64,000 nucleotides of DNA from Patescibacteria group bacterium. Its GTDB lineage: Bacteria > Patescibacteriota > Patescibacteriia > UBA9570. The notes below the pieces were generated by a model. That model had not been told where the DNA came from. It worked only from the letters and a program-made list of their open reading frames with translations, and ran no database searches. The stretch is from NCBI GenBank assembly GCA_041660305.1, contig JBAZWO010000001.1, positions 418,268 to 482,267 of the forward strand. The letters are read 5' to 3'. The first letter of the stretch is position 1, and each line of letters opens with the position of its first letter. Position numbers and translations under genes: made by a program. Below, in pieces: positions 1-64,000 of the stretch.

Positions 1-1166
1 TGAAAATCTTTATCCGTTAAATTATTCCAACCCGGTAATTCTTGATACACTGGTTTACAATGTCGGCTTATTTCTAAATCGGCTGGCAACTCATGTAAAA
101 TAGTATTTTTATATTTATATTTAGTAGCTACTGGAATAGTTTTTAAACCGCCTAACACATCAATTTTAGTAATCGCTAAAGCGGTTAAACCATTTACTCT
201 ACAAGCATAGCGTAACTGTACCAAATCTACCCAACCACAACGGCGTGGCCGACCAGTAGTAGTACCATATTCTTGGCCACGTTCTCGTAGATATGTGCCT
301 AACCGTTGATTCGCTTCCGTAGGTACTGGACCAGAACCTACTCGCGATAAATAAGCTTTCACTACCCCAATAATTTCATCAATACTTTTTGGCCCAACCC
401 CTACACCCGTACACGCCGCTCCAGCAATAGTATTAGAAGACGTGGTATGCGGATACGCCCCATGATCATTATCTAACATAGTACCTTGAGCACCCTCAAA
501 TAACACCTTTTTTCCAGATTTAATCGCTTCGTTTACTTCTAACGACACATCTCCAACATAGGGTTTTAAGCGCTTGCCAAAATTAAGATACGCTTTATAA
601 ATGTCTTGTTTATTTAAGGTAATATGTTGTTGATATAATCGGGTTAAGGCATTACGTTTTAAATCGAACAATTTATCGTATTTTTCTTTAAAAATTTTCG
701 GATTCATTAAATCGATAATCCGAATACCAGAGCGTTCGGCTTTATCGGCATAAGCTGGGCCAATTCCACGCCGCGTAGTACCAGCTGCTAAACCACCTTT
801 GTATTCATCAATCATACCATCCATAATAATGTGAAACGGAAAAATTACATGAGCTCGTTCGGAAATAAGCATATTCAATTTCATACCTTTGCTTTCAAAA
901 TTGTTCATTTCAGAAATAAGCACCTCCGGATCAATTACCATGCCATTGCCTAACACCACTCGCTTATCTGGGTACAACACCCCGGAAGGAATAAGATGTA
1001 ATTTATAAACCGCTCCATCAACTACTAAAGTATGTCCCGCATTATTACCACCTTGAAAGCGCACTACATAATCGGCTTCCGAAGTAAGGTAATCAATGAT
1101 TTTGCCTTTACCCTCATCGCCCCATTGGGCGCCAATTACCATAACGGTACGTGCTTGATTGAACAT
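1..1166 (-). CDS. purA: adenylosuccinate synthetase (C-terminal end lies outside the window)
   Basis: Absent from the ORF track because it runs off the edge. Reverse translation from the ATG at 1166 gives MFNQARTVMVIGAQWGDEGKGKIIDYL...GGNNAGHT...TTRRGIGPAYADK, the PurA signature motifs. Confidence 0.9.
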   Translation of the reverse strand, partial: MFNQARTVMVIGAQWGDEGKGKIIDYLTSEADYVVRFQGGNNAGHTLVVDGAVYKLHLIPSGVLYPDKRVVLGNGMVIDPEVLISEMNNFESKGMKLNMLISERAHVIFPFHIIMDGMIDEYKGGLAAGTTRRGIGPAYADKAERSGIRIIDLMNPKIFKEKYDKLFDLKRNALTRLYQQHITLNKQDIYKAYLNFGKRLKPYVGDVSLEVNEAIKSGKKVLFEGAQGTMLDNDHGAYPHTTSSNTIAGAACTGVGVGPKSIDEIIGVVKAYLSRVGSGPVPTEANQRLGTYLRERGQEYGTTTGRPRRCGWVDLVQLRYACRVNGLTALAITKIDVLGGLKTIPVATKYKYKNTILHELPADLEISRHCKPVYQELPGWNNLTDKDF

Positions 1167-1180
1167 ATAATTTATAATAA

Positions 1181-2035
1181 TTAAGCTTCGTTATATCGTT
1201 TAATAGTACATTGCACTGTATTTTCAATTAATTTTGCTACAGTTAACGGTCCAACTCCACCAGGCGTCGGTGTAACCAAATTAGCTTTTTTTGCTACACT
1301 TGGAAAATCAATATCACCATACATTTTACCATCAATAAATGATACGCCAGCATCAATTACTACTACCCCTGTTTTTATCATTTTGCCAGTTAAAATAGGA
1401 TGTTTGCCTACCCCAGTAATAATAATGTCTGCTGTTTTGGTATAAGCCTCCACATGATCAGTAAATTTATTTAACACCGATACACTAGCTTGCTGATGTA
1501 TTAACAAATTAGCTAGCGGTCTGCCTACTAGGGCTCCTGCTCCAATTATTACTACCCGCTTGCCTTTTAATAACACTTTGTGTTGCTGTAAAATAGTTAA
1601 AATAGCTCCTGGTGTTGGTGGTGTTAACCAATAACTACCGCTCACTAATTTACCTAAATTTGTTTGGGTTAAACAATCTACATCACGTTGCGGATCAATT
1701 AATTCTAATACTTTACCAGATTTAATGTGCGCTGGTAACGGTAGTTGAATGATTAAACCAGTTAAACCATAACGAGTTTGCTGTAATTTGCGCACTACTT
1801 TACTTAATTGTTCTGTAGTGGTTGTAGCCGGTAAAGTAGTAAGAGAAAAGTTAATACCAATTTTTTTTGCCGCAGCCGCTTTTTTGTTTACATAAGTTTG
1901 TGACGGCTTGTCTTCGCCAACTAAAACAACTCCTAATTTTGGAGTATGTCGTTGCCGCATTAACGTACGCACTTGCGCCGCTAATCGTTGGTATATTTGT
2001 TGTGCTAGGTTGTTACCGTCAACAATAATAGCCAT
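1181..2035 (-). CDS. folD: bifunctional methylenetetrahydrofolate dehydrogenase / methenyl-THF cyclohydrolase
   Basis: 284 aa. N-terminus MAIIVDGNNLAQQI...PKLGVVLVGEDKPSQTYVNKK plus a GAGALVGRP Rossmann motif are typical of FolD. It sits directly upstream of purA on the same strand. Confidence 0.9.
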   Translation of the reverse strand: MAIIVDGNNLAQQIYQRLAAQVRTLMRQRHTPKLGVVLVGEDKPSQTYVNKKAAAAKKIGINFSLTTLPATTTTEQLSKVVRKLQQTRYGLTGLIIQLPLPAHIKSGKVLELIDPQRDVDCLTQTNLGKLVSGSYWLTPPTPGAILTILQQHKVLLKGKRVVIIGAGALVGRPLANLLIHQQASVSVLNKFTDHVEAYTKTADIIITGVGKHPILTGKMIKTGVVVIDAGVSFIDGKMYGDIDFPSVAKKANLVTPTPGGVGPLTVAKLIENTVQCTIKRYNEA

Positions 2036-2090
2036 AATATTCTGCCTTATAAGAATAAATAATCCCGCATAAATATACCATATTATTTAA

Positions 2091-2119
2091 TTGACAGCAA
2101 GTATTTAATAGCTTACTAT
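2091..2119 (+). promoter_or_regulatory. sigma70-like promoter for the efflux operon
   Basis: TTGACA (2091-2096), 17-nt spacer, TACTAT (2114-2119), about 45 nt upstream of the 2166 start. Confidence 0.4.
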
Positions 2120-2165
2120 TACGTTATTATATTTATTAATTATTTCGTTTACATCTATATAAATT

Positions 2166-2831
2166 ATGAAAATAAATCGTACACTAAAATTTATTTTACC
2201 ACTAATACTAGTAGCTGGCTGTATTGCCTTATTAATTTATTTAGTTACCTGGCAACCAGCTGAATCAGCTCAAGCTTACACTCCTTATGTAGTTACAAAA
2301 AAAGATGTGCAACAAACTATTCAGGTTACTGGCCTAGTAATTACTAAGTTGGTTGATAAAGAAGAAACTAAACTGGTGCAATGGTATGTTAGTGAAGATC
2401 AAGTTAATGATATTGCCATAGATCAGGAAGCTACACTAGATATTACTGCTTTAGATAATAGTACTACTGGAAAAATAGATTTTATTAGTTCTGAACCACG
2501 TCTAACTGGCAACACCACAGAATATGAAGTGTTAGTTAAATTTAATGATGAGCCGGAACATTTACTAAATGGCATGCATGCTGATGTAACCGTAGTATTA
2601 GAAACTAAAAATAATGTACTAGCCGTACCAAATGATAGCCTCATAGAAGTAAATGATGAATATTCTGTAAATATAATTCATGAACAACGCCGCATTTACT
2701 CAAAAAGTTTAAACATCGATAAAACTGTGCAAAATTTAGAACCTACTAATGTAACTATTGGCCTACTAGGTGATGACTATACTGAAATCACTTCTGGCCT
2801 AAGTGAAAATGAAGTAATTTCTGCAAATTAG
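2166..2831 (+). CDS. short HlyD/MacA-like periplasmic adaptor of the ABC efflux system
   Basis: 221 aa with an N-terminal membrane anchor and a beta-barrel/lipoyl-like body (ATLDITALDNSTTGKIDFIS, GMHADVTVVLE...VLAVPNDSL). It abuts the ABC ATPase, and no long coiled-coil hairpin is evident. Confidence 0.55.
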   Translation: MKINRTLKFILPLILVAGCIALLIYLVTWQPAESAQAYTPYVVTKKDVQQTIQVTGLVITKLVDKEETKLVQWYVSEDQVNDIAIDQEATLDITALDNSTTGKIDFISSEPRLTGNTTEYEVLVKFNDEPEHLLNGMHADVTVVLETKNNVLAVPNDSLIEVNDEYSVNIIHEQRRIYSKSLNIDKTVQNLEPTNVTIGLLGDDYTEITSGLSENEVISAN

Positions 2832-2832
2832 C

Positions 2833-3501
2833 ATGATTACGGTAAAAAACTTAATTAAATCATTCACTATGGGTGAAGTAGAAGTACACGCTCTGCGCGG
2901 TATTAGTTTTACCATTAAAGATGGAGAATTTGTTGGTATTATGGGTAAAAGCGGTTCTGGTAAATCTACATTATTGCGTCAACTTGGCTTAATTGATGAT
3001 CCAACTAGTGGTGAAATTTTTTTCGATGACAAAGATACCCGCGATTTATCCGCTACCGAACGCGCGCGCTTCCGCCTAACTCACTTGGGCTATATTTTTC
3101 AAGAGTATGCTCTGATTCCAGAATTAACCGCTTTAGAAAATGTTATGTTGCCAGCCATGATGCGCGGCAATAAAAAAGCGATTTATTTGGACAAAGCTAA
3201 ACAATTATTAAAAGTGGTAGATTTAGCGGAGCGCTGGCATCACCGCCCAAAACAATTGTCTGGTGGCCAACAACAACGCGTGGCTATTGCCCGAGCTTTA
3301 ATTAATGATCCAAAAGTATTATTCGCCGATGAACCCACCGCTAACTTAGATTCTGCTTCTACTAAAATAGTAATGGAAACATTTAGTCGTTTAAATAAAA
3401 CCACTAAACAAACTATTGTATTAGTTACTCATGAACCAGATAATAAGGCTTATTTGGATCGTACAATTATTATGAAAGATGGAAAAATTTATGGAAAATA
3501 A
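2833..3501 (+). CDS. ABC transporter ATP-binding protein (MacB/LolD type)
   Basis: Walker [10 protein letters not shown], signature [15 protein letters not shown] and Walker B VLFADEPT. Confidence 0.9.
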
Positions 3502-4705
3502 AACCCAACACTGGTTAGTAGGTATTTTTCTAGCTTGGCGCTCCATCAGCCGCGGCAATGTTGGTACCTTAGTAATGACTATCTTAATGTTAAGCTTAAT
3601 TTTTATTAATCTAATTTTTCTCACCTCTATTATTAACGGCGTTACTGTAACTGCTAACAAACAAATTATTGAAGCTATTACCGGAGAAATTTTTATTGAA
3701 GCCAAAACTGGTGACAGTTACTTAACTAAAGCCAAACAAATCGAACGTGATTTGCGCCTAATTACTAATGTACAACACGTTAGTCCACGCACTGGCATCT
3801 CTACAGAATTAGATTTCGCTGGAAAATCTGGATCTTATCGCGGTATGGCTATTAATCCTAATAAAGAAGCGGCTGTAACTACAGTGGCACAACATATGGT
3901 AACTGGGCGTTGGCTAACCACTGCCGATACCAATGCCATTGTGCTCGGTTCACAAATCGCCGGAAAACCCAAAGGCGAATTATTTGCGTATTCATTAAAG
4001 GGAGTACAGGTTGGTGATATCATTACTTTAAAATTTACCAATGGTTTTGCCAAAGATTTTAACGTAGTAGGAATTTTTGATAATGATTTTGTCCAGGCCG
4101 ATAATCGATTTTTCATTAATCAAACTGAACATGATACTCTATTTCCAAATCTAAAAGATAACGTTACCGAATTTGGCATGAAACTAACTCCCAATGCTAA
4201 TTTAGCGGCGGCCGTAACAGCCATTAATGAATTAGATATTTCTGATAACGTTCGTACCTGGGAAGATGCCGCGGGCATTACGGCTAGCTTCACGAAAAGT
4301 TTTGATATTGTAAACTTTATCGTTAGCTTTGTGGCTATTATTGTGGCCGGCATTACCATTTTTATAGTCATGTACGTAGATGTGATTAACCGCCGCAAAC
4401 AAATTGGAATTTTGCGCGCCATTGGCATTACTGAAACCGCTATTGCTATATCTTATATTTTACGAGCTATCTTTTACGCTATTATTGGTATTATCCTTGG
4501 TTTTATAGCATTCAAATTACTCATTATACCCTTGTTTATCACTAAGCCACTCCATTTACCAATTGGTAATGTGTCATTATCCATTGATAATAGCTTGCTA
4601 TACATGCGGGCTTTATCCATTTTAGTAGTAGCCTTTCTAGGTTCATACATACCCATTCAGCGCACACTGCGCATGCGTATTATTGATGCCATTTGGGGAG
4701 AATAA
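3479..4705 (+). CDS. ABC transporter permease, FtsX/MacB-like
   Basis: 408 aa with one N-terminal TM segment, a large periplasmic domain and a C-terminal FtsX-type bundle (RRKQIGILRAIGIT). It overlaps the ATPase gene by 23 nt; the start could instead be the ATG at 3491. Confidence 0.85.
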   Translation: MEKFMENKTQHWLVGIFLAWRSISRGNVGTLVMTILMLSLIFINLIFLTSIINGVTVTANKQIIEAITGEIFIEAKTGDSYLTKAKQIERDLRLITNVQHVSPRTGISTELDFAGKSGSYRGMAINPNKEAAVTTVAQHMVTGRWLTTADTNAIVLGSQIAGKPKGELFAYSLKGVQVGDIITLKFTNGFAKDFNVVGIFDNDFVQADNRFFINQTEHDTLFPNLKDNVTEFGMKLTPNANLAAAVTAINELDISDNVRTWEDAAGITASFTKSFDIVNFIVSFVAIIVAGITIFIVMYVDVINRRKQIGILRAIGITETAIAISYILRAIFYAIIGIILGFIAFKLLIIPLFITKPLHLPIGNVSLSIDNSLLYMRALSILVVAFLGSYIPIQRTLRMRIIDAIWGE

Positions 4706-4746
4706 AAAACCGTAGAGGCGCCCCGCGGGGCGCCTCTACGGTTTTG
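4704..4746. terminator. bidirectional intrinsic terminator
   Basis: Perfect 32-nt GC-rich palindrome CCGTAGAGGCGCCCCG/CGGGGCGCCTCTACGG (4710-4741) flanked by A6 and T4, lying between convergent genes. Confidence 0.75.
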
Positions 4747-4781
4747 TTTGTCGCTTAAACCAAGCTAATTAATATTAATAA

Positions 4782-5612
4782 TTATTGAGCAGCGTAAGCT
4801 GGACTATATTGATTAGCCGCTTCTAATGTATTAGCTTCTTTTTCAGCGCGTAATACATCGGCTTGTACTAACACCATTCTACGAGCGGCTTGACGAAAAT
4901 TCATCACCGCTGAAGAAGTGTCACCAGCATTCTGGGCGGTAACGGCTGTATTATAAGCTTCTTCGGATCTAGCATAAGAATCTTGAGCCTGAGTTACATA
5001 AGTAGCTAATTTGGTAGTATCTTGCTGCATGGTTTCGTAAGTAGTTTCTACATCAACTAAAGCAATTAAAGCTGTTTTATTATAAACCAAGCTACCATCT
5101 AATTTTTCCTTTAACACCGAAACAATCATATTTTTAAACGCGGTTTTAGTTTCTGAACTGTTTAAATAATCTTTTACGGCTGTGAGTTGTTCAGAAGTTT
5201 GCGTCATAGCTTGAGCCACTGTAATGGTGCTTGTAAGATAATTGGCATTAATGGCTTTAATATTTAGTTCATACATTACTAAATTAGCCATGATTTTTTG
5301 CAAAGCGGCATAAATAGCGGCTTTTTCTTGTGGATTAGCAAATAACACATAAGGTACATAAGCTTTAGCATCTTCTACGCTTTGTTCAGCGGTATCTAAA
5401 GCGGTAGTAGCTTTGGTATAGCGCTTAGTATATACCGCTGCTTGTTGCGCCTCATCCAAACTACTATAAGCCGTTTGTAAGTTAGTTTGTAACTGATCAG
5501 CTGCGTTAGCTAACTTTTCAGCTTTAGTGGAAGCTAATGATGCTTGTGGTAACACCATTACTCCAGCTACTAATAATGATAATGCTGTACCGGTTAATAA
5601 TTTATTTTTCAT
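4782..5612 (-). CDS. hypothetical secreted alpha-helical protein
   Basis: 276 aa with signal peptide MKNKLLTGTALSLLVAGVMVLPQASLAS. The remainder is Ala/Gln/Thr-rich and helical-looking, with no recognisable family. Confidence 0.55.
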   Translation of the reverse strand: MKNKLLTGTALSLLVAGVMVLPQASLASTKAEKLANAADQLQTNLQTAYSSLDEAQQAAVYTKRYTKATTALDTAEQSVEDAKAYVPYVLFANPQEKAAIYAALQKIMANLVMYELNIKAINANYLTSTITVAQAMTQTSEQLTAVKDYLNSSETKTAFKNMIVSVLKEKLDGSLVYNKTALIALVDVETTYETMQQDTTKLATYVTQAQDSYARSEEAYNTAVTAQNAGDTSSAVMNFRQAARRMVLVQADVLRAEKEANTLEAANQYSPAYAAQ

Positions 5613-5656
5613 ATCTTTTAATTTAATGAATTAATTAGTTTCGACCTAGTGGTACC

Positions 5657-5685
5657 ATGGTACAAAGCCCGGCTGACTATGTCAA
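5657..5685 (-). promoter_or_regulatory. putative promoter with a palindrome overlapping the -10
   Basis: On the minus strand: TTGACA (5685-5680), 17 nt, TACCAT (5662-5657). The 12-bp palindrome GTACCATGGTAC (5652-5663) overlaps the -10. Confidence 0.35.
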
Positions 5686-5711
5686 TTTACCACTTCATGT
5701 ACAATTCATAA

Positions 5712-5740
5712 TTGACATAAGCCCATTTTTTTAGTACTTT
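5712..5740 (+). promoter_or_regulatory. putative promoter of the tRNA-Leu pair
   Basis: TTGACA (5712-5717), 17 nt, TACTTT (5735-5740), about 25 nt upstream of the first tRNA. Confidence 0.4.
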
Positions 5741-5764
5741 ACAAGGTGCTTTTGTAATACATTA

Positions 5765-5846
5765 GCCGACGTGGTGAAATTGGTATACACGCTAGCTTTA
5801 GGAGCTAGTCCCGCAAGGGATGAGGGTTCGAGTCCCTCCGTCGGCA
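5765..5846 (+). tRNA. tRNA-Leu (anticodon TAG)
   Basis: Acceptor GCCGACG/CGTCGGC, anticodon stem CTAGC/GCTAG with loop TTTAGGA, long variable arm, T-loop GGTTCGAGTCC. Confidence 0.9.
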
Positions 5847-5858
5847 CGGTTATTTTTT

Positions 5859-5940
5859 GCCGATGTGGTGAAATTGGTATACACGCACGGTTCAGAGCCG
5901 TGTGTCGCAAGACTTGTGGGTTCGAGTCCCACCATCGGCA
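5859..5940 (+). tRNA. tRNA-Leu (anticodon CAG)
   Basis: Acceptor GCCGATG/CATCGGC, anticodon stem CACGG/CCGTG with loop TTCAGAG, long variable arm, T-loop GGTTCGAGTCC. Confidence 0.9.
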
Positions 5941-6029
5941 CAAATTAGAACTTTTTCTACCCAAGTATAAAATAATTGACATTTTTTTATAGTTGGGTAG
6001 AAAAAATCCAGATTTTTACTAGCCGCCTT

Positions 6030-6072
6030 TTGCTAACACACCGGGCTAAACCCGGGTGTTAGCAATATTTTA
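6030..6072 (+). terminator. probable terminator of the tRNA-Leu unit
   Basis: Stem TTGCTAACACACCGGG / CCCGGGTGTTAGCAA (one bulged A) with loop CTAAA, followed by TATTTTAT. Confidence 0.5.
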
Positions 6073-6138
6073 TCTGTGTCATCAGCATTTTTTATCCGTG
6101 ACATCTGTGCTTCAAGCATTTTATTATTATTTTTGGTC

Positions 6139-6166
6139 TTGACTTTTCCGTATTTTCCAGTATCCT
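6139..6166 (+). promoter_or_regulatory. putative promoter of the GC-rich unit
   Basis: TTGACT (6139-6144), 16 nt, TATCCT (6161-6166). The -10 is weak. Confidence 0.3.
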
Positions 6167-6195
6167 GGTGCCACCTTACAACCCGTGGAGGTCCT

Positions 6196-6384
6196 ATGAA
6201 AACAAGAGCGGGGCTCTTCTGTTCCACTTGCCGTAAGATTATTTACGGCAAGTGGGCGGAAGCGCCCACTGCAGAAAAAAGGGAAGAGGCGGCCTTCCAG
6301 GCTGCCGATGAAGCAATGAAAAATCACACCAAACGGTGTGGAAAAGTCATTGCTCTTCGGCGGCCTGCACGAGAGGCCGCCTGA
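6196..6384 (+). CDS. candidate 62-aa small protein (CxxC ... HxxxC); may instead be part of a structured RNA
   Basis: GGAGG (6187-6191) lies 4 nt before the ATG at 6196, giving MKTRAGLFCSTCRKIIYGKW...NHTKRCGKVIALRRPAREAA. The ORF is packed with perfect hairpins and is far more GC-rich than neighbouring genes, so coding status is uncertain. Confidence 0.3.
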   Translation: MKTRAGLFCSTCRKIIYGKWAEAPTAEKREEAAFQAADEAMKNHTKRCGKVIALRRPAREAA

Positions 6385-6444
6385 AAAAAACCCGCGGGGA
6401 TTTGGAAAATCCCCGCACAGCGCCTCGAAAGGAGGTGAGGAAAA

Positions 6445-6492
6445 ATGCGGAAGCGGAAGCGGAAGCGGAGGAAATGGGGGTTTCGATATTAG
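6445..6492 (+). CDS. candidate 15-aa micro-ORF MRKRKRKRRKWGFRY
   Basis: Strong SD AAAGGAGGTGAGG lies 5-6 nt upstream of the ATG at 6445. It is too short for the ORF track, and its 3' end is embedded in the 6476-6511 terminator stem. Confidence 0.25.
   Translation: MRKRKRKRRKWGFRY
6447..6470 (+). repeat. hexanucleotide tandem repeat (GCGGAA) x3 plus GCGGAG
   Basis: Read directly from the sequence: gcggaa gcggaa gcggaa gcggag. Confidence 0.9.
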
Positions 6493-6511
6493 TCAAATCG
6501 AGCCCCCTTTT
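6476..6511 (+). terminator. intrinsic terminator of the GC-rich unit
   Basis: GGGGG..TCGAT / ATCGA.CCCCC stem with a 9-nt loop, followed by TTTT. Confidence 0.5.
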
Positions 6512-6519
6512 CAAATTGA

Positions 6520-6569
6520 GAAAATAAATAATAGCTATTCTCCTCCTCTCTCACGAAGTGGAGAGGAGG
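6520..6569 (-). terminator. probable terminator of the 6587-7066 gene
   Basis: CCTCCTCTC (6542-6550) / GAGAGGAGG (6561-6569) stem immediately after the stop, followed on the minus strand by a T-rich stretch. Confidence 0.4.
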
Positions 6570-6586
6570 CCGGGAGGTGAGGTAGG

Positions 6587-7066
6587 CTATTTTTCCACCG
6601 TTAACGTAACCGTATAATCTTCCGGCGCAATAGTTGTGCCGGTTTTTGGCATAGGCGTTACTTCGCCCAAAGTAATAGTATAATTGCCTATAGTGACCGG
6701 GGTAGCACCTTCACCACTACCGCTACCAACAATCGTAACATACTCACTAGACTGTGCCACAGCGATCACTACGCTAACTGTGCCAGCTGTAATACACTGT
6801 GCACCTATTGGACAACGTGAATCGTTACTAATCTGTTTAACCGTTACTGCCACTTCTCCACCTACTAATGCCGTTTGATTAACTTGAACCGTAAACGCCC
6901 CGCCAAAATTCGCTGAAATATCATTGGTAACAACATTCTGATTTACAGTATTTACATTAGCTAGATTAGTAACTGGTTCATTAGAATTGGTATTAGCACA
7001 TCCAACACCAGCTAACATTAAAATAGCTAATGAGGTGGTGCTAATTGTTAAAAAAACATTGCGCAT
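6587..7066 (-). CDS. hypothetical lipoprotein
   Basis: 159 aa. The signal peptide has a lipobox-like LAGVGC, followed by a Thr/Val-rich beta-looking domain with a CPIGAQC pair. Confidence 0.55.
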   Translation of the reverse strand: MRNVFLTISTTSLAILMLAGVGCANTNSNEPVTNLANVNTVNQNVVTNDISANFGGAFTVQVNQTALVGGEVAVTVKQISNDSRCPIGAQCITAGTVSVVIAVAQSSEYVTIVGSGSGEGATPVTIGNYTITLGEVTPMPKTGTTIAPEDYTVTLTVEK

Positions 7067-7204
7067 AAATGTTGGTAATTAATAAATTGATTAAAATTAA
7101 AATAGTTAGTTTTTAAAATTATACCTTAACATTATAACTAGTTAGTTGTTCTTGCACAAACACCTTCCCTTTACATAGCGCTATTTTTTTGATACATTAA
7201 TTAC

Positions 7205-7420
7205 ATGCTTACAGCTGAGGATCTTAAAAACATTAAAACTATTGTTGATAGCGCTAAAAACGACATTGTTGCTTCAGTTGGCGAAGTGATTGAAGAAAAT
7301 GTGTTACCACAAATTTCCTCAATTAACGAAACTATTGAAAAGAACGTCCTACCACAGATTAACTCCTTACCAAATAAGGCTTTCATTACAGATAAAATGG
7401 CAGATTTAGAAACGAAGTAA
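7205..7420 (+). CDS. hypothetical small protein with an internal duplicated motif
   Basis: 71 aa. It contains IEENVLPQISSINET followed by IEKNVLPQINSLPNK, and the repeat is visible at DNA level. No family is recognised. Confidence 0.3.
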   Translation: MLTAEDLKNIKTIVDSAKNDIVASVGEVIEENVLPQISSINETIEKNVLPQINSLPNKAFITDKMADLETK

Positions 7421-7522
7421 ACATGTTCAAAACATTTGAACTATTTCAAACGTCACCTAAATAAACAACATTAAATTTGACCAGTTGGACACTTGGTAGT
7501 AACTGGGCGTTTTTATTTTCCC

Positions 7523-7551
7523 TAGACAATCACCCCTAAAATCGCTATGAT
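7523..7551 (+). promoter_or_regulatory. putative promoter of tRNA-Ser
   Basis: TAGACA (7523-7528), 17 nt, TATGAT (7546-7551), 20 nt upstream of the tRNA. It uses the same TAGACA -35 as the promoter at 51614. Confidence 0.45.
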
Positions 7552-7570
7552 AGGCTGGCAAAATCGCTCG

Positions 7571-7658
7571 GGAGAGGTGGCAGAGTTGGTTGAACGCGGC
7601 GCTCTCGAAAAGCGCTATGCCCGCAAGGGTATCGCGGGTTCGAATCCCGCCCTCTCCG
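7571..7658 (+). tRNA. tRNA-Ser (anticodon CGA)
   Basis: Acceptor GGAGAGG/CCTCTCC, anticodon stem GCGCT/AGCGC with loop CTCGAAA, long variable arm, T-loop GGTTCGAATCC. Confidence 0.9.
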
Positions 7659-7699
7659 CCTACGTCCCGAGTACTCGGGACTCCGGCGGACGAGTCCGC
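7659..7699 (+). repeat. tRNA-abutting twin-hairpin element, copy 1 (+)
   Basis: CC TACG TCCCGAG TA CTCGGGA CTCCGG then GCGGAC GA GTCCGC, starting directly after the discriminator base. Confidence 0.7.
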
Positions 7700-7727
7700 T
7701 AAGCCTATTTAAATAATAATTAAATTT

Positions 7728-7973
7728 ATGTCTGAAACTACTAAACGTGATTCTTTAGCGGTCGATCGCACTCATTTGGCTAATGAGCGCACATTGCTGG
7801 CTTATTGGCGTACCGGTTTATCATTTTTTGTATTAGGCGCTTTTATCTTGAAATTTGGCCTGTCGCTAGTTAGTTTTGTTTTGGCTATCTTGGCTATGTT
7901 ATTTGGTTTAGCTGTGTTTATATTTGGCACCAAGCGTTATATTGGCATGAAAAAAATTATTCATCAACGTTAA
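7728..7973 (+). CDS. DUF202 (YidH-like) membrane protein
   Basis: 81 aa. The motif DRTHLANERTLLAYWRTGLSF followed by two TM helices is characteristic of DUF202. Confidence 0.75.
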   Translation: MSETTKRDSLAVDRTHLANERTLLAYWRTGLSFFVLGAFILKFGLSLVSFVLAILAMLFGLAVFIFGTKRYIGMKKIIHQR

Positions 7974-7983
7974 TAACTATAAT

Positions 7984-8658
7984 ATGCGCATTCTCATTAT
8001 TGAAGACAATGAGAAACTAGCTTTTTCTCTAAAAAAAGGTTTAGAGCAAGATGGTAATACGATAAATTATGTGTTAGACGGTGAAGCTGGCGAACAATGT
8101 TTATTAACACAATATCAAAATTACGACGTAGTTATTTTAGATATTATGTTACCCAAACGTAACGGCCTAGATATTTGCAAAACTATCCGTAAACAAGGCA
8201 TTACCGTGCCTATATTAATATTAACTGCTAAAGATGATGTGGCTGATAAAATTACCGGCCTAGATTATGGCGCCGATGACTATTTAGTAAAACCCTTTGC
8301 TTTTGCAGAATTAGTCGCTCGTTTAAAGGCTTTGCACCGGCGTCCAATAGCTAGTACACCTGTTATATTATCTGCTGGGATATTAACCGTGAATACTACC
8401 ACTCACCAAGTACATTGCGCTAAACAAGAATTAACGTTAACCTTAAAAGAGTATCGCTTATTAGTTTATTTGCTACAACACTTAAATGAAGTAATTGCCC
8501 GCGAACAACTCTGGCAAACCTTGTGGAAAAATTCTACAGATACCATCAGTAATGTACTGGAAGCGCAAATTAAAAATTTACGAAAAAAAATAGCTCCCTA
8601 TGGATTGGAAAAAAATCTGGAAACAATACGTGGCTTGGGCTATCGCTTTAAAGCATAA
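7984..8658 (+). CDS. OmpR-family response regulator
   Basis: Receiver domain (MRILIIEDN...DVVILDIMLP...LTAKD) plus a winged-helix C-terminus (IETIRGLGYRFK). Confidence 0.9.
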   Translation: MRILIIEDNEKLAFSLKKGLEQDGNTINYVLDGEAGEQCLLTQYQNYDVVILDIMLPKRNGLDICKTIRKQGITVPILILTAKDDVADKITGLDYGADDYLVKPFAFAELVARLKALHRRPIASTPVILSAGILTVNTTTHQVHCAKQELTLTLKEYRLLVYLLQHLNEVIAREQLWQTLWKNSTDTISNVLEAQIKNLRKKIAPYGLEKNLETIRGLGYRFKA

Positions 8659-9628
8659 TATTTTTTGGCACGCCCGCATTAAACTTACTGTCTGGTATAG
8701 CCTAATTATTTTTGTTATTATTTCTATTTTTAGTAGCATGTTTTATTATAGTTTAGCCATTGAAATTCGTGATAACATTTTATTATCAGATATTGAAAAT
8801 CCAATTTTAATTAATGTGCTAATTAATCAAACGTTATTAAATATCCGGCGCATTATTATTATTGTTGATGGCGGCTTATTAATTGTTACCGCTGGTTTAG
8901 GTTATTTTTTAGCCGGAAAAACTCTGCAACCAATTCAAGCTATGTTACAAGCTCAACAACGTTTTATTGCCGATGCTTCACATGAATTACGCACTCCTTT
9001 AACAATTATTAAAACCACTACTGAAGTAGCTCTGCGCCAAACCAATCCAGCCGATTTTCAGCAAGCCTTAATTAGCAACCTGGAAGAAGTGAACAGCATG
9101 TCTAAAATCGTAGAAGATTTATTATGGCTAGCAAAACACCAGCAAACTAAGCCAACTTATGTTACTAAAAACGTTTCCCTGATTGCCTTGGCAAATAACG
9201 TCGGCCGCGCGATGCGGCCATTGGCTTTGAAAAAAAACATTAAATTAATCATAACCACTGCTGGCGCTGGTAATATATTAGGCAACGCCGATGATTTAGA
9301 ACATTTAATATTAAATTTATTAGATAACGCTATTAAATATACTCCCCGCCAAGGAATCGTTACTATAACTGTGCGGCCAAACAATGCCACAGTAACACTA
9401 ATCGTACAAGATTCTGGCCAAGGCATTGCCGCAAAAGATTTGCCTCATATTTTTGAACGATTTTACAAAGCCGATTCAGCTAGAACTTATACCAAACAAA
9501 GCGGCACCGGCTTGGGCTTGGCTATAGTGCAAACTATTGTAAAACAACATTATGGAACGATTACCGCTGAAAGTGCTGTGGGAGTCGGCACTCTATTTAC
9601 CGTGCATTTTCCCGCACATACCTCATAA
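8600..9628 (+). CDS. sensor histidine kinase (HisKA + HATPase_c)
   Basis: Two TM segments, H-box FIADASHELRTPLT, N-box LLDNAIKYTP and G-boxes DSGQGI / GTGLGLAIV. The true start is uncertain because the listed ATG overlaps the regulator gene by 59 nt. Confidence 0.85.
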   Translation: MDWKKIWKQYVAWAIALKHNIFWHARIKLTVWYSLIIFVIISIFSSMFYYSLAIEIRDNILLSDIENPILINVLINQTLLNIRRIIIIVDGGLLIVTAGLGYFLAGKTLQPIQAMLQAQQRFIADASHELRTPLTIIKTTTEVALRQTNPADFQQALISNLEEVNSMSKIVEDLLWLAKHQQTKPTYVTKNVSLIALANNVGRAMRPLALKKNIKLIITTAGAGNILGNADDLEHLILNLLDNAIKYTPRQGIVTITVRPNNATVTLIVQDSGQGIAAKDLPHIFERFYKADSARTYTKQSGTGLGLAIVQTIVKQHYGTITAESAVGVGTLFTVHFPAHTS

Positions 9629-11170
9629 GTCATTACCAGAATAAGACAAATTGAAGCTTTTATTGATTAATGGAAAATCAGGAATAAAATTACCTTTTCC
9701 CGCACAACCTAACACTGTCCAATTAATAAACGACGGATCGCGGACATCTACACGCGTTACCTTCCCCTCGAAATCCGTGACAACAAAATATACGATAGCC
9801 CCGCGCCAACCTTCTGTTACACCAATACCACAACTGTTTTTTCTGAGCTGGATTTCTTTATTAGATACCATTACATTATTAACCGTTAAACTCTGTAACG
9901 CTTGTTCTAAAATTTTTAATGAAGTTTGCACTTCATGAACACGCACCTGAAACCGACTCTGCACATCACCTTCCAGTTCTAATATCGTATCAAATTTCAG
10001 TTCCGAATAAGCCGCATAAGGATAATCAATACGCGCATCGTGCTTAATACCTATCGCTCGTCCGGCTATGCCAATAACACCATAATCTAACGCGATTTGA
10101 CGATCAAGTTTACCAGTTCCCTCTAGTCGATTAAACAATGTGCTACTCGTTTGCGCAATTTTCATCACCTCTGCAAAATCTTTGCCTATTTTTTTTAAAT
10201 CCTGCAACAAAACATGACACGCTTCAATAGAAATGTCTTTGGTAACACCACCAATACAATTAACTCCACGCAAAAATCTGCTGCCAGTAAGACGTTCATT
10301 GCACTGCATGATCATTTCACGCAGACGCGCGCCATTACTTCCGCCAAAACTATATCCAGTATCCAACATAATAAACCCGATATCATTAAAGTGATTAGCC
10401 AATCGTTCCAATTCAGAATAAATCACCCGTAAATAGTTGGTTTTTTTCGAAATGTTAATATCGGCCAAACTTTCAATGGCTTGGCAAAAAGCTAAAGCAT
10501 GCGTGAATGATGTATCTCCAGACACTCGTTCGGCTAACCGTACTTTATCAACCAGTGACAACGTTTCAAATAATTTCTCAATACCTTTGTGTTTATAGCC
10601 TAACTTTGGTTCTAATAAAATAATTTCTTCACCGGCTACGCTAAATCTAAAATGCCCCGGTTCTATAATGCCGGCATGTACCGGACCAACTGGAATTTCA
10701 TAAATCCCCTCACCATCAACTTTTTGGAATTCATAATTACCAACACTAAATGGCGGCCTTTGTTTCCAACTAACATCTTTTCGTAAGGGAAAAATATGTA
10801 CGGGCCAATTTTCGTGTAACAATATAGCTTTTGGATTAGGATGTCCAATCGGATTTAAACCAAAAAAGGTTTTAATTTTTCGTTCATAGCCAGATGCTTC
10901 TGGAATATCTTTAGTAAGAGATGGAAAATCTTCTGTATTATTTAGAATAATATAGGGCACAAGAAATACATTTTCTTTAGGAACACCGAAAATATACAAA
11001 ATCCTAAAGCCTACCCCATTTTTTCTTTCATCAGTGGCTGTGATGATTTTAAGTTGCAGTCGCTGCTTATAATACAGTTCTTTACAAATATTAACAATTT
11101 CGGAAATCGGAACCGGATAAGAAACAATATTATCATCTTGTTGAGTTTTAAAACGAGGATCGATATTCAT
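9623..11170 (-). CDS. HycE/HyfG-like large subunit (fused NuoC+NuoD-like) lacking the NiFe-binding cysteines
   Basis: 515 aa. Core PVGPVHAGIIEPGHFRF...LGYKHKGIEK matches group-4 hydrogenase/NuoD. The L1 position reads RVSGDTSFTH and the C-terminus reads NLSYSGNDL, where hydrogenases have RxCGxCxxxH and DPCxxCxxR. Confidence 0.85.
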   Translation of the reverse strand: MNIDPRFKTQQDDNIVSYPVPISEIVNICKELYYKQRLQLKIITATDERKNGVGFRILYIFGVPKENVFLVPYIILNNTEDFPSLTKDIPEASGYERKIKTFFGLNPIGHPNPKAILLHENWPVHIFPLRKDVSWKQRPPFSVGNYEFQKVDGEGIYEIPVGPVHAGIIEPGHFRFSVAGEEIILLEPKLGYKHKGIEKLFETLSLVDKVRLAERVSGDTSFTHALAFCQAIESLADINISKKTNYLRVIYSELERLANHFNDIGFIMLDTGYSFGGSNGARLREMIMQCNERLTGSRFLRGVNCIGGVTKDISIEACHVLLQDLKKIGKDFAEVMKIAQTSSTLFNRLEGTGKLDRQIALDYGVIGIAGRAIGIKHDARIDYPYAAYSELKFDTILELEGDVQSRFQVRVHEVQTSLKILEQALQSLTVNNVMVSNKEIQLRKNSCGIGVTEGWRGAIVYFVVTDFEGKVTRVDVRDPSFINWTVLGCAGKGNFIPDFPLINKSFNLSYSGNDL

Positions 11171-11171
11171 A

Positions 11172-12617
11172 TTAATACACAGAAGTAGCTGAATTGATTA
11201 ATAATGTTAACGGCGCTGGAATAAACAAACTAACTGTTACTAATATGATGATTAACATAATAATAGGCAACACTGTCCACTTACCTGCTTCGCCATGAGT
11301 TACTTGTTTTTCATTGTCTCCAAACATCATAGCAACCATGTGTTTAAAGAATCCAACAAACACAAGCACTAAACCAAATAATGCCAGCACTGTTACTGCC
11401 GGATGCTGTTGTATACCAGCCGATAAAATGGTAAATTCCGTCAAAAAAATACCAAACGGTGGTACCCCAGTAATCGCAAGGAACCCAATGATAAACGCGA
11501 CTCCAGTAATAGGCAGCACTGAAAGAGCCCCTTTAACATTAGCTATTTTTGTTGAGCTATATTTTAAGAATATATTGCCAGATGATAAAAATAGCAATGA
11601 TTTAGCCAAAGAATGATAAACCATATGCAAGAGAGCCGCAAACACACCATTGCCACCAAAACCAAAGCCTAATGCCATAATTCCCATATGCTCAATGCTT
11701 GAATAGGCCAGCAACCGTTTGTAATTTTTCTGACTTAGAATAATAAACGCCGGCACTAGGATTGATATTATGCCGAAAAAAATGAGCAGCTGTTGGGCAA
11801 ATAATGGACCAACCACCAAATCGACTACTACCTTAAAGCGTAAAATAGCAAAAAATGCTATGTTCAACAAAATACCAGAAAGCAGACTACTAATTGGCAC
11901 TGGTGCCTTGCTATGTGCATCTGGTAGCCAAGTATGCATGGGCACTAGCCCCATTTTCGTACCATAACCAACGAGGATAAAAATGAACGCCATTTTAACC
12001 ACAAACGGATCAAACCCGGTAATATTTGCCCAGATTGATTGCCAGGTTATTAAGCCGCCCTGTCCAGCTTGTAGTGCTGGATACAAAAACAATAACGTAC
12101 CAAAAAAACCAAGTAACAACCCTACTGAATTGATAATTAAATATTTCCAAGCCGCCTCAATAGCCGTTGGTTTATTGTAGAAGCTAATCAAAAAAGCTGT
12201 TGAAAGAGTAGTGGCCTCAACCGCAATCCACATTAAAATTGGATTAGTGGTACAAACGGCAAACAACATGGCCAAAATAAATAAATGTAAGAGCACAAAA
12301 TATTGTTTTATCTTATGAAAATCAATAATGCCCTTCGACATTTCCACAGCTAGATAGCCGCTAGAATACCAGGAAGCGGCCAAACCCACCACCGTTACAA
12401 TCATCATAATCAAGGCTCCCAAAGCATCAACGGAAAAATAAGGAATAAATTGATATGTTCCATCTTTAACAACTAGAGTTGTTATAACCAATGCGATTAT
12501 TAATTCCACTACAGCAGCACGGCTTACTACATAACTTAATTTAGCCATTTGTTTTTTAACAAAAAATGACAGTATTGAAGCGGTGAATGGCAAAACAATG
12601 AGAAGTAGTATTAACAT
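11172..12617 (-). CDS. antiporter-like subunit (HyfD/HyfF/NuoN/M family)
   Basis: 481 aa, polytopic, with VEATTLSTAF and GYGTKMGLVPMHTWLPDAHSKAPVPISSLLSG, the proton-conducting membrane transporter family motifs. Confidence 0.8.
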   Translation of the reverse strand: MLILLLIVLPFTASILSFFVKKQMAKLSYVVSRAAVVELIIALVITTLVVKDGTYQFIPYFSVDALGALIMMIVTVVGLAASWYSSGYLAVEMSKGIIDFHKIKQYFVLLHLFILAMLFAVCTTNPILMWIAVEATTLSTAFLISFYNKPTAIEAAWKYLIINSVGLLLGFFGTLLFLYPALQAGQGGLITWQSIWANITGFDPFVVKMAFIFILVGYGTKMGLVPMHTWLPDAHSKAPVPISSLLSGILLNIAFFAILRFKVVVDLVVGPLFAQQLLIFFGIISILVPAFIILSQKNYKRLLAYSSIEHMGIMALGFGFGGNGVFAALLHMVYHSLAKSLLFLSSGNIFLKYSSTKIANVKGALSVLPITGVAFIIGFLAITGVPPFGIFLTEFTILSAGIQQHPAVTVLALFGLVLVFVGFFKHMVAMMFGDNEKQVTHGEAGKWTVLPIIMLIIILVTVSLFIPAPLTLLINSATSVY

Positions 12618-12621
12618 AATT

Positions 12622-13281
12622 TTATTCTTCTTTTAAATTTTTCATGGCCGTTACATCTAATGAACCAACTTGCCGAAAAACCAACGTTGCAAATACCGTG
12701 GCAATCATTACCCATACCAAAATATCAAATAAGATGCCTACCTGTAGCCCAGGAGCTTGTTCTAATCCCGCTAAAAAAGCAAAGGAAACAATGGCATTTT
12801 CTAATGATAAGATACCAATCATTTGTGATAAAGCTCCTTTGCGATTAATCACTAAAAACACCGAAATAAGGAGCATGGCTATGGCCAAGGGCAACATATC
12901 TACATTTTGTTCAGTCAAAACCGTAAGTGGTTTAAACAGGTCGGAATAAGTGAAGGCTGTTAACATGGCTATGATAATCAATGTAACCGGCGCATTTAAA
13001 TAAGTACTAGCTGAAAATGTTATTTGATGTTCGCGAATAAGTCGATAAAAAAACTGGGGAGCAACGATTACTTTTAATACAAAAACTAACACTGCTATAA
13101 ACAAGGGCAGCCATGATGGTTGTTGTAATGCCGAGCTAAATAATAACACCGCCACAATTAACGACTGTACCAGGTAAAGCGTAATGGTAGAAGAACTTTT
13201 TCTAGACAAGTGCATAAAAATTACCAATAAAAACAGTAATATCTGAAGAAAAAATAAAATTTGTGTTGAGTTAGAAATCAT
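12622..13281 (-). CDS. HyfE-like small membrane subunit (NuoK-related)
   Basis: 219 aa with about 7 TM segments. It occupies the HyfE position between the NuoH-like and NuoN-like genes; the motif GILSLENAIVSFAF is HyfE-like. Confidence 0.65.
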   Translation of the reverse strand: MISNSTQILFFLQILLFLLVIFMHLSRKSSSTITLYLVQSLIVAVLLFSSALQQPSWLPLFIAVLVFVLKVIVAPQFFYRLIREHQITFSASTYLNAPVTLIIIAMLTAFTYSDLFKPLTVLTEQNVDMLPLAIAMLLISVFLVINRKGALSQMIGILSLENAIVSFAFLAGLEQAPGLQVGILFDILVWVMIATVFATLVFRQVGSLDVTAMKNLKEE

Positions 13282-13285
13282 GCTG

Positions 13286-14215
13286 CTAGATAATTAAACT
13301 AATAGCGATAAGACTTAATATGAACGAAATAAATAATAAATCCGGTAATCTAAAAAATCTATATTTTGCAATACTCGATTCTAAAATGGCAACGAAACTA
13401 CTAATAAATGTTACTTTCAATATTAATAATCCTAACGCAATTCCAATACTGAGCCACCCCATAGTTATTGCAATTCCCCATGGAAAAAACAGATTAGCAC
13501 CTAACGCTAGAAAGATTAAAAATTTACTGGCCGCTGCCCATTCTATTAATGCTAATCTCTTGCCCGAATACTCCAAAATCATCGCTTCATGAATCATAGT
13601 TAGTTCCAGATGAGTAGCTGGATTATCAAATGGAAAGCGCGCTGTTTCCGCTAGCAGTGCCAACACAAAGGCCAAAAAAGCCAACACAACTGGAGCAAAC
13701 GAATATAATGACAACGAAGAAATGGCCGCCGTTATTTTAAACAGATTCGTAGAATGAGCTGCTAGCGCTACGGCTAATAACGAAAATATTAACCCGCCTT
13801 CAGTTAACGCTGCTACCGTCATTTCTCGACTCGAACCAAACCCACCAAAGGCGCTACCTACATCGATACCGGCTAAGGCCAAAAAAAACGTGCTAAGAGC
13901 CATTAAGTACACAATAACCAATAAATCACTTAGAAAATTATTAGAAAATACTACTGTAACCAATGGAATACTAGCACCCACAATAATCATAACCGCAAAA
14001 ATAAGATAGGGCGCAAATTTAAATATCCAAGACGCATCGGTGCTGATAACCTCATCTTTATGTAATAATTTCCATAAATCTCGATACGGTTGTACAACAC
14101 TAGCACCTGCTCTGTTCTGAAATTTGGCTTTAATTTTTCTTACTAATCCAATAAACAACGGTGACAAAAATGGTACCAGTAGTAATTGAATTGTCCAAAA
14201 AATAATAGTGTCCAT
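13286..14215 (-). CDS. NuoH/HycD/HyfC-like membrane subunit
   Basis: 309 aa, polytopic, with RKIKAKFQNRAGASVVQPYRDLWKLL and FGGFGSSREM, typical of the NuoH/HycD family. Confidence 0.8.
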   Translation of the reverse strand: MDTIIFWTIQLLLVPFLSPLFIGLVRKIKAKFQNRAGASVVQPYRDLWKLLHKDEVISTDASWIFKFAPYLIFAVMIIVGASIPLVTVVFSNNFLSDLLVIVYLMALSTFFLALAGIDVGSAFGGFGSSREMTVAALTEGGLIFSLLAVALAAHSTNLFKITAAISSLSLYSFAPVVLAFLAFVLALLAETARFPFDNPATHLELTMIHEAMILEYSGKRLALIEWAAASKFLIFLALGANLFFPWGIAITMGWLSIGIALGLLILKVTFISSFVAILESSIAKYRFFRLPDLLFISFILSLIAISLII

Positions 14216-14221
14216 AGCTTT

Positions 14222-16267
14222 CTAGATAACTAAAAATACTAACAAGATCATTAGACTAATAAATAGATATAACACATAAATATTAACGCTGCCACTTTGA
14301 ATTTTTTTCATTTGCTCAGAAATTTTTGTAACCACTTTAATTATCGGTTGATAAAAGTAAGTACCGTAAACATCTTCAATTTCAAGCTTTACGCTCATAG
14401 GCTTTGGAACATAGCGCATCGCCACATCGTGATACTCAATACCCGTTTGTTTCGTAGGTTTTAGTATTCCACTAAAAATAGTAATAATCGACCGCGCAAA
14501 GCCAGTGGCGGTTATTTCCATACGCGAACCTAATTGCGTTCCGCAATCCCAAGTGGCCGCTTTAGTTATCGTTCTATCGCGCGTCAACCGGTGTACTATA
14601 AAAAATATCATTACCATTGCTAATACCAAACTGATAAAAATAGTTGGTACTGAAACAGCGGCAAAACCATCTTGTAAACTAACTGAACTTAAATTAGACA
14701 GCACCACGCCATTTACATGATAAAAAGGATTTAAATTGGCAATAACCGACAAGAGAATAGCCGTTACAGCACCTGAGAATAATCCTATTAGGAGAGTGAG
14801 AACGGCTAAGATAGCCATGCCAATTCTCAATGATAAAGACACCTCTTTCGTTTGACGCACTGCTTCACTTCTCGGCCGAGCTAAAAAAGTAGTCCCAAAT
14901 GCCTTAACAAAGCAAGCGGCAGCCAATCCACCGGTAAAAGCTAATGCTCCGGCAGCCAATAAAAATATCCATTGCACGGAAACATCTAACGATCTTATAC
15001 CACTAAATAACGTTTGAAACGTGATCCACTCACTAAAAAACCCATTAAACGGGGGTAGTGCGGAAATAGCGATAGAGCCGATTAAAAAGAAAAAAGCAGT
15101 CTGTGGCATGTATTTAATGATTCCGCCATAAGCCTCGATATTTCTGGTTTTCATTTTTAAAATTACTGAACCAGCTCCTAAAAATAATAATGCTTTAAAG
15201 ATAGCGTGATTCAAAGTATGAAACAATGCCGCTACCAAACCAAGCATGGCTAAAGATTTCATATCCAGCGCTAGAAACACCAATGAACTTCCTAATCCTA
15301 ATAAAATAATCCCAATATTCTCAATACTATGATAAGCTAGTAGTTTTTTAATGTCGTGTTCAGTGAGAGCGTATAATACACCCAATAGTGCCGATATTGA
15401 TCCTATAATTATTATAATAATACCCCACCACAATGGTACATTAGGCATGAGATCAATAAAAATCCGAATAAACATGTATACCCCTGTTTTGATCATGACT
15501 CCAGACATTAATGCGGACACATGCGAAGGAGAAGCAGGATGAGCTTTTGGCAACCAAATATGAACTGGAATAATACCAGCTTTCGTACCAAAACCAAGCA
15601 ATGAGAGTATGAAAATAATATTTTTTATAAGCGGAGAAACATTGCCAAGTTGCCCTTTAATAACCAAAAAATCAAATGACCCTGTAGCTTGATAGAGTAA
15701 TAAAAAAGCGCACATGATAAACGCGGTGCCAATGTGCGTCATAATAAAATAAAGTGACCCGGCTTTAATATTATCTTTTTCCTTATGTTCAAAAATAACC
15801 AAAAAATACGAAGCCAGTGACATGATTTCCCATACGATCAAGAAAAAAAAGGTGTTCGAAGCACTCACTACTAATATCATCCCCGCTATGAACAGATTGT
15901 AGAAAAAACCTAAGGCGCCCAGACTGTATTGTTTGTAATAATGTTTTACATAGCCTAGCGCATAAATCGAGGCACACAATGAAATTAGTGTGATAATAAA
16001 AATAAAAAAAGCTGCTAACTTATCTATATTAAATGATAAAGTTAGTAACGACAACGATGAACCGCTGCTATAAGAGAAGGTTGCGCCAAAAAGCAATACA
16101 GTTACTGAAGCTATTAGCCCTGTAATGGCACCTACCATAGAAAAAGTATTCCCCCATAAATTAGCCGCATGATCATTCTTTCTTAACCATAACGAACCAA
16201 GCGCTCCAATTATTAAGGCTATTAGAGACGAAAAAAAGAAAAATTGAGCTAAGCTAGAACTAAACAT
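14222..16267 (-). CDS. NuoL/HycC/HyfB-like antiporter-like subunit
   Basis: 681 aa with WEIMSLASYFLV and GFGTKAGIIPVHIWLPKAHPASPSHVSALMSGVMIKTG, the HyfB/NuoL family motifs. Confidence 0.85.
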   Translation of the reverse strand: MFSSSLAQFFFFSSLIALIIGALGSLWLRKNDHAANLWGNTFSMVGAITGLIASVTVLLFGATFSYSSGSSLSLLTLSFNIDKLAAFFIFIITLISLCASIYALGYVKHYYKQYSLGALGFFYNLFIAGMILVVSASNTFFFLIVWEIMSLASYFLVIFEHKEKDNIKAGSLYFIMTHIGTAFIMCAFLLLYQATGSFDFLVIKGQLGNVSPLIKNIIFILSLLGFGTKAGIIPVHIWLPKAHPASPSHVSALMSGVMIKTGVYMFIRIFIDLMPNVPLWWGIIIIIIGSISALLGVLYALTEHDIKKLLAYHSIENIGIILLGLGSSLVFLALDMKSLAMLGLVAALFHTLNHAIFKALLFLGAGSVILKMKTRNIEAYGGIIKYMPQTAFFFLIGSIAISALPPFNGFFSEWITFQTLFSGIRSLDVSVQWIFLLAAGALAFTGGLAAACFVKAFGTTFLARPRSEAVRQTKEVSLSLRIGMAILAVLTLLIGLFSGAVTAILLSVIANLNPFYHVNGVVLSNLSSVSLQDGFAAVSVPTIFISLVLAMVMIFFIVHRLTRDRTITKAATWDCGTQLGSRMEITATGFARSIITIFSGILKPTKQTGIEYHDVAMRYVPKPMSVKLEIEDVYGTYFYQPIIKVVTKISEQMKKIQSGSVNIYVLYLFISLMILLVFLVI

Positions 16268-16269
16268 AG

Positions 16270-16794
16270 TTATTTTACTTCAAACACATCAAACATTTTT
16301 AATAAGTAGCACAGAATCGTTTTGGGCGATGGCGGATCGCCGGGAATTTGAAAATCAACAGGTATAACACTAGCTACCCCATCTAATACCGCATAAGATC
16401 CTCTAAAAATACCTCCATTAATGGCATCATCGCCTACGGCTACCACTAGTTTAGGAGTTGGCGTAGCCTCATAAGTTTTAATTAACGCTTCGCGCATGTT
16501 TCTAGAAACGGCTCCAGTAACCATCAACATATCTGCGTGTCGGGGCGACGCTACAAAATGAATGCCAAAGCGTTCAATATCATAATAGGCATTACTTAAT
16601 GCCGTTAGTTCCTGTTCACAAGCATTGGTTGAACCGGTATCTACTTCTCGAATAGCTAACGACCCTTTAAATAATTTTTTCACTTTTTTTTCTAACTGTT
16701 GACCGATTACAGTAATATCATCACTGCGATTTAATGACTTTACATCGATAACTGTTTTAGGTGTTGAAAATATTTTATAGTAAAATTTGAACAT
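16270..16794 (-). CDS. NuoB/HycG-like small subunit with a degenerate Fe-S site
   Basis: 174 aa. YDIERFGIHFVASPRHADMLMVTGAV is the NuoB/HycG core. The ligand positions read GSTNACEQE, GDDAINGG and PGDPPSP, against the usual GSCNGCE, GxCAxxGG and PGCPP. Confidence 0.8.
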   Translation of the reverse strand: MFKFYYKIFSTPKTVIDVKSLNRSDDITVIGQQLEKKVKKLFKGSLAIREVDTGSTNACEQELTALSNAYYDIERFGIHFVASPRHADMLMVTGAVSRNMREALIKTYEATPTPKLVVAVGDDAINGGIFRGSYAVLDGVASVIPVDFQIPGDPPSPKTILCYLLKMFDVFEVK

Positions 16795-16829
16795 TTGTTG
16801 AAAATTTCGATTTAAGACTATTCTATTGT

Positions 16830-16858
16830 TGTATAACTATAGTAATAAATTTTGTCAA
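16830..16858 (-). promoter_or_regulatory. putative promoter of the hyf-like operon
   Basis: On the minus strand: TTGACA (16858-16853), 17 nt, TATACA (16835-16830), about 35 nt upstream of the 16794 start. Confidence 0.35.
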
Positions 16859-16895
16859 TTCAAAACTACATACTAACACTTTCACTCTTACGATT

Positions 16896-17852
16896 CTATT
16901 TAGCCGATTTAAGATGTGCTAATGCCCCAATAATAATAGCTACTACTCCAGCTAACGTCACCGCTATACCATAGTGCATAGTACGCCGTAACATATCTTG
17001 ATAAGCCAACCGTAATATATTTCCAAATACCGTATTTACCCAAGCCGCATCGTTAGGAATAGTAGCGGTTAATATAAAATTACTAATTATTGCAAAACTG
17101 GCGGCTATGGCCCACTGACTTAATGCAATAAATCCACCAACCACCATTAAAACGCACCCTACTACAATACTACTCCGTTTATAACTAGGAATAACAATGA
17201 TCGTTAAACTAATTAATGTTAGTAATACAGCTAAAATAATTCCTGGTATCAATAATCCTAGCGTAAAAATTTCTTGAGCCATAGCTGTAGTGTTGGTATC
17301 AATCGGTAACTGATCGCCAGTTATTTTAGTTTTCTCTAATATATTATTTAATTCAGAATTATCTACTGTATTTACGCCAACTTGATTTAAAATATTATTA
17401 GTATCAATAGTGGCTACTAATTGAGTTAATAAAGCTGGATCGGATATTAAAGTAATATTAAAAATCGGTTTAGCAGTTTTACCTTCTAACCAATCGTAAG
17501 TAGCGTTAATAAGAGTAATTATGGATGTACGCAAAAATTCTGGGTAGATAATTTTATCCACTACCATACGTGTTTGGCTGTTTTTATCTTGCGCTTGTTG
17601 CGTAATTACATAAACCGCTGAATCAGCAGGTGCTTTTTTAATAATAATAGTACTAATGGTATCAATTGGATTGTTATAAATCCCAGCTTGTTCAAACCAA
17701 ATCTTAATATGTTCTCGATTGGTAAGTGTACGCAACACTGCCGCCGTTGGCACGCCTACCACAATTACAAAGCCTAACTGCAATAACAACAAAACTCCTA
17801 ATACCCAACGTAAAACATTAAAACAACCGCCTGATTTTTTCTTTACCTCCAT
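16896..17852 (-). CDS. hypothetical membrane protein
   Basis: 318 aa with an N-terminal TM segment, a large extracytoplasmic region and several C-terminal TM helices. No family is recognised. Confidence 0.5.
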   Translation of the reverse strand: MEVKKKSGGCFNVLRWVLGVLLLLQLGFVIVVGVPTAAVLRTLTNREHIKIWFEQAGIYNNPIDTISTIIIKKAPADSAVYVITQQAQDKNSQTRMVVDKIIYPEFLRTSIITLINATYDWLEGKTAKPIFNITLISDPALLTQLVATIDTNNILNQVGVNTVDNSELNNILEKTKITGDQLPIDTNTTAMAQEIFTLGLLIPGIILAVLLTLISLTIIVIPSYKRSSIVVGCVLMVVGGFIALSQWAIAASFAIISNFILTATIPNDAAWVNTVFGNILRLAYQDMLRRTMHYGIAVTLAGVVAIIIGALAHLKSAK

Positions 17853-17878
17853 ATTATTAATGCTATTATAGCAATAAT

Positions 17879-19084
17879 TTATTTAAGTTTATATACCACG
17901 TCATTTTTACGAAAACGTTGCGCTGATACAAATGTAATTTCATCACGATTTTTAGCCGTGTTAACTGCTTGATTATTCAACCAAAATTCTGGCAAAATTA
18001 ATTCCACTAGCCCAGTAGTACTGCCTTGAATATGTAGTTTGTTTCCCGTTTGCACGGGATTAGCTATTTGTATTTGTACTATTTGTTTCTTTGGATAATA
18101 ATGCGTTACCATACCGACATATTCGCGCTGTTGTTTAGCCTGATTACCACTGCTATTACTCCAGGCTTCTGCACCTGGTTTAGCTACAAAAAAACCAGTA
18201 GAAAAATGACGATTATAAACCTGTTCTACTTGCTTCATTAACTGTTGTTGCAAAACAGCAGAATACTTATTTTTTTTAATGGCGTCTAACGCCTGTCGAT
18301 ACGCCGCCACTACTTCATAAATATAATCCGTTGAGCGACCACGCCCTTCAATTTTTAACACATCTACTCCGGTAGCCACTAATTCTTGTAAAATTGGTAA
18401 TGTGCATAAATCTTTCGGACTCAACACATACCCACAACCCACTATTAATTCTTTTTTAGTTTGTTGATCGATAATTAAATACTCACGCCGACACGGCTGT
18501 TGACACTCTCCTCGATTAGCGGATTTACCATATAAACTTTGCGATAAAAAACATCGGCCGGAAATAGATACACACATGGCGCCGTGCACAAATACTTCAA
18601 TTTTCATTTTGGTTTTCTGTTTGATAGCTTTGATTTGTTTTAAATTGCATTCGCGTGCTAACACCACACATTGCGCGCCTAATTTTTTATAAAACAACAC
18701 TGCCTGGCTATTAGCAATGCTGGCTTGCGTAGAAATATGAATCGGCAAACCAATTTTTTTAGCTAGTTTAATTACCGCGCTATCCCAACAAATCACGGCG
18801 TCTACGCCGGATATTTTTAATTTTTTGAGCAGATTTTCTAACAAGCTCAATTCTTGTTCATACACAATTACGTTTACGGTAATATACACTTTCACCTGAT
18901 GTTCGTGCGCTAACGTAACAGCTTTTTTCAGCCTAACTAAAGATATGCCCTTAGAACTGGCGCGCATATTTAAAAACCCTACTCCAAAATACACCGCGTC
19001 TGCTCCCGCCTGAATCGCCGCTCGCAACGAGGTTTCATCACGTACCGGAGCTAAAAGCAATGGTAAATGATTGTATCGAACCAT
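17879..19084 (-). CDS. peptidase U32 family protein
   Basis: 401 aa. The start LLAPVRDETSLRAAIQAGADAVYFG and the CxxxxxGRxxNRGxCxQxCR-like segment (SANRGECQQPCRREY) are typical of U32. Confidence 0.85.
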   Translation of the reverse strand: MVRYNHLPLLLAPVRDETSLRAAIQAGADAVYFGVGFLNMRASSKGISLVRLKKAVTLAHEHQVKVYITVNVIVYEQELSLLENLLKKLKISGVDAVICWDSAVIKLAKKIGLPIHISTQASIANSQAVLFYKKLGAQCVVLARECNLKQIKAIKQKTKMKIEVFVHGAMCVSISGRCFLSQSLYGKSANRGECQQPCRREYLIIDQQTKKELIVGCGYVLSPKDLCTLPILQELVATGVDVLKIEGRGRSTDYIYEVVAAYRQALDAIKKNKYSAVLQQQLMKQVEQVYNRHFSTGFFVAKPGAEAWSNSSGNQAKQQREYVGMVTHYYPKKQIVQIQIANPVQTGNKLHIQGSTTGLVELILPEFWLNNQAVNTAKNRDEITFVSAQRFRKNDVVYKLK

Positions 19085-19094
19085 AGTTAGTTGA

Positions 19095-19451
19095 TTAATC
19101 CACTAATATAAAACATCTATCTAACGCTGGCGTAGTAGCTAAGTTCACATTGGTTAAATCTTTTGGACAACAAGCATACTGCGTTTCCAGTTTTCCGCCT
19201 AAATTTTTCCACTCACAATTAGCCTGTTCTGTACAAGCATAATCGTTTTTTTCGTCCGCTGTAACCATTTTACCACTGCCTGATCGACTAGGCACAACAT
19301 CACATTCGTCGTTACTGACAAAGGTTTGATTAAGGTTTTGATTAATATTCTGATTAACAGCTGGATTAGACGTTGTTTTGGTACAACCGGTAAAACCAGT
19401 AAACACAACTATACTAACTACCCCTAAAATTAGGCCTAACAATTTTTTCAT
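19095..19451 (-). CDS. hypothetical Cys-rich lipoprotein
   Basis: 118 aa with signal peptide and lipobox FTGC, and six further Cys in the mature part. Confidence 0.5.
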   Translation of the reverse strand: MKKLLGLILGVVSIVVFTGFTGCTKTTSNPAVNQNINQNLNQTFVSNDECDVVPSRSGSGKMVTADEKNDYACTEQANCEWKNLGGKLETQYACCPKDLTNVNLATTPALDRCFILVD

Positions 19452-19532
19452 AAATTTTTATGCTTTATTTAATTATTACTCAATAGATCATAGCATTACT
19501 TATTAGTTTTGAACAATCTAAATCCCTATAAA

Positions 19533-19561
19533 TTGACGCTTTAGTTAAATTGATTTATACT
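19533..19561 (+). promoter_or_regulatory. putative promoter of rpsA-ftsH
   Basis: TTGACG (19533-19538), 17 nt, TATACT (19556-19561). Confidence 0.4.
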
Positions 19562-19658
19562 TCCAGAACTAACTTATTTAATTTTGCTATTGTTAGTAAT
19601 TAGCTAATACTAGCGCTGTTACCTGGTCAGGTGCAGTTAAACATTAATAAAATAATAT

Positions 19659-20825
19659 ATGACCAATACCAATAGTTTGATGTCCACTTTATTGGACAAG
19701 CAAGGTGAATTACCAATTCCTAAAGTGAACGATACCATTGAAGGTACTGTAGTTGGTTTAGGCAAAAACGAGGTGCTAGTTGATGTAAACGGCTTCATGA
19801 CTGGCGTGGTACGTGGCCCAGAATTATTTGATGAATCTGGCGATTTTTCCAGTTTAAAATTAGGTGATAGCGTGTCTGCTACCGTTTTGGAAGTAGAAAA
19901 TGAAAATGGCCAAGTAGAATTATCCTTCCGTCAAGCTGGTCATCGTAAAGCTTGGAAATTTTTACAACAATTAAAAATGTCTAACGAATTAGTTGAAGCT
20001 CAAATAGTAGATGCTAATAAAGGTGGCTTAATTGTCCGCGTTGGCCGAGTATCTGGTTTTTTACCAGTGTCACAATTATCTGTAGAACACTATCCTCGTG
20101 TAGAAGGCGGCAACAAGGCAAAAATATTGGAACGCTTATCACAGTATGCTAATGAAATCTTTAAAGTAAAAGTAATTGATGTTAATGAAACTGATGAAAA
20201 ATTAATCGTATCGGAAAAAGTAGCTAAGGCCGATCAACAACAAGAAAAAATTGCTCAATATAAAGTAGGTGCGGTGGTAGAAGGCAAAGTAACCGGCGTA
20301 GTTGATTTTGGTGCCTTTGTGGAATTTGGTGAAAATTTAGAAGGTTTGGTACATATTTCAGAAATTGCCTGGCAACGGATTGATAATCCAAAAGACTATA
20401 TTAAAGTTGGTGATCCAGTTAAAGCTGAAATTATTAGTATTGATAATTCCAAAATTTCTCTAAGTATTCGCAATTTAATTCGTGATCCTTGGTTACATGT
20501 ACATGAAAAATTCAAAATTGGCACAGTGGTAGAAGGAAAAGTATTAAAAATCAATCCCTTTGGCGCTTTTGTGGAATTAGATAATGAAATTCACGGTTTA
20601 GTACATATCTCTGAATTATCCTACAAAAAATTATCCAGCCCAGCGGAAGTTATTCAACCTGGTAACAACTATTCTTTCAAAGTAATTTCTATTGAGCCAC
20701 AAAAACATCGTTTAGGCTTATCTTATAAAGCCTTGCACGAACAACTAGTTAAACCAAAGGCTGAAGTTACTGCTACTGCTACCACTGCCTCTTCCCCTGC
20801 CACAACCGACAGTGCTAAACTATAA
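19659..20825 (+). CDS. rpsA: 30S ribosomal protein S1 (four S1 domains)
   Basis: 388 aa with repeated S1 OB-fold motifs (G..V.G.V....GA/G.FV.....GL.HISE). Confidence 0.85.
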   Translation: MTNTNSLMSTLLDKQGELPIPKVNDTIEGTVVGLGKNEVLVDVNGFMTGVVRGPELFDESGDFSSLKLGDSVSATVLEVENENGQVELSFRQAGHRKAWKFLQQLKMSNELVEAQIVDANKGGLIVRVGRVSGFLPVSQLSVEHYPRVEGGNKAKILERLSQYANEIFKVKVIDVNETDEKLIVSEKVAKADQQQEKIAQYKVGAVVEGKVTGVVDFGAFVEFGENLEGLVHISEIAWQRIDNPKDYIKVGDPVKAEIISIDNSKISLSIRNLIRDPWLHVHEKFKIGTVVEGKVLKINPFGAFVELDNEIHGLVHISELSYKKLSSPAEVIQPGNNYSFKVISIEPQKHRLGLSYKALHEQLVKPKAEVTATATTASSPATTDSAKL

Positions 20826-20830
20826 TACAT

Positions 20831-22690
20831 ATGGCCACAACCGCTTCGGCTCCACGCGGGCCGCAATTATTTAAGCAATTCGTTTATTTTGTCATCGCTA
20901 TTATAGTGATTGGTGCTATTTTTAGCTTGTTAACCGATCCATTAAAAAAACCAGAGGAGGTCACGGTTAGTCAATTAGTACAAAAGATTCAAGCTGGCGA
21001 AATAAAAACCATTGAAATTAAAGGTGAACAAAATTTACTAGCCACTTTAAATAACGACAGTGTATTATCTACTCGTAAAGAAGCTAGCCAGCCGTTTACT
21101 GAATTGCTAGCTCAACAAGGTATTACCGCTGAACAAATTCGCACTCTTAATATTAGTGTTACCAACAATACTGGCTTAACTTACTGGCTAAGCATTTTAG
21201 CCGGCCCGCTTATTAGCGTGATTGTAATTGGTGTTGTGTTATGGCTAATGTTACGCCAAGTACAAGGCGTTAATAATCGCGCGATGATGTTCGGTAAAGT
21301 ACTCATGCCCGATCAAGACAAAAAAAATAAAAAAACTCAAGTAGCTTTTAAAGATATTGCCGGCGCTAAAGAAGCTAAAAACGAATTAGAAGAAGTGGTT
21401 GATTTTTTGCGTCAGCCACAAAAATACACTGAACTAGGAGCTAAAGTACCACGCGGCGTATTATTAATTGGACCGCCTGGTACTGGTAAAACATTGTTAG
21501 CTAGAGCAGTAGCTGGCGAAGCTAAAGTGCCGTTTTTTCACATTTCCGGTTCTGAATTTGTAGAAATGTTTGTGGGTGTTGGCGCTTCTCGCGTGCGTGA
21601 TTTATTCAAAAAGGCCAAACAACAAGCTCCCGCTATTGTATTTGTGGATGAAATTGATGCCGTTGGTAGACAACGCGGCGCTGGTTTAGGTGGCTCACAC
21701 GATGAACGCGAACAAACCTTAAACCAAATCTTAGTAGAAATGGATGGTTTTGATAACGATACTAAAGTAATTGTAATTGCCGCCACTAACCGACCAGACG
21801 TGTTAGATCCAGCGTTGTTACGCCCTGGTCGCTTTGATCGTCATGTAACATTAGATTTACCAGATATTAAAGAACGCCAAGACATATTAGCTGTACATTC
21901 TGCTAAAAAACCTTTGGCCAAAGATGTAAGTTTAATTGTACTAGCTCAACGCACTCCTGGTTTTTCCGGTGCCGATTTAGCCAATGTATTAAACGAAGCG
22001 GCTATTTTAGCGGCTCGTAACAATAAGAAAGAAATCTCCATGGCCGATTGTATATTTGCTCTGGATAAAGTAATGCTTGGGCCTGAACGTAAATCAGCTG
22101 TAATGGATGAACAAGAAAAACGAATTACTGCATACCATGAAGGCGGCCATGCTTTAGTAGCCCATTTTTCGGCTGCGGCTGACCCGGTGCATAAAATTTC
22201 CATTGTCTCACGTGGCCGCATGGGTGGTTTTACTTTAAAACTACCGGAACACGATAAACATTTACATACCCGCAGTGAATTTTTAGCCGATTTAGCCGTG
22301 ATGTTAGGTGGTAGAGTAGCTGAAGAAGAAATTTTTCATGAAATTACTACCGGTGCCAGTAACGATTTAGAGAAAGCTACTAAATTAGCGCGTCAAATTG
22401 TTACACAATACGGTATGAGTGAAGAATTAGGCCCGCGCACATTTGGTAAACGTGAAGAAATGGTATTTTTAGGCCGAGAAATTTCTGAACAACGAGACTA
22501 CTCCGATGATACCGCTAAAAAAATTGATTTAGCTGTTACTAAATTAGTTCAAACTGCTCACGCTCGCGCCAAAACCATTATTAAAGAACAGCCTGTTTTA
22601 CTAGAAGCTATTGCCACTACATTAATAGCTAAAGAAACATTAGAACGAGCTGAATTTGAACAACTCATGGGTGGAGCTAAAACACAATAA
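20831..22690 (+). CDS. ftsH: ATP-dependent zinc metalloprotease FtsH
   Basis: Walker A GPPGTGKT, Walker [13 protein letters not shown] region [20 protein letters not shown], and zinc motif HEGGHA. Confidence 0.95.
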
Positions 22691-22703
22691 AACACCAATT
22701 ATT

Positions 22704-23546
22704 ATGAAAACTATGTTTCAGAGTATTTTAAAAGCCAGCTGGAAAATAGTCATTCATCAGCCTGTGCTCTGGATTTTTGGTTTATTCGCTGCCATTTTAA
22801 TTGGTAATGGCGGCGAATTAGACCGTTTTTTGCGTTATAGCGACGCCATGCAACAACAAACCGGTATTATTAATTTAATGTTTTGGTCACAACAAAATTG
22901 GTATCAAGTAGCCGAACAAGTTATCGCTAATCAACAGGTAACACTCTTAACTATCCCCTTAATTGTGCTGGCTTGGTTTATTGTGCTTTATGTTGTTTCG
23001 GTATCACAAGGCACTTTATTTTCAGCTACAAAACCAGCTAATTTTGTTACGTTGTTTCATAACGGCCACCGCCATGGCTGGACACTATTTGTGTTAAATA
23101 TAAGCGTATATTTGTTAATTTCCAGTGCATTATTAAGTAATCTACTATTACCTACTTGGTTATGTTTAAGCGTGATTTTTCCAGTGATATTACTACTATC
23201 ATTTATTACTCGTTATGCAACCGGCTATATTGTACTAAAAAATGAACACTTAGGAACGGCTGTTATTCATGCCGTAACATTAATTTATCGAAATTTTTTC
23301 AAAACAGTAATCATGTCTTGTTTAACATTTGGCTTGGCATTAGTAATTAATATTGGTATTGTTCTAGCTATTGGTATTATAATACTACCGCTATACTCAT
23401 TTGTCTTTACAGACACTAGTCAGCTTTACACAATTAATTTAATTAGTATAATCACCTATACCGTTATCGTTGTATTAGTTGGCTCAATAGTATCTGCTTG
23501 GCAATGGGTAGCTTGGTCGTTGCTATTTAAAGAATTAACCGATTAG
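22704..23546 (+). CDS. hypothetical polytopic membrane protein
   Basis: I prefer the internal ATG at 22704 (MKTMFQSILK...), just after the ftsH stop, over the listed 22656 start. About 6 TM helices; no family recognised. Confidence 0.5.
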   Translation: MKTMFQSILKASWKIVIHQPVLWIFGLFAAILIGNGGELDRFLRYSDAMQQQTGIINLMFWSQQNWYQVAEQVIANQQVTLLTIPLIVLAWFIVLYVVSVSQGTLFSATKPANFVTLFHNGHRHGWTLFVLNISVYLLISSALLSNLLLPTWLCLSVIFPVILLLSFITRYATGYIVLKNEHLGTAVIHAVTLIYRNFFKTVIMSCLTFGLALVINIGIVLAIGIIILPLYSFVFTDTSQLYTINLISIITYTVIVVLVGSIVSAWQWVAWSLLFKELTD

Positions 23547-23556
23547 GTTAAAACCA

Positions 23557-23629
23557 GGGCACATAGCTCAGTGGTTAGAGCACAGCCCTTATAAGGCTGG
23601 GGTCGATGGTTCAAATCCATCTGTGCCCA
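23557..23629 (+). tRNA. tRNA-Ile (anticodon TAT)
   Basis: Acceptor GGGCACA/TGTGCCC, anticodon stem CAGCC/GGCTG with loop CTTATAA (anticodon TAT). The body TAGCTCAGTGGTTAGAGC ... GGTC is Ile-like. Confidence 0.85.
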
Positions 23630-23670
23630 CCTACGTCCCACGTCTGCGGGACTCCGGTGGGTAAACCCAC
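23630..23670 (+). repeat. tRNA-abutting twin-hairpin element, copy 2 (+)
   Basis: CC TACG TCCC..GGGA CTCCGG then GTGGG TAAA CCCAC, filling the spacer between tRNA-Ile(TAT) and tRNA-Val(GAC). Confidence 0.7.
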
Positions 23671-23675
23671 TACAA

Positions 23676-23749
23676 GCGCGTGTAGCTCAGTTGGTTAGAG
23701 CGCCACATTGACATTGTGGAGGTCTCCGGTTCAAATCCAGGCACGCGCA
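23676..23749 (+). tRNA. tRNA-Val (anticodon GAC)
   Basis: Acceptor GCGCGTG/CACGCGC, anticodon stem CCACA/TGTGG with loop TTGACAT, T-loop GGTTCAAATCC. Confidence 0.9.
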
Positions 23750-23794
23750 CATTGAATATAAATAATTAATCATTTCATTATTTCACCAATTAAC

Positions 23795-24553
23795 ATGACC
23801 AAAACCTATCACAAGTTTTCTCAAACTAAACCACCAGTCTCTTTTCGTGCCCAAAATCAATTAGCCAAGCAACGCGGTGAAATAATTCATCCACATGATA
23901 TTAGCAAACACAGCGGTTCTATATCTTGGCGTATTTTTCGAGTAATGTCGGAATTAGTGGATGGCTATGAATTTTTATCTGGTTTAGAAAGAGAAATTAC
24001 TATCTTTGGTTCAGCTCGTACTAAACCCGCTTCGCGATATTATCAAGAAGCGGAAAAACTGGGTCGTATGTTGGCTAATGAACACTACACTTTAATTACC
24101 GGCGGTGGACCAGGTATTATGGAAGCGGCCAATAAAGGCGCTTACGAAGCCGGCGGTTTATCGCTTGGCTTGAATATTGATTTACCTAATGAACAGCGCG
24201 TTAATCAATACGTTAACAAGGGTTTAGGGTTTCACTTTTTCTTTACTCGCAAAATTATGTTAAGCTCTCCATCACAAGCTTTTGTGATTTTTCCCGGTGG
24301 CTTTGGCACACTAGATGAATTTTTTGAAGTAATTACGCTAATACAAACTGGAAAAATGCCGCTAGTACCTATTATTTTAATGGGTAAATCATTTTGGAAT
24401 AATCTTAATAACTTTATTAAAGAAGAATTATTAGATAATCACGCCGCTATTGAAAAAAAAGATTTGCAATTATATACCATTGTCGATTCAGCCGCGGAAG
24501 CCATGGTTATTATCAGAAAAACTAAACCAAACGACTATCTCTCCTCAAACTAA
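23795..24553 (+). CDS. LOG family / TIGR00730 Rossmann-fold nucleotide-binding protein
   Basis: 252 aa with motifs TGGGPGIMEAANKGA and PGGFGTLDEFFE. Confidence 0.85.
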   Translation: MTKTYHKFSQTKPPVSFRAQNQLAKQRGEIIHPHDISKHSGSISWRIFRVMSELVDGYEFLSGLEREITIFGSARTKPASRYYQEAEKLGRMLANEHYTLITGGGPGIMEAANKGAYEAGGLSLGLNIDLPNEQRVNQYVNKGLGFHFFFTRKIMLSSPSQAFVIFPGGFGTLDEFFEVITLIQTGKMPLVPIILMGKSFWNNLNNFIKEELLDNHAAIEKKDLQLYTIVDSAAEAMVIIRKTKPNDYLSSN

Positions 24554-25268
24554 TATTAACCTTATTACCGAGCAGCCTGATTATTTAATTATTAATAAGC
24601 CGGCTGGATTAACCGTGCATCCTGGCACAACTACGCTAACCGAAACCACGTTAACTGATTTGCTGTTAAAACAATATCCGGAAATAAAAATGGTCGGTGA
24701 AGACGTAACACGACCCGGTATTGTGCATCGTTTAGATAAAGACGTTTCCGGCGTTATGGTAATTGCCCGCACGCCTGAAATGTATGCTCATCTAAAACAG
24801 CAATTTCAACACCATCTTATTTATAAACAATATGTAGCTATTGTACATGGTAAGTTTACCCAGCCAAATGGTATTATTAATTTTTCTATTCAGCGTTCAG
24901 CTCAAGATGGCTCTAAAATGGCCGCCCGGCCAGATACGAGCGGTCGCCCGGCTCAAACCGATTACACGGTATTACGTCAATTTCAACATTATGCTTTAGT
25001 ATCGTTAATTATCCACACTGGCCGCACCCACCAAATTCGCGTACACCTAAACGCCTTTGGTCACCCAATTATTGGCGATACTGTTTATCGACCGAAAAAA
25101 TTCAAAACCCGCCTTAACCCCGGCCGCATCTTTTTACACGCCGAAACACTTAAATTCACCACGCTGGCTAGTGAGCTAGTTGCTTATACCGCTCCACTGC
25201 CTGATATAATGCAGGATTTCTTGAAACAAATAGCCCCCTTACCCCCTAAAGGGGGAATCATACATTAG
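24450..25268 (+). CDS. RluA-family pseudouridine synthase
   Basis: Contains LIINKPAGLTVHPG, the catalytic HRLDKDVSGVMV, and GRTHQIRVHL. The listed start overlaps the LOG gene by 104 nt, so the true start is probably later and non-ATG. Confidence 0.85.
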   Translation: MKKKICNYIPLSIQPRKPWLLSEKLNQTTISPQTNINLITEQPDYLIINKPAGLTVHPGTTTLTETTLTDLLLKQYPEIKMVGEDVTRPGIVHRLDKDVSGVMVIARTPEMYAHLKQQFQHHLIYKQYVAIVHGKFTQPNGIINFSIQRSAQDGSKMAARPDTSGRPAQTDYTVLRQFQHYALVSLIIHTGRTHQIRVHLNAFGHPIIGDTVYRPKKFKTRLNPGRIFLHAETLKFTTLASELVAYTAPLPDIMQDFLKQIAPLPPKGGIIH

Positions 25269-25269
25269 C

Positions 25270-26850
25270 TTATCGGATTTCAAATCCACTATATTCAGCT
25301 TTTTGAAAATCTGGTGTTTGTACTTTAATCGTCAAATTCTGCTTTCTAGGTAAGTTGGTATTATTAGCAATCAAAGCTGATGATAAATCCACTTGAATAG
25401 TTTGTTCATTATTCACTTGAACTGCCTCAGTAGGCACCTCCCAATCATTAATCCATACAAACGTACCATGAGCAAAATGTTGTCCTTGAATAATAATTGT
25501 TCCACCGGTTAAATAAGATACTGTTGGTGTAATGGAAGTAATGTTTGGTGGATCACCTTGTAAAATTAGACGTAATTGCGGATGACTTGTTGGTTCCGAC
25601 TCAATTGGTTCACCATCTGTTACTCCTATTCTACCAGTAACGGTATTACGAACCATAACTGTATACGAACCAGGCGATAAACTACTTATTGGTAACGTAG
25701 CTTGCAAGGTTTTATCATCTATAAAAGTCACTGCCGTAGCTGAAAATAAATTTTTTAATAATACCTCTTCCTGATTAGCTACAAATCCTTCTCCGTTAAT
25801 TGTAATTTGTATTGTTGCGTCAGATTTATGATTTATTAAAAAAGTATTTTTTTCTAAAGAAATACGATACGCCAATGGTGTTGCATCCAAGGCGAGAGGC
25901 TTAATATATTGAGTAAAAACAGGAATAGTACCTTCCACCCCTAAAGCTTGGTAACGCTTCTCTAAATTATTTTTAATACTATAAGTATTTAAATGAGAAG
26001 CATTATTCTGTAATAGTGTTAGCAAATTTTGATTATCTATCTTGCCATCAATTTCAATATCTAAACTCAATTTGGCTAATAATTCAGATAGCTCTGCCAC
26101 TGATTGCTGACCTTGTAAAATGACTGAGGCGGCTAACAATACCCCATTATTCGCACTGTCTTGGCTAATATTCATAGTTTCAAAAGCGGCTATATTAGAT
26201 GGTTGCATCTGAAATAGCTGTAATACTTCACGCTCTGCTTCTTGTTTAGCGTCCACAAATGACAACTGTTGTTGCTCCACTAAATAACGGATGCGTGGGC
26301 TCGCTAATGTTGTTAGTACATTAATATTTATATTAGAATGTTCTGCTATCTGAGCCACGGCACGCAACGTTAATGGTGCTGCAGATAACGCGCCTGTCAC
26401 TTCATTATAGTAATAACCTTGGGCAATTACTTCCACATAATTTGCGCTCATTTTTTTTGATAATGTGTAATCACCAAAATCACTATTAGTCACCACCTGA
26501 TAAGTTTTACCATTGGGTTGCAACTTATCATCTAATTCTTGAATGATAATTGTAGAACCACTAATAAAGGGCCCTTTTTGCACATAACCAGCTACCTGCT
26601 TGGTTTTTATAAAATACTGCGGGACAAACACCAAAGCAGCCAACCCAACAGTGAGCGCCCCCACACCCAGCGTACCAAATAAAAACCACTGTTTCTTATG
26701 TTGAGTTTCCGTGTTTGGTTTACTAGGTAAAAATTCTGCTCGTTGTTGTAATTGTGCGCTTAAGCGTTCAACAAAAACATCATCCAATGGCGCCACTGGC
26801 TTGCTAGAACGAATGTTATTAGTAAAATGATGTTTATGAGATATCTGCAT
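25270..26850 (-). CDS. putative membrane-anchored anti-sigma factor with IPT/TIG-like C-terminal domains
   Basis: 526 aa. It overlaps the upstream ECF sigma gene by 17 nt. It has a short cytoplasmic N-terminus, one TM segment (WFLFGTLGVGALTVGLAALVFV) and a large external part ending in IPT-like repeats (ITSITPTVSYLTGGTIIIQGQHF). Confidence 0.45.
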   Translation of the reverse strand: MQISHKHHFTNNIRSSKPVAPLDDVFVERLSAQLQQRAEFLPSKPNTETQHKKQWFLFGTLGVGALTVGLAALVFVPQYFIKTKQVAGYVQKGPFISGSTIIIQELDDKLQPNGKTYQVVTNSDFGDYTLSKKMSANYVEVIAQGYYYNEVTGALSAAPLTLRAVAQIAEHSNININVLTTLASPRIRYLVEQQQLSFVDAKQEAEREVLQLFQMQPSNIAAFETMNISQDSANNGVLLAASVILQGQQSVAELSELLAKLSLDIEIDGKIDNQNLLTLLQNNASHLNTYSIKNNLEKRYQALGVEGTIPVFTQYIKPLALDATPLAYRISLEKNTFLINHKSDATIQITINGEGFVANQEEVLLKNLFSATAVTFIDDKTLQATLPISSLSPGSYTVMVRNTVTGRIGVTDGEPIESEPTSHPQLRLILQGDPPNITSITPTVSYLTGGTIIIQGQHFAHGTFVWINDWEVPTEAVQVNNEQTIQVDLSSALIANNTNLPRKQNLTIKVQTPDFQKAEYSGFEIR

Positions 26851-27418
26851 ATTGTTCCATATAAAGTTTTTTGAATTTTTTTACAGCGCGTGAATATCGT
26901 GCTCGCACCGCCACTACATTACTGGCTGTAATACGGCTAATTTCTGCATAGGTTTTATCTTGCCATAAGCGCAATGTTAATATTTCTTGATCGGCCAGTG
27001 GTAGTAAGCGTAATATCTCCTGCACTCGCCGTTGTTCAATATTTTTATCTACCGTTGCCATAGCAATTTCAGCCTGTACTATTGGTTCAGCTACTTCTAA
27101 CTCCACCGTTGGATGATGTTTACGATAATAGTCAATCACCTGATTACGAGCAATTGCATATAGCCAGGAAGAAAATCTAGCACCAGTTTGATAACGAAAA
27201 TCGATTAAATGTTCTAAAGCCTGCATAAATACCTGTGCAGTTAAATCTTCTGCTACTTCTTTAGAAGTTACTTTATAGAAAATAAAACGATAAATTTCAT
27301 CAATAAAAACTCGATACAACGCATCAAACCGCAACACATCCATTTGCGCTTGTTCTACTAAAACCTTTTCCTCAGCCCGAGTCATTGATATATTGTAGTA
27401 AATATAACGTAATAACAC
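26834..27418 (-). CDS. ECF-type RNA polymerase sigma-70 factor
   Basis: 194 aa. Region 2 (VFIDEIYRFIFYKV...DLTAQVFM...F...WLYAIARNQVIDYYRK) and a region 4 HTH (TYAEISRITASNVVAVRARYSRAVKKFK). Confidence 0.85.
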   Translation of the reverse strand: MLLRYIYYNISMTRAEEKVLVEQAQMDVLRFDALYRVFIDEIYRFIFYKVTSKEVAEDLTAQVFMQALEHLIDFRYQTGARFSSWLYAIARNQVIDYYRKHHPTVELEVAEPIVQAEIAMATVDKNIEQRRVQEILRLLPLADQEILTLRLWQDKTYAEISRITASNVVAVRARYSRAVKKFKKLYMEQYADIS

Positions 27419-27425
27419 AAAAACT

Positions 27426-27455
27426 GTGACATAATGTCACGAATTCAGTTATACT
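27426..27455 (+). promoter_or_regulatory. palindrome plus putative promoter in the divergent intergenic region
   Basis: GTGACAT A ATGTCAC (27426-27440) overlaps a -35-like GTGACA, and TATACT lies at 27450-27455. Confidence 0.3.
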
Positions 27456-27495
27456 ACGTTATAATAATTACTTAAGTTAATAAATTACAAAAAAT

Positions 27496-28320
27496 ATGAA
27501 CAAATATAATAAGCTACTCTACACTGCCATATTTAGTGTAGGTATAGTACTCGCTTCACCTACGTTCGCCAGCTACTTCGATTCTTATGAATTTTTTCAG
27601 GGCGAATGGAGAGATAATTATATCCATTTTGGCGGTTGTGAGAACGACCCTTTCTGTTTAGATGCTCAAAATAATGGCTGGAAAGGCGATACTTTTTTTA
27701 ATATAGGTGATTACAACGTTAAACAAGGTGTTTATTCTGTAAACGAACCAACATTTTACAATGACAATAGTAAGTTAGTGCTAACTTATCAATATCGTTT
27801 TATAACCAAAGAATCATCAGACAATACAACAGATAAAGGCTATATAAAAATTAAAGATGTTGCCACTAATGTTATTTATTATCTTAAAACTCTCACTCCA
27901 GCTGACGCTAATTCGGACTGGCAAGATATACGTGTAATATTACCTAAAGAAATTACCAATAAAAAATTACAATTAGTTTTAGAAGTTGAAAATGATGATC
28001 AAAGATTATCTACTATGGGAATAAATAATATTAGTGTTGTACATAAATCCAAACCAGAAATACTAGGTCGAATATATGAAGAAACGTCTGGAAAAAAATT
28101 TGCTGTACCTGGGGTAACTGTATTATTAAAAAATGCGGCTAACAACACAATTTTAAAACAAACTATTACTGATGAGCTTGGTAATTATACATTTTATCCG
28201 GTAAAAGCGAAACGAGATTTTATTGTAGAAGTTACTTATAATGATAAAACTAATTCAAAGAATATAGCTGGCATACCTTATGGTTCATACAGTTATGGTA
28301 ATGATTTAGTATTAGAGTAA
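27496..28320 (+). CDS. hypothetical secreted protein with a C-terminal carboxypeptidase-regulatory-like domain
   Basis: 274 aa with a signal peptide. The C-terminal segment VPGVTVLLKNAANNTILKQTITDELGNYTFYPV resembles a CarboxypepD_reg fold. Confidence 0.5.
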   Translation: MNKYNKLLYTAIFSVGIVLASPTFASYFDSYEFFQGEWRDNYIHFGGCENDPFCLDAQNNGWKGDTFFNIGDYNVKQGVYSVNEPTFYNDNSKLVLTYQYRFITKESSDNTTDKGYIKIKDVATNVIYYLKTLTPADANSDWQDIRVILPKEITNKKLQLVLEVENDDQRLSTMGINNISVVHKSKPEILGRIYEETSGKKFAVPGVTVLLKNAANNTILKQTITDELGNYTFYPVKAKRDFIVEVTYNDKTNSKNIAGIPYGSYSYGNDLVLE

Positions 28321-28351
28321 ATCAAGCAAAAAGTTATTACGTATGTCAAAA

Positions 28352-28380
28352 AAGTACTTAATTTTAAGTACTTTTTTGTT
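28352..28380 (+). terminator. AT-rich intrinsic terminator
   Basis: AAGTACTTAA TT TTAAGTACTT followed by TTTTT. Confidence 0.45.
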
Positions 28381-28384
28381 AGGC

Positions 28385-28413
28385 TTGACGCTTTCCGGCT
28401 TTTTTCCTATGAT
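28385..28413 (+). promoter_or_regulatory. putative promoter of the rplS-tRNA unit
   Basis: TTGACG (28385-28390), 17 nt, TATGAT (28408-28413). Confidence 0.45.
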
Positions 28414-28444
28414 AAGCAGGCTTAATTAGCTATTATATTTCGTT

Positions 28445-28804
28445 ATGACTGAAGAACAACCAAAAACAACCCCAACTGAACAACCTACTGCTGTTGCTCG
28501 AACGTTACCAGAATTACGTGCCGGTTACACAGTACGTTTAACCATTAAAATTAAAGAGGGTAAAAAAGAACGTTTACAGAACTTTGAAGGCATGATTATT
28601 AAAATGTCTGGCGCTACTCCAATTACTAAAACCATTACTGTGCGTAAAGCAGTAAAAGGCTTTGGTGTAGAAAAAATCATCCCCTTAGCTATGCCTGCGT
28701 TAACCGATATTAAAGTATTGAAGAAAGCTGCTGTCCGTAAAGCCAAATTGTATAACTTGCGTCGTCATACCAATAAGAAACTAAAAGAAACGATTGTTGC
28801 TTAA
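28445..28804 (+). CDS. rplS: 50S ribosomal protein L19
   Basis: 119 aa. RAGYTVRLTIKIKEGKKERLQNFEGMII...ITVRK...GVEKIIPL is the bL19 core. Confidence 0.9.
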   Translation: MTEEQPKTTPTEQPTAVARTLPELRAGYTVRLTIKIKEGKKERLQNFEGMIIKMSGATPITKTITVRKAVKGFGVEKIIPLAMPALTDIKVLKKAAVRKAKLYNLRRHTNKKLKETIVA

Positions 28805-28821
28805 CGTGTTTTTTACTACTA

Positions 28822-28907
28822 GCGCGGGTGGCGAAATGGTATACGCACAGCCTTGAGGTGGCTGCGGGAGCAATCCCATGGAGGTTCAAATCCTCTCCCG
28901 CGCACCA
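28822..28907 (+). tRNA. tRNA-Leu (anticodon GAG), CCA encoded
   Basis: Acceptor GCGCGGG/CCCGCGC, anticodon stem CAGCC/GGCTG with loop TTGAGGT, long variable arm, and a 3' ACCA present. Confidence 0.9.
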
Positions 28908-28914
28908 TCACTAA

Positions 28915-28988
28915 GGACGCTTAGCTCAGTTGGTTAGAGCATCTGCTTTACACGCAGAGGGTCGCAGGTTCGAATCCTGCAGCGTCCA
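28915..28988 (+). tRNA. tRNA-Val (anticodon TAC)
   Basis: Acceptor GGACGCT/AGCGTCC, anticodon stem TCTGC/GCAGA with loop TTTACAC, T-loop GGTTCGAATCC. Confidence 0.9.
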
Positions 28989-29040
28989 CCTACGTCCTCC
29001 TACACTAAGGTTTCGGAGGACTACGGTGGATAAATCCACC
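28989..29040 (+). repeat. tRNA-abutting twin-hairpin element, copy 3 (+)
   Basis: CC TACG TCCTCC ...loop... GGAGGA CTACGG then TGGA TAAA TCCA, starting directly after the discriminator base. Confidence 0.7.
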
Positions 29041-29077
29041 ATAATGTGCTTTTTTAAACTAAAACTATATCTATATT

Positions 29078-29314
29078 ATGCCTTATGTTGTTGGATTAAT
29101 CATGATTGCTGTAGCGGTGGCTTTTATTGTAAAAACGGAATGGTGGGTATCGGCTTTTGGTAGAGTTACCTGGGCTGAACAAAACCTTGGGGCTGAAGGT
29201 GGCACACGCATTTTTTACAAGCTGCTCGGTTTCGGTTTAATCATCTTGGCATTTATGATTATGTCTGGTAGGATATTCACTGTGCTGGATTGGGTATTTG
29301 TGCGCGGAAATTAA
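29078..29314 (+). CDS. hypothetical small membrane protein
   Basis: 78 aa with two predicted TM helices. No family is recognised. Confidence 0.4.
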   Translation: MPYVVGLIMIAVAVAFIVKTEWWVSAFGRVTWAEQNLGAEGGTRIFYKLLGFGLIILAFMIMSGRIFTVLDWVFVRGN

Positions 29315-29320
29315 CATTAA

Positions 29321-29393
29321 GGGCCCCTAGCTCATTTGGTAGAGCGCCGCATTTGCACTGCGGAGGTGAGGAGTTCGAGCCTCCTGGGGTCCA
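29321..29393 (+). tRNA. tRNA-Ala (anticodon TGC)
   Basis: Acceptor GGGCCCC/GGGGTCC with the G3:U70 identity pair, and anticodon stem CCGCA/TGCGG with loop TTTGCAC. Confidence 0.9.
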
Positions 29394-29412
29394 CACATAT
29401 CTATCAAAAAAA

Positions 29413-30117
29413 TTATTTCTCATTTTCCAAAGCCAATTTAAGCAAGAATATAGTATCTGATTTTAATTTAGCTTTAGCCCAGTCTTTTTGAGATTCAATA
29501 AGCAACTCTCCTAGACCATCAAGTATATGACGATTATCCAGCTTGTCTAATAATTCAAGACAGCTAACTAATAATTTTTTTAATGGCATACCAGATCTAG
29601 CGTTGATTAATTCTTTATTTATCGGCCAATTATTTTTAGAAAAAAAATATACATCATAGATATCACGACTAGTTCTACCGATTCTTTCATACATAGCCAT
29701 TAATTTATTGGCAAACATATCATCTTCTGTCATTACCAACATTGAAATGCCAAGCACTGTTTTTATTTTATAGCTTGCACCAAAATTTCGACGATTAATT
29801 TCCAACTTAACATTTTGCGCGCCAACCACTTTATTATCATAAGACAAAATATATAACAGATTAAATCTTTTCTTAAAAACTTCTTTTAACTGCCCATATT
29901 TTTTTAGAATTGTTTTAATCCGTTCAAATACATAATCTTCTTGTTCCGGATTGAGCAAATCAAAATCCAAATCTACCGAGTTACGATCCAGACCGTAAAA
30001 CAACAAAGCCGCCGTACCACCCTTAAATCCAAGGTGGGGAGCTAATGTCGTGTCAGAAAAAATATCTTTTAAAATCTGTAACAATATATTTTTATGTTTA
30101 GGATAATCTAGCGCCAT
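29413..30117 (-). CDS. AbiEii/AbiGii-family nucleotidyltransferase toxin (type IV TA)
   Basis: 234 aa. The N-terminus LLQILKDIFSDTTLAPHLGFKGGTAALLFYGLDRNSVDLDFD is the DUF1814/AbiEii signature. Confidence 0.8.
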   Translation of the reverse strand: MALDYPKHKNILLQILKDIFSDTTLAPHLGFKGGTAALLFYGLDRNSVDLDFDLLNPEQEDYVFERIKTILKKYGQLKEVFKKRFNLLYILSYDNKVVGAQNVKLEINRRNFGASYKIKTVLGISMLVMTEDDMFANKLMAMYERIGRTSRDIYDVYFFSKNNWPINKELINARSGMPLKKLLVSCLELLDKLDNRHILDGLGELLIESQKDWAKAKLKSDTIFLLKLALENEK

Positions 30118-30131
30118 ATAATTTTCTTATT

Positions 30132-30728
30132 TTATTTATTGTCCTGATAATACTTATAATATTCATTAACTTTTTTTTCCATTCTTTTATTGCGATAAAT
30201 TGGTAAAATCTCAAAAACCTTATTCCATTCTAAACTATCTAAATTATCAAAATGATACTCTTTGCTAACATATATTCTATCTAAAAATGCTCGCTCTCTA
30301 CTCGCTATAGCCACATCATTTATATGTTCAATACCAATAGTATCGCTTAAAACATAATCTTTCATTCTAATAAAGGATATTCTATGCCCATCAGCCACAA
30401 TATCACGCGTAACATAAGAAGCCACAAAAATATTTCCATAGTACTGAAAATTCACTCCTGTTCTAGTTAATACAGTTTCAAAACTAATATATGAAGGTAA
30501 ATAGATGTGGGTGGCTAATTCAAAACTATTATAGTTTTTGTCTTTTGCGTAAATACCGTGGTAAACTCTAATTAATTTCACATTTTTAACGTAACTACTC
30601 AATCTTACTTTGACATTAGCTGTCATTGTTTCTCCCCATAACATAGCAATGTCTTTTGTGGAAAAGATTGTTTTACTCGATCTTAGTAATGTATCAATAT
30701 ATTGGCCTTTAGTGAGTTTATTATCCAT
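30132..30728 (-). CDS. AbiEi-family antitoxin / transcriptional regulator
   Basis: Typical AbiEi N-terminus (FSTKDIAMLW...VRLSSYVKNVKLIRVYHGIYA). I prefer the internal ATG (MDNKLTKGQY) at 30728 over the listed 30797 start. Confidence 0.7.
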   Translation of the reverse strand: MDNKLTKGQYIDTLLRSSKTIFSTKDIAMLWGETMTANVKVRLSSYVKNVKLIRVYHGIYAKDKNYNSFELATHIYLPSYISFETVLTRTGVNFQYYGNIFVASYVTRDIVADGHRISFIRMKDYVLSDTIGIEHINDVAIASRERAFLDRIYVSKEYHFDNLDSLEWNKVFEILPIYRNKRMEKKVNEYYKYYQDNK

Positions 30729-30803
30729 ATGTTTACTGATAGTAAGCTTAAAACTTACTATCAGTATAATTATATACCATTTATTAAAATAGTGCAAGAT
30801 GAG

Positions 30804-31946
30804 TTATTTGCGCACTATCCGTGGTAATAACGGTGAAATTCTAGATATTATCTCATAATTAATGGTGTGCAGTTTTTTTGCCATGGCTTCAGCGGTAATT
30901 TCTGCTTTACCTTGTTTACCTAACAATACTACTTCATCTTCTACTTTAATATTCCGCACATTAGTTACATCTACCGTAAACATATTCATAGATATTCTCC
31001 CTAATACCTTACACACCTGCCCACGAATTAATACCTCACCACAATTAGATAGCCCACGATCATAACCATCGCTATAACCTTGTGGAATTAATGCGATTTT
31101 AGTCGACTTTTTTGTAATATAAGTTAAACCATAACCAATTGGATAACCTTTTGGTAATAATTTAACTTGTGCCACATGAGTTACCCAGCGCAATACTGGT
31201 TTTAACGTATATTGTTTATGTTCATATTGTTTTTGCAGCGCCAACGAAGGCCATAAACCATATACACCAACTCCTAAGCGCACCAACGCATGGGCGTGTT
31301 GCTGCTCACAAGTTAAAATTCCAGACGTAGCAGAAACGTGTTGCAGAACATTTTTATAGCCATGTTGTTCTAATAATTGTACGGCTCGCTGATAAAAATG
31401 TAATTGCTTACGCGCGTGTGATAAATTCGTAGTATCTTCAATATTGGCAAAGTGTGAATATACACCAACTACTTTTAGTTGCGAATGTTTTTTAATGGTA
31501 GTTAATAAGGCTGGTAATTTTTCTATCAACGTACCCTCACGCCCTAACAGCGCATCGATACTAATATGCACTCTTACCATTTTATTTAAACGCTGCCCAG
31601 CTTCTTGCAAAGCCGCTAATAACGTGGCGTCAAAAATAGCTAGTTCGGCATTATGTTTTACTACTTCTAAACACTGCTGTTTAGTAACATAGCCTAACAT
31701 CAACACCGGCTGTTTGGTAGCTTTACGCAAACGTATTAACTCATCTAAATCATCTACTTGAAAATAAGCCGCTTGGCCAGCTAACAATTTTACTATCTCG
31801 TTTTGTCCGTGCCCATACGCATTGCCTTTTACTACTACGCTTAGTTTAACCTTTGGTTTTAATAATGAACGAAATATTTTTACATTATGAATAAGATTAT
31901 TTTTTGATAATTCAATATACGATAATGGTAAGCTCATACTTATCAT
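30804..31946 (-). CDS. alr: alanine racemase
   Basis: 380 aa. The PLP motif VVKGNAYGHG and overall Alr-like layout are present. Confidence 0.9.
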   Translation of the reverse strand: MISMSLPLSYIELSKNNLIHNVKIFRSLLKPKVKLSVVVKGNAYGHGQNEIVKLLAGQAAYFQVDDLDELIRLRKATKQPVLMLGYVTKQQCLEVVKHNAELAIFDATLLAALQEAGQRLNKMVRVHISIDALLGREGTLIEKLPALLTTIKKHSQLKVVGVYSHFANIEDTTNLSHARKQLHFYQRAVQLLEQHGYKNVLQHVSATSGILTCEQQHAHALVRLGVGVYGLWPSLALQKQYEHKQYTLKPVLRWVTHVAQVKLLPKGYPIGYGLTYITKKSTKIALIPQGYSDGYDRGLSNCGEVLIRGQVCKVLGRISMNMFTVDVTNVRNIKVEDEVVLLGKQGKAEITAEAMAKKLHTINYEIISRISPLLPRIVRK

Positions 31947-32151
31947 TATACTACAAAAAAAATTAAATATAAATATTTTTAAACAAAAAAATTGTAATAA
32001 TAATTTTTATAAAAATCATTTTGTGTTTTTTAGAAAAAAAGTTATCCACTGTTGACTAATTTTCCATTGTATAAAAAAATAAAACGATTTATACTTAATG
32101 TAGTCGAATAGAAATAAAAAATTTTTAAAATGAGAGGAGGTGGAAAAACAA

Positions 32152-32262
32152 ATGCCAGCAAAAAAACGAAAGGCAACAAAAAAAGTTGCTAAGAAAAAGA
32201 AAGTAGCAAAACGAAAACCAGTTGCTAAGAAAAAAAAGAAAACTGCCAAACGACGCAAATAA
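32152..32262 (+). CDS. 36-aa lysine-rich microprotein
   Basis: Not in the ORF track. SD GAGAGGAGGTGG lies 8-9 nt before the ATG at 32152, giving MPAKKRKATKKVAKKKKVAKRKPVAKKKKKTAKRRK. It is followed by the 32288-32314 terminator. Confidence 0.5.
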   Translation: MPAKKRKATKKVAKKKKVAKRKPVAKKKKKTAKRRK

Positions 32263-32287
32263 TTGTAAGCAGTTTCAAAAAAATAAA

Positions 32288-32314
32288 AGATCCCGCATAA
32301 AGCGGGATCTTTTT
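32288..32314. terminator. intrinsic terminator
   Basis: AGATCCCGC ATAAA GCGGGATCT followed by TTTT, with an A-run on the other side. Confidence 0.6.
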
Positions 32315-32333
32315 AAAAATATTTTTTTATTTG

Positions 32334-33461
32334 TTACAACGTTAATATCACCCAAAACAATACCGCTAAATCATTTTTAAAATAAGGTACATCTACCAAA
32401 CCATAAATTAATACGGCAACCAAACCAGCTAATAATACTACTGCTTTCGGCTGTTGCCAACCAATGGTTTTAATTTTTTTAAACATTACAACCAACACCA
32501 CTATTAACCAAATTAATCCAGCCAGACCTAATTCTACCCAAAAATCCAAAAAAATATTGTGCGGATATAATAATAATTCGGTATGCCTCGCTAATTTATA
32601 TTCTGCGTACACATTTGGAAAATTAGCCAAGCCAGCTCCTTGTAATGGACGATGCTGTAATAAATTAATGGTGCCTTGCCACAAGGCTAAGCGTACCTGA
32701 CCAGATACATCTTGAAATAATACAGTTTCGCGAAAAAGCGGAATGGTTGAAACACAGATAAATACTGATAACACAGATAATTTTTTCCAACCAGCTAAAT
32801 ATACACCAACTATAGTTGCTCCTGTTACTGCCATTACAGCGCCGGCGCTACGCGATAAAATAATACTAACCAACCCTAAAACTATTGCTACAAAAAATAC
32901 TGTGCGATATTTAGTGGATGATACAACATGAGCTATCAGCATAGCCACTATCGGCGCACATAATAAGCCAACCGCATTAGGATAGCCAAACCAACTAGTG
33001 GCTCTAAATTGTGCACCAAATTCATGCCACGGTGCCGGTACACCATAACCAGTGCCTAACTGTATCACACAGGTAATGCCAATTAAAATAATTACACCGC
33101 TTAATGTTGTTAACACGCGCTCTAATTTTGGTTTAATGGTTAATACCATACAGCCTACTAACATCGGCTCTATAATATACGCTTTATATAAACCTAGCGC
33201 GGCAACTTTTTCATCTGACACTAGTACAGCTAATAAACCAATCACGGCAAACACACTCATAACATATTTCCAATGTCCTAGTGTTAATTTACAACGATAC
33301 TCTACACATAATAATATAAAGCCAATTAAAATTAATCCCTCCAAAACTGTAACTGGAATATTAAATAATTTAAAACGTATTACATAACTAGGTAAACAAA
33401 ATAATATTATATAAAACCACCAGGCACTGTAATTATTTTTTAATAACGCCATTTTCTGCAT
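32334..33461 (-). CDS. O-antigen ligase / Wzy-like membrane protein
   Basis: 375 aa, polytopic. The Wzy_C-like segment is SRSAGAVMAV ... HPHNIFLDFWVELGLAGL. Confidence 0.65.
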   Translation of the reverse strand: MQKMALLKNNYSAWWFYIILFCLPSYVIRFKLFNIPVTVLEGLILIGFILLCVEYRCKLTLGHWKYVMSVFAVIGLLAVLVSDEKVAALGLYKAYIIEPMLVGCMVLTIKPKLERVLTTLSGVIILIGITCVIQLGTGYGVPAPWHEFGAQFRATSWFGYPNAVGLLCAPIVAMLIAHVVSSTKYRTVFFVAIVLGLVSIILSRSAGAVMAVTGATIVGVYLAGWKKLSVLSVFICVSTIPLFRETVLFQDVSGQVRLALWQGTINLLQHRPLQGAGLANFPNVYAEYKLARHTELLLYPHNIFLDFWVELGLAGLIWLIVVLVVMFKKIKTIGWQQPKAVVLLAGLVAVLIYGLVDVPYFKNDLAVLFWVILTL

Positions 33462-34854
33462 AGAGTAAATTATTTTGTACCGTAATGATTAAGCCAATTA
33501 AAAACCAAATATGCATAATATAGAGGACTGAAAATGTATTATACTGCACCAACGTACCAAGCCAAGCCAAACTTAACCCAATTAATATAGCGTGTAATTT
33601 TGGTTGCGTATTATTTTTTAACGCCTTTAGCGTACGCGCCAACAACATGATAATCAATAATACATAACAACCAAAACCTAACACGCCGGTCTCTGCTAAT
33701 AATTCAATATATTCATTATTAACTATTTTAAACCCTTCCGCTGGTAAAATTAAAGGATGATAAGCGGCATAAGGCCCAAACCCGCCAGAGCCAATACCTA
33801 ACCAAGGATGGGCGCGCCAAATTTGTTCAGCTAACGAAAATGTTTCTACGCGCTCCACAAAAGAAGCTCCGCCAAAAATATTGGCCACATGTTTCGAAAA
33901 GTTTTCCCATTGATTATTAATATTAATAAACCGTGTTGCAATAATAGCTACTACTACAATTGCCAATAAAATAGAAATAATATTACGCGGTCTTAATAGC
34001 TCTTTTAAATAAATAATGCTTAATAAAACTACGCAAACCGCTAAAGCGATATAACCACCGCGCGACACGGTTAATACAAAATTTATACCAGCTAATGCAA
34101 TTAAACCTATTAACCAACCAGCTCGCCGGGTAGTTTTGCTTAATAATAACGCTAGAGCTACATTAAGTGGAATTAATAAATAATTCGCAAAATAAAGCGG
34201 CTCTAACGCGGTAGATTGAATACGCGGAAAGCCTAATATCGCTTTGGTATATTGTTCTCGCAAACCAGTTAAGCTAATAGGCAATCCGGCTAAATCGCCC
34301 AAAAACTGATAGATACCAAACACACTAACCAAGCCACAGCTTATTAATAATAATTTTGTCACTAAATTTATTTGCCCTGGATGACGAACAATATTTGGCA
34401 ACACTAATGCAACGCTAATCGTAAAAACAGTAAAAAACAATACTAATATTGCTCGGCTAAGATTTGGCGTATTGATTAATGCTAAAACGTTAATGGCCAA
34501 AAATAACAAAATCGGCACTAGCATTGGATTTGGCCGAAACTTAAACTTTTGCAGCAACAAACCACGCCCCAACCATATAATAACTGTAATTATTACAATT
34601 ACTTGGCTTGGTCGCACAGTGATATTAGCAATATCAACCGATCCAATCCGCTCAAACGGCAAGGCAAAGGCCAAACCATACATACCAATAATTGGTTTTT
34701 TAATTACCAAACCAAAAAACAAAATTATTAAAACACCGCCAAAAACATAAAGCGGCTTTAATAACACCGTTAAAAAACCCAGACCAACACCAAGCAATAT
34801 AACGATTAAGCTATAAAAATAATATTTTGGCTGTTTATACCAATACTTGGGCAT
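33433..34854 (-). CDS. O-antigen ligase / polymerase family membrane protein
   Basis: 473 aa, polytopic. The Wzy_C-like segment is VSRGGYIALAV ... NNEYIELLAETGVLGF. Confidence 0.7.
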   Translation of the reverse strand: MPKYWYKQPKYYFYSLIVILLGVGLGFLTVLLKPLYVFGGVLIILFFGLVIKKPIIGMYGLAFALPFERIGSVDIANITVRPSQVIVIITVIIWLGRGLLLQKFKFRPNPMLVPILLFLAINVLALINTPNLSRAILVLFFTVFTISVALVLPNIVRHPGQINLVTKLLLISCGLVSVFGIYQFLGDLAGLPISLTGLREQYTKAILGFPRIQSTALEPLYFANYLLIPLNVALALLLSKTTRRAGWLIGLIALAGINFVLTVSRGGYIALAVCVVLLSIIYLKELLRPRNIISILLAIVVVAIIATRFININNQWENFSKHVANIFGGASFVERVETFSLAEQIWRAHPWLGIGSGGFGPYAAYHPLILPAEGFKIVNNEYIELLAETGVLGFGCYVLLIIMLLARTLKALKNNTQPKLHAILIGLSLAWLGTLVQYNTFSVLYIMHIWFLIGLIITVQNNLLYAENGVIKK

Positions 34855-35956
34855 AGGCTTGTATCATACGTTCTTCCGAAAATAATTCCAATACCCGTTG
34901 CCGCCCTTGTTTGGCGCGTTCTAATGCCACTGGATAATGCTTATAAACATCTAACAATGCTTCAGCAATGGCCACTGGTTGTTGCGCCGGAACAAGCCAG
35001 CCACAATTACCTACTACTTCTGGTAATCCGCCTACTCGCGTAGCTACTACCGGCTTGGCACAGGCTAAGGCCTCCGCTAAAATAATGCCAAAAGTTTCGC
35101 GTCGAATAGCCGGCAATACTAATACATGACTAAGATATAACCATGGTTTAATATCGGTTTGAAAACCAACGAATGTAATATATTTTTGTAAATTTAATTT
35201 ATTCACTAATTGTTCCAGGCCTGGCTGCCAATAACCTTCGCCCACAACATTTAAATGTATGTTTGGTATTTTTAATATTAATAGTGAAACGGCTTTGATT
35301 AAATCATCAATCCCTTTTTCTGTAGCCAATCTACCAACAAATAATACCTCAAATGATTGCTCTCGCTCTGTTGTTACTGATAAAACCGGCTGTGGTAAAA
35401 ACTGCGTTACATCTACAGAATTGTAAATTACCTTAATTTGTTTAGCCGCTAGGCCTAACTTAATTAATTGTTGTTTTACTGCTTCAACTACTGTAATAAT
35501 CGTAGCGTAACGAGAAAATAATTTATAACCATATTTTAATGGACTAGCTAATAACCAGCGCTCAATTTGTAAATGTTCCAGCCAAATTACTTTTATGCCT
35601 AACCAATATGCCCAAGGTGTTAATAATATTTTCTCGGTTAATGACAAACAAACTAACGTGGTAATTTGATATTGTTTACGATAATATAATAATTTAAAAA
35701 ATAAATTTAGCCAGATAAACGGTGCAGTGAAAAAAAATACTATTAACGCACCAGGCGTAACCGGCTCTGTGCCGGCCCAAGCCGTACGTACAAACCACTG
35801 CCGTTTTTTAAATTCCTTTTTTAATACAGAGCAAGTGGATAATAAATAAAATTGATAACCCTGTTTTTGTAACTGTTCCACTAAGGTTAAGGTGTGTCGT
35901 TCCCCACCACCAAACGTAGACGAATACGGAAATTTTGTAATTAGAATTTTTTTCAT
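34835..35956 (-). CDS. glycosyltransferase family 4 (GT-B)
   Basis: 373 aa with FVGRLATEKGIDDLIKA and the E-x7-E region ETFGIILAEALACAKPVVATRVGGLPEVV. Confidence 0.85.
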   Translation of the reverse strand: MKKILITKFPYSSTFGGGERHTLTLVEQLQKQGYQFYLLSTCSVLKKEFKKRQWFVRTAWAGTEPVTPGALIVFFFTAPFIWLNLFFKLLYYRKQYQITTLVCLSLTEKILLTPWAYWLGIKVIWLEHLQIERWLLASPLKYGYKLFSRYATIITVVEAVKQQLIKLGLAAKQIKVIYNSVDVTQFLPQPVLSVTTEREQSFEVLFVGRLATEKGIDDLIKAVSLLILKIPNIHLNVVGEGYWQPGLEQLVNKLNLQKYITFVGFQTDIKPWLYLSHVLVLPAIRRETFGIILAEALACAKPVVATRVGGLPEVVGNCGWLVPAQQPVAIAEALLDVYKHYPVALERAKQGRQRVLELFSEERMIQAYAQVLV

Positions 35957-35964
35957 GTCATTAA

Positions 35965-37449
35965 TTACTCTTTAGCTTTACGACTAAACAATAATATTAA
36001 ATCCGCTTTTGAAACTCCTTTTACCAACACCAATGCTAACACATAAAAAATTCCACCCAACATAATTAACACTATTAATGGTAACGCTCTTACCGCCAAC
36101 AACGCGCCGCCCATAATTAAACTAGCTAGCACTACTCGCCAAATACTTTTTAATGACGGAGCCGCTCCAGACGCACGATAAATAATCACCGTACTAATTA
36201 ACATCATTAACGTTTCTGAACACACCGTCATCCAAGCGGCTCCATAATAAGAATATCTTGGAATAAAATATAAATATCCTATTAACGCAATAACCGCCAC
36301 AAATAAATACCCCCAAATAATTTGCCGCTGTTTATTTACAATTACTACCACGTAACCACTTAATGTGCCCAAAAAAATCATGCCAACAGCGAGCATTAAA
36401 ATTTGTAGTAAATTACCCAAATCTCCAATCCGAGCGCGTAATTCCGGCTTAGTAACAATACTATCCATTAACGGATGAGCTATAATTGCCGCACCAACCA
36501 TCATTGGCATGGCCAGCATACATAAGGCATAAAATGAGCGCTGATATAATTCACGAAACCGCGTTAAATTATGTTTTAAATATTCGGTGCTTAATTTAGG
36601 CATTAATAACCCCACTAAAATAGCTGGCAATGTAATAATTACCTCCAAAATTTTATAGGGAAAGCCGTACGTACCCACATCAGCTGGCTTAAACAACGAT
36701 AAAATAATTGTGTCCGCTTTAAAATAAACCACATTTAACGCTACCGCTACGGCAATCGGCCAGCTTTCTAATATAATTTTTTTCCAAATGGCAAAATTAA
36801 ATGTAAGTTTAATACCGCCAAACCGTTTTAACCCCACCCATAACAAACCAAAATTAACGGCGCCGGATAATACTAAGGTAAGTAATACGGCATATAAACC
36901 GCCATGCCAAACATATACTACAAATAATGTTAAGCCAAACAACATGGTTTTACCTAAAATTTCCGCTAGCGCTATACGCTGGGTAGCTAAATGATGCTGA
37001 TAAATTCCCATGAGTAATTGATTCATGGTGATAAAGAAAAAATTAGCCGCCACCACCACCACACCAATCTTAACCTCTGTAGAATACATTGGTATCAACC
37101 AAACTAAAAAACAACCGGCCGTTAAAAAAACAATCGCCGAAATAAACCGCAATGTTATTACATTGTTAGTAAACGTATGTTGCTCATCGTCCATGGCAAT
37201 GCGTTTCAGCAACACCACGTATAAGCCTAAATCCACTACAATGCTAAATAACTGTAAGTAAGCCAATACAGTAGTATACGCATCGTACTGCACTCCTAAA
37301 TAATTATATAACACCACCGCCACAAAAAACCCTAGTATAGTGCCTAGGATTTTCCCAGTAGCCTGCCAAGCTGTATTGTAAGCAATTTTACGCGTTAACG
37401 ACATAGATAAACTAGCGTTTACTATAGCGTAAAATAGCGCTTCACACAA
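35965..37449 (-). CDS. Wzx-like flippase (MOP/polysaccharide biosynthesis family)
   Basis: 494 aa with about 12-14 TM helices, sitting directly upstream of the GT4 and Wzy-like genes. Confidence 0.75.
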   Translation of the reverse strand: MCEALFYAIVNASLSMSLTRKIAYNTAWQATGKILGTILGFFVAVVLYNYLGVQYDAYTTVLAYLQLFSIVVDLGLYVVLLKRIAMDDEQHTFTNNVITLRFISAIVFLTAGCFLVWLIPMYSTEVKIGVVVVAANFFFITMNQLLMGIYQHHLATQRIALAEILGKTMLFGLTLFVVYVWHGGLYAVLLTLVLSGAVNFGLLWVGLKRFGGIKLTFNFAIWKKIILESWPIAVAVALNVVYFKADTIILSLFKPADVGTYGFPYKILEVIITLPAILVGLLMPKLSTEYLKHNLTRFRELYQRSFYALCMLAMPMMVGAAIIAHPLMDSIVTKPELRARIGDLGNLLQILMLAVGMIFLGTLSGYVVVIVNKQRQIIWGYLFVAVIALIGYLYFIPRYSYYGAAWMTVCSETLMMLISTVIIYRASGAAPSLKSIWRVVLASLIMGGALLAVRALPLIVLIMLGGIFYVLALVLVKGVSKADLILLFSRKAKE

Positions 37450-38455
37450 TCATCATGGCATCGCCAAAACTATAAAACCGATATTTTTCAGTAATGGCCA
37501 TTTGATAAGCTTCATCCATAAACTCTTTACCCATAAACGCGGCTACCAGCATTAATAAAGTAGTTTTTGGTAAATGAAAATTGGTAATCAAACTATCAAC
37601 CGTATTAAATTTATATCCTGGTGTAATAAAAATATCCACCCAGCCGGTATTTTCCTGCCCATGAAATGCTTCTAAAGTACGCAGTGCTGTAGTGCCAACC
37701 GCTACTACACGATGCTTAGTTTTTTTAGCAGTAGCAATTGCAGTTGCAACATCTTTAGTTAATATCGCGAATTCAGCGTGCATTTTATGTTGGCTAATAT
37801 CTTCCGTTTTAACTGGCAAAAATGTACCTAAGCCAACGTGTAAAGTAATTTCTTTAATAATCACGCCCTTATTTTTTATTTGCTGTAATAACGTTTCTGT
37901 AAAATGTAGCCCCGCTGTAGGAGCGGCTACTGAACCGGCTGGCTTAGCATAAACGGTTTGATAATCAGCCAACGAACTAGTTTGTTTAATATAAGGTGGT
38001 AATGGTACATGGCCAATACTGGTAATATTAGGCTGGTTAAATTCTACTTGCCAAGTTGAATCACTAACAGCCCTGATAATTTTACACTGATAATTATGAT
38101 CAAAATCCAACAGCGTTGCTACTTTTGGTTTTTTACCACTAATTAAACATTCCCACTGCAAATGATTAATTTGGCGCAATAAAAATACTTCTATTTTTCC
38201 GCCGGTGGGTTTAGTGCCATATAAACGCGCTGGAATTACTTTAGAATTATTCAATACCAACACATCACCTGGCTGTAAATAATCTAGACAATTAAAAAAA
38301 TGTTGGTGACTAAGTGTATGTGTAGCCCGATTAGCTATTAATAAACGGGCAACATCACGTGGCGTCACGGGTTGTTGCGCAATCAGCTCGGCTGGTAACG
38401 AATAATTAAAATCACTCAAGCTTAGCTTCGGCTGGATGGCGTTTAATGGCTTCAT
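37442..38455 (-). CDS. queA: S-adenosylmethionine:tRNA ribosyltransferase-isomerase
   Basis: 337 aa. LSDFNYSLPAELIAQQPVTPRD, GSVAAPTAGLHFT and the C-terminal YRFYSFGDAMMI are QueA signatures. Confidence 0.9.
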   Translation of the reverse strand: MKPLNAIQPKLSLSDFNYSLPAELIAQQPVTPRDVARLLIANRATHTLSHQHFFNCLDYLQPGDVLVLNNSKVIPARLYGTKPTGGKIEVFLLRQINHLQWECLISGKKPKVATLLDFDHNYQCKIIRAVSDSTWQVEFNQPNITSIGHVPLPPYIKQTSSLADYQTVYAKPAGSVAAPTAGLHFTETLLQQIKNKGVIIKEITLHVGLGTFLPVKTEDISQHKMHAEFAILTKDVATAIATAKKTKHRVVAVGTTALRTLEAFHGQENTGWVDIFITPGYKFNTVDSLITNFHLPKTTLLMLVAAFMGKEFMDEAYQMAITEKYRFYSFGDAMMIV

Positions 38456-38981
38456 TGTTAGTATGAATAACTAATTGCGCTACGGCCTGCGGATGCGGCA
38501 CTTGCTGAAAAATAAACCGTCTTTGTTCACCGGCCGTTTGAACATATACGTTGCCGTAATCTAAAAAGGTTTGTAGTTCCCCTTTTACTTCTGACGTTAC
38601 ATCTTGAATTTTTACAATATTCAACTCGGATACTACTCGGTTAAATATGCCTTTTTGCTGCACATCAATAATGCGCTGATCGGTAACTACCCAAACATCT
38701 AAATAATAATCAAACCAATCATAATAAAACCTTAACCACACTCCTAAATAATAAAGCGAAAAAAACAATACCGTAATTATATAAATCAGACTGTTTTTTT
38801 CAATATCCCAATCTAACCAATACCAAGTAATAAAAAAACTCATGGGCAATAAACTTAAACCAATCAGTTCGCAAATAAAACGAAATAACACCAGCCAATG
38901 GCGGCGCAAAATTAACAGCACTTTTTCATCAGAATGTTGTTGTAGAAAAGCGGTGCTCCAAGGCAAATGCATGGCGTTCAT
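38412..38981 (-). CDS. membrane protein with a bacterial PH (bPH_2/YdbS-like) domain
   Basis: 189 aa with two TM helices, then VVTDQRIIDVQQKGIFNRVVSELNIVKIQDV. Confidence 0.55.
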   Translation of the reverse strand: MNAMHLPWSTAFLQQHSDEKVLLILRRHWLVLFRFICELIGLSLLPMSFFITWYWLDWDIEKNSLIYIITVLFFSLYYLGVWLRFYYDWFDYYLDVWVVTDQRIIDVQQKGIFNRVVSELNIVKIQDVTSEVKGELQTFLDYGNVYVQTAGEQRRFIFQQVPHPQAVAQLVIHTNNEAIKRHPAEAKLE

Positions 38982-38984
38982 ATA

Positions 38985-39209
38985 TTAAAAAATAGTAAAT
39001 TCAGTAAACCAATCCACTGACATAAGTAAGCTGGCAGTAGCTATTAAAATCACTAGCATTACACCTAATACTAAATAGGTAACTAATTGGCCATTCAAAC
39101 GAAAAAAACCATAGCGAACAATATGATAAATATTTAGCAATAAAAAAAAACCTAACACCAGCAAGCCCACTAAATAAATTATTCCGAAAATATAATACGG
39201 AATAGACAT
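38985..39209 (-). CDS. hypothetical small membrane protein
   Basis: 74 aa with two TM helices. Confidence 0.35.
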   Translation of the reverse strand: MSIPYYIFGIIYLVGLLVLGFFLLLNIYHIVRYGFFRLNGQLVTYLVLGVMLVILIATASLLMSVDWFTEFTIF

Positions 39210-39217
39210 ATATATAA

Positions 39218-40234
39218 TTATACCAGTAATTTAGCCGGGGACGCTAGTTGTAAATGCTTATAAGCAGCGCTAGTAGCTATTCTGCCTCGTGGCGTGCGTG
39301 CTAAAAAACCTAGTTGTAATAAAAATGGTTCATATACCGTTTCCAAGGTATCCAGATCTTCCCCTAAAGTAGCTGCTAAAGTTTGAATACCTACTGGTCC
39401 ACCATGAAACGTAGTAATAATACTATGCAATAATCGACGATCTATATTATCTAAACCTAATTCATCAATATCTAACATGGCCAAAGCTTGTTCAGCTACG
39501 ATCGCAGAAATAGTAGTGTGTTTAGTTTTTACTTGAGCGTAATCACGTACTCGTTTCAACAAACGGTTAGCAATTCTTGGTGTACTACGCGCTCGGTTAG
39601 CAATCACGGTTTTAGCCGCTGGTTCTAAATTCATTTTTAATATTTTAGCCGAGCGTTCCACGATTTTTTCCATTTCTGCTAAAGCATAGAAATTTAATTT
39701 AAACTGCACACCAAACCTATCACGTAATGGAGCTGATAACATACTTAAGCGAGTAGTAGCACCTAAAATAGTAAACCGTGGAATATCTAAGCGTAGTGTG
39801 CGGGCACTCGGCCCTTTACCTAACACCACGTCTATAGCATAATCTTCCATGGCCGGATACAACACTTCTTCGATGGTTTTGTGTAATCGATGAATTTCGT
39901 CAATAAACAAAATGTCGCCCGCTTGCAAATTAGTTAAAATAGCCGCCAAATCTCCCACGCGCTCTAAGGCTGGCCCACTGGTAATTCGTATATTTGTGCC
40001 CATTTCTTGAGCAATAATATAAGCCAGGGTAGTTTTACCCAGCCCTGGCCCACCATGTAACAATACGTGTTCTAAAGATTCTTTACGCTGTTTGGCCGCT
40101 GTTAAAAAAATTTCTAAATTATTTTTTACTTGAGTTTGACCAATATACTCACACAAAGATTTTGGACGTAAAGTTGTTTCTACTTTATTATCCTCCGGCT
40201 GTTGAATTGGATTAACTATCCGATCATCTGTCAC
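39218..40234 (-). CDS. ruvB: Holliday junction branch migration DNA helicase RuvB
   Basis: [12 protein letters not shown], Walker [17 protein letters not shown] and [10 protein letters not shown] are present. Confidence 0.95.
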
Positions 40235-40236
40235 AA

Positions 40237-41211
40237 TTATTTTGCTTTAGTTTTATTAAATCGTTTTACTCTAATTAAACCGCCTAATGGTACTATAGCT
40301 ACTCCCCGTTGTTCTATTTCATCTAACAATAAATTCATTCCTAACGAATCGGAAGCAATGTGTCCAGCAATAATCACATTAATATGATATTTTTCTGCTT
40401 CCTTTTTATGATCTTCACGCATATGCATACCAATTAACGTACCAACGCCAGCGCGTGATAGTTGTTCAAAAATTTCTTTAGAACCATTCGTACCGCCCGT
40501 CATATCGTTTACTACAATTTTGCCCAAACGCCTTTTTTCACTGCCAGAAAAAATATGTGGACCAAATTTTAAACGTTTGGCAATTTGATATTCTGGTATA
40601 GTCATCAGCAACTCCATTACATCGCCTACTGTATCTAGTTGTTTACGCTGTTTAGTAATTAAACGATCAAAAAAAGTTGTTACCATGTTATCCGCCGTAG
40701 TGTGTGTACACATAAACGCTTGTTGCAACAGTCGTGCCATATCTACGGCTTTTTGCGTATTAACTGGATGGATACTGCGCAATACTTCGCCCATCCGAGT
40801 GTTCATTAATCCTTCAGCCATATGAACTGGCACGCCTACTTGTTCCAATAAATCAATTTGAATGTCCATCACCCGGTGTAAATCTGTTAACGCTTCACCT
40901 TCTGGATGATGCGCCAACACCAAATCAATATCACCTGTTTGTTTGGCCAATAACAGCTCTGCTTCGTTACAATCAATGCCGGCAAATATTTTTTTTACTG
41001 GCAAATCTAGGCGCGGCGTATAAATAATACGGCTGTCTGAATAAGGGTTGGTTAAATATTCTTTATCATAATACGCTTGTTCTACCGCTGGTAATTTTTC
41101 ATATAGTTTTTTCTCTTTCTTTAAACAATTACGCGTAAACTCCGCTCCACGCGGATCTCGTTCAATACCTAATTTAACGGCTAATTGATAAATGGATTTT
41201 ACTGTCATCAT
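40237..41211 (-). CDS. NIF3 (DUF34) family dinuclear-metal protein
   Basis: 324 aa. LVLAHHPEG near the N-terminal third and [12 protein letters not shown] near the C-terminus match the NIF3 His/Asp metal ligand pattern. Confidence 0.6.
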
Positions 41212-41340
41212 AAACGTTGCGCTTTAATGAATTAATATCTCCTTACTCTTTATACTATTAGCATAATCTTTTTTTTGTAATAAATCAAGCCTTCGTGTTA
41301 TAATATACAAAGATAATCAGTTATCATTTTTTGTATTATA

Positions 41341-44300
41341 GTGAATAATAAATGGAAGATAAAATGTCAAGTTAGCTTACTAGCAGTCAGTCTTGCTAGT
41401 TTGTTTGTGTTTTTCCCAAAAACAGCGCTTGGGGCTACTTATACCATTAATTCTCCAGAAACCGACACCGATGGTGCTTGCACAAACCCCTATATAGATA
41501 CTGCTAATGATTGTACTATTCGAGAAGCTATCACCACGGCTAACGATAATGCTGGAGCTGACATTGTTGTTTTTAATATTGACGCTTCATTTCAAGCCGA
41601 TCCAGCTTATTATAATAATAGCCAATACACTATTACCCCCACCACGGTTTTACCAGACATTACCGGCCAAACTACTATTACTGCTCGAGCTAGCTGGGAC
41701 GTAACAAATGATCGCCCAGGTATTAAATTATATTCTGCCCTAACAACATTTAATGCTTTAATATTTTCCGCCGGCGCAGCAAATAGCTTAATAACTAGCT
41801 TAGAAATTCAAGGTTTTAGTTATGCTATTTATCTTAGCTCCAGCACAACTACCATTGGAACAGATTGCGACGGCAGTAATGACACTCAAGAACGTAATGT
41901 TATTCATGGTGGTGCCAACGGTATTTATATGACTGGTAGTAGTAATATTATTGCCGGGAATTGGCTTGGTTTAGATGATGATAACTCTTACTCCGGTTAC
42001 AGCGGTAATGGTATTTATATTACCGGCACAACAGCTGATACTAATGTGATTGGTTTTCGAGAAGGTGTAGCCACTTGTACCAGCGCTGTTCAGCGCAACG
42101 TTATAGCCACCGGAACAACTAGTTCTTCTAATGCTATAAGTTTGGCTGGCACAAGTAATAATGTTAGCGGCAATAGCGCGGTGGCACCGGATCATAATAT
42201 TATCGCTGGAAATTATATTGGCACGGATAACACTGGCACCGCTAATCGCGGTAGCGGTGGTGTGGGCTTGAGATTAGCTAAAGCCGCCACATTAAATTTT
42301 ATCGGCACTGATGGCGACGGAATTGATGATGAATTTGAAGGCAATGTTATAGTGGCACCGTTGACTGGCATTACTTTTTACGGCACGTCTGATTTTACTA
42401 TAACCGGCAATAACCGGATAGCTGGAAATTACATTGGTGTTAAAGCGGTTACCGGCAATGCCATTATTGATAATACGACAATGACCGTTGGTGTAATTAT
42501 ACATGGAGTTGGTAATATCGTAGGTTGGTGCGATAGTAGCGATCACGCTACTTTATGCTCCGACGCCGGAACTGGCGCGACTCAACGCAATATCATTGGC
42601 GGCGCCAGTTCAGATCAAATTAGGTTTGGCGCGCTTGCTAATGCTAATTATATTTACGGCAATTACATTGGTGTTGGGCTCGACGGCGCCAGCGATATTA
42701 GCCTAGCTATTGGAGCATTTATTCATCGCGCCTCAACTAATAATAAATTAGGCGGCAATGGCAATCGTGCCAATACAATTAAATATAATACTATTGGAGT
42801 AAAACTAGACGGTGATTATACTGGCAGTAGAACCAGCGGTGGTATTCAAACACCTATTACTAATACAACGGTTACTAATAATACTGTGGCCAATAACGAT
42901 ACTTACGGCATCCAAGCTTATTGGACAGAAAATTTTGGCGCCTCCAGCATTACTGTGAGTAACAATACCATGCAAAACAATGGTTCGGCCGGATTTGATA
43001 TTATTGGGTCTTCTCCTGCTGTGACAAATAATATTATTTCCAATAATGGTACTTATGGTATCCAAGTTAGCCCTGGTTTTATTAAACGCAACGTGCCGGA
43101 TTGGAACGCCAATGAAGCCGCTACGAGCTACGATCCAGCTAATGCTGCTACTAATATTTTATCAGCTCCTACTATTACCGGTAATACTGTTACAAACAAT
43201 AATAGTGGTGGAATTTATCAATTAGATGATCGCAGTAGTAATTATGCTACTTTATTTGCCGATAATACTATTAGTAATAATAATTCACAGTTTGCTATAA
43301 AACAAAGCTGGTACGGAGCTATTGAATTGCTTGATAAAAATAATTCTCCAATTCCAGCTGCTGCCTGGTCTGATACCACTGCCATAGCTGGTACTAATAG
43401 CAGCGCTGCTGCTGTAACCGCTGGCGGTGATGATATGATATTTGGCTCTATCGGTATTGCTTACACGGATGTTACTAGTTGGTTTACTATTACTGATTAC
43501 ACTATTAACGATGCTGGTGTTACTACTAATTTTAATCCTTACACTATTACAGCCACTGGTACTTATACCAATCATACTGGCGTAGCTTATACATTTGATG
43601 GTAGCGATAACGACACTACTTATAGCGGTGTATTAGCCAATGGTATTACTACTGATTCTTTATATCGTTTTCAAATTGCTAAAGGAGTAAGTTCAACTGT
43701 ACCAAGCACCCCTAGTAATGTTACCCCTACTGCCGATACTACCACTGCTACATTAACACCAACCTTAACTACTTCCACCTTCAGTGATACTACAGAAACC
43801 CATGCTAGCACTACCTGGCAAATTTATTCCACTACTGCTTTGTGTGCTGCCAATGGCACAGGTGATGTGTATAGCACTACTAGCTCTACCGCTTTAACTA
43901 GTTTAACCTTAAGTAATAATTTAATTAGTGACACTACTTATTATTGGCACGCTGCTTACACTAATTCTTACGGTAATACTAGTAATTATTCTACTTGTAC
44001 CGCCTTTACTACATTTAATACTACTCCGCGTTTAATTAATAATATTCCAGATATTTCTTGGAATGAAGATGAAACTTTATTACAAGGTTTAAACTTAGCT
44101 AGTTATTTTGTTGACGTACAAAACCAAACTTTAACCTATGGTTTGGATTTGTCTGATCCAGAGCATATCACTATTACTAACAATGATAATGAGTTAACCT
44201 TTTCAGCTACCACTAACTGGTATGGCACAGCTACCCTGGACATTACTGCTTGCGACACGGATAATGAGTGTGTCTCAGCTAACACAATAACGTTAACGGT

Positions 44301-46839
44301 AAATTCAGTAAATGATTTACCAATAGCTCCAGCTAGTGATTTTTCACCAAACAACGCTACCGTTGCCACACTTACCCCTACAATTAATTGGGCTAATGGA
44401 ACTGATACAGAAGATAGTGCTGAACAATTATACTATGATGTCTGGCTGAGTACTCAAATTAATGCTAGTAACGATCCTATTCAACAGTTAACTAGTACTG
44501 TTGGTCAAAATACACTGACTATTTCTACCAGCTTACTTGATAAAATTACTTATTATTATATTGTACGCACAATTGATTCAGCTGGAGCAGCGTCGGACTG
44601 GTCAGATGTTCAGCGGTTTTCTATTGACGTTGAAAAACAACCGGCTTTTACTATAACTAAAAATCTGCAAATCATCACTAGTGATTTAACTCCTCTGGCA
44701 GCCATTGTAAACTCTGATCTGTGGTCTAAAATTAAATTAGTTATTCAACAATTTTCTCTAGCTGCTTTATTAGTTTGCGCCGGTACTGTGTTAACGGCTC
44801 TAGCTAATTTATGGCGTAAATTACCCACCCTGCAACAAATTGCTGTAGTCTTATTAAAACAACCCGCTTTGGCTTTTGCTAGTTTAGTTAATCAAGATCA
44901 AAATGGTAATTATAAATCTTCTTACACGTCGTTTTCTCAACAAATTATACCTTGGCGCCGAGTATTGCAATATAGCATAGCTGGTTTAATGTTGTTTGTT
45001 AGTTTAAATTTCACTGCTCACACTTTAGCTACTCAGGTTGATGTTTCAGCTGTCGCTCCGGGCGACACTATTCGTTACACGGTGACTTATAAAAATACTG
45101 GTACTGGCGCAGCCACCGCTGTTACTTTAAATGATGCCCTACCAACAGACACTACGTTACTAGCTGATTCGATTACTCTTAATCGTTCCACCTCCAATTT
45201 AACGCCAACTGTTACATCTATTAGTAACATTTCTTTAAATACTGTAAATAGTAATGAATCTGGAACTTTACAATATCAAGCCACTGTTAATAATCCAGTG
45301 ACTAACACAAATTTAACTACCCCGGCCGCTAGTTTAACAACGACAGATTTATCTACTACCACTACTTCTAATACTACAAACACGCCCATCACTGCCGCTA
45401 GTTTAAATATTACCCTGCGTACTGATACCTTTATACCAATTACTAACGCCACCTTAAATTTATTTAACGATACTATTTCAGATGCCAACTTAGTTTGGAC
45501 TGGAACAACTAATGAACAAGGCATGGCGTCAACCACTGGTTTTAGAGCCGGTTCTTACTGGCTAAGCGTTACTAATTCATCTTATAATATTAATCCTCAA
45601 TTAGTTAATTTAAATTATCAAACTATTACATCCGTACTATTAGTGTTTAGTACTACTATACCAGAAGAACAAACTACTAATACTAACCTAATAAAAAATA
45701 CCAATACTAGCTATGTTAATACAAATGTTAATACCGTGGTTAATCAAACAAAAAACAACAATTCAACCAATCAACAAAATAATCCGTTGCCAATTCCCAT
45801 TACTGAACTGAACAACGATAGCGATCAGTTTATTACCAATACTACTAAAAAAATTATTACCGCTGTTACTGATATTATCAACCAGCCAATTGGTAAGCTA
45901 TTAACCCATGCCGTGCAAGTGATTGGTTTAGCGGTTTGGCCAATCGCCATTGGTTCACAATTATTATTAGCTACCACGGCCGTTACTTCACTCACTGATT
46001 TATATTTACTAATAGCTCGTTTTATTGGTGCCGTTTTTGGTTTGCGTAAAAAAAGACAGCCCTGGGGTACTGTATATGATGCAATAACTAAACGACCATT
46101 AGATCCGGCCTATGTAACTATTAAAACTAAATCTGGAAAAACTGTTAAAGAAAGTATTACTGATCTAGATGGTCGTTATGAATTTTTTCTGGATGCTGGC
46201 AGCTATAAAATAGCAGCCATCAAAACTCATTATCATTTTCCTTCTAAACAATTAAATGGTCAATTTAAAGATGAACTGTACAATAATCTATATTACGGTG
46301 AATTATTCAGCACTACTACCAATGAAGTAATTACCCGTAATATTCCGCTGGATCCAATAGATTTTGACTGGAATGAATTTGAAAAAAATAAAAAACATCA
46401 ATTTAAATTTTATTCTAGGCGTAAATTTATTATCAATTTAATTTCTTACACGGCTTATGGCATTGGTTTCGCCATATCATTACTATTAATGTTAATACAA
46501 CGATCTTGGTTTAATATTATTATTTTTATTATTTATCTATTACTAATAATATATCAATTATTCTGGCTACCTAAACGTCGAGCCGCTGTAATAAAATTTA
46601 GTAATGGCCAACCATTATCATTTGCTATTTTACGCGTATATTCAGCTCGTTTACAACGCGAGATGAAATCTACCGTTACTGATGCTTATGGTCGTTTTTA
46701 CTTATTATTGTCTCCTGGTAATTATTATTGGACAGTAACAGAAAAGTTAGCCGATGGTACTTATAAGCAAATTTATCAATCCAAACCAATCCATTTAAAA
46801 ACTGGCGTGTTACCAAAAAAAATAATTATTGACAAATAA
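41341..46839 (+). CDS. giant (1832 aa) multi-domain surface / membrane protein
   Basis: GTG start and signal peptide. The N-terminal CTIREAITTANDN motif precedes a long run of parallel beta-helix (PbH1-like) repeats (NNTVxNN, GIQ). These are followed by FN3-like and cadherin-like (VNSVNDLPIA) regions, a DUF11-like domain (GDTIRYTVTYKNTGTGAATAVTLND), two CarboxypepD_reg-like domains and several internal TM blocks. Confidence 0.8.
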   Translation: MNNKWKIKCQVSLLAVSLASLFVFFPKTALGATYTINSPETDTDGACTNPYIDTANDCTIREAITTANDNAGADIVVFNIDASFQADPAYYNNSQYTITPTTVLPDITGQTTITARASWDVTNDRPGIKLYSALTTFNALIFSAGAANSLITSLEIQGFSYAIYLSSSTTTIGTDCDGSNDTQERNVIHGGANGIYMTGSSNIIAGNWLGLDDDNSYSGYSGNGIYITGTTADTNVIGFREGVATCTSAVQRNVIATGTTSSSNAISLAGTSNNVSGNSAVAPDHNIIAGNYIGTDNTGTANRGSGGVGLRLAKAATLNFIGTDGDGIDDEFEGNVIVAPLTGITFYGTSDFTITGNNRIAGNYIGVKAVTGNAIIDNTTMTVGVIIHGVGNIVGWCDSSDHATLCSDAGTGATQRNIIGGASSDQIRFGALANANYIYGNYIGVGLDGASDISLAIGAFIHRASTNNKLGGNGNRANTIKYNTIGVKLDGDYTGSRTSGGIQTPITNTTVTNNTVANNDTYGIQAYWTENFGASSITVSNNTMQNNGSAGFDIIGSSPAVTNNIISNNGTYGIQVSPGFIKRNVPDWNANEAATSYDPANAATNILSAPTITGNTVTNNNSGGIYQLDDRSSNYATLFADNTISNNNSQFAIKQSWYGAIELLDKNNSPIPAAAWSDTTAIAGTNSSAAAVTAGGDDMIFGSIGIAYTDVTSWFTITDYTINDAGVTTNFNPYTITATGTYTNHTGVAYTFDGSDNDTTYSGVLANGITTDSLYRFQIAKGVSSTVPSTPSNVTPTADTTTATLTPTLTTSTFSDTTETHASTTWQIYSTTALCAANGTGDVYSTTSSTALTSLTLSNNLISDTTYYWHAAYTNSYGNTSNYSTCTAFTTFNTTPRLINNIPDISWNEDETLLQGLNLASYFVDVQNQTLTYGLDLSDPEHITITNNDNELTFSATTNWYGTATLDITACDTDNECVSANTITLTVNSVNDLPIAPASDFSPNNATVATLTPTINWANGTDTEDSAEQLYYDVWLSTQINASNDPIQQLTSTVGQNTLTISTSLLDKITYYYIVRTIDSAGAASDWSDVQRFSIDVEKQPAFTITKNLQIITSDLTPLAAIVNSDLWSKIKLVIQQFSLAALLVCAGTVLTALANLWRKLPTLQQIAVVLLKQPALAFASLVNQDQNGNYKSSYTSFSQQIIPWRRVLQYSIAGLMLFVSLNFTAHTLATQVDVSAVAPGDTIRYTVTYKNTGTGAATAVTLNDALPTDTTLLADSITLNRSTSNLTPTVTSISNISLNTVNSNESGTLQYQATVNNPVTNTNLTTPAASLTTTDLSTTTTSNTTNTPITAASLNITLRTDTFIPITNATLNLFNDTISDANLVWTGTTNEQGMASTTGFRAGSYWLSVTNSSYNINPQLVNLNYQTITSVLLVFSTTIPEEQTTNTNLIKNTNTSYVNTNVNTVVNQTKNNNSTNQQNNPLPIPITELNNDSDQFITNTTKKIITAVTDIINQPIGKLLTHAVQVIGLAVWPIAIGSQLLLATTAVTSLTDLYLLIARFIGAVFGLRKKRQPWGTVYDAITKRPLDPAYVTIKTKSGKTVKESITDLDGRYEFFLDAGSYKIAAIKTHYHFPSKQLNGQFKDELYNNLYYGELFSTTTNEVITRNIPLDPIDFDWNEFEKNKKHQFKFYSRRKFIINLISYTAYGIGFAISLLLMLIQRSWFNIIIFIIYLLLIIYQLFWLPKRRAAVIKFSNGQPLSFAILRVYSARLQREMKSTVTDAYGRFYLLLSPGNYYWTVTEKLADGTYKQIYQSKPIHLKTGVLPKKIIIDK

Positions 46840-46903
46840 TTAAACTTTACTTATAATAATAAATACCTAGTTAGTTATTTAATTATTTACTCTTTTTACC
46901 GCT

Positions 46904-47257
46904 ATGGAAAAAGACCAAGAGTTTGTTGAATACGTAGTGAAAGCCCTCGTCGACAATCCCTCTGCCGTTTCTTGTGAACGCACTGTGGATGAAATGGGTG
47001 TGCTTATCACTTTAAAAGTAGATCCGAGTGATCTCGGTCAAGTGATCGGCCGTCAAGGTCAAACAGCTAAATCTATTCGTACGTTATTACGTGTAGTTGG
47101 TGCTAAACACCATGCTCGTGTAAATTTAAAGATTTACGAACCAGAGGGTATGCGTCCAGCTCGTCCACGCCGTGATGATTCCACTGCTACCACTAACACC
47201 GCCGCCGCCACTACTACTGACGACGTTGATGTTAGCGCAGTAGATTTGAAATTTTAA
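46904..47257 (+). CDS. KH-domain RNA-binding protein (YlqC/UPF0109-like) with a low-complexity tail
   Basis: GxxG motif in DLGQVIGRQGQTAKSIRTLLRV, and a Thr/Ala-rich C-terminus. Confidence 0.8.
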   Translation: MEKDQEFVEYVVKALVDNPSAVSCERTVDEMGVLITLKVDPSDLGQVIGRQGQTAKSIRTLLRVVGAKHHARVNLKIYEPEGMRPARPRRDDSTATTNTAAATTTDDVDVSAVDLKF

Positions 47258-47288
47258 CGTTTGTTTTCAACAACAAAAAAAACCATAA

Positions 47289-47323
47289 CCCCTAGTGCTT
47301 TATTTTATACACTTGGGGTTTTT
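47289..47323 (+). terminator. intrinsic terminator after the KH gene
   Basis: CCCCTAGTG ... CACTTGGGG (one mismatch) followed by TTTTT. Confidence 0.5.
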
Positions 47324-47326
47324 GGT

Positions 47327-47355
47327 TTGCATAAAAGTTTTACTTTTGCTATAAT
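47327..47355 (+). promoter_or_regulatory. near-consensus promoter of the vapBC module
   Basis: TTGCAT (47327-47332), 17 nt, TATAAT (47350-47355), 9 nt before the ATG at 47365. Confidence 0.5.
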
Positions 47356-47364
47356 GTAAAACAT

Positions 47365-47619
47365 ATGAATAACGCTACTACTAAACTATCTGAAAAATAT
47401 CAAATTGTTGTGCCGAAAATAATTCGCCAGCAAATGCATTTAACTACTGGCATGACTGTATTACTACAACCACTCGATGCCAACCGAGCTATTTTGGTAA
47501 AACATCCAAAAGATTATGTAACTGCTTTAAGTGGTTTGGGTCAAGATATCTGGAAAAAATTAGGCGGGGTTAATTACATTAAACGAGCTCGCAAACAATG
47601 GGACAAATCATCGGTCTAG
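47365..47619 (+). CDS. AbrB/MazE/SpoVT-family antitoxin (VapB-like)
   Basis: 84 aa. The swapped-hairpin motif is KYQIVVPKIIRQQMHLTTGMTVLL. It overlaps the PIN gene by 22 nt. Confidence 0.7.
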   Translation: MNNATTKLSEKYQIVVPKIIRQQMHLTTGMTVLLQPLDANRAILVKHPKDYVTALSGLGQDIWKKLGGVNYIKRARKQWDKSSV

Positions 47620-48005
47620 ACACTGGCATTTTTGTTTATTTACTTGAAAAACATCGTATGTATTTTCCAATTGTTGAAGAATATTTTATCCAAATTCAAG
47701 CTGGCAAATTATCTGGTGTGTTTGCTAGTATTGGCATGATTGAATTATTAACTGGGCCAAAACAACTTGGCAAATTTGATATTGCTAATCAATACCGTGA
47801 TTTATTAACTTCCTTTCCTAATCTGTCTATTATTGATTTAAACGAAACGGTAATTGATGTATCGTCCGATTTACGCGCTCAATATCACATTACTACACCC
47901 GATGCCATTCATTTAGCTAGCGCCATATACTCTGGAGCAAATAAATTTATTACTAACGACAAAGCTCTAAAAAAAGTAAAAGAAATTAATGTAGTATTAT
48001 TATAA
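47598..48005 (+). CDS. PIN-domain toxin (VapC-like)
   Basis: 135 aa with an N-terminal IGLDTGIFVY (Asp), a mid E (IELLT), a TPDAIHLASA Asp and a C-terminal ITND. Confidence 0.8.
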   Translation: MGQIIGLDTGIFVYLLEKHRMYFPIVEEYFIQIQAGKLSGVFASIGMIELLTGPKQLGKFDIANQYRDLLTSFPNLSIIDLNETVIDVSSDLRAQYHITTPDAIHLASAIYSGANKFITNDKALKKVKEINVVLL

Positions 48006-48009
48006 ATCA

Positions 48010-48672
48010 ATGCGCTTCGATTTACTTACTATTTTTCCAGATATTTTCAGCTCTTATATAAACGAGAGTATTTTAAAATTAGCCCAACAAAACCAGCATA
48101 TTAAAATTAATGTGCATAATATTCGAGATTATTCCAAAGAGCGCCATCATAAAACCGATGACGTGCCTTATGGTGGCGGCCCTGGCATGGTAATGACGGT
48201 ACAACCAATTTATGACTGCTTAAAAGCTGTTCCACGTTTACCTCGTTCTCGAGTAATTATGTTAGATCCAGGCGGCACTGAATATACCCAAATTACTGCC
48301 AAAAAATATAGTGAACAATATGAACAGATTATTTTATTATGCGGCCGCTATGAAGGCTTCGATGAACGAGTGTATAATTTTGTTGATGAACGTGTCTCGA
48401 TTGGTAAATATGTATTAAGCGGCGGCGAATTAGCTGCTTTAATAATAGTAGAAACCGTTAGCAGATTACTACCTGGCGTATTAGGCGATGATACCTCCAG
48501 CCAAGACGAAACTTTTTCCGGCAACTTAAATTATGTAGAATATCCCCAATATACCCGTCCTGAACATTTTATTACAACAGACCAAAAAACTTTGTCGGTA
48601 CCACCGATATTATTATCGGGCAATCACGCACAAATAAAACAGTGGCGTAAAGATAACCAAAAAAAAATTTGA
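48010..48672 (+). CDS. trmD: tRNA (guanine37-N1)-methyltransferase
   Basis: MRFDLLTIFPDIF, DDVPYGGGPGMVM, CGRYEGFDER and SIGKYVLSGGELAAL are present. Confidence 0.95.
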   Translation: MRFDLLTIFPDIFSSYINESILKLAQQNQHIKINVHNIRDYSKERHHKTDDVPYGGGPGMVMTVQPIYDCLKAVPRLPRSRVIMLDPGGTEYTQITAKKYSEQYEQIILLCGRYEGFDERVYNFVDERVSIGKYVLSGGELAALIIVETVSRLLPGVLGDDTSSQDETFSGNLNYVEYPQYTRPEHFITTDQKTLSVPPILLSGNHAQIKQWRKDNQKKI

Positions 48673-48678
48673 ATTATT

Positions 48679-49473
48679 TTATCCTAAAATTTCATGTAAA
48701 TTAACTATCTCTTCTTCTGATAGGGGCTCTGTATTTTGTTTTTGAGTTATATCTACATAATATACCAATGTCAAATCAGTTCTATCACTTGTTGATGAGG
48801 AAATATAACACCCCAGCTGATCTTTTCCATCATTAGCATTAATATTAATTCGTACGAACAATTCTAAGCCGCTTGGTTCGTAATTACTATCAGTATTTAC
48901 TTCAGTTTGCACAGAACAATGTTCAGATTTATATTGTTCAGCTAATGCCTCTAATTTATTATATTGAAAATTTCGCTCATTACTTATTTTCTGTATTAAA
49001 TCAATCGCCGTAACTACGGCCTCATAACGATGTAAAACCTTTTCAAAGGCTGCTTGCCTTTCTGTATTTGCAGTTAATGCATTAATATGTTTAGTGATAC
49101 TTAACATTCTATCAGTAATTTCTTTCCTTATTCCTTTAGTATCATTCTGCCTTAATCGCTGACCTGCCTTATCAATATATATATTTAGGTCTACGTTTAG
49201 TTGTTCAATGTATTGTTTATCTTCCTTTTCTAATAACTCTTGTGCTACTACCACTTCCTGTTCAGTGCCGACTCGTCCATCATCTGTAACATGATACGCA
49301 ATATCTGTTGTTCCATGACCATCTAAATCTTGATCTTTTAGCGCTTCTCTAGCCGCTGCCGAATCGTCCATTAACGCTGTTGGTAATTCATCAGTTTTAC
49401 TAACATCATCATCAGCAACAAATGGTTTCGAATCTCTATCAATAATTTTGCGCAGTTCTTTTGGTTCACCCAT
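48679..49473 (-). CDS. hypothetical acidic cytoplasmic protein
   Basis: 264 aa, Asp/Glu-rich, with no TM segment or signal peptide. No family is recognised. Confidence 0.45.
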   Translation of the reverse strand: MGEPKELRKIIDRDSKPFVADDDVSKTDELPTALMDDSAAAREALKDQDLDGHGTTDIAYHVTDDGRVGTEQEVVVAQELLEKEDKQYIEQLNVDLNIYIDKAGQRLRQNDTKGIRKEITDRMLSITKHINALTANTERQAAFEKVLHRYEAVVTAIDLIQKISNERNFQYNKLEALAEQYKSEHCSVQTEVNTDSNYEPSGLELFVRININANDGKDQLGCYISSSTSDRTDLTLVYYVDITQKQNTEPLSEEEIVNLHEILG

Positions 49474-49644
49474 AAAAATATTTATTTAATTTTTACTTGC
49501 TTTACGTCATCAATTATATCAATTTTTTAGCTTTTAGTCAATATTTTTATGATATTTTTGTCTATCTTTAGTATAAATATTTTATTATTAGATTATGTGT
49601 ACAAGTTGTGTATGAGTTGAGAATAACTGGTTTAAGATAATTGC

Positions 49645-49673
49645 TTGACAGGTTTTGGCTAGTTATGTAATAT
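49645..49673 (+). promoter_or_regulatory. 16S rRNA promoter
   Basis: TTGACA (49645-49650), 17 nt, TAATAT (49668-49673), about 310 nt upstream of the mature 16S 5' end. Confidence 0.6.
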
Positions 49674-49837
49674 ATCAAAGCTATATAAAAATTATAGTTT
49701 TACAATTTTAAAGAAGTTTTAGCTAGAAATAAACACTGAAGTAGATTGAGAAAATAACTCTCGTAATTCCGGGAAAGTGCTTCTCACTCAATTTCAGGGT
49801 TTTTATTTGTCTCCAAAGTAACACCCTGTAAACGAAC

Positions 49838-49863
49838 TTTGACAACCAACCCGTGACAAGAAA
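49838..49863 (+). other. 5' half of the 16S processing stem
   Basis: TTTGACAACCAACCCGTGACAAGAAA is complementary to 51553-51578, with 22 Watson-Crick pairs plus one G:U out of 26. Confidence 0.65.
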
Positions 49864-49985
49864 TTTGTAGTCATATATACGAAATTATATATAAAACTCA
49901 TGTATCGATGGGATGTTGATACGTGAGGTCAATTCTTAATAATCCAAAATAACAATTGATCGTTATCGCAAGATAATCGATCTTT

Positions 49986-51489
<1,504 letters not shown>

Positions 51490-51552
51490 TAAGGAGTACG
51501 GTGTGTTAACAGGCAGACCTCATTGCCTGTGTAACACGTTGGTCGCTGCATT

Positions 51553-51578
51553 TTTCTTGTCACAGTTTGGTTGTTAAA
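51553..51578 (+). other. 3' half of the 16S processing stem
   Basis: TTTCTTGTCACAGTTTGGTTGTTAAA pairs with 49838-49863. Confidence 0.65.
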
Positions 51579-51580
51579 AA

Positions 51581-51609
51581 ATACCGCGCTATTTATGCGC
51601 GGTATTTTG
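51581..51609 (+). terminator. terminator-like hairpin directly after the 16S
   Basis: ATACCGCGC TATTTAT GCGCGGTAT followed by TTTGTT. Confidence 0.45.
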
Positions 51610-51613
51610 TTGC

Positions 51614-51642
51614 TAGACAACCTAGTAAAAATAAGCTATAGT
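51614..51642 (+). promoter_or_regulatory. putative promoter of tRNA-Ile(GAT)/tRNA-Phe
   Basis: TAGACA (51614-51619), 17 nt, TATAGT (51637-51642). Confidence 0.45.
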
Positions 51643-51738
51643 ATTTTTTGCTTTACCTCACCCCTACCCCCTCTCCTCAAAGGAGAGGGGAAAAAATATT
51701 ACACCTAATTTATTAAGGTAAAGCAATTAGCAAAATAT

Positions 51739-51812
51739 GGGCGTGTAGCTCAGGTGGTTAGAGCGCAGTCCTGATAAGACTGAGGTCCCTGGTTCGAGTC
51801 CAGGCATGCCCA
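51739..51812 (+). tRNA. tRNA-Ile (anticodon GAT)
   Basis: Acceptor GGGCGTG/CATGCCC, anticodon stem CAGTC/GACTG with loop CTGATAA, T-loop GGTTCGAGTCC. Confidence 0.9.
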
Positions 51813-51907
51813 CCTTCGCTCGCTTCGCTCACTTCGGTGGGCAGGCCCACTACTCTTTCATGGAGTAGCCGGCTTGCCGGCCGAAGTTCTGCGCTAGCAG
51901 AACGTAG
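51813..51907. repeat. 95-nt GC-rich quasi-palindromic tRNA spacer (two facing twin-hairpin elements)
   Basis: CC TTCG.. CTTCGG TGGGC AGG CCCAC | CTACTC..GAGTAG | GCCGGC TT GCCGGC CGAAG TTCTGC GCTA GCAGAA CGTAG. Confidence 0.7.
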
Positions 51908-51979
<72 letters not shown>

Positions 51980-52005
51980 CAAACAGACCACATTAGTATT
52001 TATGT

Positions 52006-52038
52006 AAAGACGCCCCGACGGGGCGTCTTTATTGTTTT
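52006..52038. terminator. bidirectional intrinsic terminator
   Basis: AAAGACGCCCC GAC GGGGCGTCTTT followed by ATTGTTTT, lying between convergent units. Confidence 0.7.
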
Positions 52039-52055
52039 GAATAATGCTGTTTGGC

Positions 52056-54125
52056 TTATTCCTTCGGCGTTAATGTAAAGTTTACATTATCGGTTTCCTG
52101 ATTCGTTTTTACTTTTACGTTTTTATTCCAACTAGTTTCATAATTATAACTCGTGATATACAATTGATACTTCCCTGGCGCTAAACCGTCTAATAAATAA
52201 TAACCATTAGCATCAGAGTAAGCCGTAACTGCCTGATTTTTTACTCGTACATAATAACCACCGACCGGCAAACCAGTGGCAGCATCATACACAAATCCAG
52301 ATACTGTGCCGGCATTGCCTAGTTTTATATTAATATCTGCACTATTAGCTTTTATTTTTTTAGAAATACTTTTTTGCGCAAACTGCGTACTGGTTACTTT
52401 AATAATATATTTTCCAGACACAACATTACTAATATAATAATATCCTTTACTGTCTGTGTACGCCGAGCCATAACCAACATCACTATCTTTTTTTGCATAA
52501 ATTGTCACTAACGCGTTAGCTACACCGGTATTATTGTTGGTTACTTTCCCAAACACATTTACCGCCGCGGTTAGTTCGTAATTTTTTCCAGAAATATCTG
52601 CTTTAATTTTAACTTTTTTATATTGCTCGGTTTTGTAGCCACTTTTTACCACGCGCACTCGATAGTTGCCTGGTAAAATACCCATTACTGAAAAACTGCC
52701 ATCGGTATAAGTAGTGGCGCTGTAATCAGGCATTGTGGAACGCGGTTTGGCACGATTATATAAATATACATCAGTTCCTTCAATACCACTACCCGTGGCT
52801 TTATCTTTAATCGTACCTGAAAAAGTTACCGCATCAACTAAATTAAAATTTTGATTCGCCGTAGTAGCACCAGCCGTAACAGAAATGTTATAAGCCGATT
52901 GCGTTACATAATCGGTTTTAGAAACAGTTACCGTATAGTTAGAGCTAGCTCGTAATGTGTTTAACGTATAAGTACCATCGGTGCCCGACGTAGCTGTATA
53001 AGTATTGCCATAGCCATCATTAGCAGAAACCGTGGTACTAGCAATTGGAGTTGTACCATTTGATTGATAAATAGTGCCTGTAATAATACCAGCTGTTATT
53101 AAAGAAAAATTGTTATTCGTAGAAGTTGATTCATCACTAGTAATATTAAAGACTCTGCTCTGTCCAACATAACCAGTGGCACCACTAACTGTTAAAGCAT
53201 AATTACCTACCGCTGTACCACCATAATCAGTTAAATCATAAACCGAAATATTATAATTACCACTACTATCAGTATAAGCTATGTAAGTGCGTCCCGTACT
53301 AATTTCTCGCAATGTAATCGGAATATTTGCTAAAGCCGTACCGGCCAGATTGGTGATTGTGCCTGTAATAGTACTGGCTTTAGTTAAGTTAATATCTTGT
53401 GTAGTAACCGTATTATTACTTAATTGGATACCTTCTAATAATCTTCCAAAATAACCAATAACTGTTACTCTAACATTATATAACCCTGCTGCAGAGCTTT
53501 CTACGCTAGAATAGCTATACGGCGATGTAACATAATAACCAGCAGCTGTAGTAATATCGCTAGAAGAAAATGTTGGTGTAGTATTTGTAGAATAAGGATA
53601 CACTGTAGCACTAGCTATAGGTGTGGTGCTATTAGATTCATAAACATACCCAATTAATTTACCTTGTCGAATTAAACTAAAATTGTTAGTTTTAGTTTCA
53701 CCGTCACTTAACGAAAATGTTTCGTGTTGTTGTATATACACATTACCATGTTCTGTTGGTGCGTAATATGCATCAGAATTGTAATCACTATAAATAGTGT
53801 AATTTCCAGCTGTACCAGAACCAGCATCAGTTATAGTTATAGAATAATTTCCAGTTGCATCAGTGTATACCCAGTCTATTTCCCCTGTGCTATTGTTTTC
53901 AATATATACATACATGCCTGGTACAGCCGCTCCTGTAGCGCTATATGTAATTTGTCCAGACACTGTAGCATCAGCCGCTGCTATCGGTTTAGCCAAAAAC
54001 AAACATAACGCTACCAACAAAGCATTGATAGCAAAAATTCCTCCTTTTTTGATCATAAAAATATGGTTAATGATATTAATATTGTTTATAGTATAGCACT
54101 TCATTATGCTCTTTTCAAAAATCAA
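52056..54125 (-). CDS. secreted protein with about seven tandem carboxypeptidase-regulatory-like (CarboxypepD_reg) domains
   Basis: 689 aa with a signal/anchor segment (GGIFAINALLVALCLFLAKPIAA). It has seven ~85-95 aa repeats of pattern G.I....G.P........TD..G.Y......G.Y. Confidence 0.75.
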   Translation of the reverse strand: MIFEKSIMKCYTINNINIINHIFMIKKGGIFAINALLVALCLFLAKPIAAADATVSGQITYSATGAAVPGMYVYIENNSTGEIDWVYTDATGNYSITITDAGSGTAGNYTIYSDYNSDAYYAPTEHGNVYIQQHETFSLSDGETKTNNFSLIRQGKLIGYVYESNSTTPIASATVYPYSTNTTPTFSSSDITTAAGYYVTSPYSYSSVESSAAGLYNVRVTVIGYFGRLLEGIQLSNNTVTTQDINLTKASTITGTITNLAGTALANIPITLREISTGRTYIAYTDSSGNYNISVYDLTDYGGTAVGNYALTVSGATGYVGQSRVFNITSDESTSTNNNFSLITAGIITGTIYQSNGTTPIASTTVSANDGYGNTYTATSGTDGTYTLNTLRASSNYTVTVSKTDYVTQSAYNISVTAGATTANQNFNLVDAVTFSGTIKDKATGSGIEGTDVYLYNRAKPRSTMPDYSATTYTDGSFSVMGILPGNYRVRVVKSGYKTEQYKKVKIKADISGKNYELTAAVNVFGKVTNNNTGVANALVTIYAKKDSDVGYGSAYTDSKGYYYISNVVSGKYIIKVTSTQFAQKSISKKIKANSADINIKLGNAGTVSGFVYDAATGLPVGGYYVRVKNQAVTAYSDANGYYLLDGLAPGKYQLYITSYNYETSWNKNVKVKTNQETDNVNFTLTPKE

Positions 54126-54188
54126 CTATTTTGCTACACTAATTTAGCTTTACTTCACTTCGTTTGCTTTGTTATAGCAAAGCAAACT

Positions 54189-54232
54189 GGCGGGCTTGCC
54201 CGCCGAAGCTTGAGCACAGCGAAAAGCGTAGG
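54189..54232 (-). repeat. tRNA-abutting twin-hairpin element, copy 5 (inverted, as a 5' leader)
   Basis: Plus strand reads GGCGGG CTTG CCCGCC GAAG ..... CGTAGG and then tRNA-Pro. The reverse complement is CCTACG ... CTTCGG CGGGC AAG CCCGCC. Confidence 0.65.
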
Positions 54233-54305
54233 CGGGGCGTGGCGCAGTTGGTAGCGCGCATGGTTTGGGACCATGAGGCCGCTGGTTCGAGCCCAGTCGC
54301 CCCGA
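54233..54305 (+). tRNA. tRNA-Pro (anticodon TGG)
   Basis: Acceptor CGGGGCG/CGCCCCG, anticodon stem CATGG/CCATG with loop TTTGGGA, T-loop GGTTCGAGCCC. Confidence 0.9.
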
Positions 54306-54314
54306 CACTAACAA

Positions 54315-54346
54315 AACAACCCTTCGACAAGCTCAGGGTTGTTTTT
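54315..54346 (+). terminator. intrinsic terminator after tRNA-Pro
   Basis: AACAACCCT ...11 nt... AGGGTTGTT followed by TTT. Confidence 0.55.
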
Positions 54347-54373
54347 GCTTACAATATCATATACGATACTCTT

Positions 54374-55297
54374 ATGTTAAAAAATACTATCGCTATCGCC
54401 GTATACTTCGATGATCCCAACGAAATGGGCTATCCGTTTGATAATGTGAATTATTACAAATCATATCAGGGTTTTAGCGAACGCTGTGCCAAACGTGATA
54501 TTAATTTTGTCATCACCCGAGGAGATAGTTATTTAGGCAACATGAAATTTAAAGCTGGATGGAAATATAATGATGATAAATTAGAAAAAATTACCAAACC
54601 ATTTACCGCGAATATTATTTACGTAAAAGGCAAAAATATTATTACTAGCCCAACGGATAAAGCGGTTAACCATTTAGAATTGGCAAAAATCTGTCGTGAT
54701 AAAATGTTAACCTATCAGTTATTTAGTAAATTCATGGCCAAAACATTGCTAATTAATGCAGTAAATTGGCAAGCTGTACTCCAACAAATTCCTTCTGAAA
54801 AAATTGTAGTTAAACCAGTTACGGGCATGGAAGGAGTAGGTATTGTAGTGTGTAACAAAGCAGATTTTAATTATGATGACTTGGATCAAACTCAGGCGCC
54901 ATTTTTGGTGCAGGAATTTGTTGATAGCTCAGCTGGTATTCCTGGCTTGTTAACCGGCAAACACGATTTACGCTTATATATTTTTAATGGCCGCGCCAAA
55001 ATAGCTGAGTATCGCCAACCAAAACCCGGTAGTGATTTAGCAAACATTGCTCAAGGCGGTTCGCTAACTATTTTAAAAATGTCTCAAGTACCACAGTGGG
55101 CTTTAGATTTTGTAAAACAAATTGATCAACATTTTAAACAATATTTTCCGCGCATCTACACCATCGATTTAATGTATGCAAATCATCGACCATATTTAGT
55201 AGAATTAAATAGCCGCCCCGGCTTACCTTTTAAAGACTGGGGTTATTACGATGAACTACAAAATAATATTTTAGACACTTTATTAACTGCCTTATAA
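54374..55297 (+). CDS. ATP-grasp domain protein (RimK/glutathione-synthetase-like fold)
   Basis: The listed ORF (54164) reads through tRNA-Pro, so I use the internal ATG at 54374 (MLKNTIAIAVYF...). VVKPVTGMEGVGIVV, FLVQEFV and YLVELNSRPGL fit an ATP-grasp fold. Confidence 0.7.
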   Translation: MLKNTIAIAVYFDDPNEMGYPFDNVNYYKSYQGFSERCAKRDINFVITRGDSYLGNMKFKAGWKYNDDKLEKITKPFTANIIYVKGKNIITSPTDKAVNHLELAKICRDKMLTYQLFSKFMAKTLLINAVNWQAVLQQIPSEKIVVKPVTGMEGVGIVVCNKADFNYDDLDQTQAPFLVQEFVDSSAGIPGLLTGKHDLRLYIFNGRAKIAEYRQPKPGSDLANIAQGGSLTILKMSQVPQWALDFVKQIDQHFKQYFPRIYTIDLMYANHRPYLVELNSRPGLPFKDWGYYDELQNNILDTLLTAL

Positions 55298-55301
55298 TCT
55301 G

Positions 55302-55373
55302 CTCAGGAGGTTGGGATTGAACCAACGACCCATGCGTTAACAGCGCATTGCTCTACCACTGAGCTACTCCTGA
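55302..55373 (-). tRNA. tRNA-Asn (anticodon GTT)
   Basis: Reverse complement TCAGGAGTAGCTCAGTGGTAGAGCAATGCGCTGTTAACGCATGGGTCGTTGGTTCAATCCCAACCTCCTGAG, with anticodon loop CTGTTAA. Confidence 0.9.
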
Positions 55374-55420
55374 AAAATTCCTTATTATTAATAAGGCTTT
55401 CGTATAATAAACAACTTTGT

Positions 55421-56962
55421 TTAGCTTGTCAAATACGCACACGGCTTCACTTTTTCTCGTGTTTTAGAAATTCTCATCGCATCTTCGTTAGTAATAGATC
55501 CTAATACCGGATTACGTTCCTGCTCTAAATACACTGATTTATAAGTATTCGGCAATAACGGTACCAGCGCTTCCGCCACGGTTAAATTACACGCATTTTG
55601 TTGTAATGTTTCCCAAGTAGTATTATCTCCGTACAAAATTAAATCCAAGCCCGTGGCTGGAATAATAGTATCAGCATCGGTTTGCATGAATGAAAAAGTT
55701 AAACTATCATTATTCTCTTTGGTTTGAGCACGCGCACAAACTTCAATACTTTTATAATTGCCTCTTTCCAGTTGCATTTTAATATAGGCATTTTTCATCC
55801 AGGTAAGATAATTAATCTGATTGAAACCGCCTAAACATTTTACACCGTAATAAAACGACAACACAAAGAAATCCATTAAACAACTAGGAATTAACTCCCG
55901 CGCTGCCAAAGCCGCTCGCACTTTATCTGGTGTTAATTCAAGACGATAGCTATTATCATTAGATACTAAATAATTACCTTTTTTCCATAATTGAATATGA
56001 TATTTACTGTTCTTTGGTAAAGCCCAAAACAAATAAGTACCGCTTTGTTCTTTAGTAGAAAAGGCGCACATAATATCATCAAAATACTGCTTAATTAAAG
56101 GATCGTACTCAGAGTCAAATAAAATATGATAAAGCGTAGTATCTTGATCCAAATGATAATTCAAAATTAATCGTGTTACTAATGTTTCTTGTTCCAGATA
56201 CAACACGTCTGGAATACTAGCTGTACTGTTATGAAAAAAACGTTTCCATAAATGCAGGTTAGTTTTACTAACTTGATCGGTAAAATATTTGCAAGCCAAC
56301 ACATCTGGCCGCGTATATACTTCTGCAAATAATTGCCCAATTTTATCACTCACTCCAGGCGCAAATTTTTTGGCTTGCTTATAAATATCATCCGTCACCT
56401 TTTTCATTTCAGCCGCCGTGTAGGCTCGAAAATTAATTACTGGATAAGGCCGAAATTGCGCTGGAAAAAATGATAAGCGTTGAATTTCAACCTTCTTAGT
56501 TTGTTTGTCACGATAATGAAAAAACAACCCACGTGGAAACGAATGATTACGAAATGATACGTTAGCACATGATGGCACGATAACATATTTTAACACTGGG
56601 TCTTCAACTGCCGAATAAGGCAGAGCCGTAGTAATATTGGAATTCATGAAATACGGATGACATAAAGGACCATTGTGATCGGAAGTAGACACAAAATAAT
56701 ATTTAGCCAATTGTCGAGCCGCCGCCTGCGCTGTAGCTTGATCGAATTTTTCGGCCACAAAGGTTTGAAATGTATCAATTAGCTCATCTTGCCGTTTTTG
56801 TACTGGCGGATTTAAATTAATCTGCAAATAATCTTTAGCGTAATCAAATACTGACTTTGTACCGCTGCGCTTTAATAACTCACCAAAAATTGGTCGACGC
56901 ACCAACACTGCTTCACGCAGAGCATCTAAATTATTACTTGAATCATCGTTATTTAGCGACAT
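55421..56962 (-). CDS. hypothetical 513-aa cytoplasmic protein (no family recognised)
   Basis: A long uninterrupted ORF with host-like composition, and no TM segment or signal peptide. I cannot place any motif. Confidence 0.6.
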   Translation of the reverse strand: MSLNNDDSSNNLDALREAVLVRRPIFGELLKRSGTKSVFDYAKDYLQINLNPPVQKRQDELIDTFQTFVAEKFDQATAQAAARQLAKYYFVSTSDHNGPLCHPYFMNSNITTALPYSAVEDPVLKYVIVPSCANVSFRNHSFPRGLFFHYRDKQTKKVEIQRLSFFPAQFRPYPVINFRAYTAAEMKKVTDDIYKQAKKFAPGVSDKIGQLFAEVYTRPDVLACKYFTDQVSKTNLHLWKRFFHNSTASIPDVLYLEQETLVTRLILNYHLDQDTTLYHILFDSEYDPLIKQYFDDIMCAFSTKEQSGTYLFWALPKNSKYHIQLWKKGNYLVSNDNSYRLELTPDKVRAALAARELIPSCLMDFFVLSFYYGVKCLGGFNQINYLTWMKNAYIKMQLERGNYKSIEVCARAQTKENNDSLTFSFMQTDADTIIPATGLDLILYGDNTTWETLQQNACNLTVAEALVPLLPNTYKSVYLEQERNPVLGSITNEDAMRISKTREKVKPCAYLTS

Positions 56963-57095
56963 AACGGAAATCTATTTTAACATATAATTAATATCCCGGC
57001 AAGCCGCCAAACAGCCACCAGACGAACTAATAATTGACACTTTGGCAATATCTCCATACTATTACAACAGTTGTATTTTAATATCAAAATTAATT

Positions 57096-57764
57096 ATGTC
57101 ATCTGTTTTAACTAAAAAACACATTGCGTTAACTTTACTAGTGTTAACGATACTAGTTGTAGCTTATTGGTTATTAGCTCATTCAATTTTTAGTTTAAAT
57201 ACACGTGAATTTAACAACTGGATTTATCAATTAGGTTGGAAAGCACCTTTGGTAAGTATTGCTTTAATTATGATCGAAATTATAATTCCACCTTTGCCTG
57301 GCGGTTGGTTAAGTTTAGCTAATGGTTATATCTTTGGTTCTTGGCTAGGATTCCTATATTCATATATTGGTTCTGTTAGCGGCACCTTATTATTATTCTT
57401 AATTGTTCGAAAATTTGGTCAACCGTTTGTGCGCGCAATGATGCCGCACCAAGTGTTTGAACAATACAAACATAAAATTTATCATGTCCGGTTTGCTTTT
57501 GGTTTATTATATTGCATTCCTTTATTCCCGGTTGATATGCTAACAATGTTATTAGGTTTAACTCCTATACCATTCAAAAAATATTTACTATTAGTAACTA
57601 TAGGTTTTATACCAAATATTTTAATGGTTAGTTTTTTTGGCTCCATTGTATCTGGTCCTAATAATAATTATGACATTATTTTTCTGATTTTAGTTGGTAT
57701 AGCTACTTGTTATTTAATTATCGCCTGGCTAAGTCATCGTCTTCTAGCTAAACCACTCGCTTAA
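57096..57764 (+). CDS. TVP38/TMEM64 (DedA-related, VTT-domain) membrane protein
   Basis: I prefer the ATG at 57096 (MSSVLTKKH...). The motif PPLPGGWLSLANGYIFG and about 5 TM helices are present. Confidence 0.7.
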   Translation: MSSVLTKKHIALTLLVLTILVVAYWLLAHSIFSLNTREFNNWIYQLGWKAPLVSIALIMIEIIIPPLPGGWLSLANGYIFGSWLGFLYSYIGSVSGTLLLFLIVRKFGQPFVRAMMPHQVFEQYKHKIYHVRFAFGLLYCIPLFPVDMLTMLLGLTPIPFKKYLLLVTIGFIPNILMVSFFGSIVSGPNNNYDIIFLILVGIATCYLIIAWLSHRLLAKPLA

Positions 57765-57860
57765 ACTAGTTATCTACTTACTACCCACAGTTTTTCCACT
57801 CTTTGCCCACTTTTTTGGTGTTATTTTGCCAGTTTTAGGCAAATTTTACTGATAAAACTC

Positions 57861-57889
57861 TTGTTAAGACTAAATTAAGCCGATATAAT
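57861..57889 (+). promoter_or_regulatory. putative promoter of tRNA-Gly
   Basis: TTGTTA (57861-57866), 17 nt, TATAAT (57884-57889). Confidence 0.5.
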
Positions 57890-57982
57890 GTTAGGGTCGC
57901 TTTTTCTGCTTGTCAGCGGTTTTTTAACTACTTAAAAGCAGTCTTAGACCGAGCATATCCCCTTTATAAAGGGAATGCCTCG

Positions 57983-58054
57983 GCGGGTATCGTATAACGG
58001 CTATTATCTCAGTTTTCCAAACTGATGACGCGGGTTCGACCCCCGCTACCCGCT
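57983..58054 (+). tRNA. tRNA-Gly (anticodon TCC)
   Basis: GCGGGTATCGTATAACGGCTATTA...TTTCCAA...GGGTTCGACCCCCGCTACCCGCT closely resembles the enterobacterial glyT layout. The discriminator is T. Confidence 0.9.
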
Positions 58055-58107
58055 CTGAATTTTTGCTCCGCTCAAATTAAGTAATATGTAATGAGTAATT
58101 GGTAATT
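58053..58107 (+). repeat. 55-nt direct repeat, copy 1 (starts in the last 2 nt of tRNA-Gly)
   Basis: CTCTGAATTTTTGCTCCGCTCAAATTAAGTAATATGTAATGAGTAATTGGTAATT matches 58672-58726 at 49 of 55 positions. Confidence 0.8.
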
Positions 58108-58228
58108 AGGGTAAAAAATTATTCCAAATAAGAAAGATTATCATCATCCACTGTTTCATCCAAAATATAAAACAGAACTTATCTGTTTTGTTTATCTATA
58201 AAAAATGCAAGATTCAATTTTTATTACT

Positions 58229-58642
58229 CTATTTAAAATGCTCTGGAACGTGTAACCAAAAGTATAATTTTGTTCTTCGCCGACAATCGGTAACTTTAGT
58301 GGTGATTTTCTTAAGAGAAGTATCCTCTATTAAATTTCCAGAAGAATCATAATCCTTAAAGAGGCAAGCTTCATCTCCACAATAACGATACTCATAAATA
58401 GTATTATGAGTACTAACCTCTTTACAGCTATAATAAAATGCCCCCATAGGTATACGAGGTTTAGGTAAAGGAAAAAAAATGTAAAGTACCACAATGCCAA
58501 AAACTAATAGTATAAACAATACTATTCCACCAATAATGTACGGTGTCTTACGTTGCTCTTGATTCATCATAGAACTTATTATACCTAATATTGATAATTT
58601 AAACCATATAATGAAATCTAAACCCTTTATTGATTTTTTCAA
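58229..58642 (-). CDS. hypothetical membrane-anchored protein
   Basis: 137 aa with one or two TM helices and a small Cys-containing external domain. It lies between the two 55-nt direct repeats. Confidence 0.4.
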   Translation of the reverse strand: MKKSIKGLDFIIWFKLSILGIISSMMNQEQRKTPYIIGGIVLFILLVFGIVVLYIFFPLPKPRIPMGAFYYSCKEVSTHNTIYEYRYCGDEACLFKDYDSSGNLIEDTSLKKITTKVTDCRRRTKLYFWLHVPEHFK

Positions 58643-58671
58643 CCTCAGTCCGCACGTCCTGTACTAAAGAG

Positions 58672-58726
58672 CTCTGAATTTTCGCTGCGCTCAAATTAAG
58701 TGGTTTGTAATGAGTAATTGGTAATT
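58672..58726 (+). repeat. 55-nt direct repeat, copy 2
   Basis: CTCTGAATTTTCGCTGCGCTCAAATTAAGTGGTTTGTAATGAGTAATTGGTAATT. Confidence 0.8.
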
Positions 58727-59847
58727 TATATTATTAACTCACCTAAAAATTTTCGTGCATCTCGCAAAGTAATTCTTTCATTTACTTTATATTCTCGTTT
58801 TGCTTCTTTTATTAATTGAGTAGCAGGTAAGTTGTATTTGTGTGAAAAATAATGTAATGATGAATCAATATTGCTAGTGTTATTTTTTGCTTCTATCAGT
58901 TGCTCGATAACATGGTTTTTACTAATGCAAAAATCCACTTCTTTCCCTTCTTTGGTGCGCAAATAATGTAAAGTGACTCTTTGGCCTTGATAATCACTTC
59001 TGGAATAAATATATTTCAATAAACAAACTGCTACCATATTTTCAAATTTAGCCCCAACATCTCCATTCACCAGACCGTTATCAAAAAAATAAATTTTTGG
59101 TTCTTTTAGCAATGATCTAGCAATATTACGGGTAAACGGAGTAACACGAAAAATAATATAAAGTGCTTCTAAAATTTGTATGTATTTACGTACAGTAGTT
59201 GGAGATACACCTACGTCTTGCGCAATAGTAGAGTAAGAAATTGGTGAGCCAACTCGCTCACGCAGTAAATCAAGTACTAATTGCATAGCGCGTAAATCAT
59301 GAATTTGCTCAAAATCCAAAATATCTTCACGAATTAAGCCGTTTACATATTGTAAGCGCCACCGCTCGGCGGCTTCGTCTGTTTCAGCTAAAAATGGCTC
59401 TGGAAAACCACCACGCTGAATAAAACGATCTATGTTATTATACGGCGTATTTTTGAGTTCAGCCGGCGCAAAAGGCAATAAATGATGCACAAAATAGCGA
59501 CCAGCTAAAGACTCGCCAGTTGCTTGGAAAGCATCTAGGCGAGCACTACCTGTAACTAAAATAGATAAGTGTGGTGTTTTAGTATCAAACACTCCTTTAA
59601 TATATTGTTTCCATTCTGGCATTTTATGTAGTTCATCAAGAATTAGAAGATCAGTAGATTCTAACCAGGCCTCTTTTTGTATAATTTCACGATCTGCTTT
59701 ACGATCGTAATTTAAATACACGGCTTGATGATAAAATTTTGCTATTTCTTTAGCTAACCAAGTTTTGCCGGATTGCCTGGGGCCAACCAAAAACACCATT
59801 TTTTTCTGCAAATCTTGCATGATTTTATCTTGTTGCGAGCGTTTCAT
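58726..59847 (-). CDS. AAA+ ATPase with a DUF4143-type C-terminal domain
   Basis: 373 aa with Walker A GPRQSGKTW and Walker B LLILDELH, and a C-terminal restriction-endonuclease-like / DUF4143-like region (EVDFCI...EAK). Confidence 0.75.
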   Translation of the reverse strand: MKRSQQDKIMQDLQKKMVFLVGPRQSGKTWLAKEIAKFYHQAVYLNYDRKADREIIQKEAWLESTDLLILDELHKMPEWKQYIKGVFDTKTPHLSILVTGSARLDAFQATGESLAGRYFVHHLLPFAPAELKNTPYNNIDRFIQRGGFPEPFLAETDEAAERWRLQYVNGLIREDILDFEQIHDLRAMQLVLDLLRERVGSPISYSTIAQDVGVSPTTVRKYIQILEALYIIFRVTPFTRNIARSLLKEPKIYFFDNGLVNGDVGAKFENMVAVCLLKYIYSRSDYQGQRVTLHYLRTKEGKEVDFCISKNHVIEQLIEAKNNTSNIDSSLHYFSHKYNLPATQLIKEAKREYKVNERITLRDARKFLGELII

Positions 59848-59912
59848 ATATGACTATTATACACGATAATACAAAATAGTCAAGACTAAACTGCAAAACA
59901 GTGCAGAATAGT

Positions 59913-60668
59913 CTAAAAATTATTCGGGCAAAAATCCCACATATAATGAAACCACACGCGGAAAGAGTCGGCAATTTGTTGGTTCACAATAACGGTAAAC
60001 GAAAAATCCTCGTCGGCAAACCCCCCGAGGCGCATGTTGGAAATAATATTCACGTGGTCGCCAAAAATATCAATAGCGCCACTCGGAGCGGAATAGCCTT
60101 TGGGTAAAAATTTATAATCCTTTTTTACATATTGTAAAATTTTCGGAAATGTTTCGCGCACTTCCCAATCAAACAAATGATAGAACCGAATTTTTTTTCT
60201 TTGCGCTTCTTTGTAAAATTGCGGGTAAAAATGTTTTACGCGTTCATCCAGCCAGGCACCTTTTGCGCCGATAAAATAAGCCGGTTCTCCAACCTGCACC
60301 ATGTCGCGCATATAATTTTTCCAGCCTTCCAGGCCTTTATAAATATATACCTCGTCTTCTTTTGGAGTAGTGTGATAGAGTTGTTGTAAATTGGGAAGAT
60401 TTTTTTGTAATTGCGCTTCTTTTTCTTTTAGCACTTCCATTAGTTTATTCGGGTCAACCGGTTTATACGAGCTATCACCTTTTTGTAAAATAGGGAAGAC
60501 CAAGCCTTTTTCCATCATTCGATTCAATACATCATAAATATTTCTGCGGTTAATATTCGTTTCGGCAGAAATAGTACTCACCGAAGCCTCACCTAATTCG
60601 AGCAGTTTTTCGTAAATTTCAGCTTCATTTTTGGATAATCCCAAATTTTGAAAAAGTTCTAAATACAT
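59913..60668 (-). CDS. TrmB-family transcriptional regulator
   Basis: 251 aa. The N-terminal wHTH LGLSKNEAEIYEKLLELGEASVSTISAETNINRRNIYDVLNRMMEKGLV is followed by a TrmB-like C-terminal domain. Confidence 0.75.
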   Translation of the reverse strand: MYLELFQNLGLSKNEAEIYEKLLELGEASVSTISAETNINRRNIYDVLNRMMEKGLVFPILQKGDSSYKPVDPNKLMEVLKEKEAQLQKNLPNLQQLYHTTPKEDEVYIYKGLEGWKNYMRDMVQVGEPAYFIGAKGAWLDERVKHFYPQFYKEAQRKKIRFYHLFDWEVRETFPKILQYVKKDYKFLPKGYSAPSGAIDIFGDHVNIISNMRLGGFADEDFSFTVIVNQQIADSFRVWFHYMWDFCPNNF

Positions 60669-60786
60669 ATAATATAACTAATATTAGCGATTTATTTTGT
60701 GGTGGTGTTTGCCACTCGCTATTTATCATATAGTATGTTGTTCAGTTAAGCAAATAATTATGCAAATCATTAATTAACAAAAATTT

Positions 60787-62322
60787 ATGGAATCAATAAT
60801 TAATTTTTCAATTGGTAGCACATATCTTCTGTTATTGGCTTTCGGGTTATTTATGCTTCTTATTACGTATTTATTTGCTAGGTGGAAAAAATATAGTTCA
60901 GTAGAGGGATTTCTTGTTGGCAGGCGAGAAGTGAATTGGTTGCTTGGCGGATCAAGTATTGCGGCATCTTGGATATGGGCACCGGCTCTTTTTGTTTCAA
61001 CATTATTTGCGTACCAAAGTGGATTGGTAGGGCTATTCTGGTTTGTTGTTCCAAACATTATCGCCCTCGCAGTTTTTGCAATTCTTGCACCAACCATCAG
61101 GAAGAAAATGCCTTATGGTTACACATTGCCACAATGGATAAGGCATAAACTAAAAGATGAAAAGGTTCACAAGATATATCTCTTTCCTTTTTTCTTCTAT
61201 CAATTAATGTCTGTTGCTGTACAACTATACGCCGGAGGAAACGTTCTTGCATTAATGTTGGGCATTCCAGTTTACCAAGCAGTAACTATTTTAACTATTG
61301 CTGTTCTAGCCGCAATTCCCTTGGTTTATTCTCTTGTATCAGGCTTAGAATCTTCAATCATAACTGATTTTGTTCAATTGCTAATAATTTTAGTTTCGCT
61401 AGTAATCTTAATCCCCTGGGTCATCGTTATAGTGGAACCTGCAACAATTTTAGCTGGTCTCGGCGGAATAGCTAACACTACTTTAAATATCTTTGACCCA
61501 AAGTTAGCATTTTCTCTAGGGCTAGTAACAGCTATCGGTTTAATTTCCGGGGCAGTTTCTGATCAGCAATATTGGCAAAGAGGATTCGCTATCAAAGAAG
61601 GTCATCTTAGAAAAGCCTTTATTTTTGGCGCACTTTCCTTTGGACTAGTTCCAATCGCTTTAGGCTTGCTTGGATTCATCGGGGCGGCTCCTAGCATGTC
61701 TTATGTCTTGCCAGCAGGGGTAGACGCATCTATGGTTGGAGTATTAGTTGTTGCGAAACTACTTCCTCTTTGGGGGTCAATATTATTTATTGTTATGCTT
61801 TTGTGTGCGTTAAGCTCAACTATTGATTCTGGATTAAATGCAGTGGCCAGTTTATATGCGGTAGACGTGATGAAATATACTAAAGAAGAACAAAATTTAA
61901 TGTTAAAATTTGAAAAAAAAGAGAGTTTATCAGATAAAGAAAAACTTCAGAAGTTTATGTTAGACGCCAGGAGATTATCTGGCTCACGAACAGCCATGGT
62001 AGTCTTAACAGTCGCTGGATTTCTTGTCGCCATGGGCGTTATTTTTATTCCTCATTTTGGACTTTTTCAGCTCTGGTGGGTCTTTAATACCGTTGCCGCT
62101 TGCGTAGTAATGCCGACCATTCTTAGCTTGTATTGGGACAGGTTGAATCCCAAAGGAGTCTTCTGGGGTGTTTTGGTGGCGTTTTTCATCGGACTTCCGC
62201 TATTCATTTACAGTAACATAATCAATAACAATGTTATGATCGTACTTACTTCGTTAGGCATTATAGCGGTAACTACTATTTTTTGTTTAATGATGCCGAC
62301 AAAAAAAGCACAGCAAGCCTAA
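60787..62322 (+). CDS. sodium:solute symporter family transporter
   Basis: 511 aa with about 13 TM helices. The N-terminal FLVGRREVNWLLGGSSIAASWIWAPALF is typical of the SSF family. Confidence 0.75.
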   Translation: MESIINFSIGSTYLLLLAFGLFMLLITYLFARWKKYSSVEGFLVGRREVNWLLGGSSIAASWIWAPALFVSTLFAYQSGLVGLFWFVVPNIIALAVFAILAPTIRKKMPYGYTLPQWIRHKLKDEKVHKIYLFPFFFYQLMSVAVQLYAGGNVLALMLGIPVYQAVTILTIAVLAAIPLVYSLVSGLESSIITDFVQLLIILVSLVILIPWVIVIVEPATILAGLGGIANTTLNIFDPKLAFSLGLVTAIGLISGAVSDQQYWQRGFAIKEGHLRKAFIFGALSFGLVPIALGLLGFIGAAPSMSYVLPAGVDASMVGVLVVAKLLPLWGSILFIVMLLCALSSTIDSGLNAVASLYAVDVMKYTKEEQNLMLKFEKKESLSDKEKLQKFMLDARRLSGSRTAMVVLTVAGFLVAMGVIFIPHFGLFQLWWVFNTVAACVVMPTILSLYWDRLNPKGVFWGVLVAFFIGLPLFIYSNIINNNVMIVLTSLGIIAVTTIFCLMMPTKKAQQA

Positions 62323-62375
62323 TAATCCAACCACATACTTAATTACGGTTAATCAAATCTACGATGCGGTAAAAC

Positions 62376-63566
62376 TTGCTCTCGCCTAAAAATTCGGCTA
62401 CAGTAAATAGCAATATGACAAAACCAACTTCTTCATCGGAAAAAATAGAACCAGAAAATAAATGTACTTGGCTAACTAAACTAAAACAAGATCGTAAATT
62501 ATTAATCTTAACCATCATTTGTGCCGGATTAGGAATTATTGCGTTAATTGTTGGCGTTATTACAGTAATTAATATTTTAACACAGCCTGCTAATAACGTA
62601 ACCGCTACTATTAATGTGCCACAAAATGTTAATATAGTGCCGCCAGCGCCAACAGTGTTACCACGTGCGTTAGACGGCCTGCTGGTAGCCGCGGCTGATG
62701 CCAATAAAGTACCGGCGTGTGTAATGATTGAAAACGCGGCTTTTGATGGTGTGCGGCCACAAGCCGGTTTATCATCTGCCCAAGTAGTATACGAAATAAT
62801 TGTAGAAGGTGGTATTACCAGGCTAATGGCCGTATTTGGTGGTGAACAAGCTGATACAGTTGGCCCTGTACGTAGCGCTCGTGATACATATTTACAATTT
62901 GCTTCAGAATATAACTGCGCTTACACACATGCTGGTGGCAGCCCTACCGCTATGCAAGCCCTAGAAGATTTTAGTATGCGTGATTTAGATGGCTTGCGCG
63001 AAAGCCAATGGTTTTGGCGCGACTCTAAAAAATATTCGCCGCATAATTTATTTACTAGTACTGCTAAGTTATATGAAGCGATTAGCGCCGGCCATAGCTG
63101 GATAGAAACACCAACATATATTCCCTGGACATTTGCAGATAATGAAGTTATTACTGCCACAGCTACTACTGCTGAAACAGCTAATGAAATAAACGTGTAT
63201 TTTACCGGATCTTACGACGTGAAATATACTTATAATGCCACTGAAAAATATTACGAGCGTGTTAACGGCGGTAAACCACATACCGACGCTAACACTAATA
63301 AAATATTAACTGCCAGAAATATTATTATTGAAACTGTTCCAGCTGGAGAATCTATTGAAGGTAAGGGACGAATTAATTTTGATGTAGTCGGCGCAGGTGA
63401 TGTATATATCTTTCGCTTAGGTAAATTAACCAAAGGTACCTGGAAAAAAGCTGACCGTTTAGCTCGCACACAATTTTTCACGGAAGACGGTAAAGAAATT
63501 CCATTAGTACGCGGTAATACTTGGGTAGAACTAGTGCCAACTACACACAAGTTTGATTGGAAATAA
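62376..63566 (+). CDS. DUF3048 (YerB-like) secreted or membrane-anchored protein
   Basis: A TM anchor is followed by VPACVMIENAAFDGVRPQAGLSSAQVVYEIIVEGGITRLMAVF, the DUF3048 signature. The start may be the ATG at 62415. Confidence 0.75.
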   Translation: MLSPKNSATVNSNMTKPTSSSEKIEPENKCTWLTKLKQDRKLLILTIICAGLGIIALIVGVITVINILTQPANNVTATINVPQNVNIVPPAPTVLPRALDGLLVAAADANKVPACVMIENAAFDGVRPQAGLSSAQVVYEIIVEGGITRLMAVFGGEQADTVGPVRSARDTYLQFASEYNCAYTHAGGSPTAMQALEDFSMRDLDGLRESQWFWRDSKKYSPHNLFTSTAKLYEAISAGHSWIETPTYIPWTFADNEVITATATTAETANEINVYFTGSYDVKYTYNATEKYYERVNGGKPHTDANTNKILTARNIIIETVPAGESIEGKGRINFDVVGAGDVYIFRLGKLTKGTWKKADRLARTQFFTEDGKEIPLVRGNTWVELVPTTHKFDWK

Positions 63567-63628
63567 TTCACTTTGATTTCACTTGACCAAATTTACGTAA
63601 TTACCTAAAATACCTACTAGTATTCACT

Positions 63629-64000
63629 ATGATTAATGTTAATAGTCTCACTAAAAAATTTGGCAACACTACGGTACTAGATCACCTGTCTTTTCAAGTA
63701 AAGCAAGGTGAGATTTTAGGTTTCTTAGGGCCAAATGGCGCGGGCAAAACCACTACCATGCGCATTTTAACGGGCATATTAGCCCCTAGCTCCGGCACTG
63801 TTTCCATTAATCAGCATGATATTTTAGATCAATCACTTGTTATTCGTAAGCAAATTGGTTATTTACCAGAAAACAACCCGTTATACGAAACTATGCGTGT
63901 ATACGAATATTTGGAATTTGTTGCCAAAAGCAAACAATTACCTGATATCACCGCTACCGTAAAACAAGTAGTACACGATTGCCATTTATTCGAAAAAATT
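63629..64000 (+). CDS. ABC-2-type transporter ATP-binding protein (N-terminal part; continues beyond the window)
   Basis: My translation from the ATG at 63629 gives MINVNSLTKKFGNTTVLDHLSFQVKQGEILGFLGPNGAGKTTTMRIL... (Walker A). It runs off the window end. Confidence 0.85.
   Translation, partial: MINVNSLTKKFGNTTVLDHLSFQVKQGEILGFLGPNGAGKTTTMRILTGILAPSSGTVSINQHDILDQSLVIRKQIGYLPENNPLYETMRVYEYLEFVAKSKQLPDITATVKQVVHDCHLFEKI

Follow-up and report, generated by a model that had tools for sequence, protein, structure and literature searches.

Transposable elements of the IS200/IS605 group, such as IS608, read their target by base pairing with a guide sequence that lies inside the element. Among short dispersed repeats, the REP/BIME/REPIN sequences are palindromic repeats tagged with GTAG or CGTC (PMC3733652, PMC2817692), and some REP families, e.g., GTAG-23 of Thermomicrobium roseum, are located inside small palindromes (PMC3733652). 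The text of a 2024 review on prokaryotic MITEs contains no mention of tRNA (PMC10969869). Here, we describe a family of hairpin elements that is represented by six copies in the 64-kb stretch of DNA analyzed (the window).

The window, part of a metagenome-assembled genome labeled "Patescibacteria group bacterium" (a candidate-phyla-radiation, CPR, bacterium), has a GC content of 37% and contains 13 tRNA genes and one 16S gene. All six copies listed in the initial annotation are indeed present. Four of them are located in plus orientation 3' of tRNA-Ser(CGA), tRNA-Ile(UAU), tRNA-Val(UAC), and tRNA-Ile(GAU), while two are inverted and reside 5' of tRNA-Phe and tRNA-Pro. The positions originally assigned to the copies were correct, the boundaries were not: each copy reaches 4 nt further into the tRNA, since the tRNA terminus provides one arm of an outer stem. 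The features are as follows (bit scores refer to covariance model R1, see below):

7655..7699, plus strand: copy after tRNA-Ser(CGA), in the order TCCGCC / TACG / hairpin 1 / CTCC / GGCGGA / CGAG / TCCGC (R1 match 7653-7697, 53.9 bits)
23557..23631, plus strand: tRNA-Ile(UAU) gene (ARAGORN; Rfam tRNA, 77.8 bits)
23624-23668, plus strand: R1 match to the focal copy, at tRNA-Ile(UAU) (53.4 bits)
23626..23631, plus strand: shared hexamer X of the focal copy, CCCACC, comprising acceptor nucleotides 70-72, discriminator A73, C74 and C75
23632..23634, plus strand: TAC, 5' half of the conserved 3x3 internal loop of the focal copy, with T in place of A76
23635..23652, plus strand: hairpin 1 of the focal copy, G-TCCCACGTCTGCGGGA-C, variable distally
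23653..23655, plus strand: TCC, 3' half of the internal loop of the focal copy (consensus TNC)
23656..23661, plus strand: anti-terminus X' of the focal copy, GGTGGG, complement of the tRNA terminus CCCACC
23662..23673, plus strand: spacer TAAA of the focal copy, second terminus copy CCCAC (23666-23670) and TAC
28985..29040, plus strand: copy after tRNA-Val(UAC), in the order TCCACC / TACG / long hairpin 1 / CTAC / GGTGGA / TAAA / TCCACC, followed by A (R1 match 28983-29037, 45.2 bits)
51809..51855, plus strand: degenerate copy after tRNA-Ile(GAU), lacking hairpin 1, in the order CCCACC / TTCG / CTCGCTTCGCTCA / CTTC / GGTGGG / CAGG / CCCAC / TACTC (R1 match 51807-51848, 19.8 bits)
51863..51912, minus strand: inverted copy before tRNA-Phe (R1 match 51870-51914, 39.8 bits)
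54189..54236, minus strand: inverted copy before tRNA-Pro (R1 match 54192-54238, 31.3 bits)

The inserted piece can be written as (C)TAC-G[hairpin 1]C-TNC-GGYGGN'-YARR, with hairpin 1 variable past its first pairs and a spacer (YARR) of 4-5 nt. The anti-terminus GGYGGN' is the complement of the hexamer NCCRCC that lies directly 5' of the insert and is always a tRNA gene terminus in the window. At tRNA 3' ends, the hexamer consists of nucleotides 70-73 plus C74 and C75; in the focal copy, the last four nucleotides of tRNA-Ile(UAU) (CCCA) together with CC thus form the 5' arm of the outer stem. At tRNA 5' ends, it is found on the other strand as the complement of tRNA nucleotides 1-4 or 1-5 plus one or two leader nucleotides. 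Complementarity of X' to the adjoining tRNA terminus is seen in all six window copies (X/X': Ser(CGA), TCCGCC/GGCGGA; Ile(UAU), CCCACC/GGTGGG; Val(UAC), TCCACC/GGTGGA; Ile(GAU), CCCACC/GGTGGG; and, on the other strand, Phe, CCGGCC/GGCCGG, and Pro, CCCGCC/GGCGGG). Downstream of the spacer, the terminus occurs once more as a direct repeat, as in a target-site duplication, and this second copy is often itself followed by the original A76. The hairpin 2 of the initial annotation is, in the focal copy, nothing other than X' and this second terminus copy around the spacer TAAA. Both inverted copies are bounded by direct repeats derived from the tRNA 5' end. For tRNA-Pro, the insert lies between two GGCGGG repeats (54189-54194 and 54231-54236), the latter made up of two leader nucleotides and tRNA nucleotides 1-4, and for tRNA-Phe the outer-stem arm GGCCGG corresponds to nucleotide -1 plus tRNA nucleotides 1-5. 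The six hairpin 1 sequences all differ from each other.

An alignment of 52 sequences, 50 of them from other genomes (A1), served to build covariance model R1. In A1, a 6-bp outer stem NCCRCC/GGYGGN' is followed by the 3x3 internal loop TAC/TNC and the inner hairpin, and 95% of the cells are paired, a value that none of 500 shuffles matched, while slid registers pair to 50.5% at most. The copies from elsewhere were ascertained via patterns derived from the window copies; covariation is apparent for outer-stem pairs outside the search pattern (columns 3-40: CG 28, UA 21; columns 6-37: GC 34, AU 7), and the four bases upstream of CC-TACG, free in that pattern, are complementary to those following CTNC-GG. 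Run over the whole window with filters off, R1 recovered exactly the six copies, all at tRNA ends; next came their reverse strands with at most 17.3 bits, and all remaining matches stayed at or below 10.4 bits. In about 18 kb of the source genome beyond the window, R1 found no copy, and no tRNA is located there either. The proposal that the copies form a genuine family, in which the unpaired motifs are kept and the stems vary in sequence but still pair, is borne out. The loose pattern TACG..CTNCGG by itself yields 9 matches in the window vs. 4.4 expected, which is not significant, so that the signal stems from the complete architecture. The palindrome at 4710-4741, suspected earlier to be a relative, is not matched by R1. 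Located between convergent genes, this perfect palindrome has an A-run on one side and a T-run on the other; with a hairpin and U-tract at 4705-4750, it is an ordinary terminator.

The association with tRNA ends, in both orientations and with the CCTACG end directed toward the tRNA, holds in this genome. All six window copies overlap a tRNA end, and since only about 0.4% of the window lies within 5 nt of one of the 26 tRNA ends, chance is excluded. Non-coding YCCRCC sites in the window are occupied in six of seven cases at tRNA ends vs. none of three elsewhere.

The complementarity between element and tRNA was assessed further in metagenome contigs using a pattern that comprised the T-arm, 11 free bases, CCTACG, a gap and CTNCGG, and in which neither X'4 (the X' bases that pair with the four final tRNA nucleotides) nor the second terminus copy was specified. 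Among the 106 unique matches listed, X'4 was perfectly complementary to the last four tRNA nucleotides in 47 vs. approximately 0.4 expected, and four further listed copies showed a single mismatch. Six kinds of terminus were represented among the matches listed, TCCG, CCCG, CCCA, TCCA, CCTG/CAGG and ACCG/CGGT, the last two being off-consensus. The downstream terminus copy was present in all 51 complementary copies among the matches listed, after a spacer of 4-5 nt (TAAA in 18, CAAG in 13 and CAGG in 8 of the 51), and an A, the old end of CCA, follows 17 of the 22 listed copies that end in CC. The contigs carrying the listed copies are AT-rich (median GC 41%), and their hosts are mainly tRNA-Ser (21 of 51), tRNA-Asp (7), tRNA-Ile(GAU) (5) and tRNA-Trp (4). 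Additional copies in metagenome contigs again occur mostly at tRNA ends and in both orientations. In three listed cases with an A.C mismatch, the downstream copy equals the tRNA terminus and not the complement of the anti-terminus, i.e., it tracks the tRNA, as target duplication predicts. These observations bear on stem 2, whose covariation had initially been taken as evidence of selection. It is no evidence of selection on an RNA helix: stem 2 consists of the anti-terminus and the duplicated tRNA terminus, its covariation therefore largely follows the sequence of the neighboring tRNA, and free co-evolution of the two arms is not needed. In the mismatch cases, the 3' arm follows the tRNA and not its pairing partner.

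The nearest relatives of the source organism were found via ribosomal protein L19 (60-68% identity); the hypothetical protein adjoining tRNA-Ile(UAU) gave no usable homologs. The gene order rplS, tRNA-Leu(GAG), tRNA-Val(UAC), small ORF, tRNA-Ala is kept in loci L197, L198, L199, L200, L202 and L295, and the order S1, FtsH, hypothetical protein, tRNA-Ile(UAU), tRNA-Val(GAC) in L202 and L295. At the tRNA-Val(UAC) end, an element is present in the window and in L199, while the site is empty in L197, L198, L200, L202 and L295. The tRNA-Ile(UAU) end is occupied in the window and in L295 and empty in L202, and at the tRNA-Val(GAC) end, L295 and L298 carry a copy that the window and L202 lack. Relatives without the element encode CCA and have intact tRNA ends. 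At tRNA-Val(UAC), the junction reads GTCCACCA-CT-ATG in L200 and GTCCACC-[TACG...GGTGGATAAATCCACC]-A-TA-ATG in the window. Removal of 50 nt from the latter leaves GTCCACCA-TA-ATG, that is tRNA-CCA plus ancestral flank, and the difference is therefore explained by a clean insertion between C75 and A76 of 50 nt, made up of 44 nt and a 6-nt repeat. Judged by comparison with relatives of the same gene order, the elements are gains.

Gains of this kind might come about without any dedicated enzyme, by template switching or microhomology-mediated copying among tRNA ends that share the same hexamer, followed by quasi-palindrome correction. The 5-6-nt direct repeats bounding the insert would be in line with such a process, as would the prominence of the tRNA-Ser isoacceptors, with their common TCCGCC, as the commonest hosts (see above) and the situation in L295, where two tRNAs, both ending in GCCCACC, carry copies with a common frame, hairpin 2 and 16-nt tail. 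The same two copies, however, have unrelated hairpin 1 sequences, the downstream copy in the mismatch cases matches the recipient tRNA and not the presumed donor, and conservation of the core motif extends across phyla and to sites away from tRNAs. We consider copying of this type very unlikely.

On balance, the six copies probably represent a small non-autonomous insertion element that belongs to a widespread, undescribed family of hairpin repeats and targets the CCA ends of tRNAs. Of the two options offered by the initial annotation, a REP/MITE-like element targeting tRNA ends is also the one that fits presence and absence at orthologous sites. We infer that an enzyme acting in trans would insert the element between C74/C75 and A76 of CCA-encoding tRNA genes, equivalent NCCRC-Y sites serving as alternative targets for the same enzyme. 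A cut with a stagger of 5-6 bp would be involved, because both the target duplication and the mismatch cases, with a duplicate that matches the tRNA, point to insertion at a staggered cut rather than to HUH "peel-and-paste". Pairing of the anti-terminus with the target hexamer might choose the site or stabilize the insertion and would create a long hairpin with the conserved 3x3 internal loop (TAC/TNC), presumably a recognition feature. The matched anti-terminus would accordingly reflect either target choice by pairing or later correction. The dominance of tRNA ends in CPR genomes could have two causes: they supply this GC-rich hexamer in an AT-rich, tightly packed genome, and insertion at such sites may be nearly harmless, with the trailer trimmed and A76 restored by the CCA-adding enzyme.

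Several findings do not sit easily with this explanation. Within one genome, hairpin 1 differs completely between copies, a pattern that resembles a selected structure more than repeats that transposed recently. Simple cut-and-paste also does not readily account for an element matched in complement to each of its targets; either a pool of variants or correction after insertion would be required. Neither a transposase nor a RAYT or integrase is encoded in the window, no RAYT, a gene for which the initial annotation had suggested a search, is present in the approximately 18 kb beyond, and all-against-all clustering of neighboring ORFs in two data sets did not reveal any protein family recurring beside copies; the clusters comprise housekeeping neighbors alone (NUDIX, SpoU, LysM and similar).

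Predicted RNA folds are informative with regard to hairpin 2. Trailers alone are predicted to form hairpin 1 and hairpin 2, just as first noted, while the predicted minimum-energy fold of tRNA-Ile(UAU) plus trailer is a long hairpin that unzips the acceptor stem. Hairpin 2 is present in all tRNA-abutting copies (6/6 in the window, 51/51 metagenome copies listed) and in roughly 4 of 45 listed non-abutting copies, as counted by eye. Taken together, the predicted folds and this distribution suggest a decoy function of the duplicated terminus: in the transcript, it would sequester the anti-terminus such that the acceptor stem is not unzipped, which would explain hairpin 2 in every tRNA-abutting copy.

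The distribution of the family outside the window was surveyed with one genome per species and the pattern CCTACGTCC-N(4-30)-GGACTNCGGYGG. This yielded at least 119 stretches, about half of those listed being chance matches in GC-rich coding DNA and the remainder of those listed short hairpins in intergenic DNA, whose inner stems pair perfectly but differ in sequence. The core was found in many CPR classes, Ignavibacteria, Bacteroidota, Chlorobi and Cloacimonadota as well as in Latescibacteria, Planctomycetota, Verrucomicrobiota, Caldisericota and Terriglobia; some of the metagenome-assembled genomes may carry incorrect taxon labels. Loci labeled as Gammaproteobacteria exhibit the tRNA-Gly context common to CPR loci. 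The same core pattern occurs in 76 stretches of viral contigs, all of them chance matches in GC-rich coding DNA, and a phage origin was therefore dismissed. Placement at tRNA ends is common in CPR-like contigs, several CPR lineages carrying the element in front of tRNA-Gly, while copies from Ignavibacteria/Bacteroidota and Planctomycetes/Verrucomicrobia are mostly situated away from tRNAs. The statement that the element always abuts tRNA ends consequently applies to the genome studied here and not to the family at large, most non-CPR copies being located elsewhere. Copies outside CPR have their own 5' arm, carry GGCGGRCAGGCAG at the end, lack the second hexamer and tend to lie 2-48 nt past a same-strand stop codon (14 vs. 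2). In one Planctomycete, the element is found 2 nt past the stop codon across a paralogous gene family. As for other stable RNAs beside copies, a single 16S spacer case was encountered in 18 non-tRNA loci. A three-way junction, as suggested by L175, is not general.

The own 5' arm, the missing second hexamer and the post-stop position of the non-CPR copies hint at a role at RNA 3' ends. Such a role is also kept alive by the diversity of hairpin 1 and by the base that would close hairpin 2, which is C or T in 45 of the 51 listed copies and could reflect G-C/G.U pairing in RNA. It is a minor but real possibility that the hairpins are a host-selected RNA module serving 3'-end formation of pre-tRNAs and mRNAs. 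In one version, the trailer would fold back on the last six tRNA nucleotides and a double-strand-specific endoribonuclease would cut after C75, leaving tRNA-CC for the CCA-adding enzyme; in another, the twin hairpins would end transcription or block exonucleases. Besides the post-stop copies, among them those of the Planctomycete paralogs, and the closing pair, the conservation of unpaired motifs next to variable stems within one genome fits this reading, as do the complementarity of the anti-terminus to the tRNA 3' end, with the loop beginning exactly at the place of A76, and the identical placement before tRNA-Gly in several CPR lineages. On the other hand, the orthologous tRNAs of relatives do without the element, the copies at tRNA 5' ends are inverted and would yield RNA loops GNA/GUA instead of UAC/UNC, A.C is as frequent as G.U among outer-stem mismatches, and the required fold-back competes with hairpin 2. 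A U-tract after hairpin 2 is likewise absent: the T fraction there amounts to 0.36 vs. 0.29 in the background, with a TTTT run in 9 of 51 listed copies. As relatives without the element, the missing U-tract and the different RNAs resulting from the two orientations all speak against it, a conserved pre-tRNA processing or termination module, the other option originally raised, is unlikely as primary explanation. Should the role lie in RNA instead, the element would represent a signal of a new kind at pre-tRNA 3' ends.

A genuine REP/REPIN system, in which a REP-associated tyrosine transposase (HUH, Y1), encoded at another place in the genome, would mobilize the element in the form of single-stranded DNA and CTAC/GTAG would serve as cleavage tag, shares several features with the copies described here. 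CTAC is located directly 5' of hairpin 1 in all window copies and directly 3' of hairpin 2 in three of six, the copies are extragenic and near gene ends, mosaic or tandem arrangements are present in L136, L145 and L295, and the REPs of T. roseum mentioned above are embedded in small palindromes as well. In the spacer between tRNA-Ile(GAU) and tRNA-Phe, two copies are arranged tail to tail and are predicted to fold as a single hairpin of 95 nt (-51 kcal/mol, z = -6.9); this double copy resembles a REP doublet (REPIN). CGTC occurs in the element only where hairpin 1 begins with TC. The position of CTAC 5' of hairpin 1 is, however, the mirror image of the canonical REP tag position, "peel-and-paste" by HUH enzymes is not expected to generate direct repeats of the target, the core spans several phyla whereas REP families are usually specific for a species or genus, and hairpin 1 is highly diverse inside a genome. 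Furthermore, no Y1/RAYT gene is present in the window or beside copies in 245 loci except for one ordinary IS200. The latter was the sole match (L135/L141) when the ORFs of these loci were searched by phmmer with an approximate IS200 query, and was confirmed by Pfam (Y1_Tnp) and NCBIfam (IS200 equivalog). With a distance of 1.4 kb to the element, hairpins of its own and no second element copy beside it, this gene is probably a coincidental neighbor. We regard a true REP/REPIN system as rather improbable.

At gathering threshold, Rfam 15 reported only rRNA and tRNA in the window and nothing in 18 loci, and no relevant family emerged for the L175 copy at E values up to 10. A literature search with motif strings and for tRNA-targeting palindromic repeats retrieved nothing relevant. 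The archaeal bulge-helix-bulge splicing motif, the 11-nt tetraloop receptor and the K-turn are unlikely to apply, as the loop of the element does not fit them in geometry or sequence. A putative transposase at the Planctomycete repeat (L140/L156/L181) turned out to be a multi-copy upstream gene with just a weak DUF5907 match.

If the insertion-element interpretation is true, the tRNA gene ends of small, gene-dense CPR genomes have been colonized by a tiny hairpin element that takes the place of the encoded A76, leaves the tRNA terminus in two copies and contains a complement to it, and the affected tRNAs are predicted to depend on trimming and the CCA-adding enzyme. There would then be a concrete, testable case in which an element of 45 nt chooses its target by base pairing. 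The odd "twin hairpins" and partial duplicates of tRNA ends that confuse annotation of tRNA flanks in metagenome-assembled genomes would find an explanation, and a cross-phylum repeat family outside Rfam and the searched literature might be used as a marker of insertion dynamics in uncultured lineages. In the most far-reaching form, which we think unlikely, the approximately 45-nt mobile element would read its target by base pairing, the 6-nt anti-terminus selecting the matching tRNA CCA end or NCCRC-Y site for an undiscovered enzyme common to CPR, Ignavibacteria/Bacteroidota and Planctomycetes/Verrucomicrobia. Variants of the anti-terminus (GGCGGA, GGTGGG, GGCAGG, GGCGGT and others) would then retarget the element to different tRNAs, and this would amount to a naturally programmable, nucleic-acid-guided insertion system of unprecedentedly small size.

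We place the element among the short dispersed palindromic insertion elements, the closest kinds being REP/BIME/REPIN and MITEs. With REP/BIME/REPIN, it shares a short GC-rich imperfect palindrome in the 20-40-bp range applied to these repeats, the extragenic location near the 3' ends of genes, the occurrence of mosaic, head-to-head or tail-to-tail arrangements and CTAC/GTAG at the foot of a hairpin. It differs in the tag residing on the opposite side of hairpin 1, in the lack of a RAYT in the window and about 18 kb of the same genome outside it, in its fusion in register to tRNA termini that become duplicated, in the small number of copies (6 in about 82 kb), each with a different hairpin 1, and in a core that extends across several phyla. 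Like prokaryotic MITEs (PMC10969869), it is non-autonomous, small, intergenic, flanked by short direct repeats and patchy in relatives, as evident from the 5-6-bp direct repeat of the tRNA terminus and the empty sites in relatives. Unlike MITEs, it does not end in inverted repeats (CTACGY... / ...GGYGGN'YARR), has no related insertion sequence, is shorter than the usual MITE at about 45 nt, and carries the complement of its own target.

Elements of the IS200/IS605 type likewise have hairpin ends, insert beside a specific short sequence on either strand and contain an internal target complement. The present element differs in having six canonical base pairs instead of a 4-nt guide, in a target hexamer that varies, where IS200/IS605-type elements insert 3' of a fixed tetra- or pentanucleotide, and in a duplicated target, which such elements would not be expected to leave; moreover, no TnpA is linked. 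Integron attC sites and the attP of CTX phage resemble the element in the succession of outer stem, unpaired central loop, inner stem and variable terminal structure, in the conservation of structure above sequence and in a short core that is repeated at both junctions. The consensus NCCRCC ... GGYGGN' differs from integron attC by lacking the R''/R' boxes (RYYYAAC ... GTTRRRY) that close the attC hairpin, and, unlike attC/attP, the element carries neither cassette nor cargo and is not accompanied by an integrase or an array. Intrinsic terminators and terminator-like mobile repeats such as SPRITE (PMC10969869) resemble it as GC-rich hairpins that immediately follow genes in the sense orientation; the conserved internal loop and the inverted copies upstream of tRNAs set the element apart from these, and identity with an intrinsic terminator is contradicted by the lack of a U-tract in the 51 listed copies and the window flanks. 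What distinguishes the element among short dispersed palindromic insertion elements is its in-register fusion to the tRNA terminus, the duplication of this terminus, the internal complement of the target and the core shared across phyla.

Between the genes for tRNA-Val(UAC) and tRNA-Ala, the window and its relatives with conserved gene order share a conserved, membrane-like small open reading frame of about 80 amino acids with the motif VKTEWW, at the following positions:

window 29078-29314, small VKTEWW ORF
L197 1345-1593, same ORF
L198 3262-3465, same ORF
L200 3013-3255, same ORF

In the relatives its ATG lies 2-6 nt past tRNA-Val(UAC). The ORF of the window is displaced to 88 nt from this tRNA gene because insertion of the element pushed it away, and its N-terminus is altered. 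A second repeat, GGGYTTACCCGTGCGGTTTACGAGCAAAGCGAGTAAAACGCC, is located immediately upstream of tRNA genes in three relatives:

L197 ~1630-1676, second repeat
L199 ~3020-3066, second repeat
L200 ~3490-3530, second repeat

This repeat appears to be a diverged copy of the element in inverted orientation, from a subfamily in which TCGCTNNGCTCA replaces the variable inner hairpin (hairpin 1). Farther afield, one genome of the Cloacimonadales and one of the Bacteroidota carry the element in tandem arrays whose units are separated by 7-nt spacers, and in two related Verrucomicrobia a transposase gene of the IS200 family (Pfam Y1_Tnp, E = 4.4e-26) that has its own terminal hairpins is situated 1.4 kb from an element copy:

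L145 ~800-1000, tandem element array
L136 1847-1930, tandem element array
L135 3980-4675, IS200-family transposase gene
L141 1903-2595, IS200-family transposase gene

A perfect GC-rich palindrome between convergent genes (window 4705-4750), with an A-run on one side and a T-run on the other, had been considered a possible relative in the initial annotation. It was rejected as a family member, as the covariance model of the family (R1) gives no match there, and is an ordinary bidirectional terminator.

Among bacteria, the anticodon UAU is rare in tRNA-Ile. The pairing of this gene with an adjoining tRNA-Val(GAC) is conserved in this lineage of the candidate phyla radiation (CPR), as evident from four loci:

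window 23557-23631, tRNA-Ile(UAU) gene
L202 5922-5998, same gene
L295 3085-3160, same gene
L298 5096-5169, same gene

Most of the 13 tRNA genes in the window encode a single C only after the discriminator, and CCA is encoded solely by tRNA-Leu(GAG). The presence of encoded CCA in relatives L200 and L202 argues that encoded CCA ends have been eroded in the window lineage. In one relative, a LAGLIDADG-like ORF (L197 522-1175) is inserted between rplS and tRNA-Leu(GAG).

The 16S rRNA region reads as follows:

window 49983-51980, 16S rRNA, tRNA-Ile(GAU), tRNA-Phe, minus-strand protein gene

Neither tRNA-Ala nor 23S rRNA follows the 16S rRNA gene in this interval and the rRNA genes are therefore unlinked. 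A Giovannonibacteria genome (L111) carries a group I intron within its 16S rRNA gene (1776-3964) and an element copy ~115 nt downstream of 16S. Near tRNA clusters of the window lie genes for an AbiEii-type toxin (29413-30117) and for a PIN-domain protein (47598-48005; toxin-antitoxin-like). A Nuo-like membrane module is unexpected in a CPR genome. The minus-strand cluster of NuoB-, NuoCD-, NuoH-, NuoL- and NuoM-like genes (window 9623-16794) is predicted to encode such a module, resembling either complex I or a group-4 hydrogenase.
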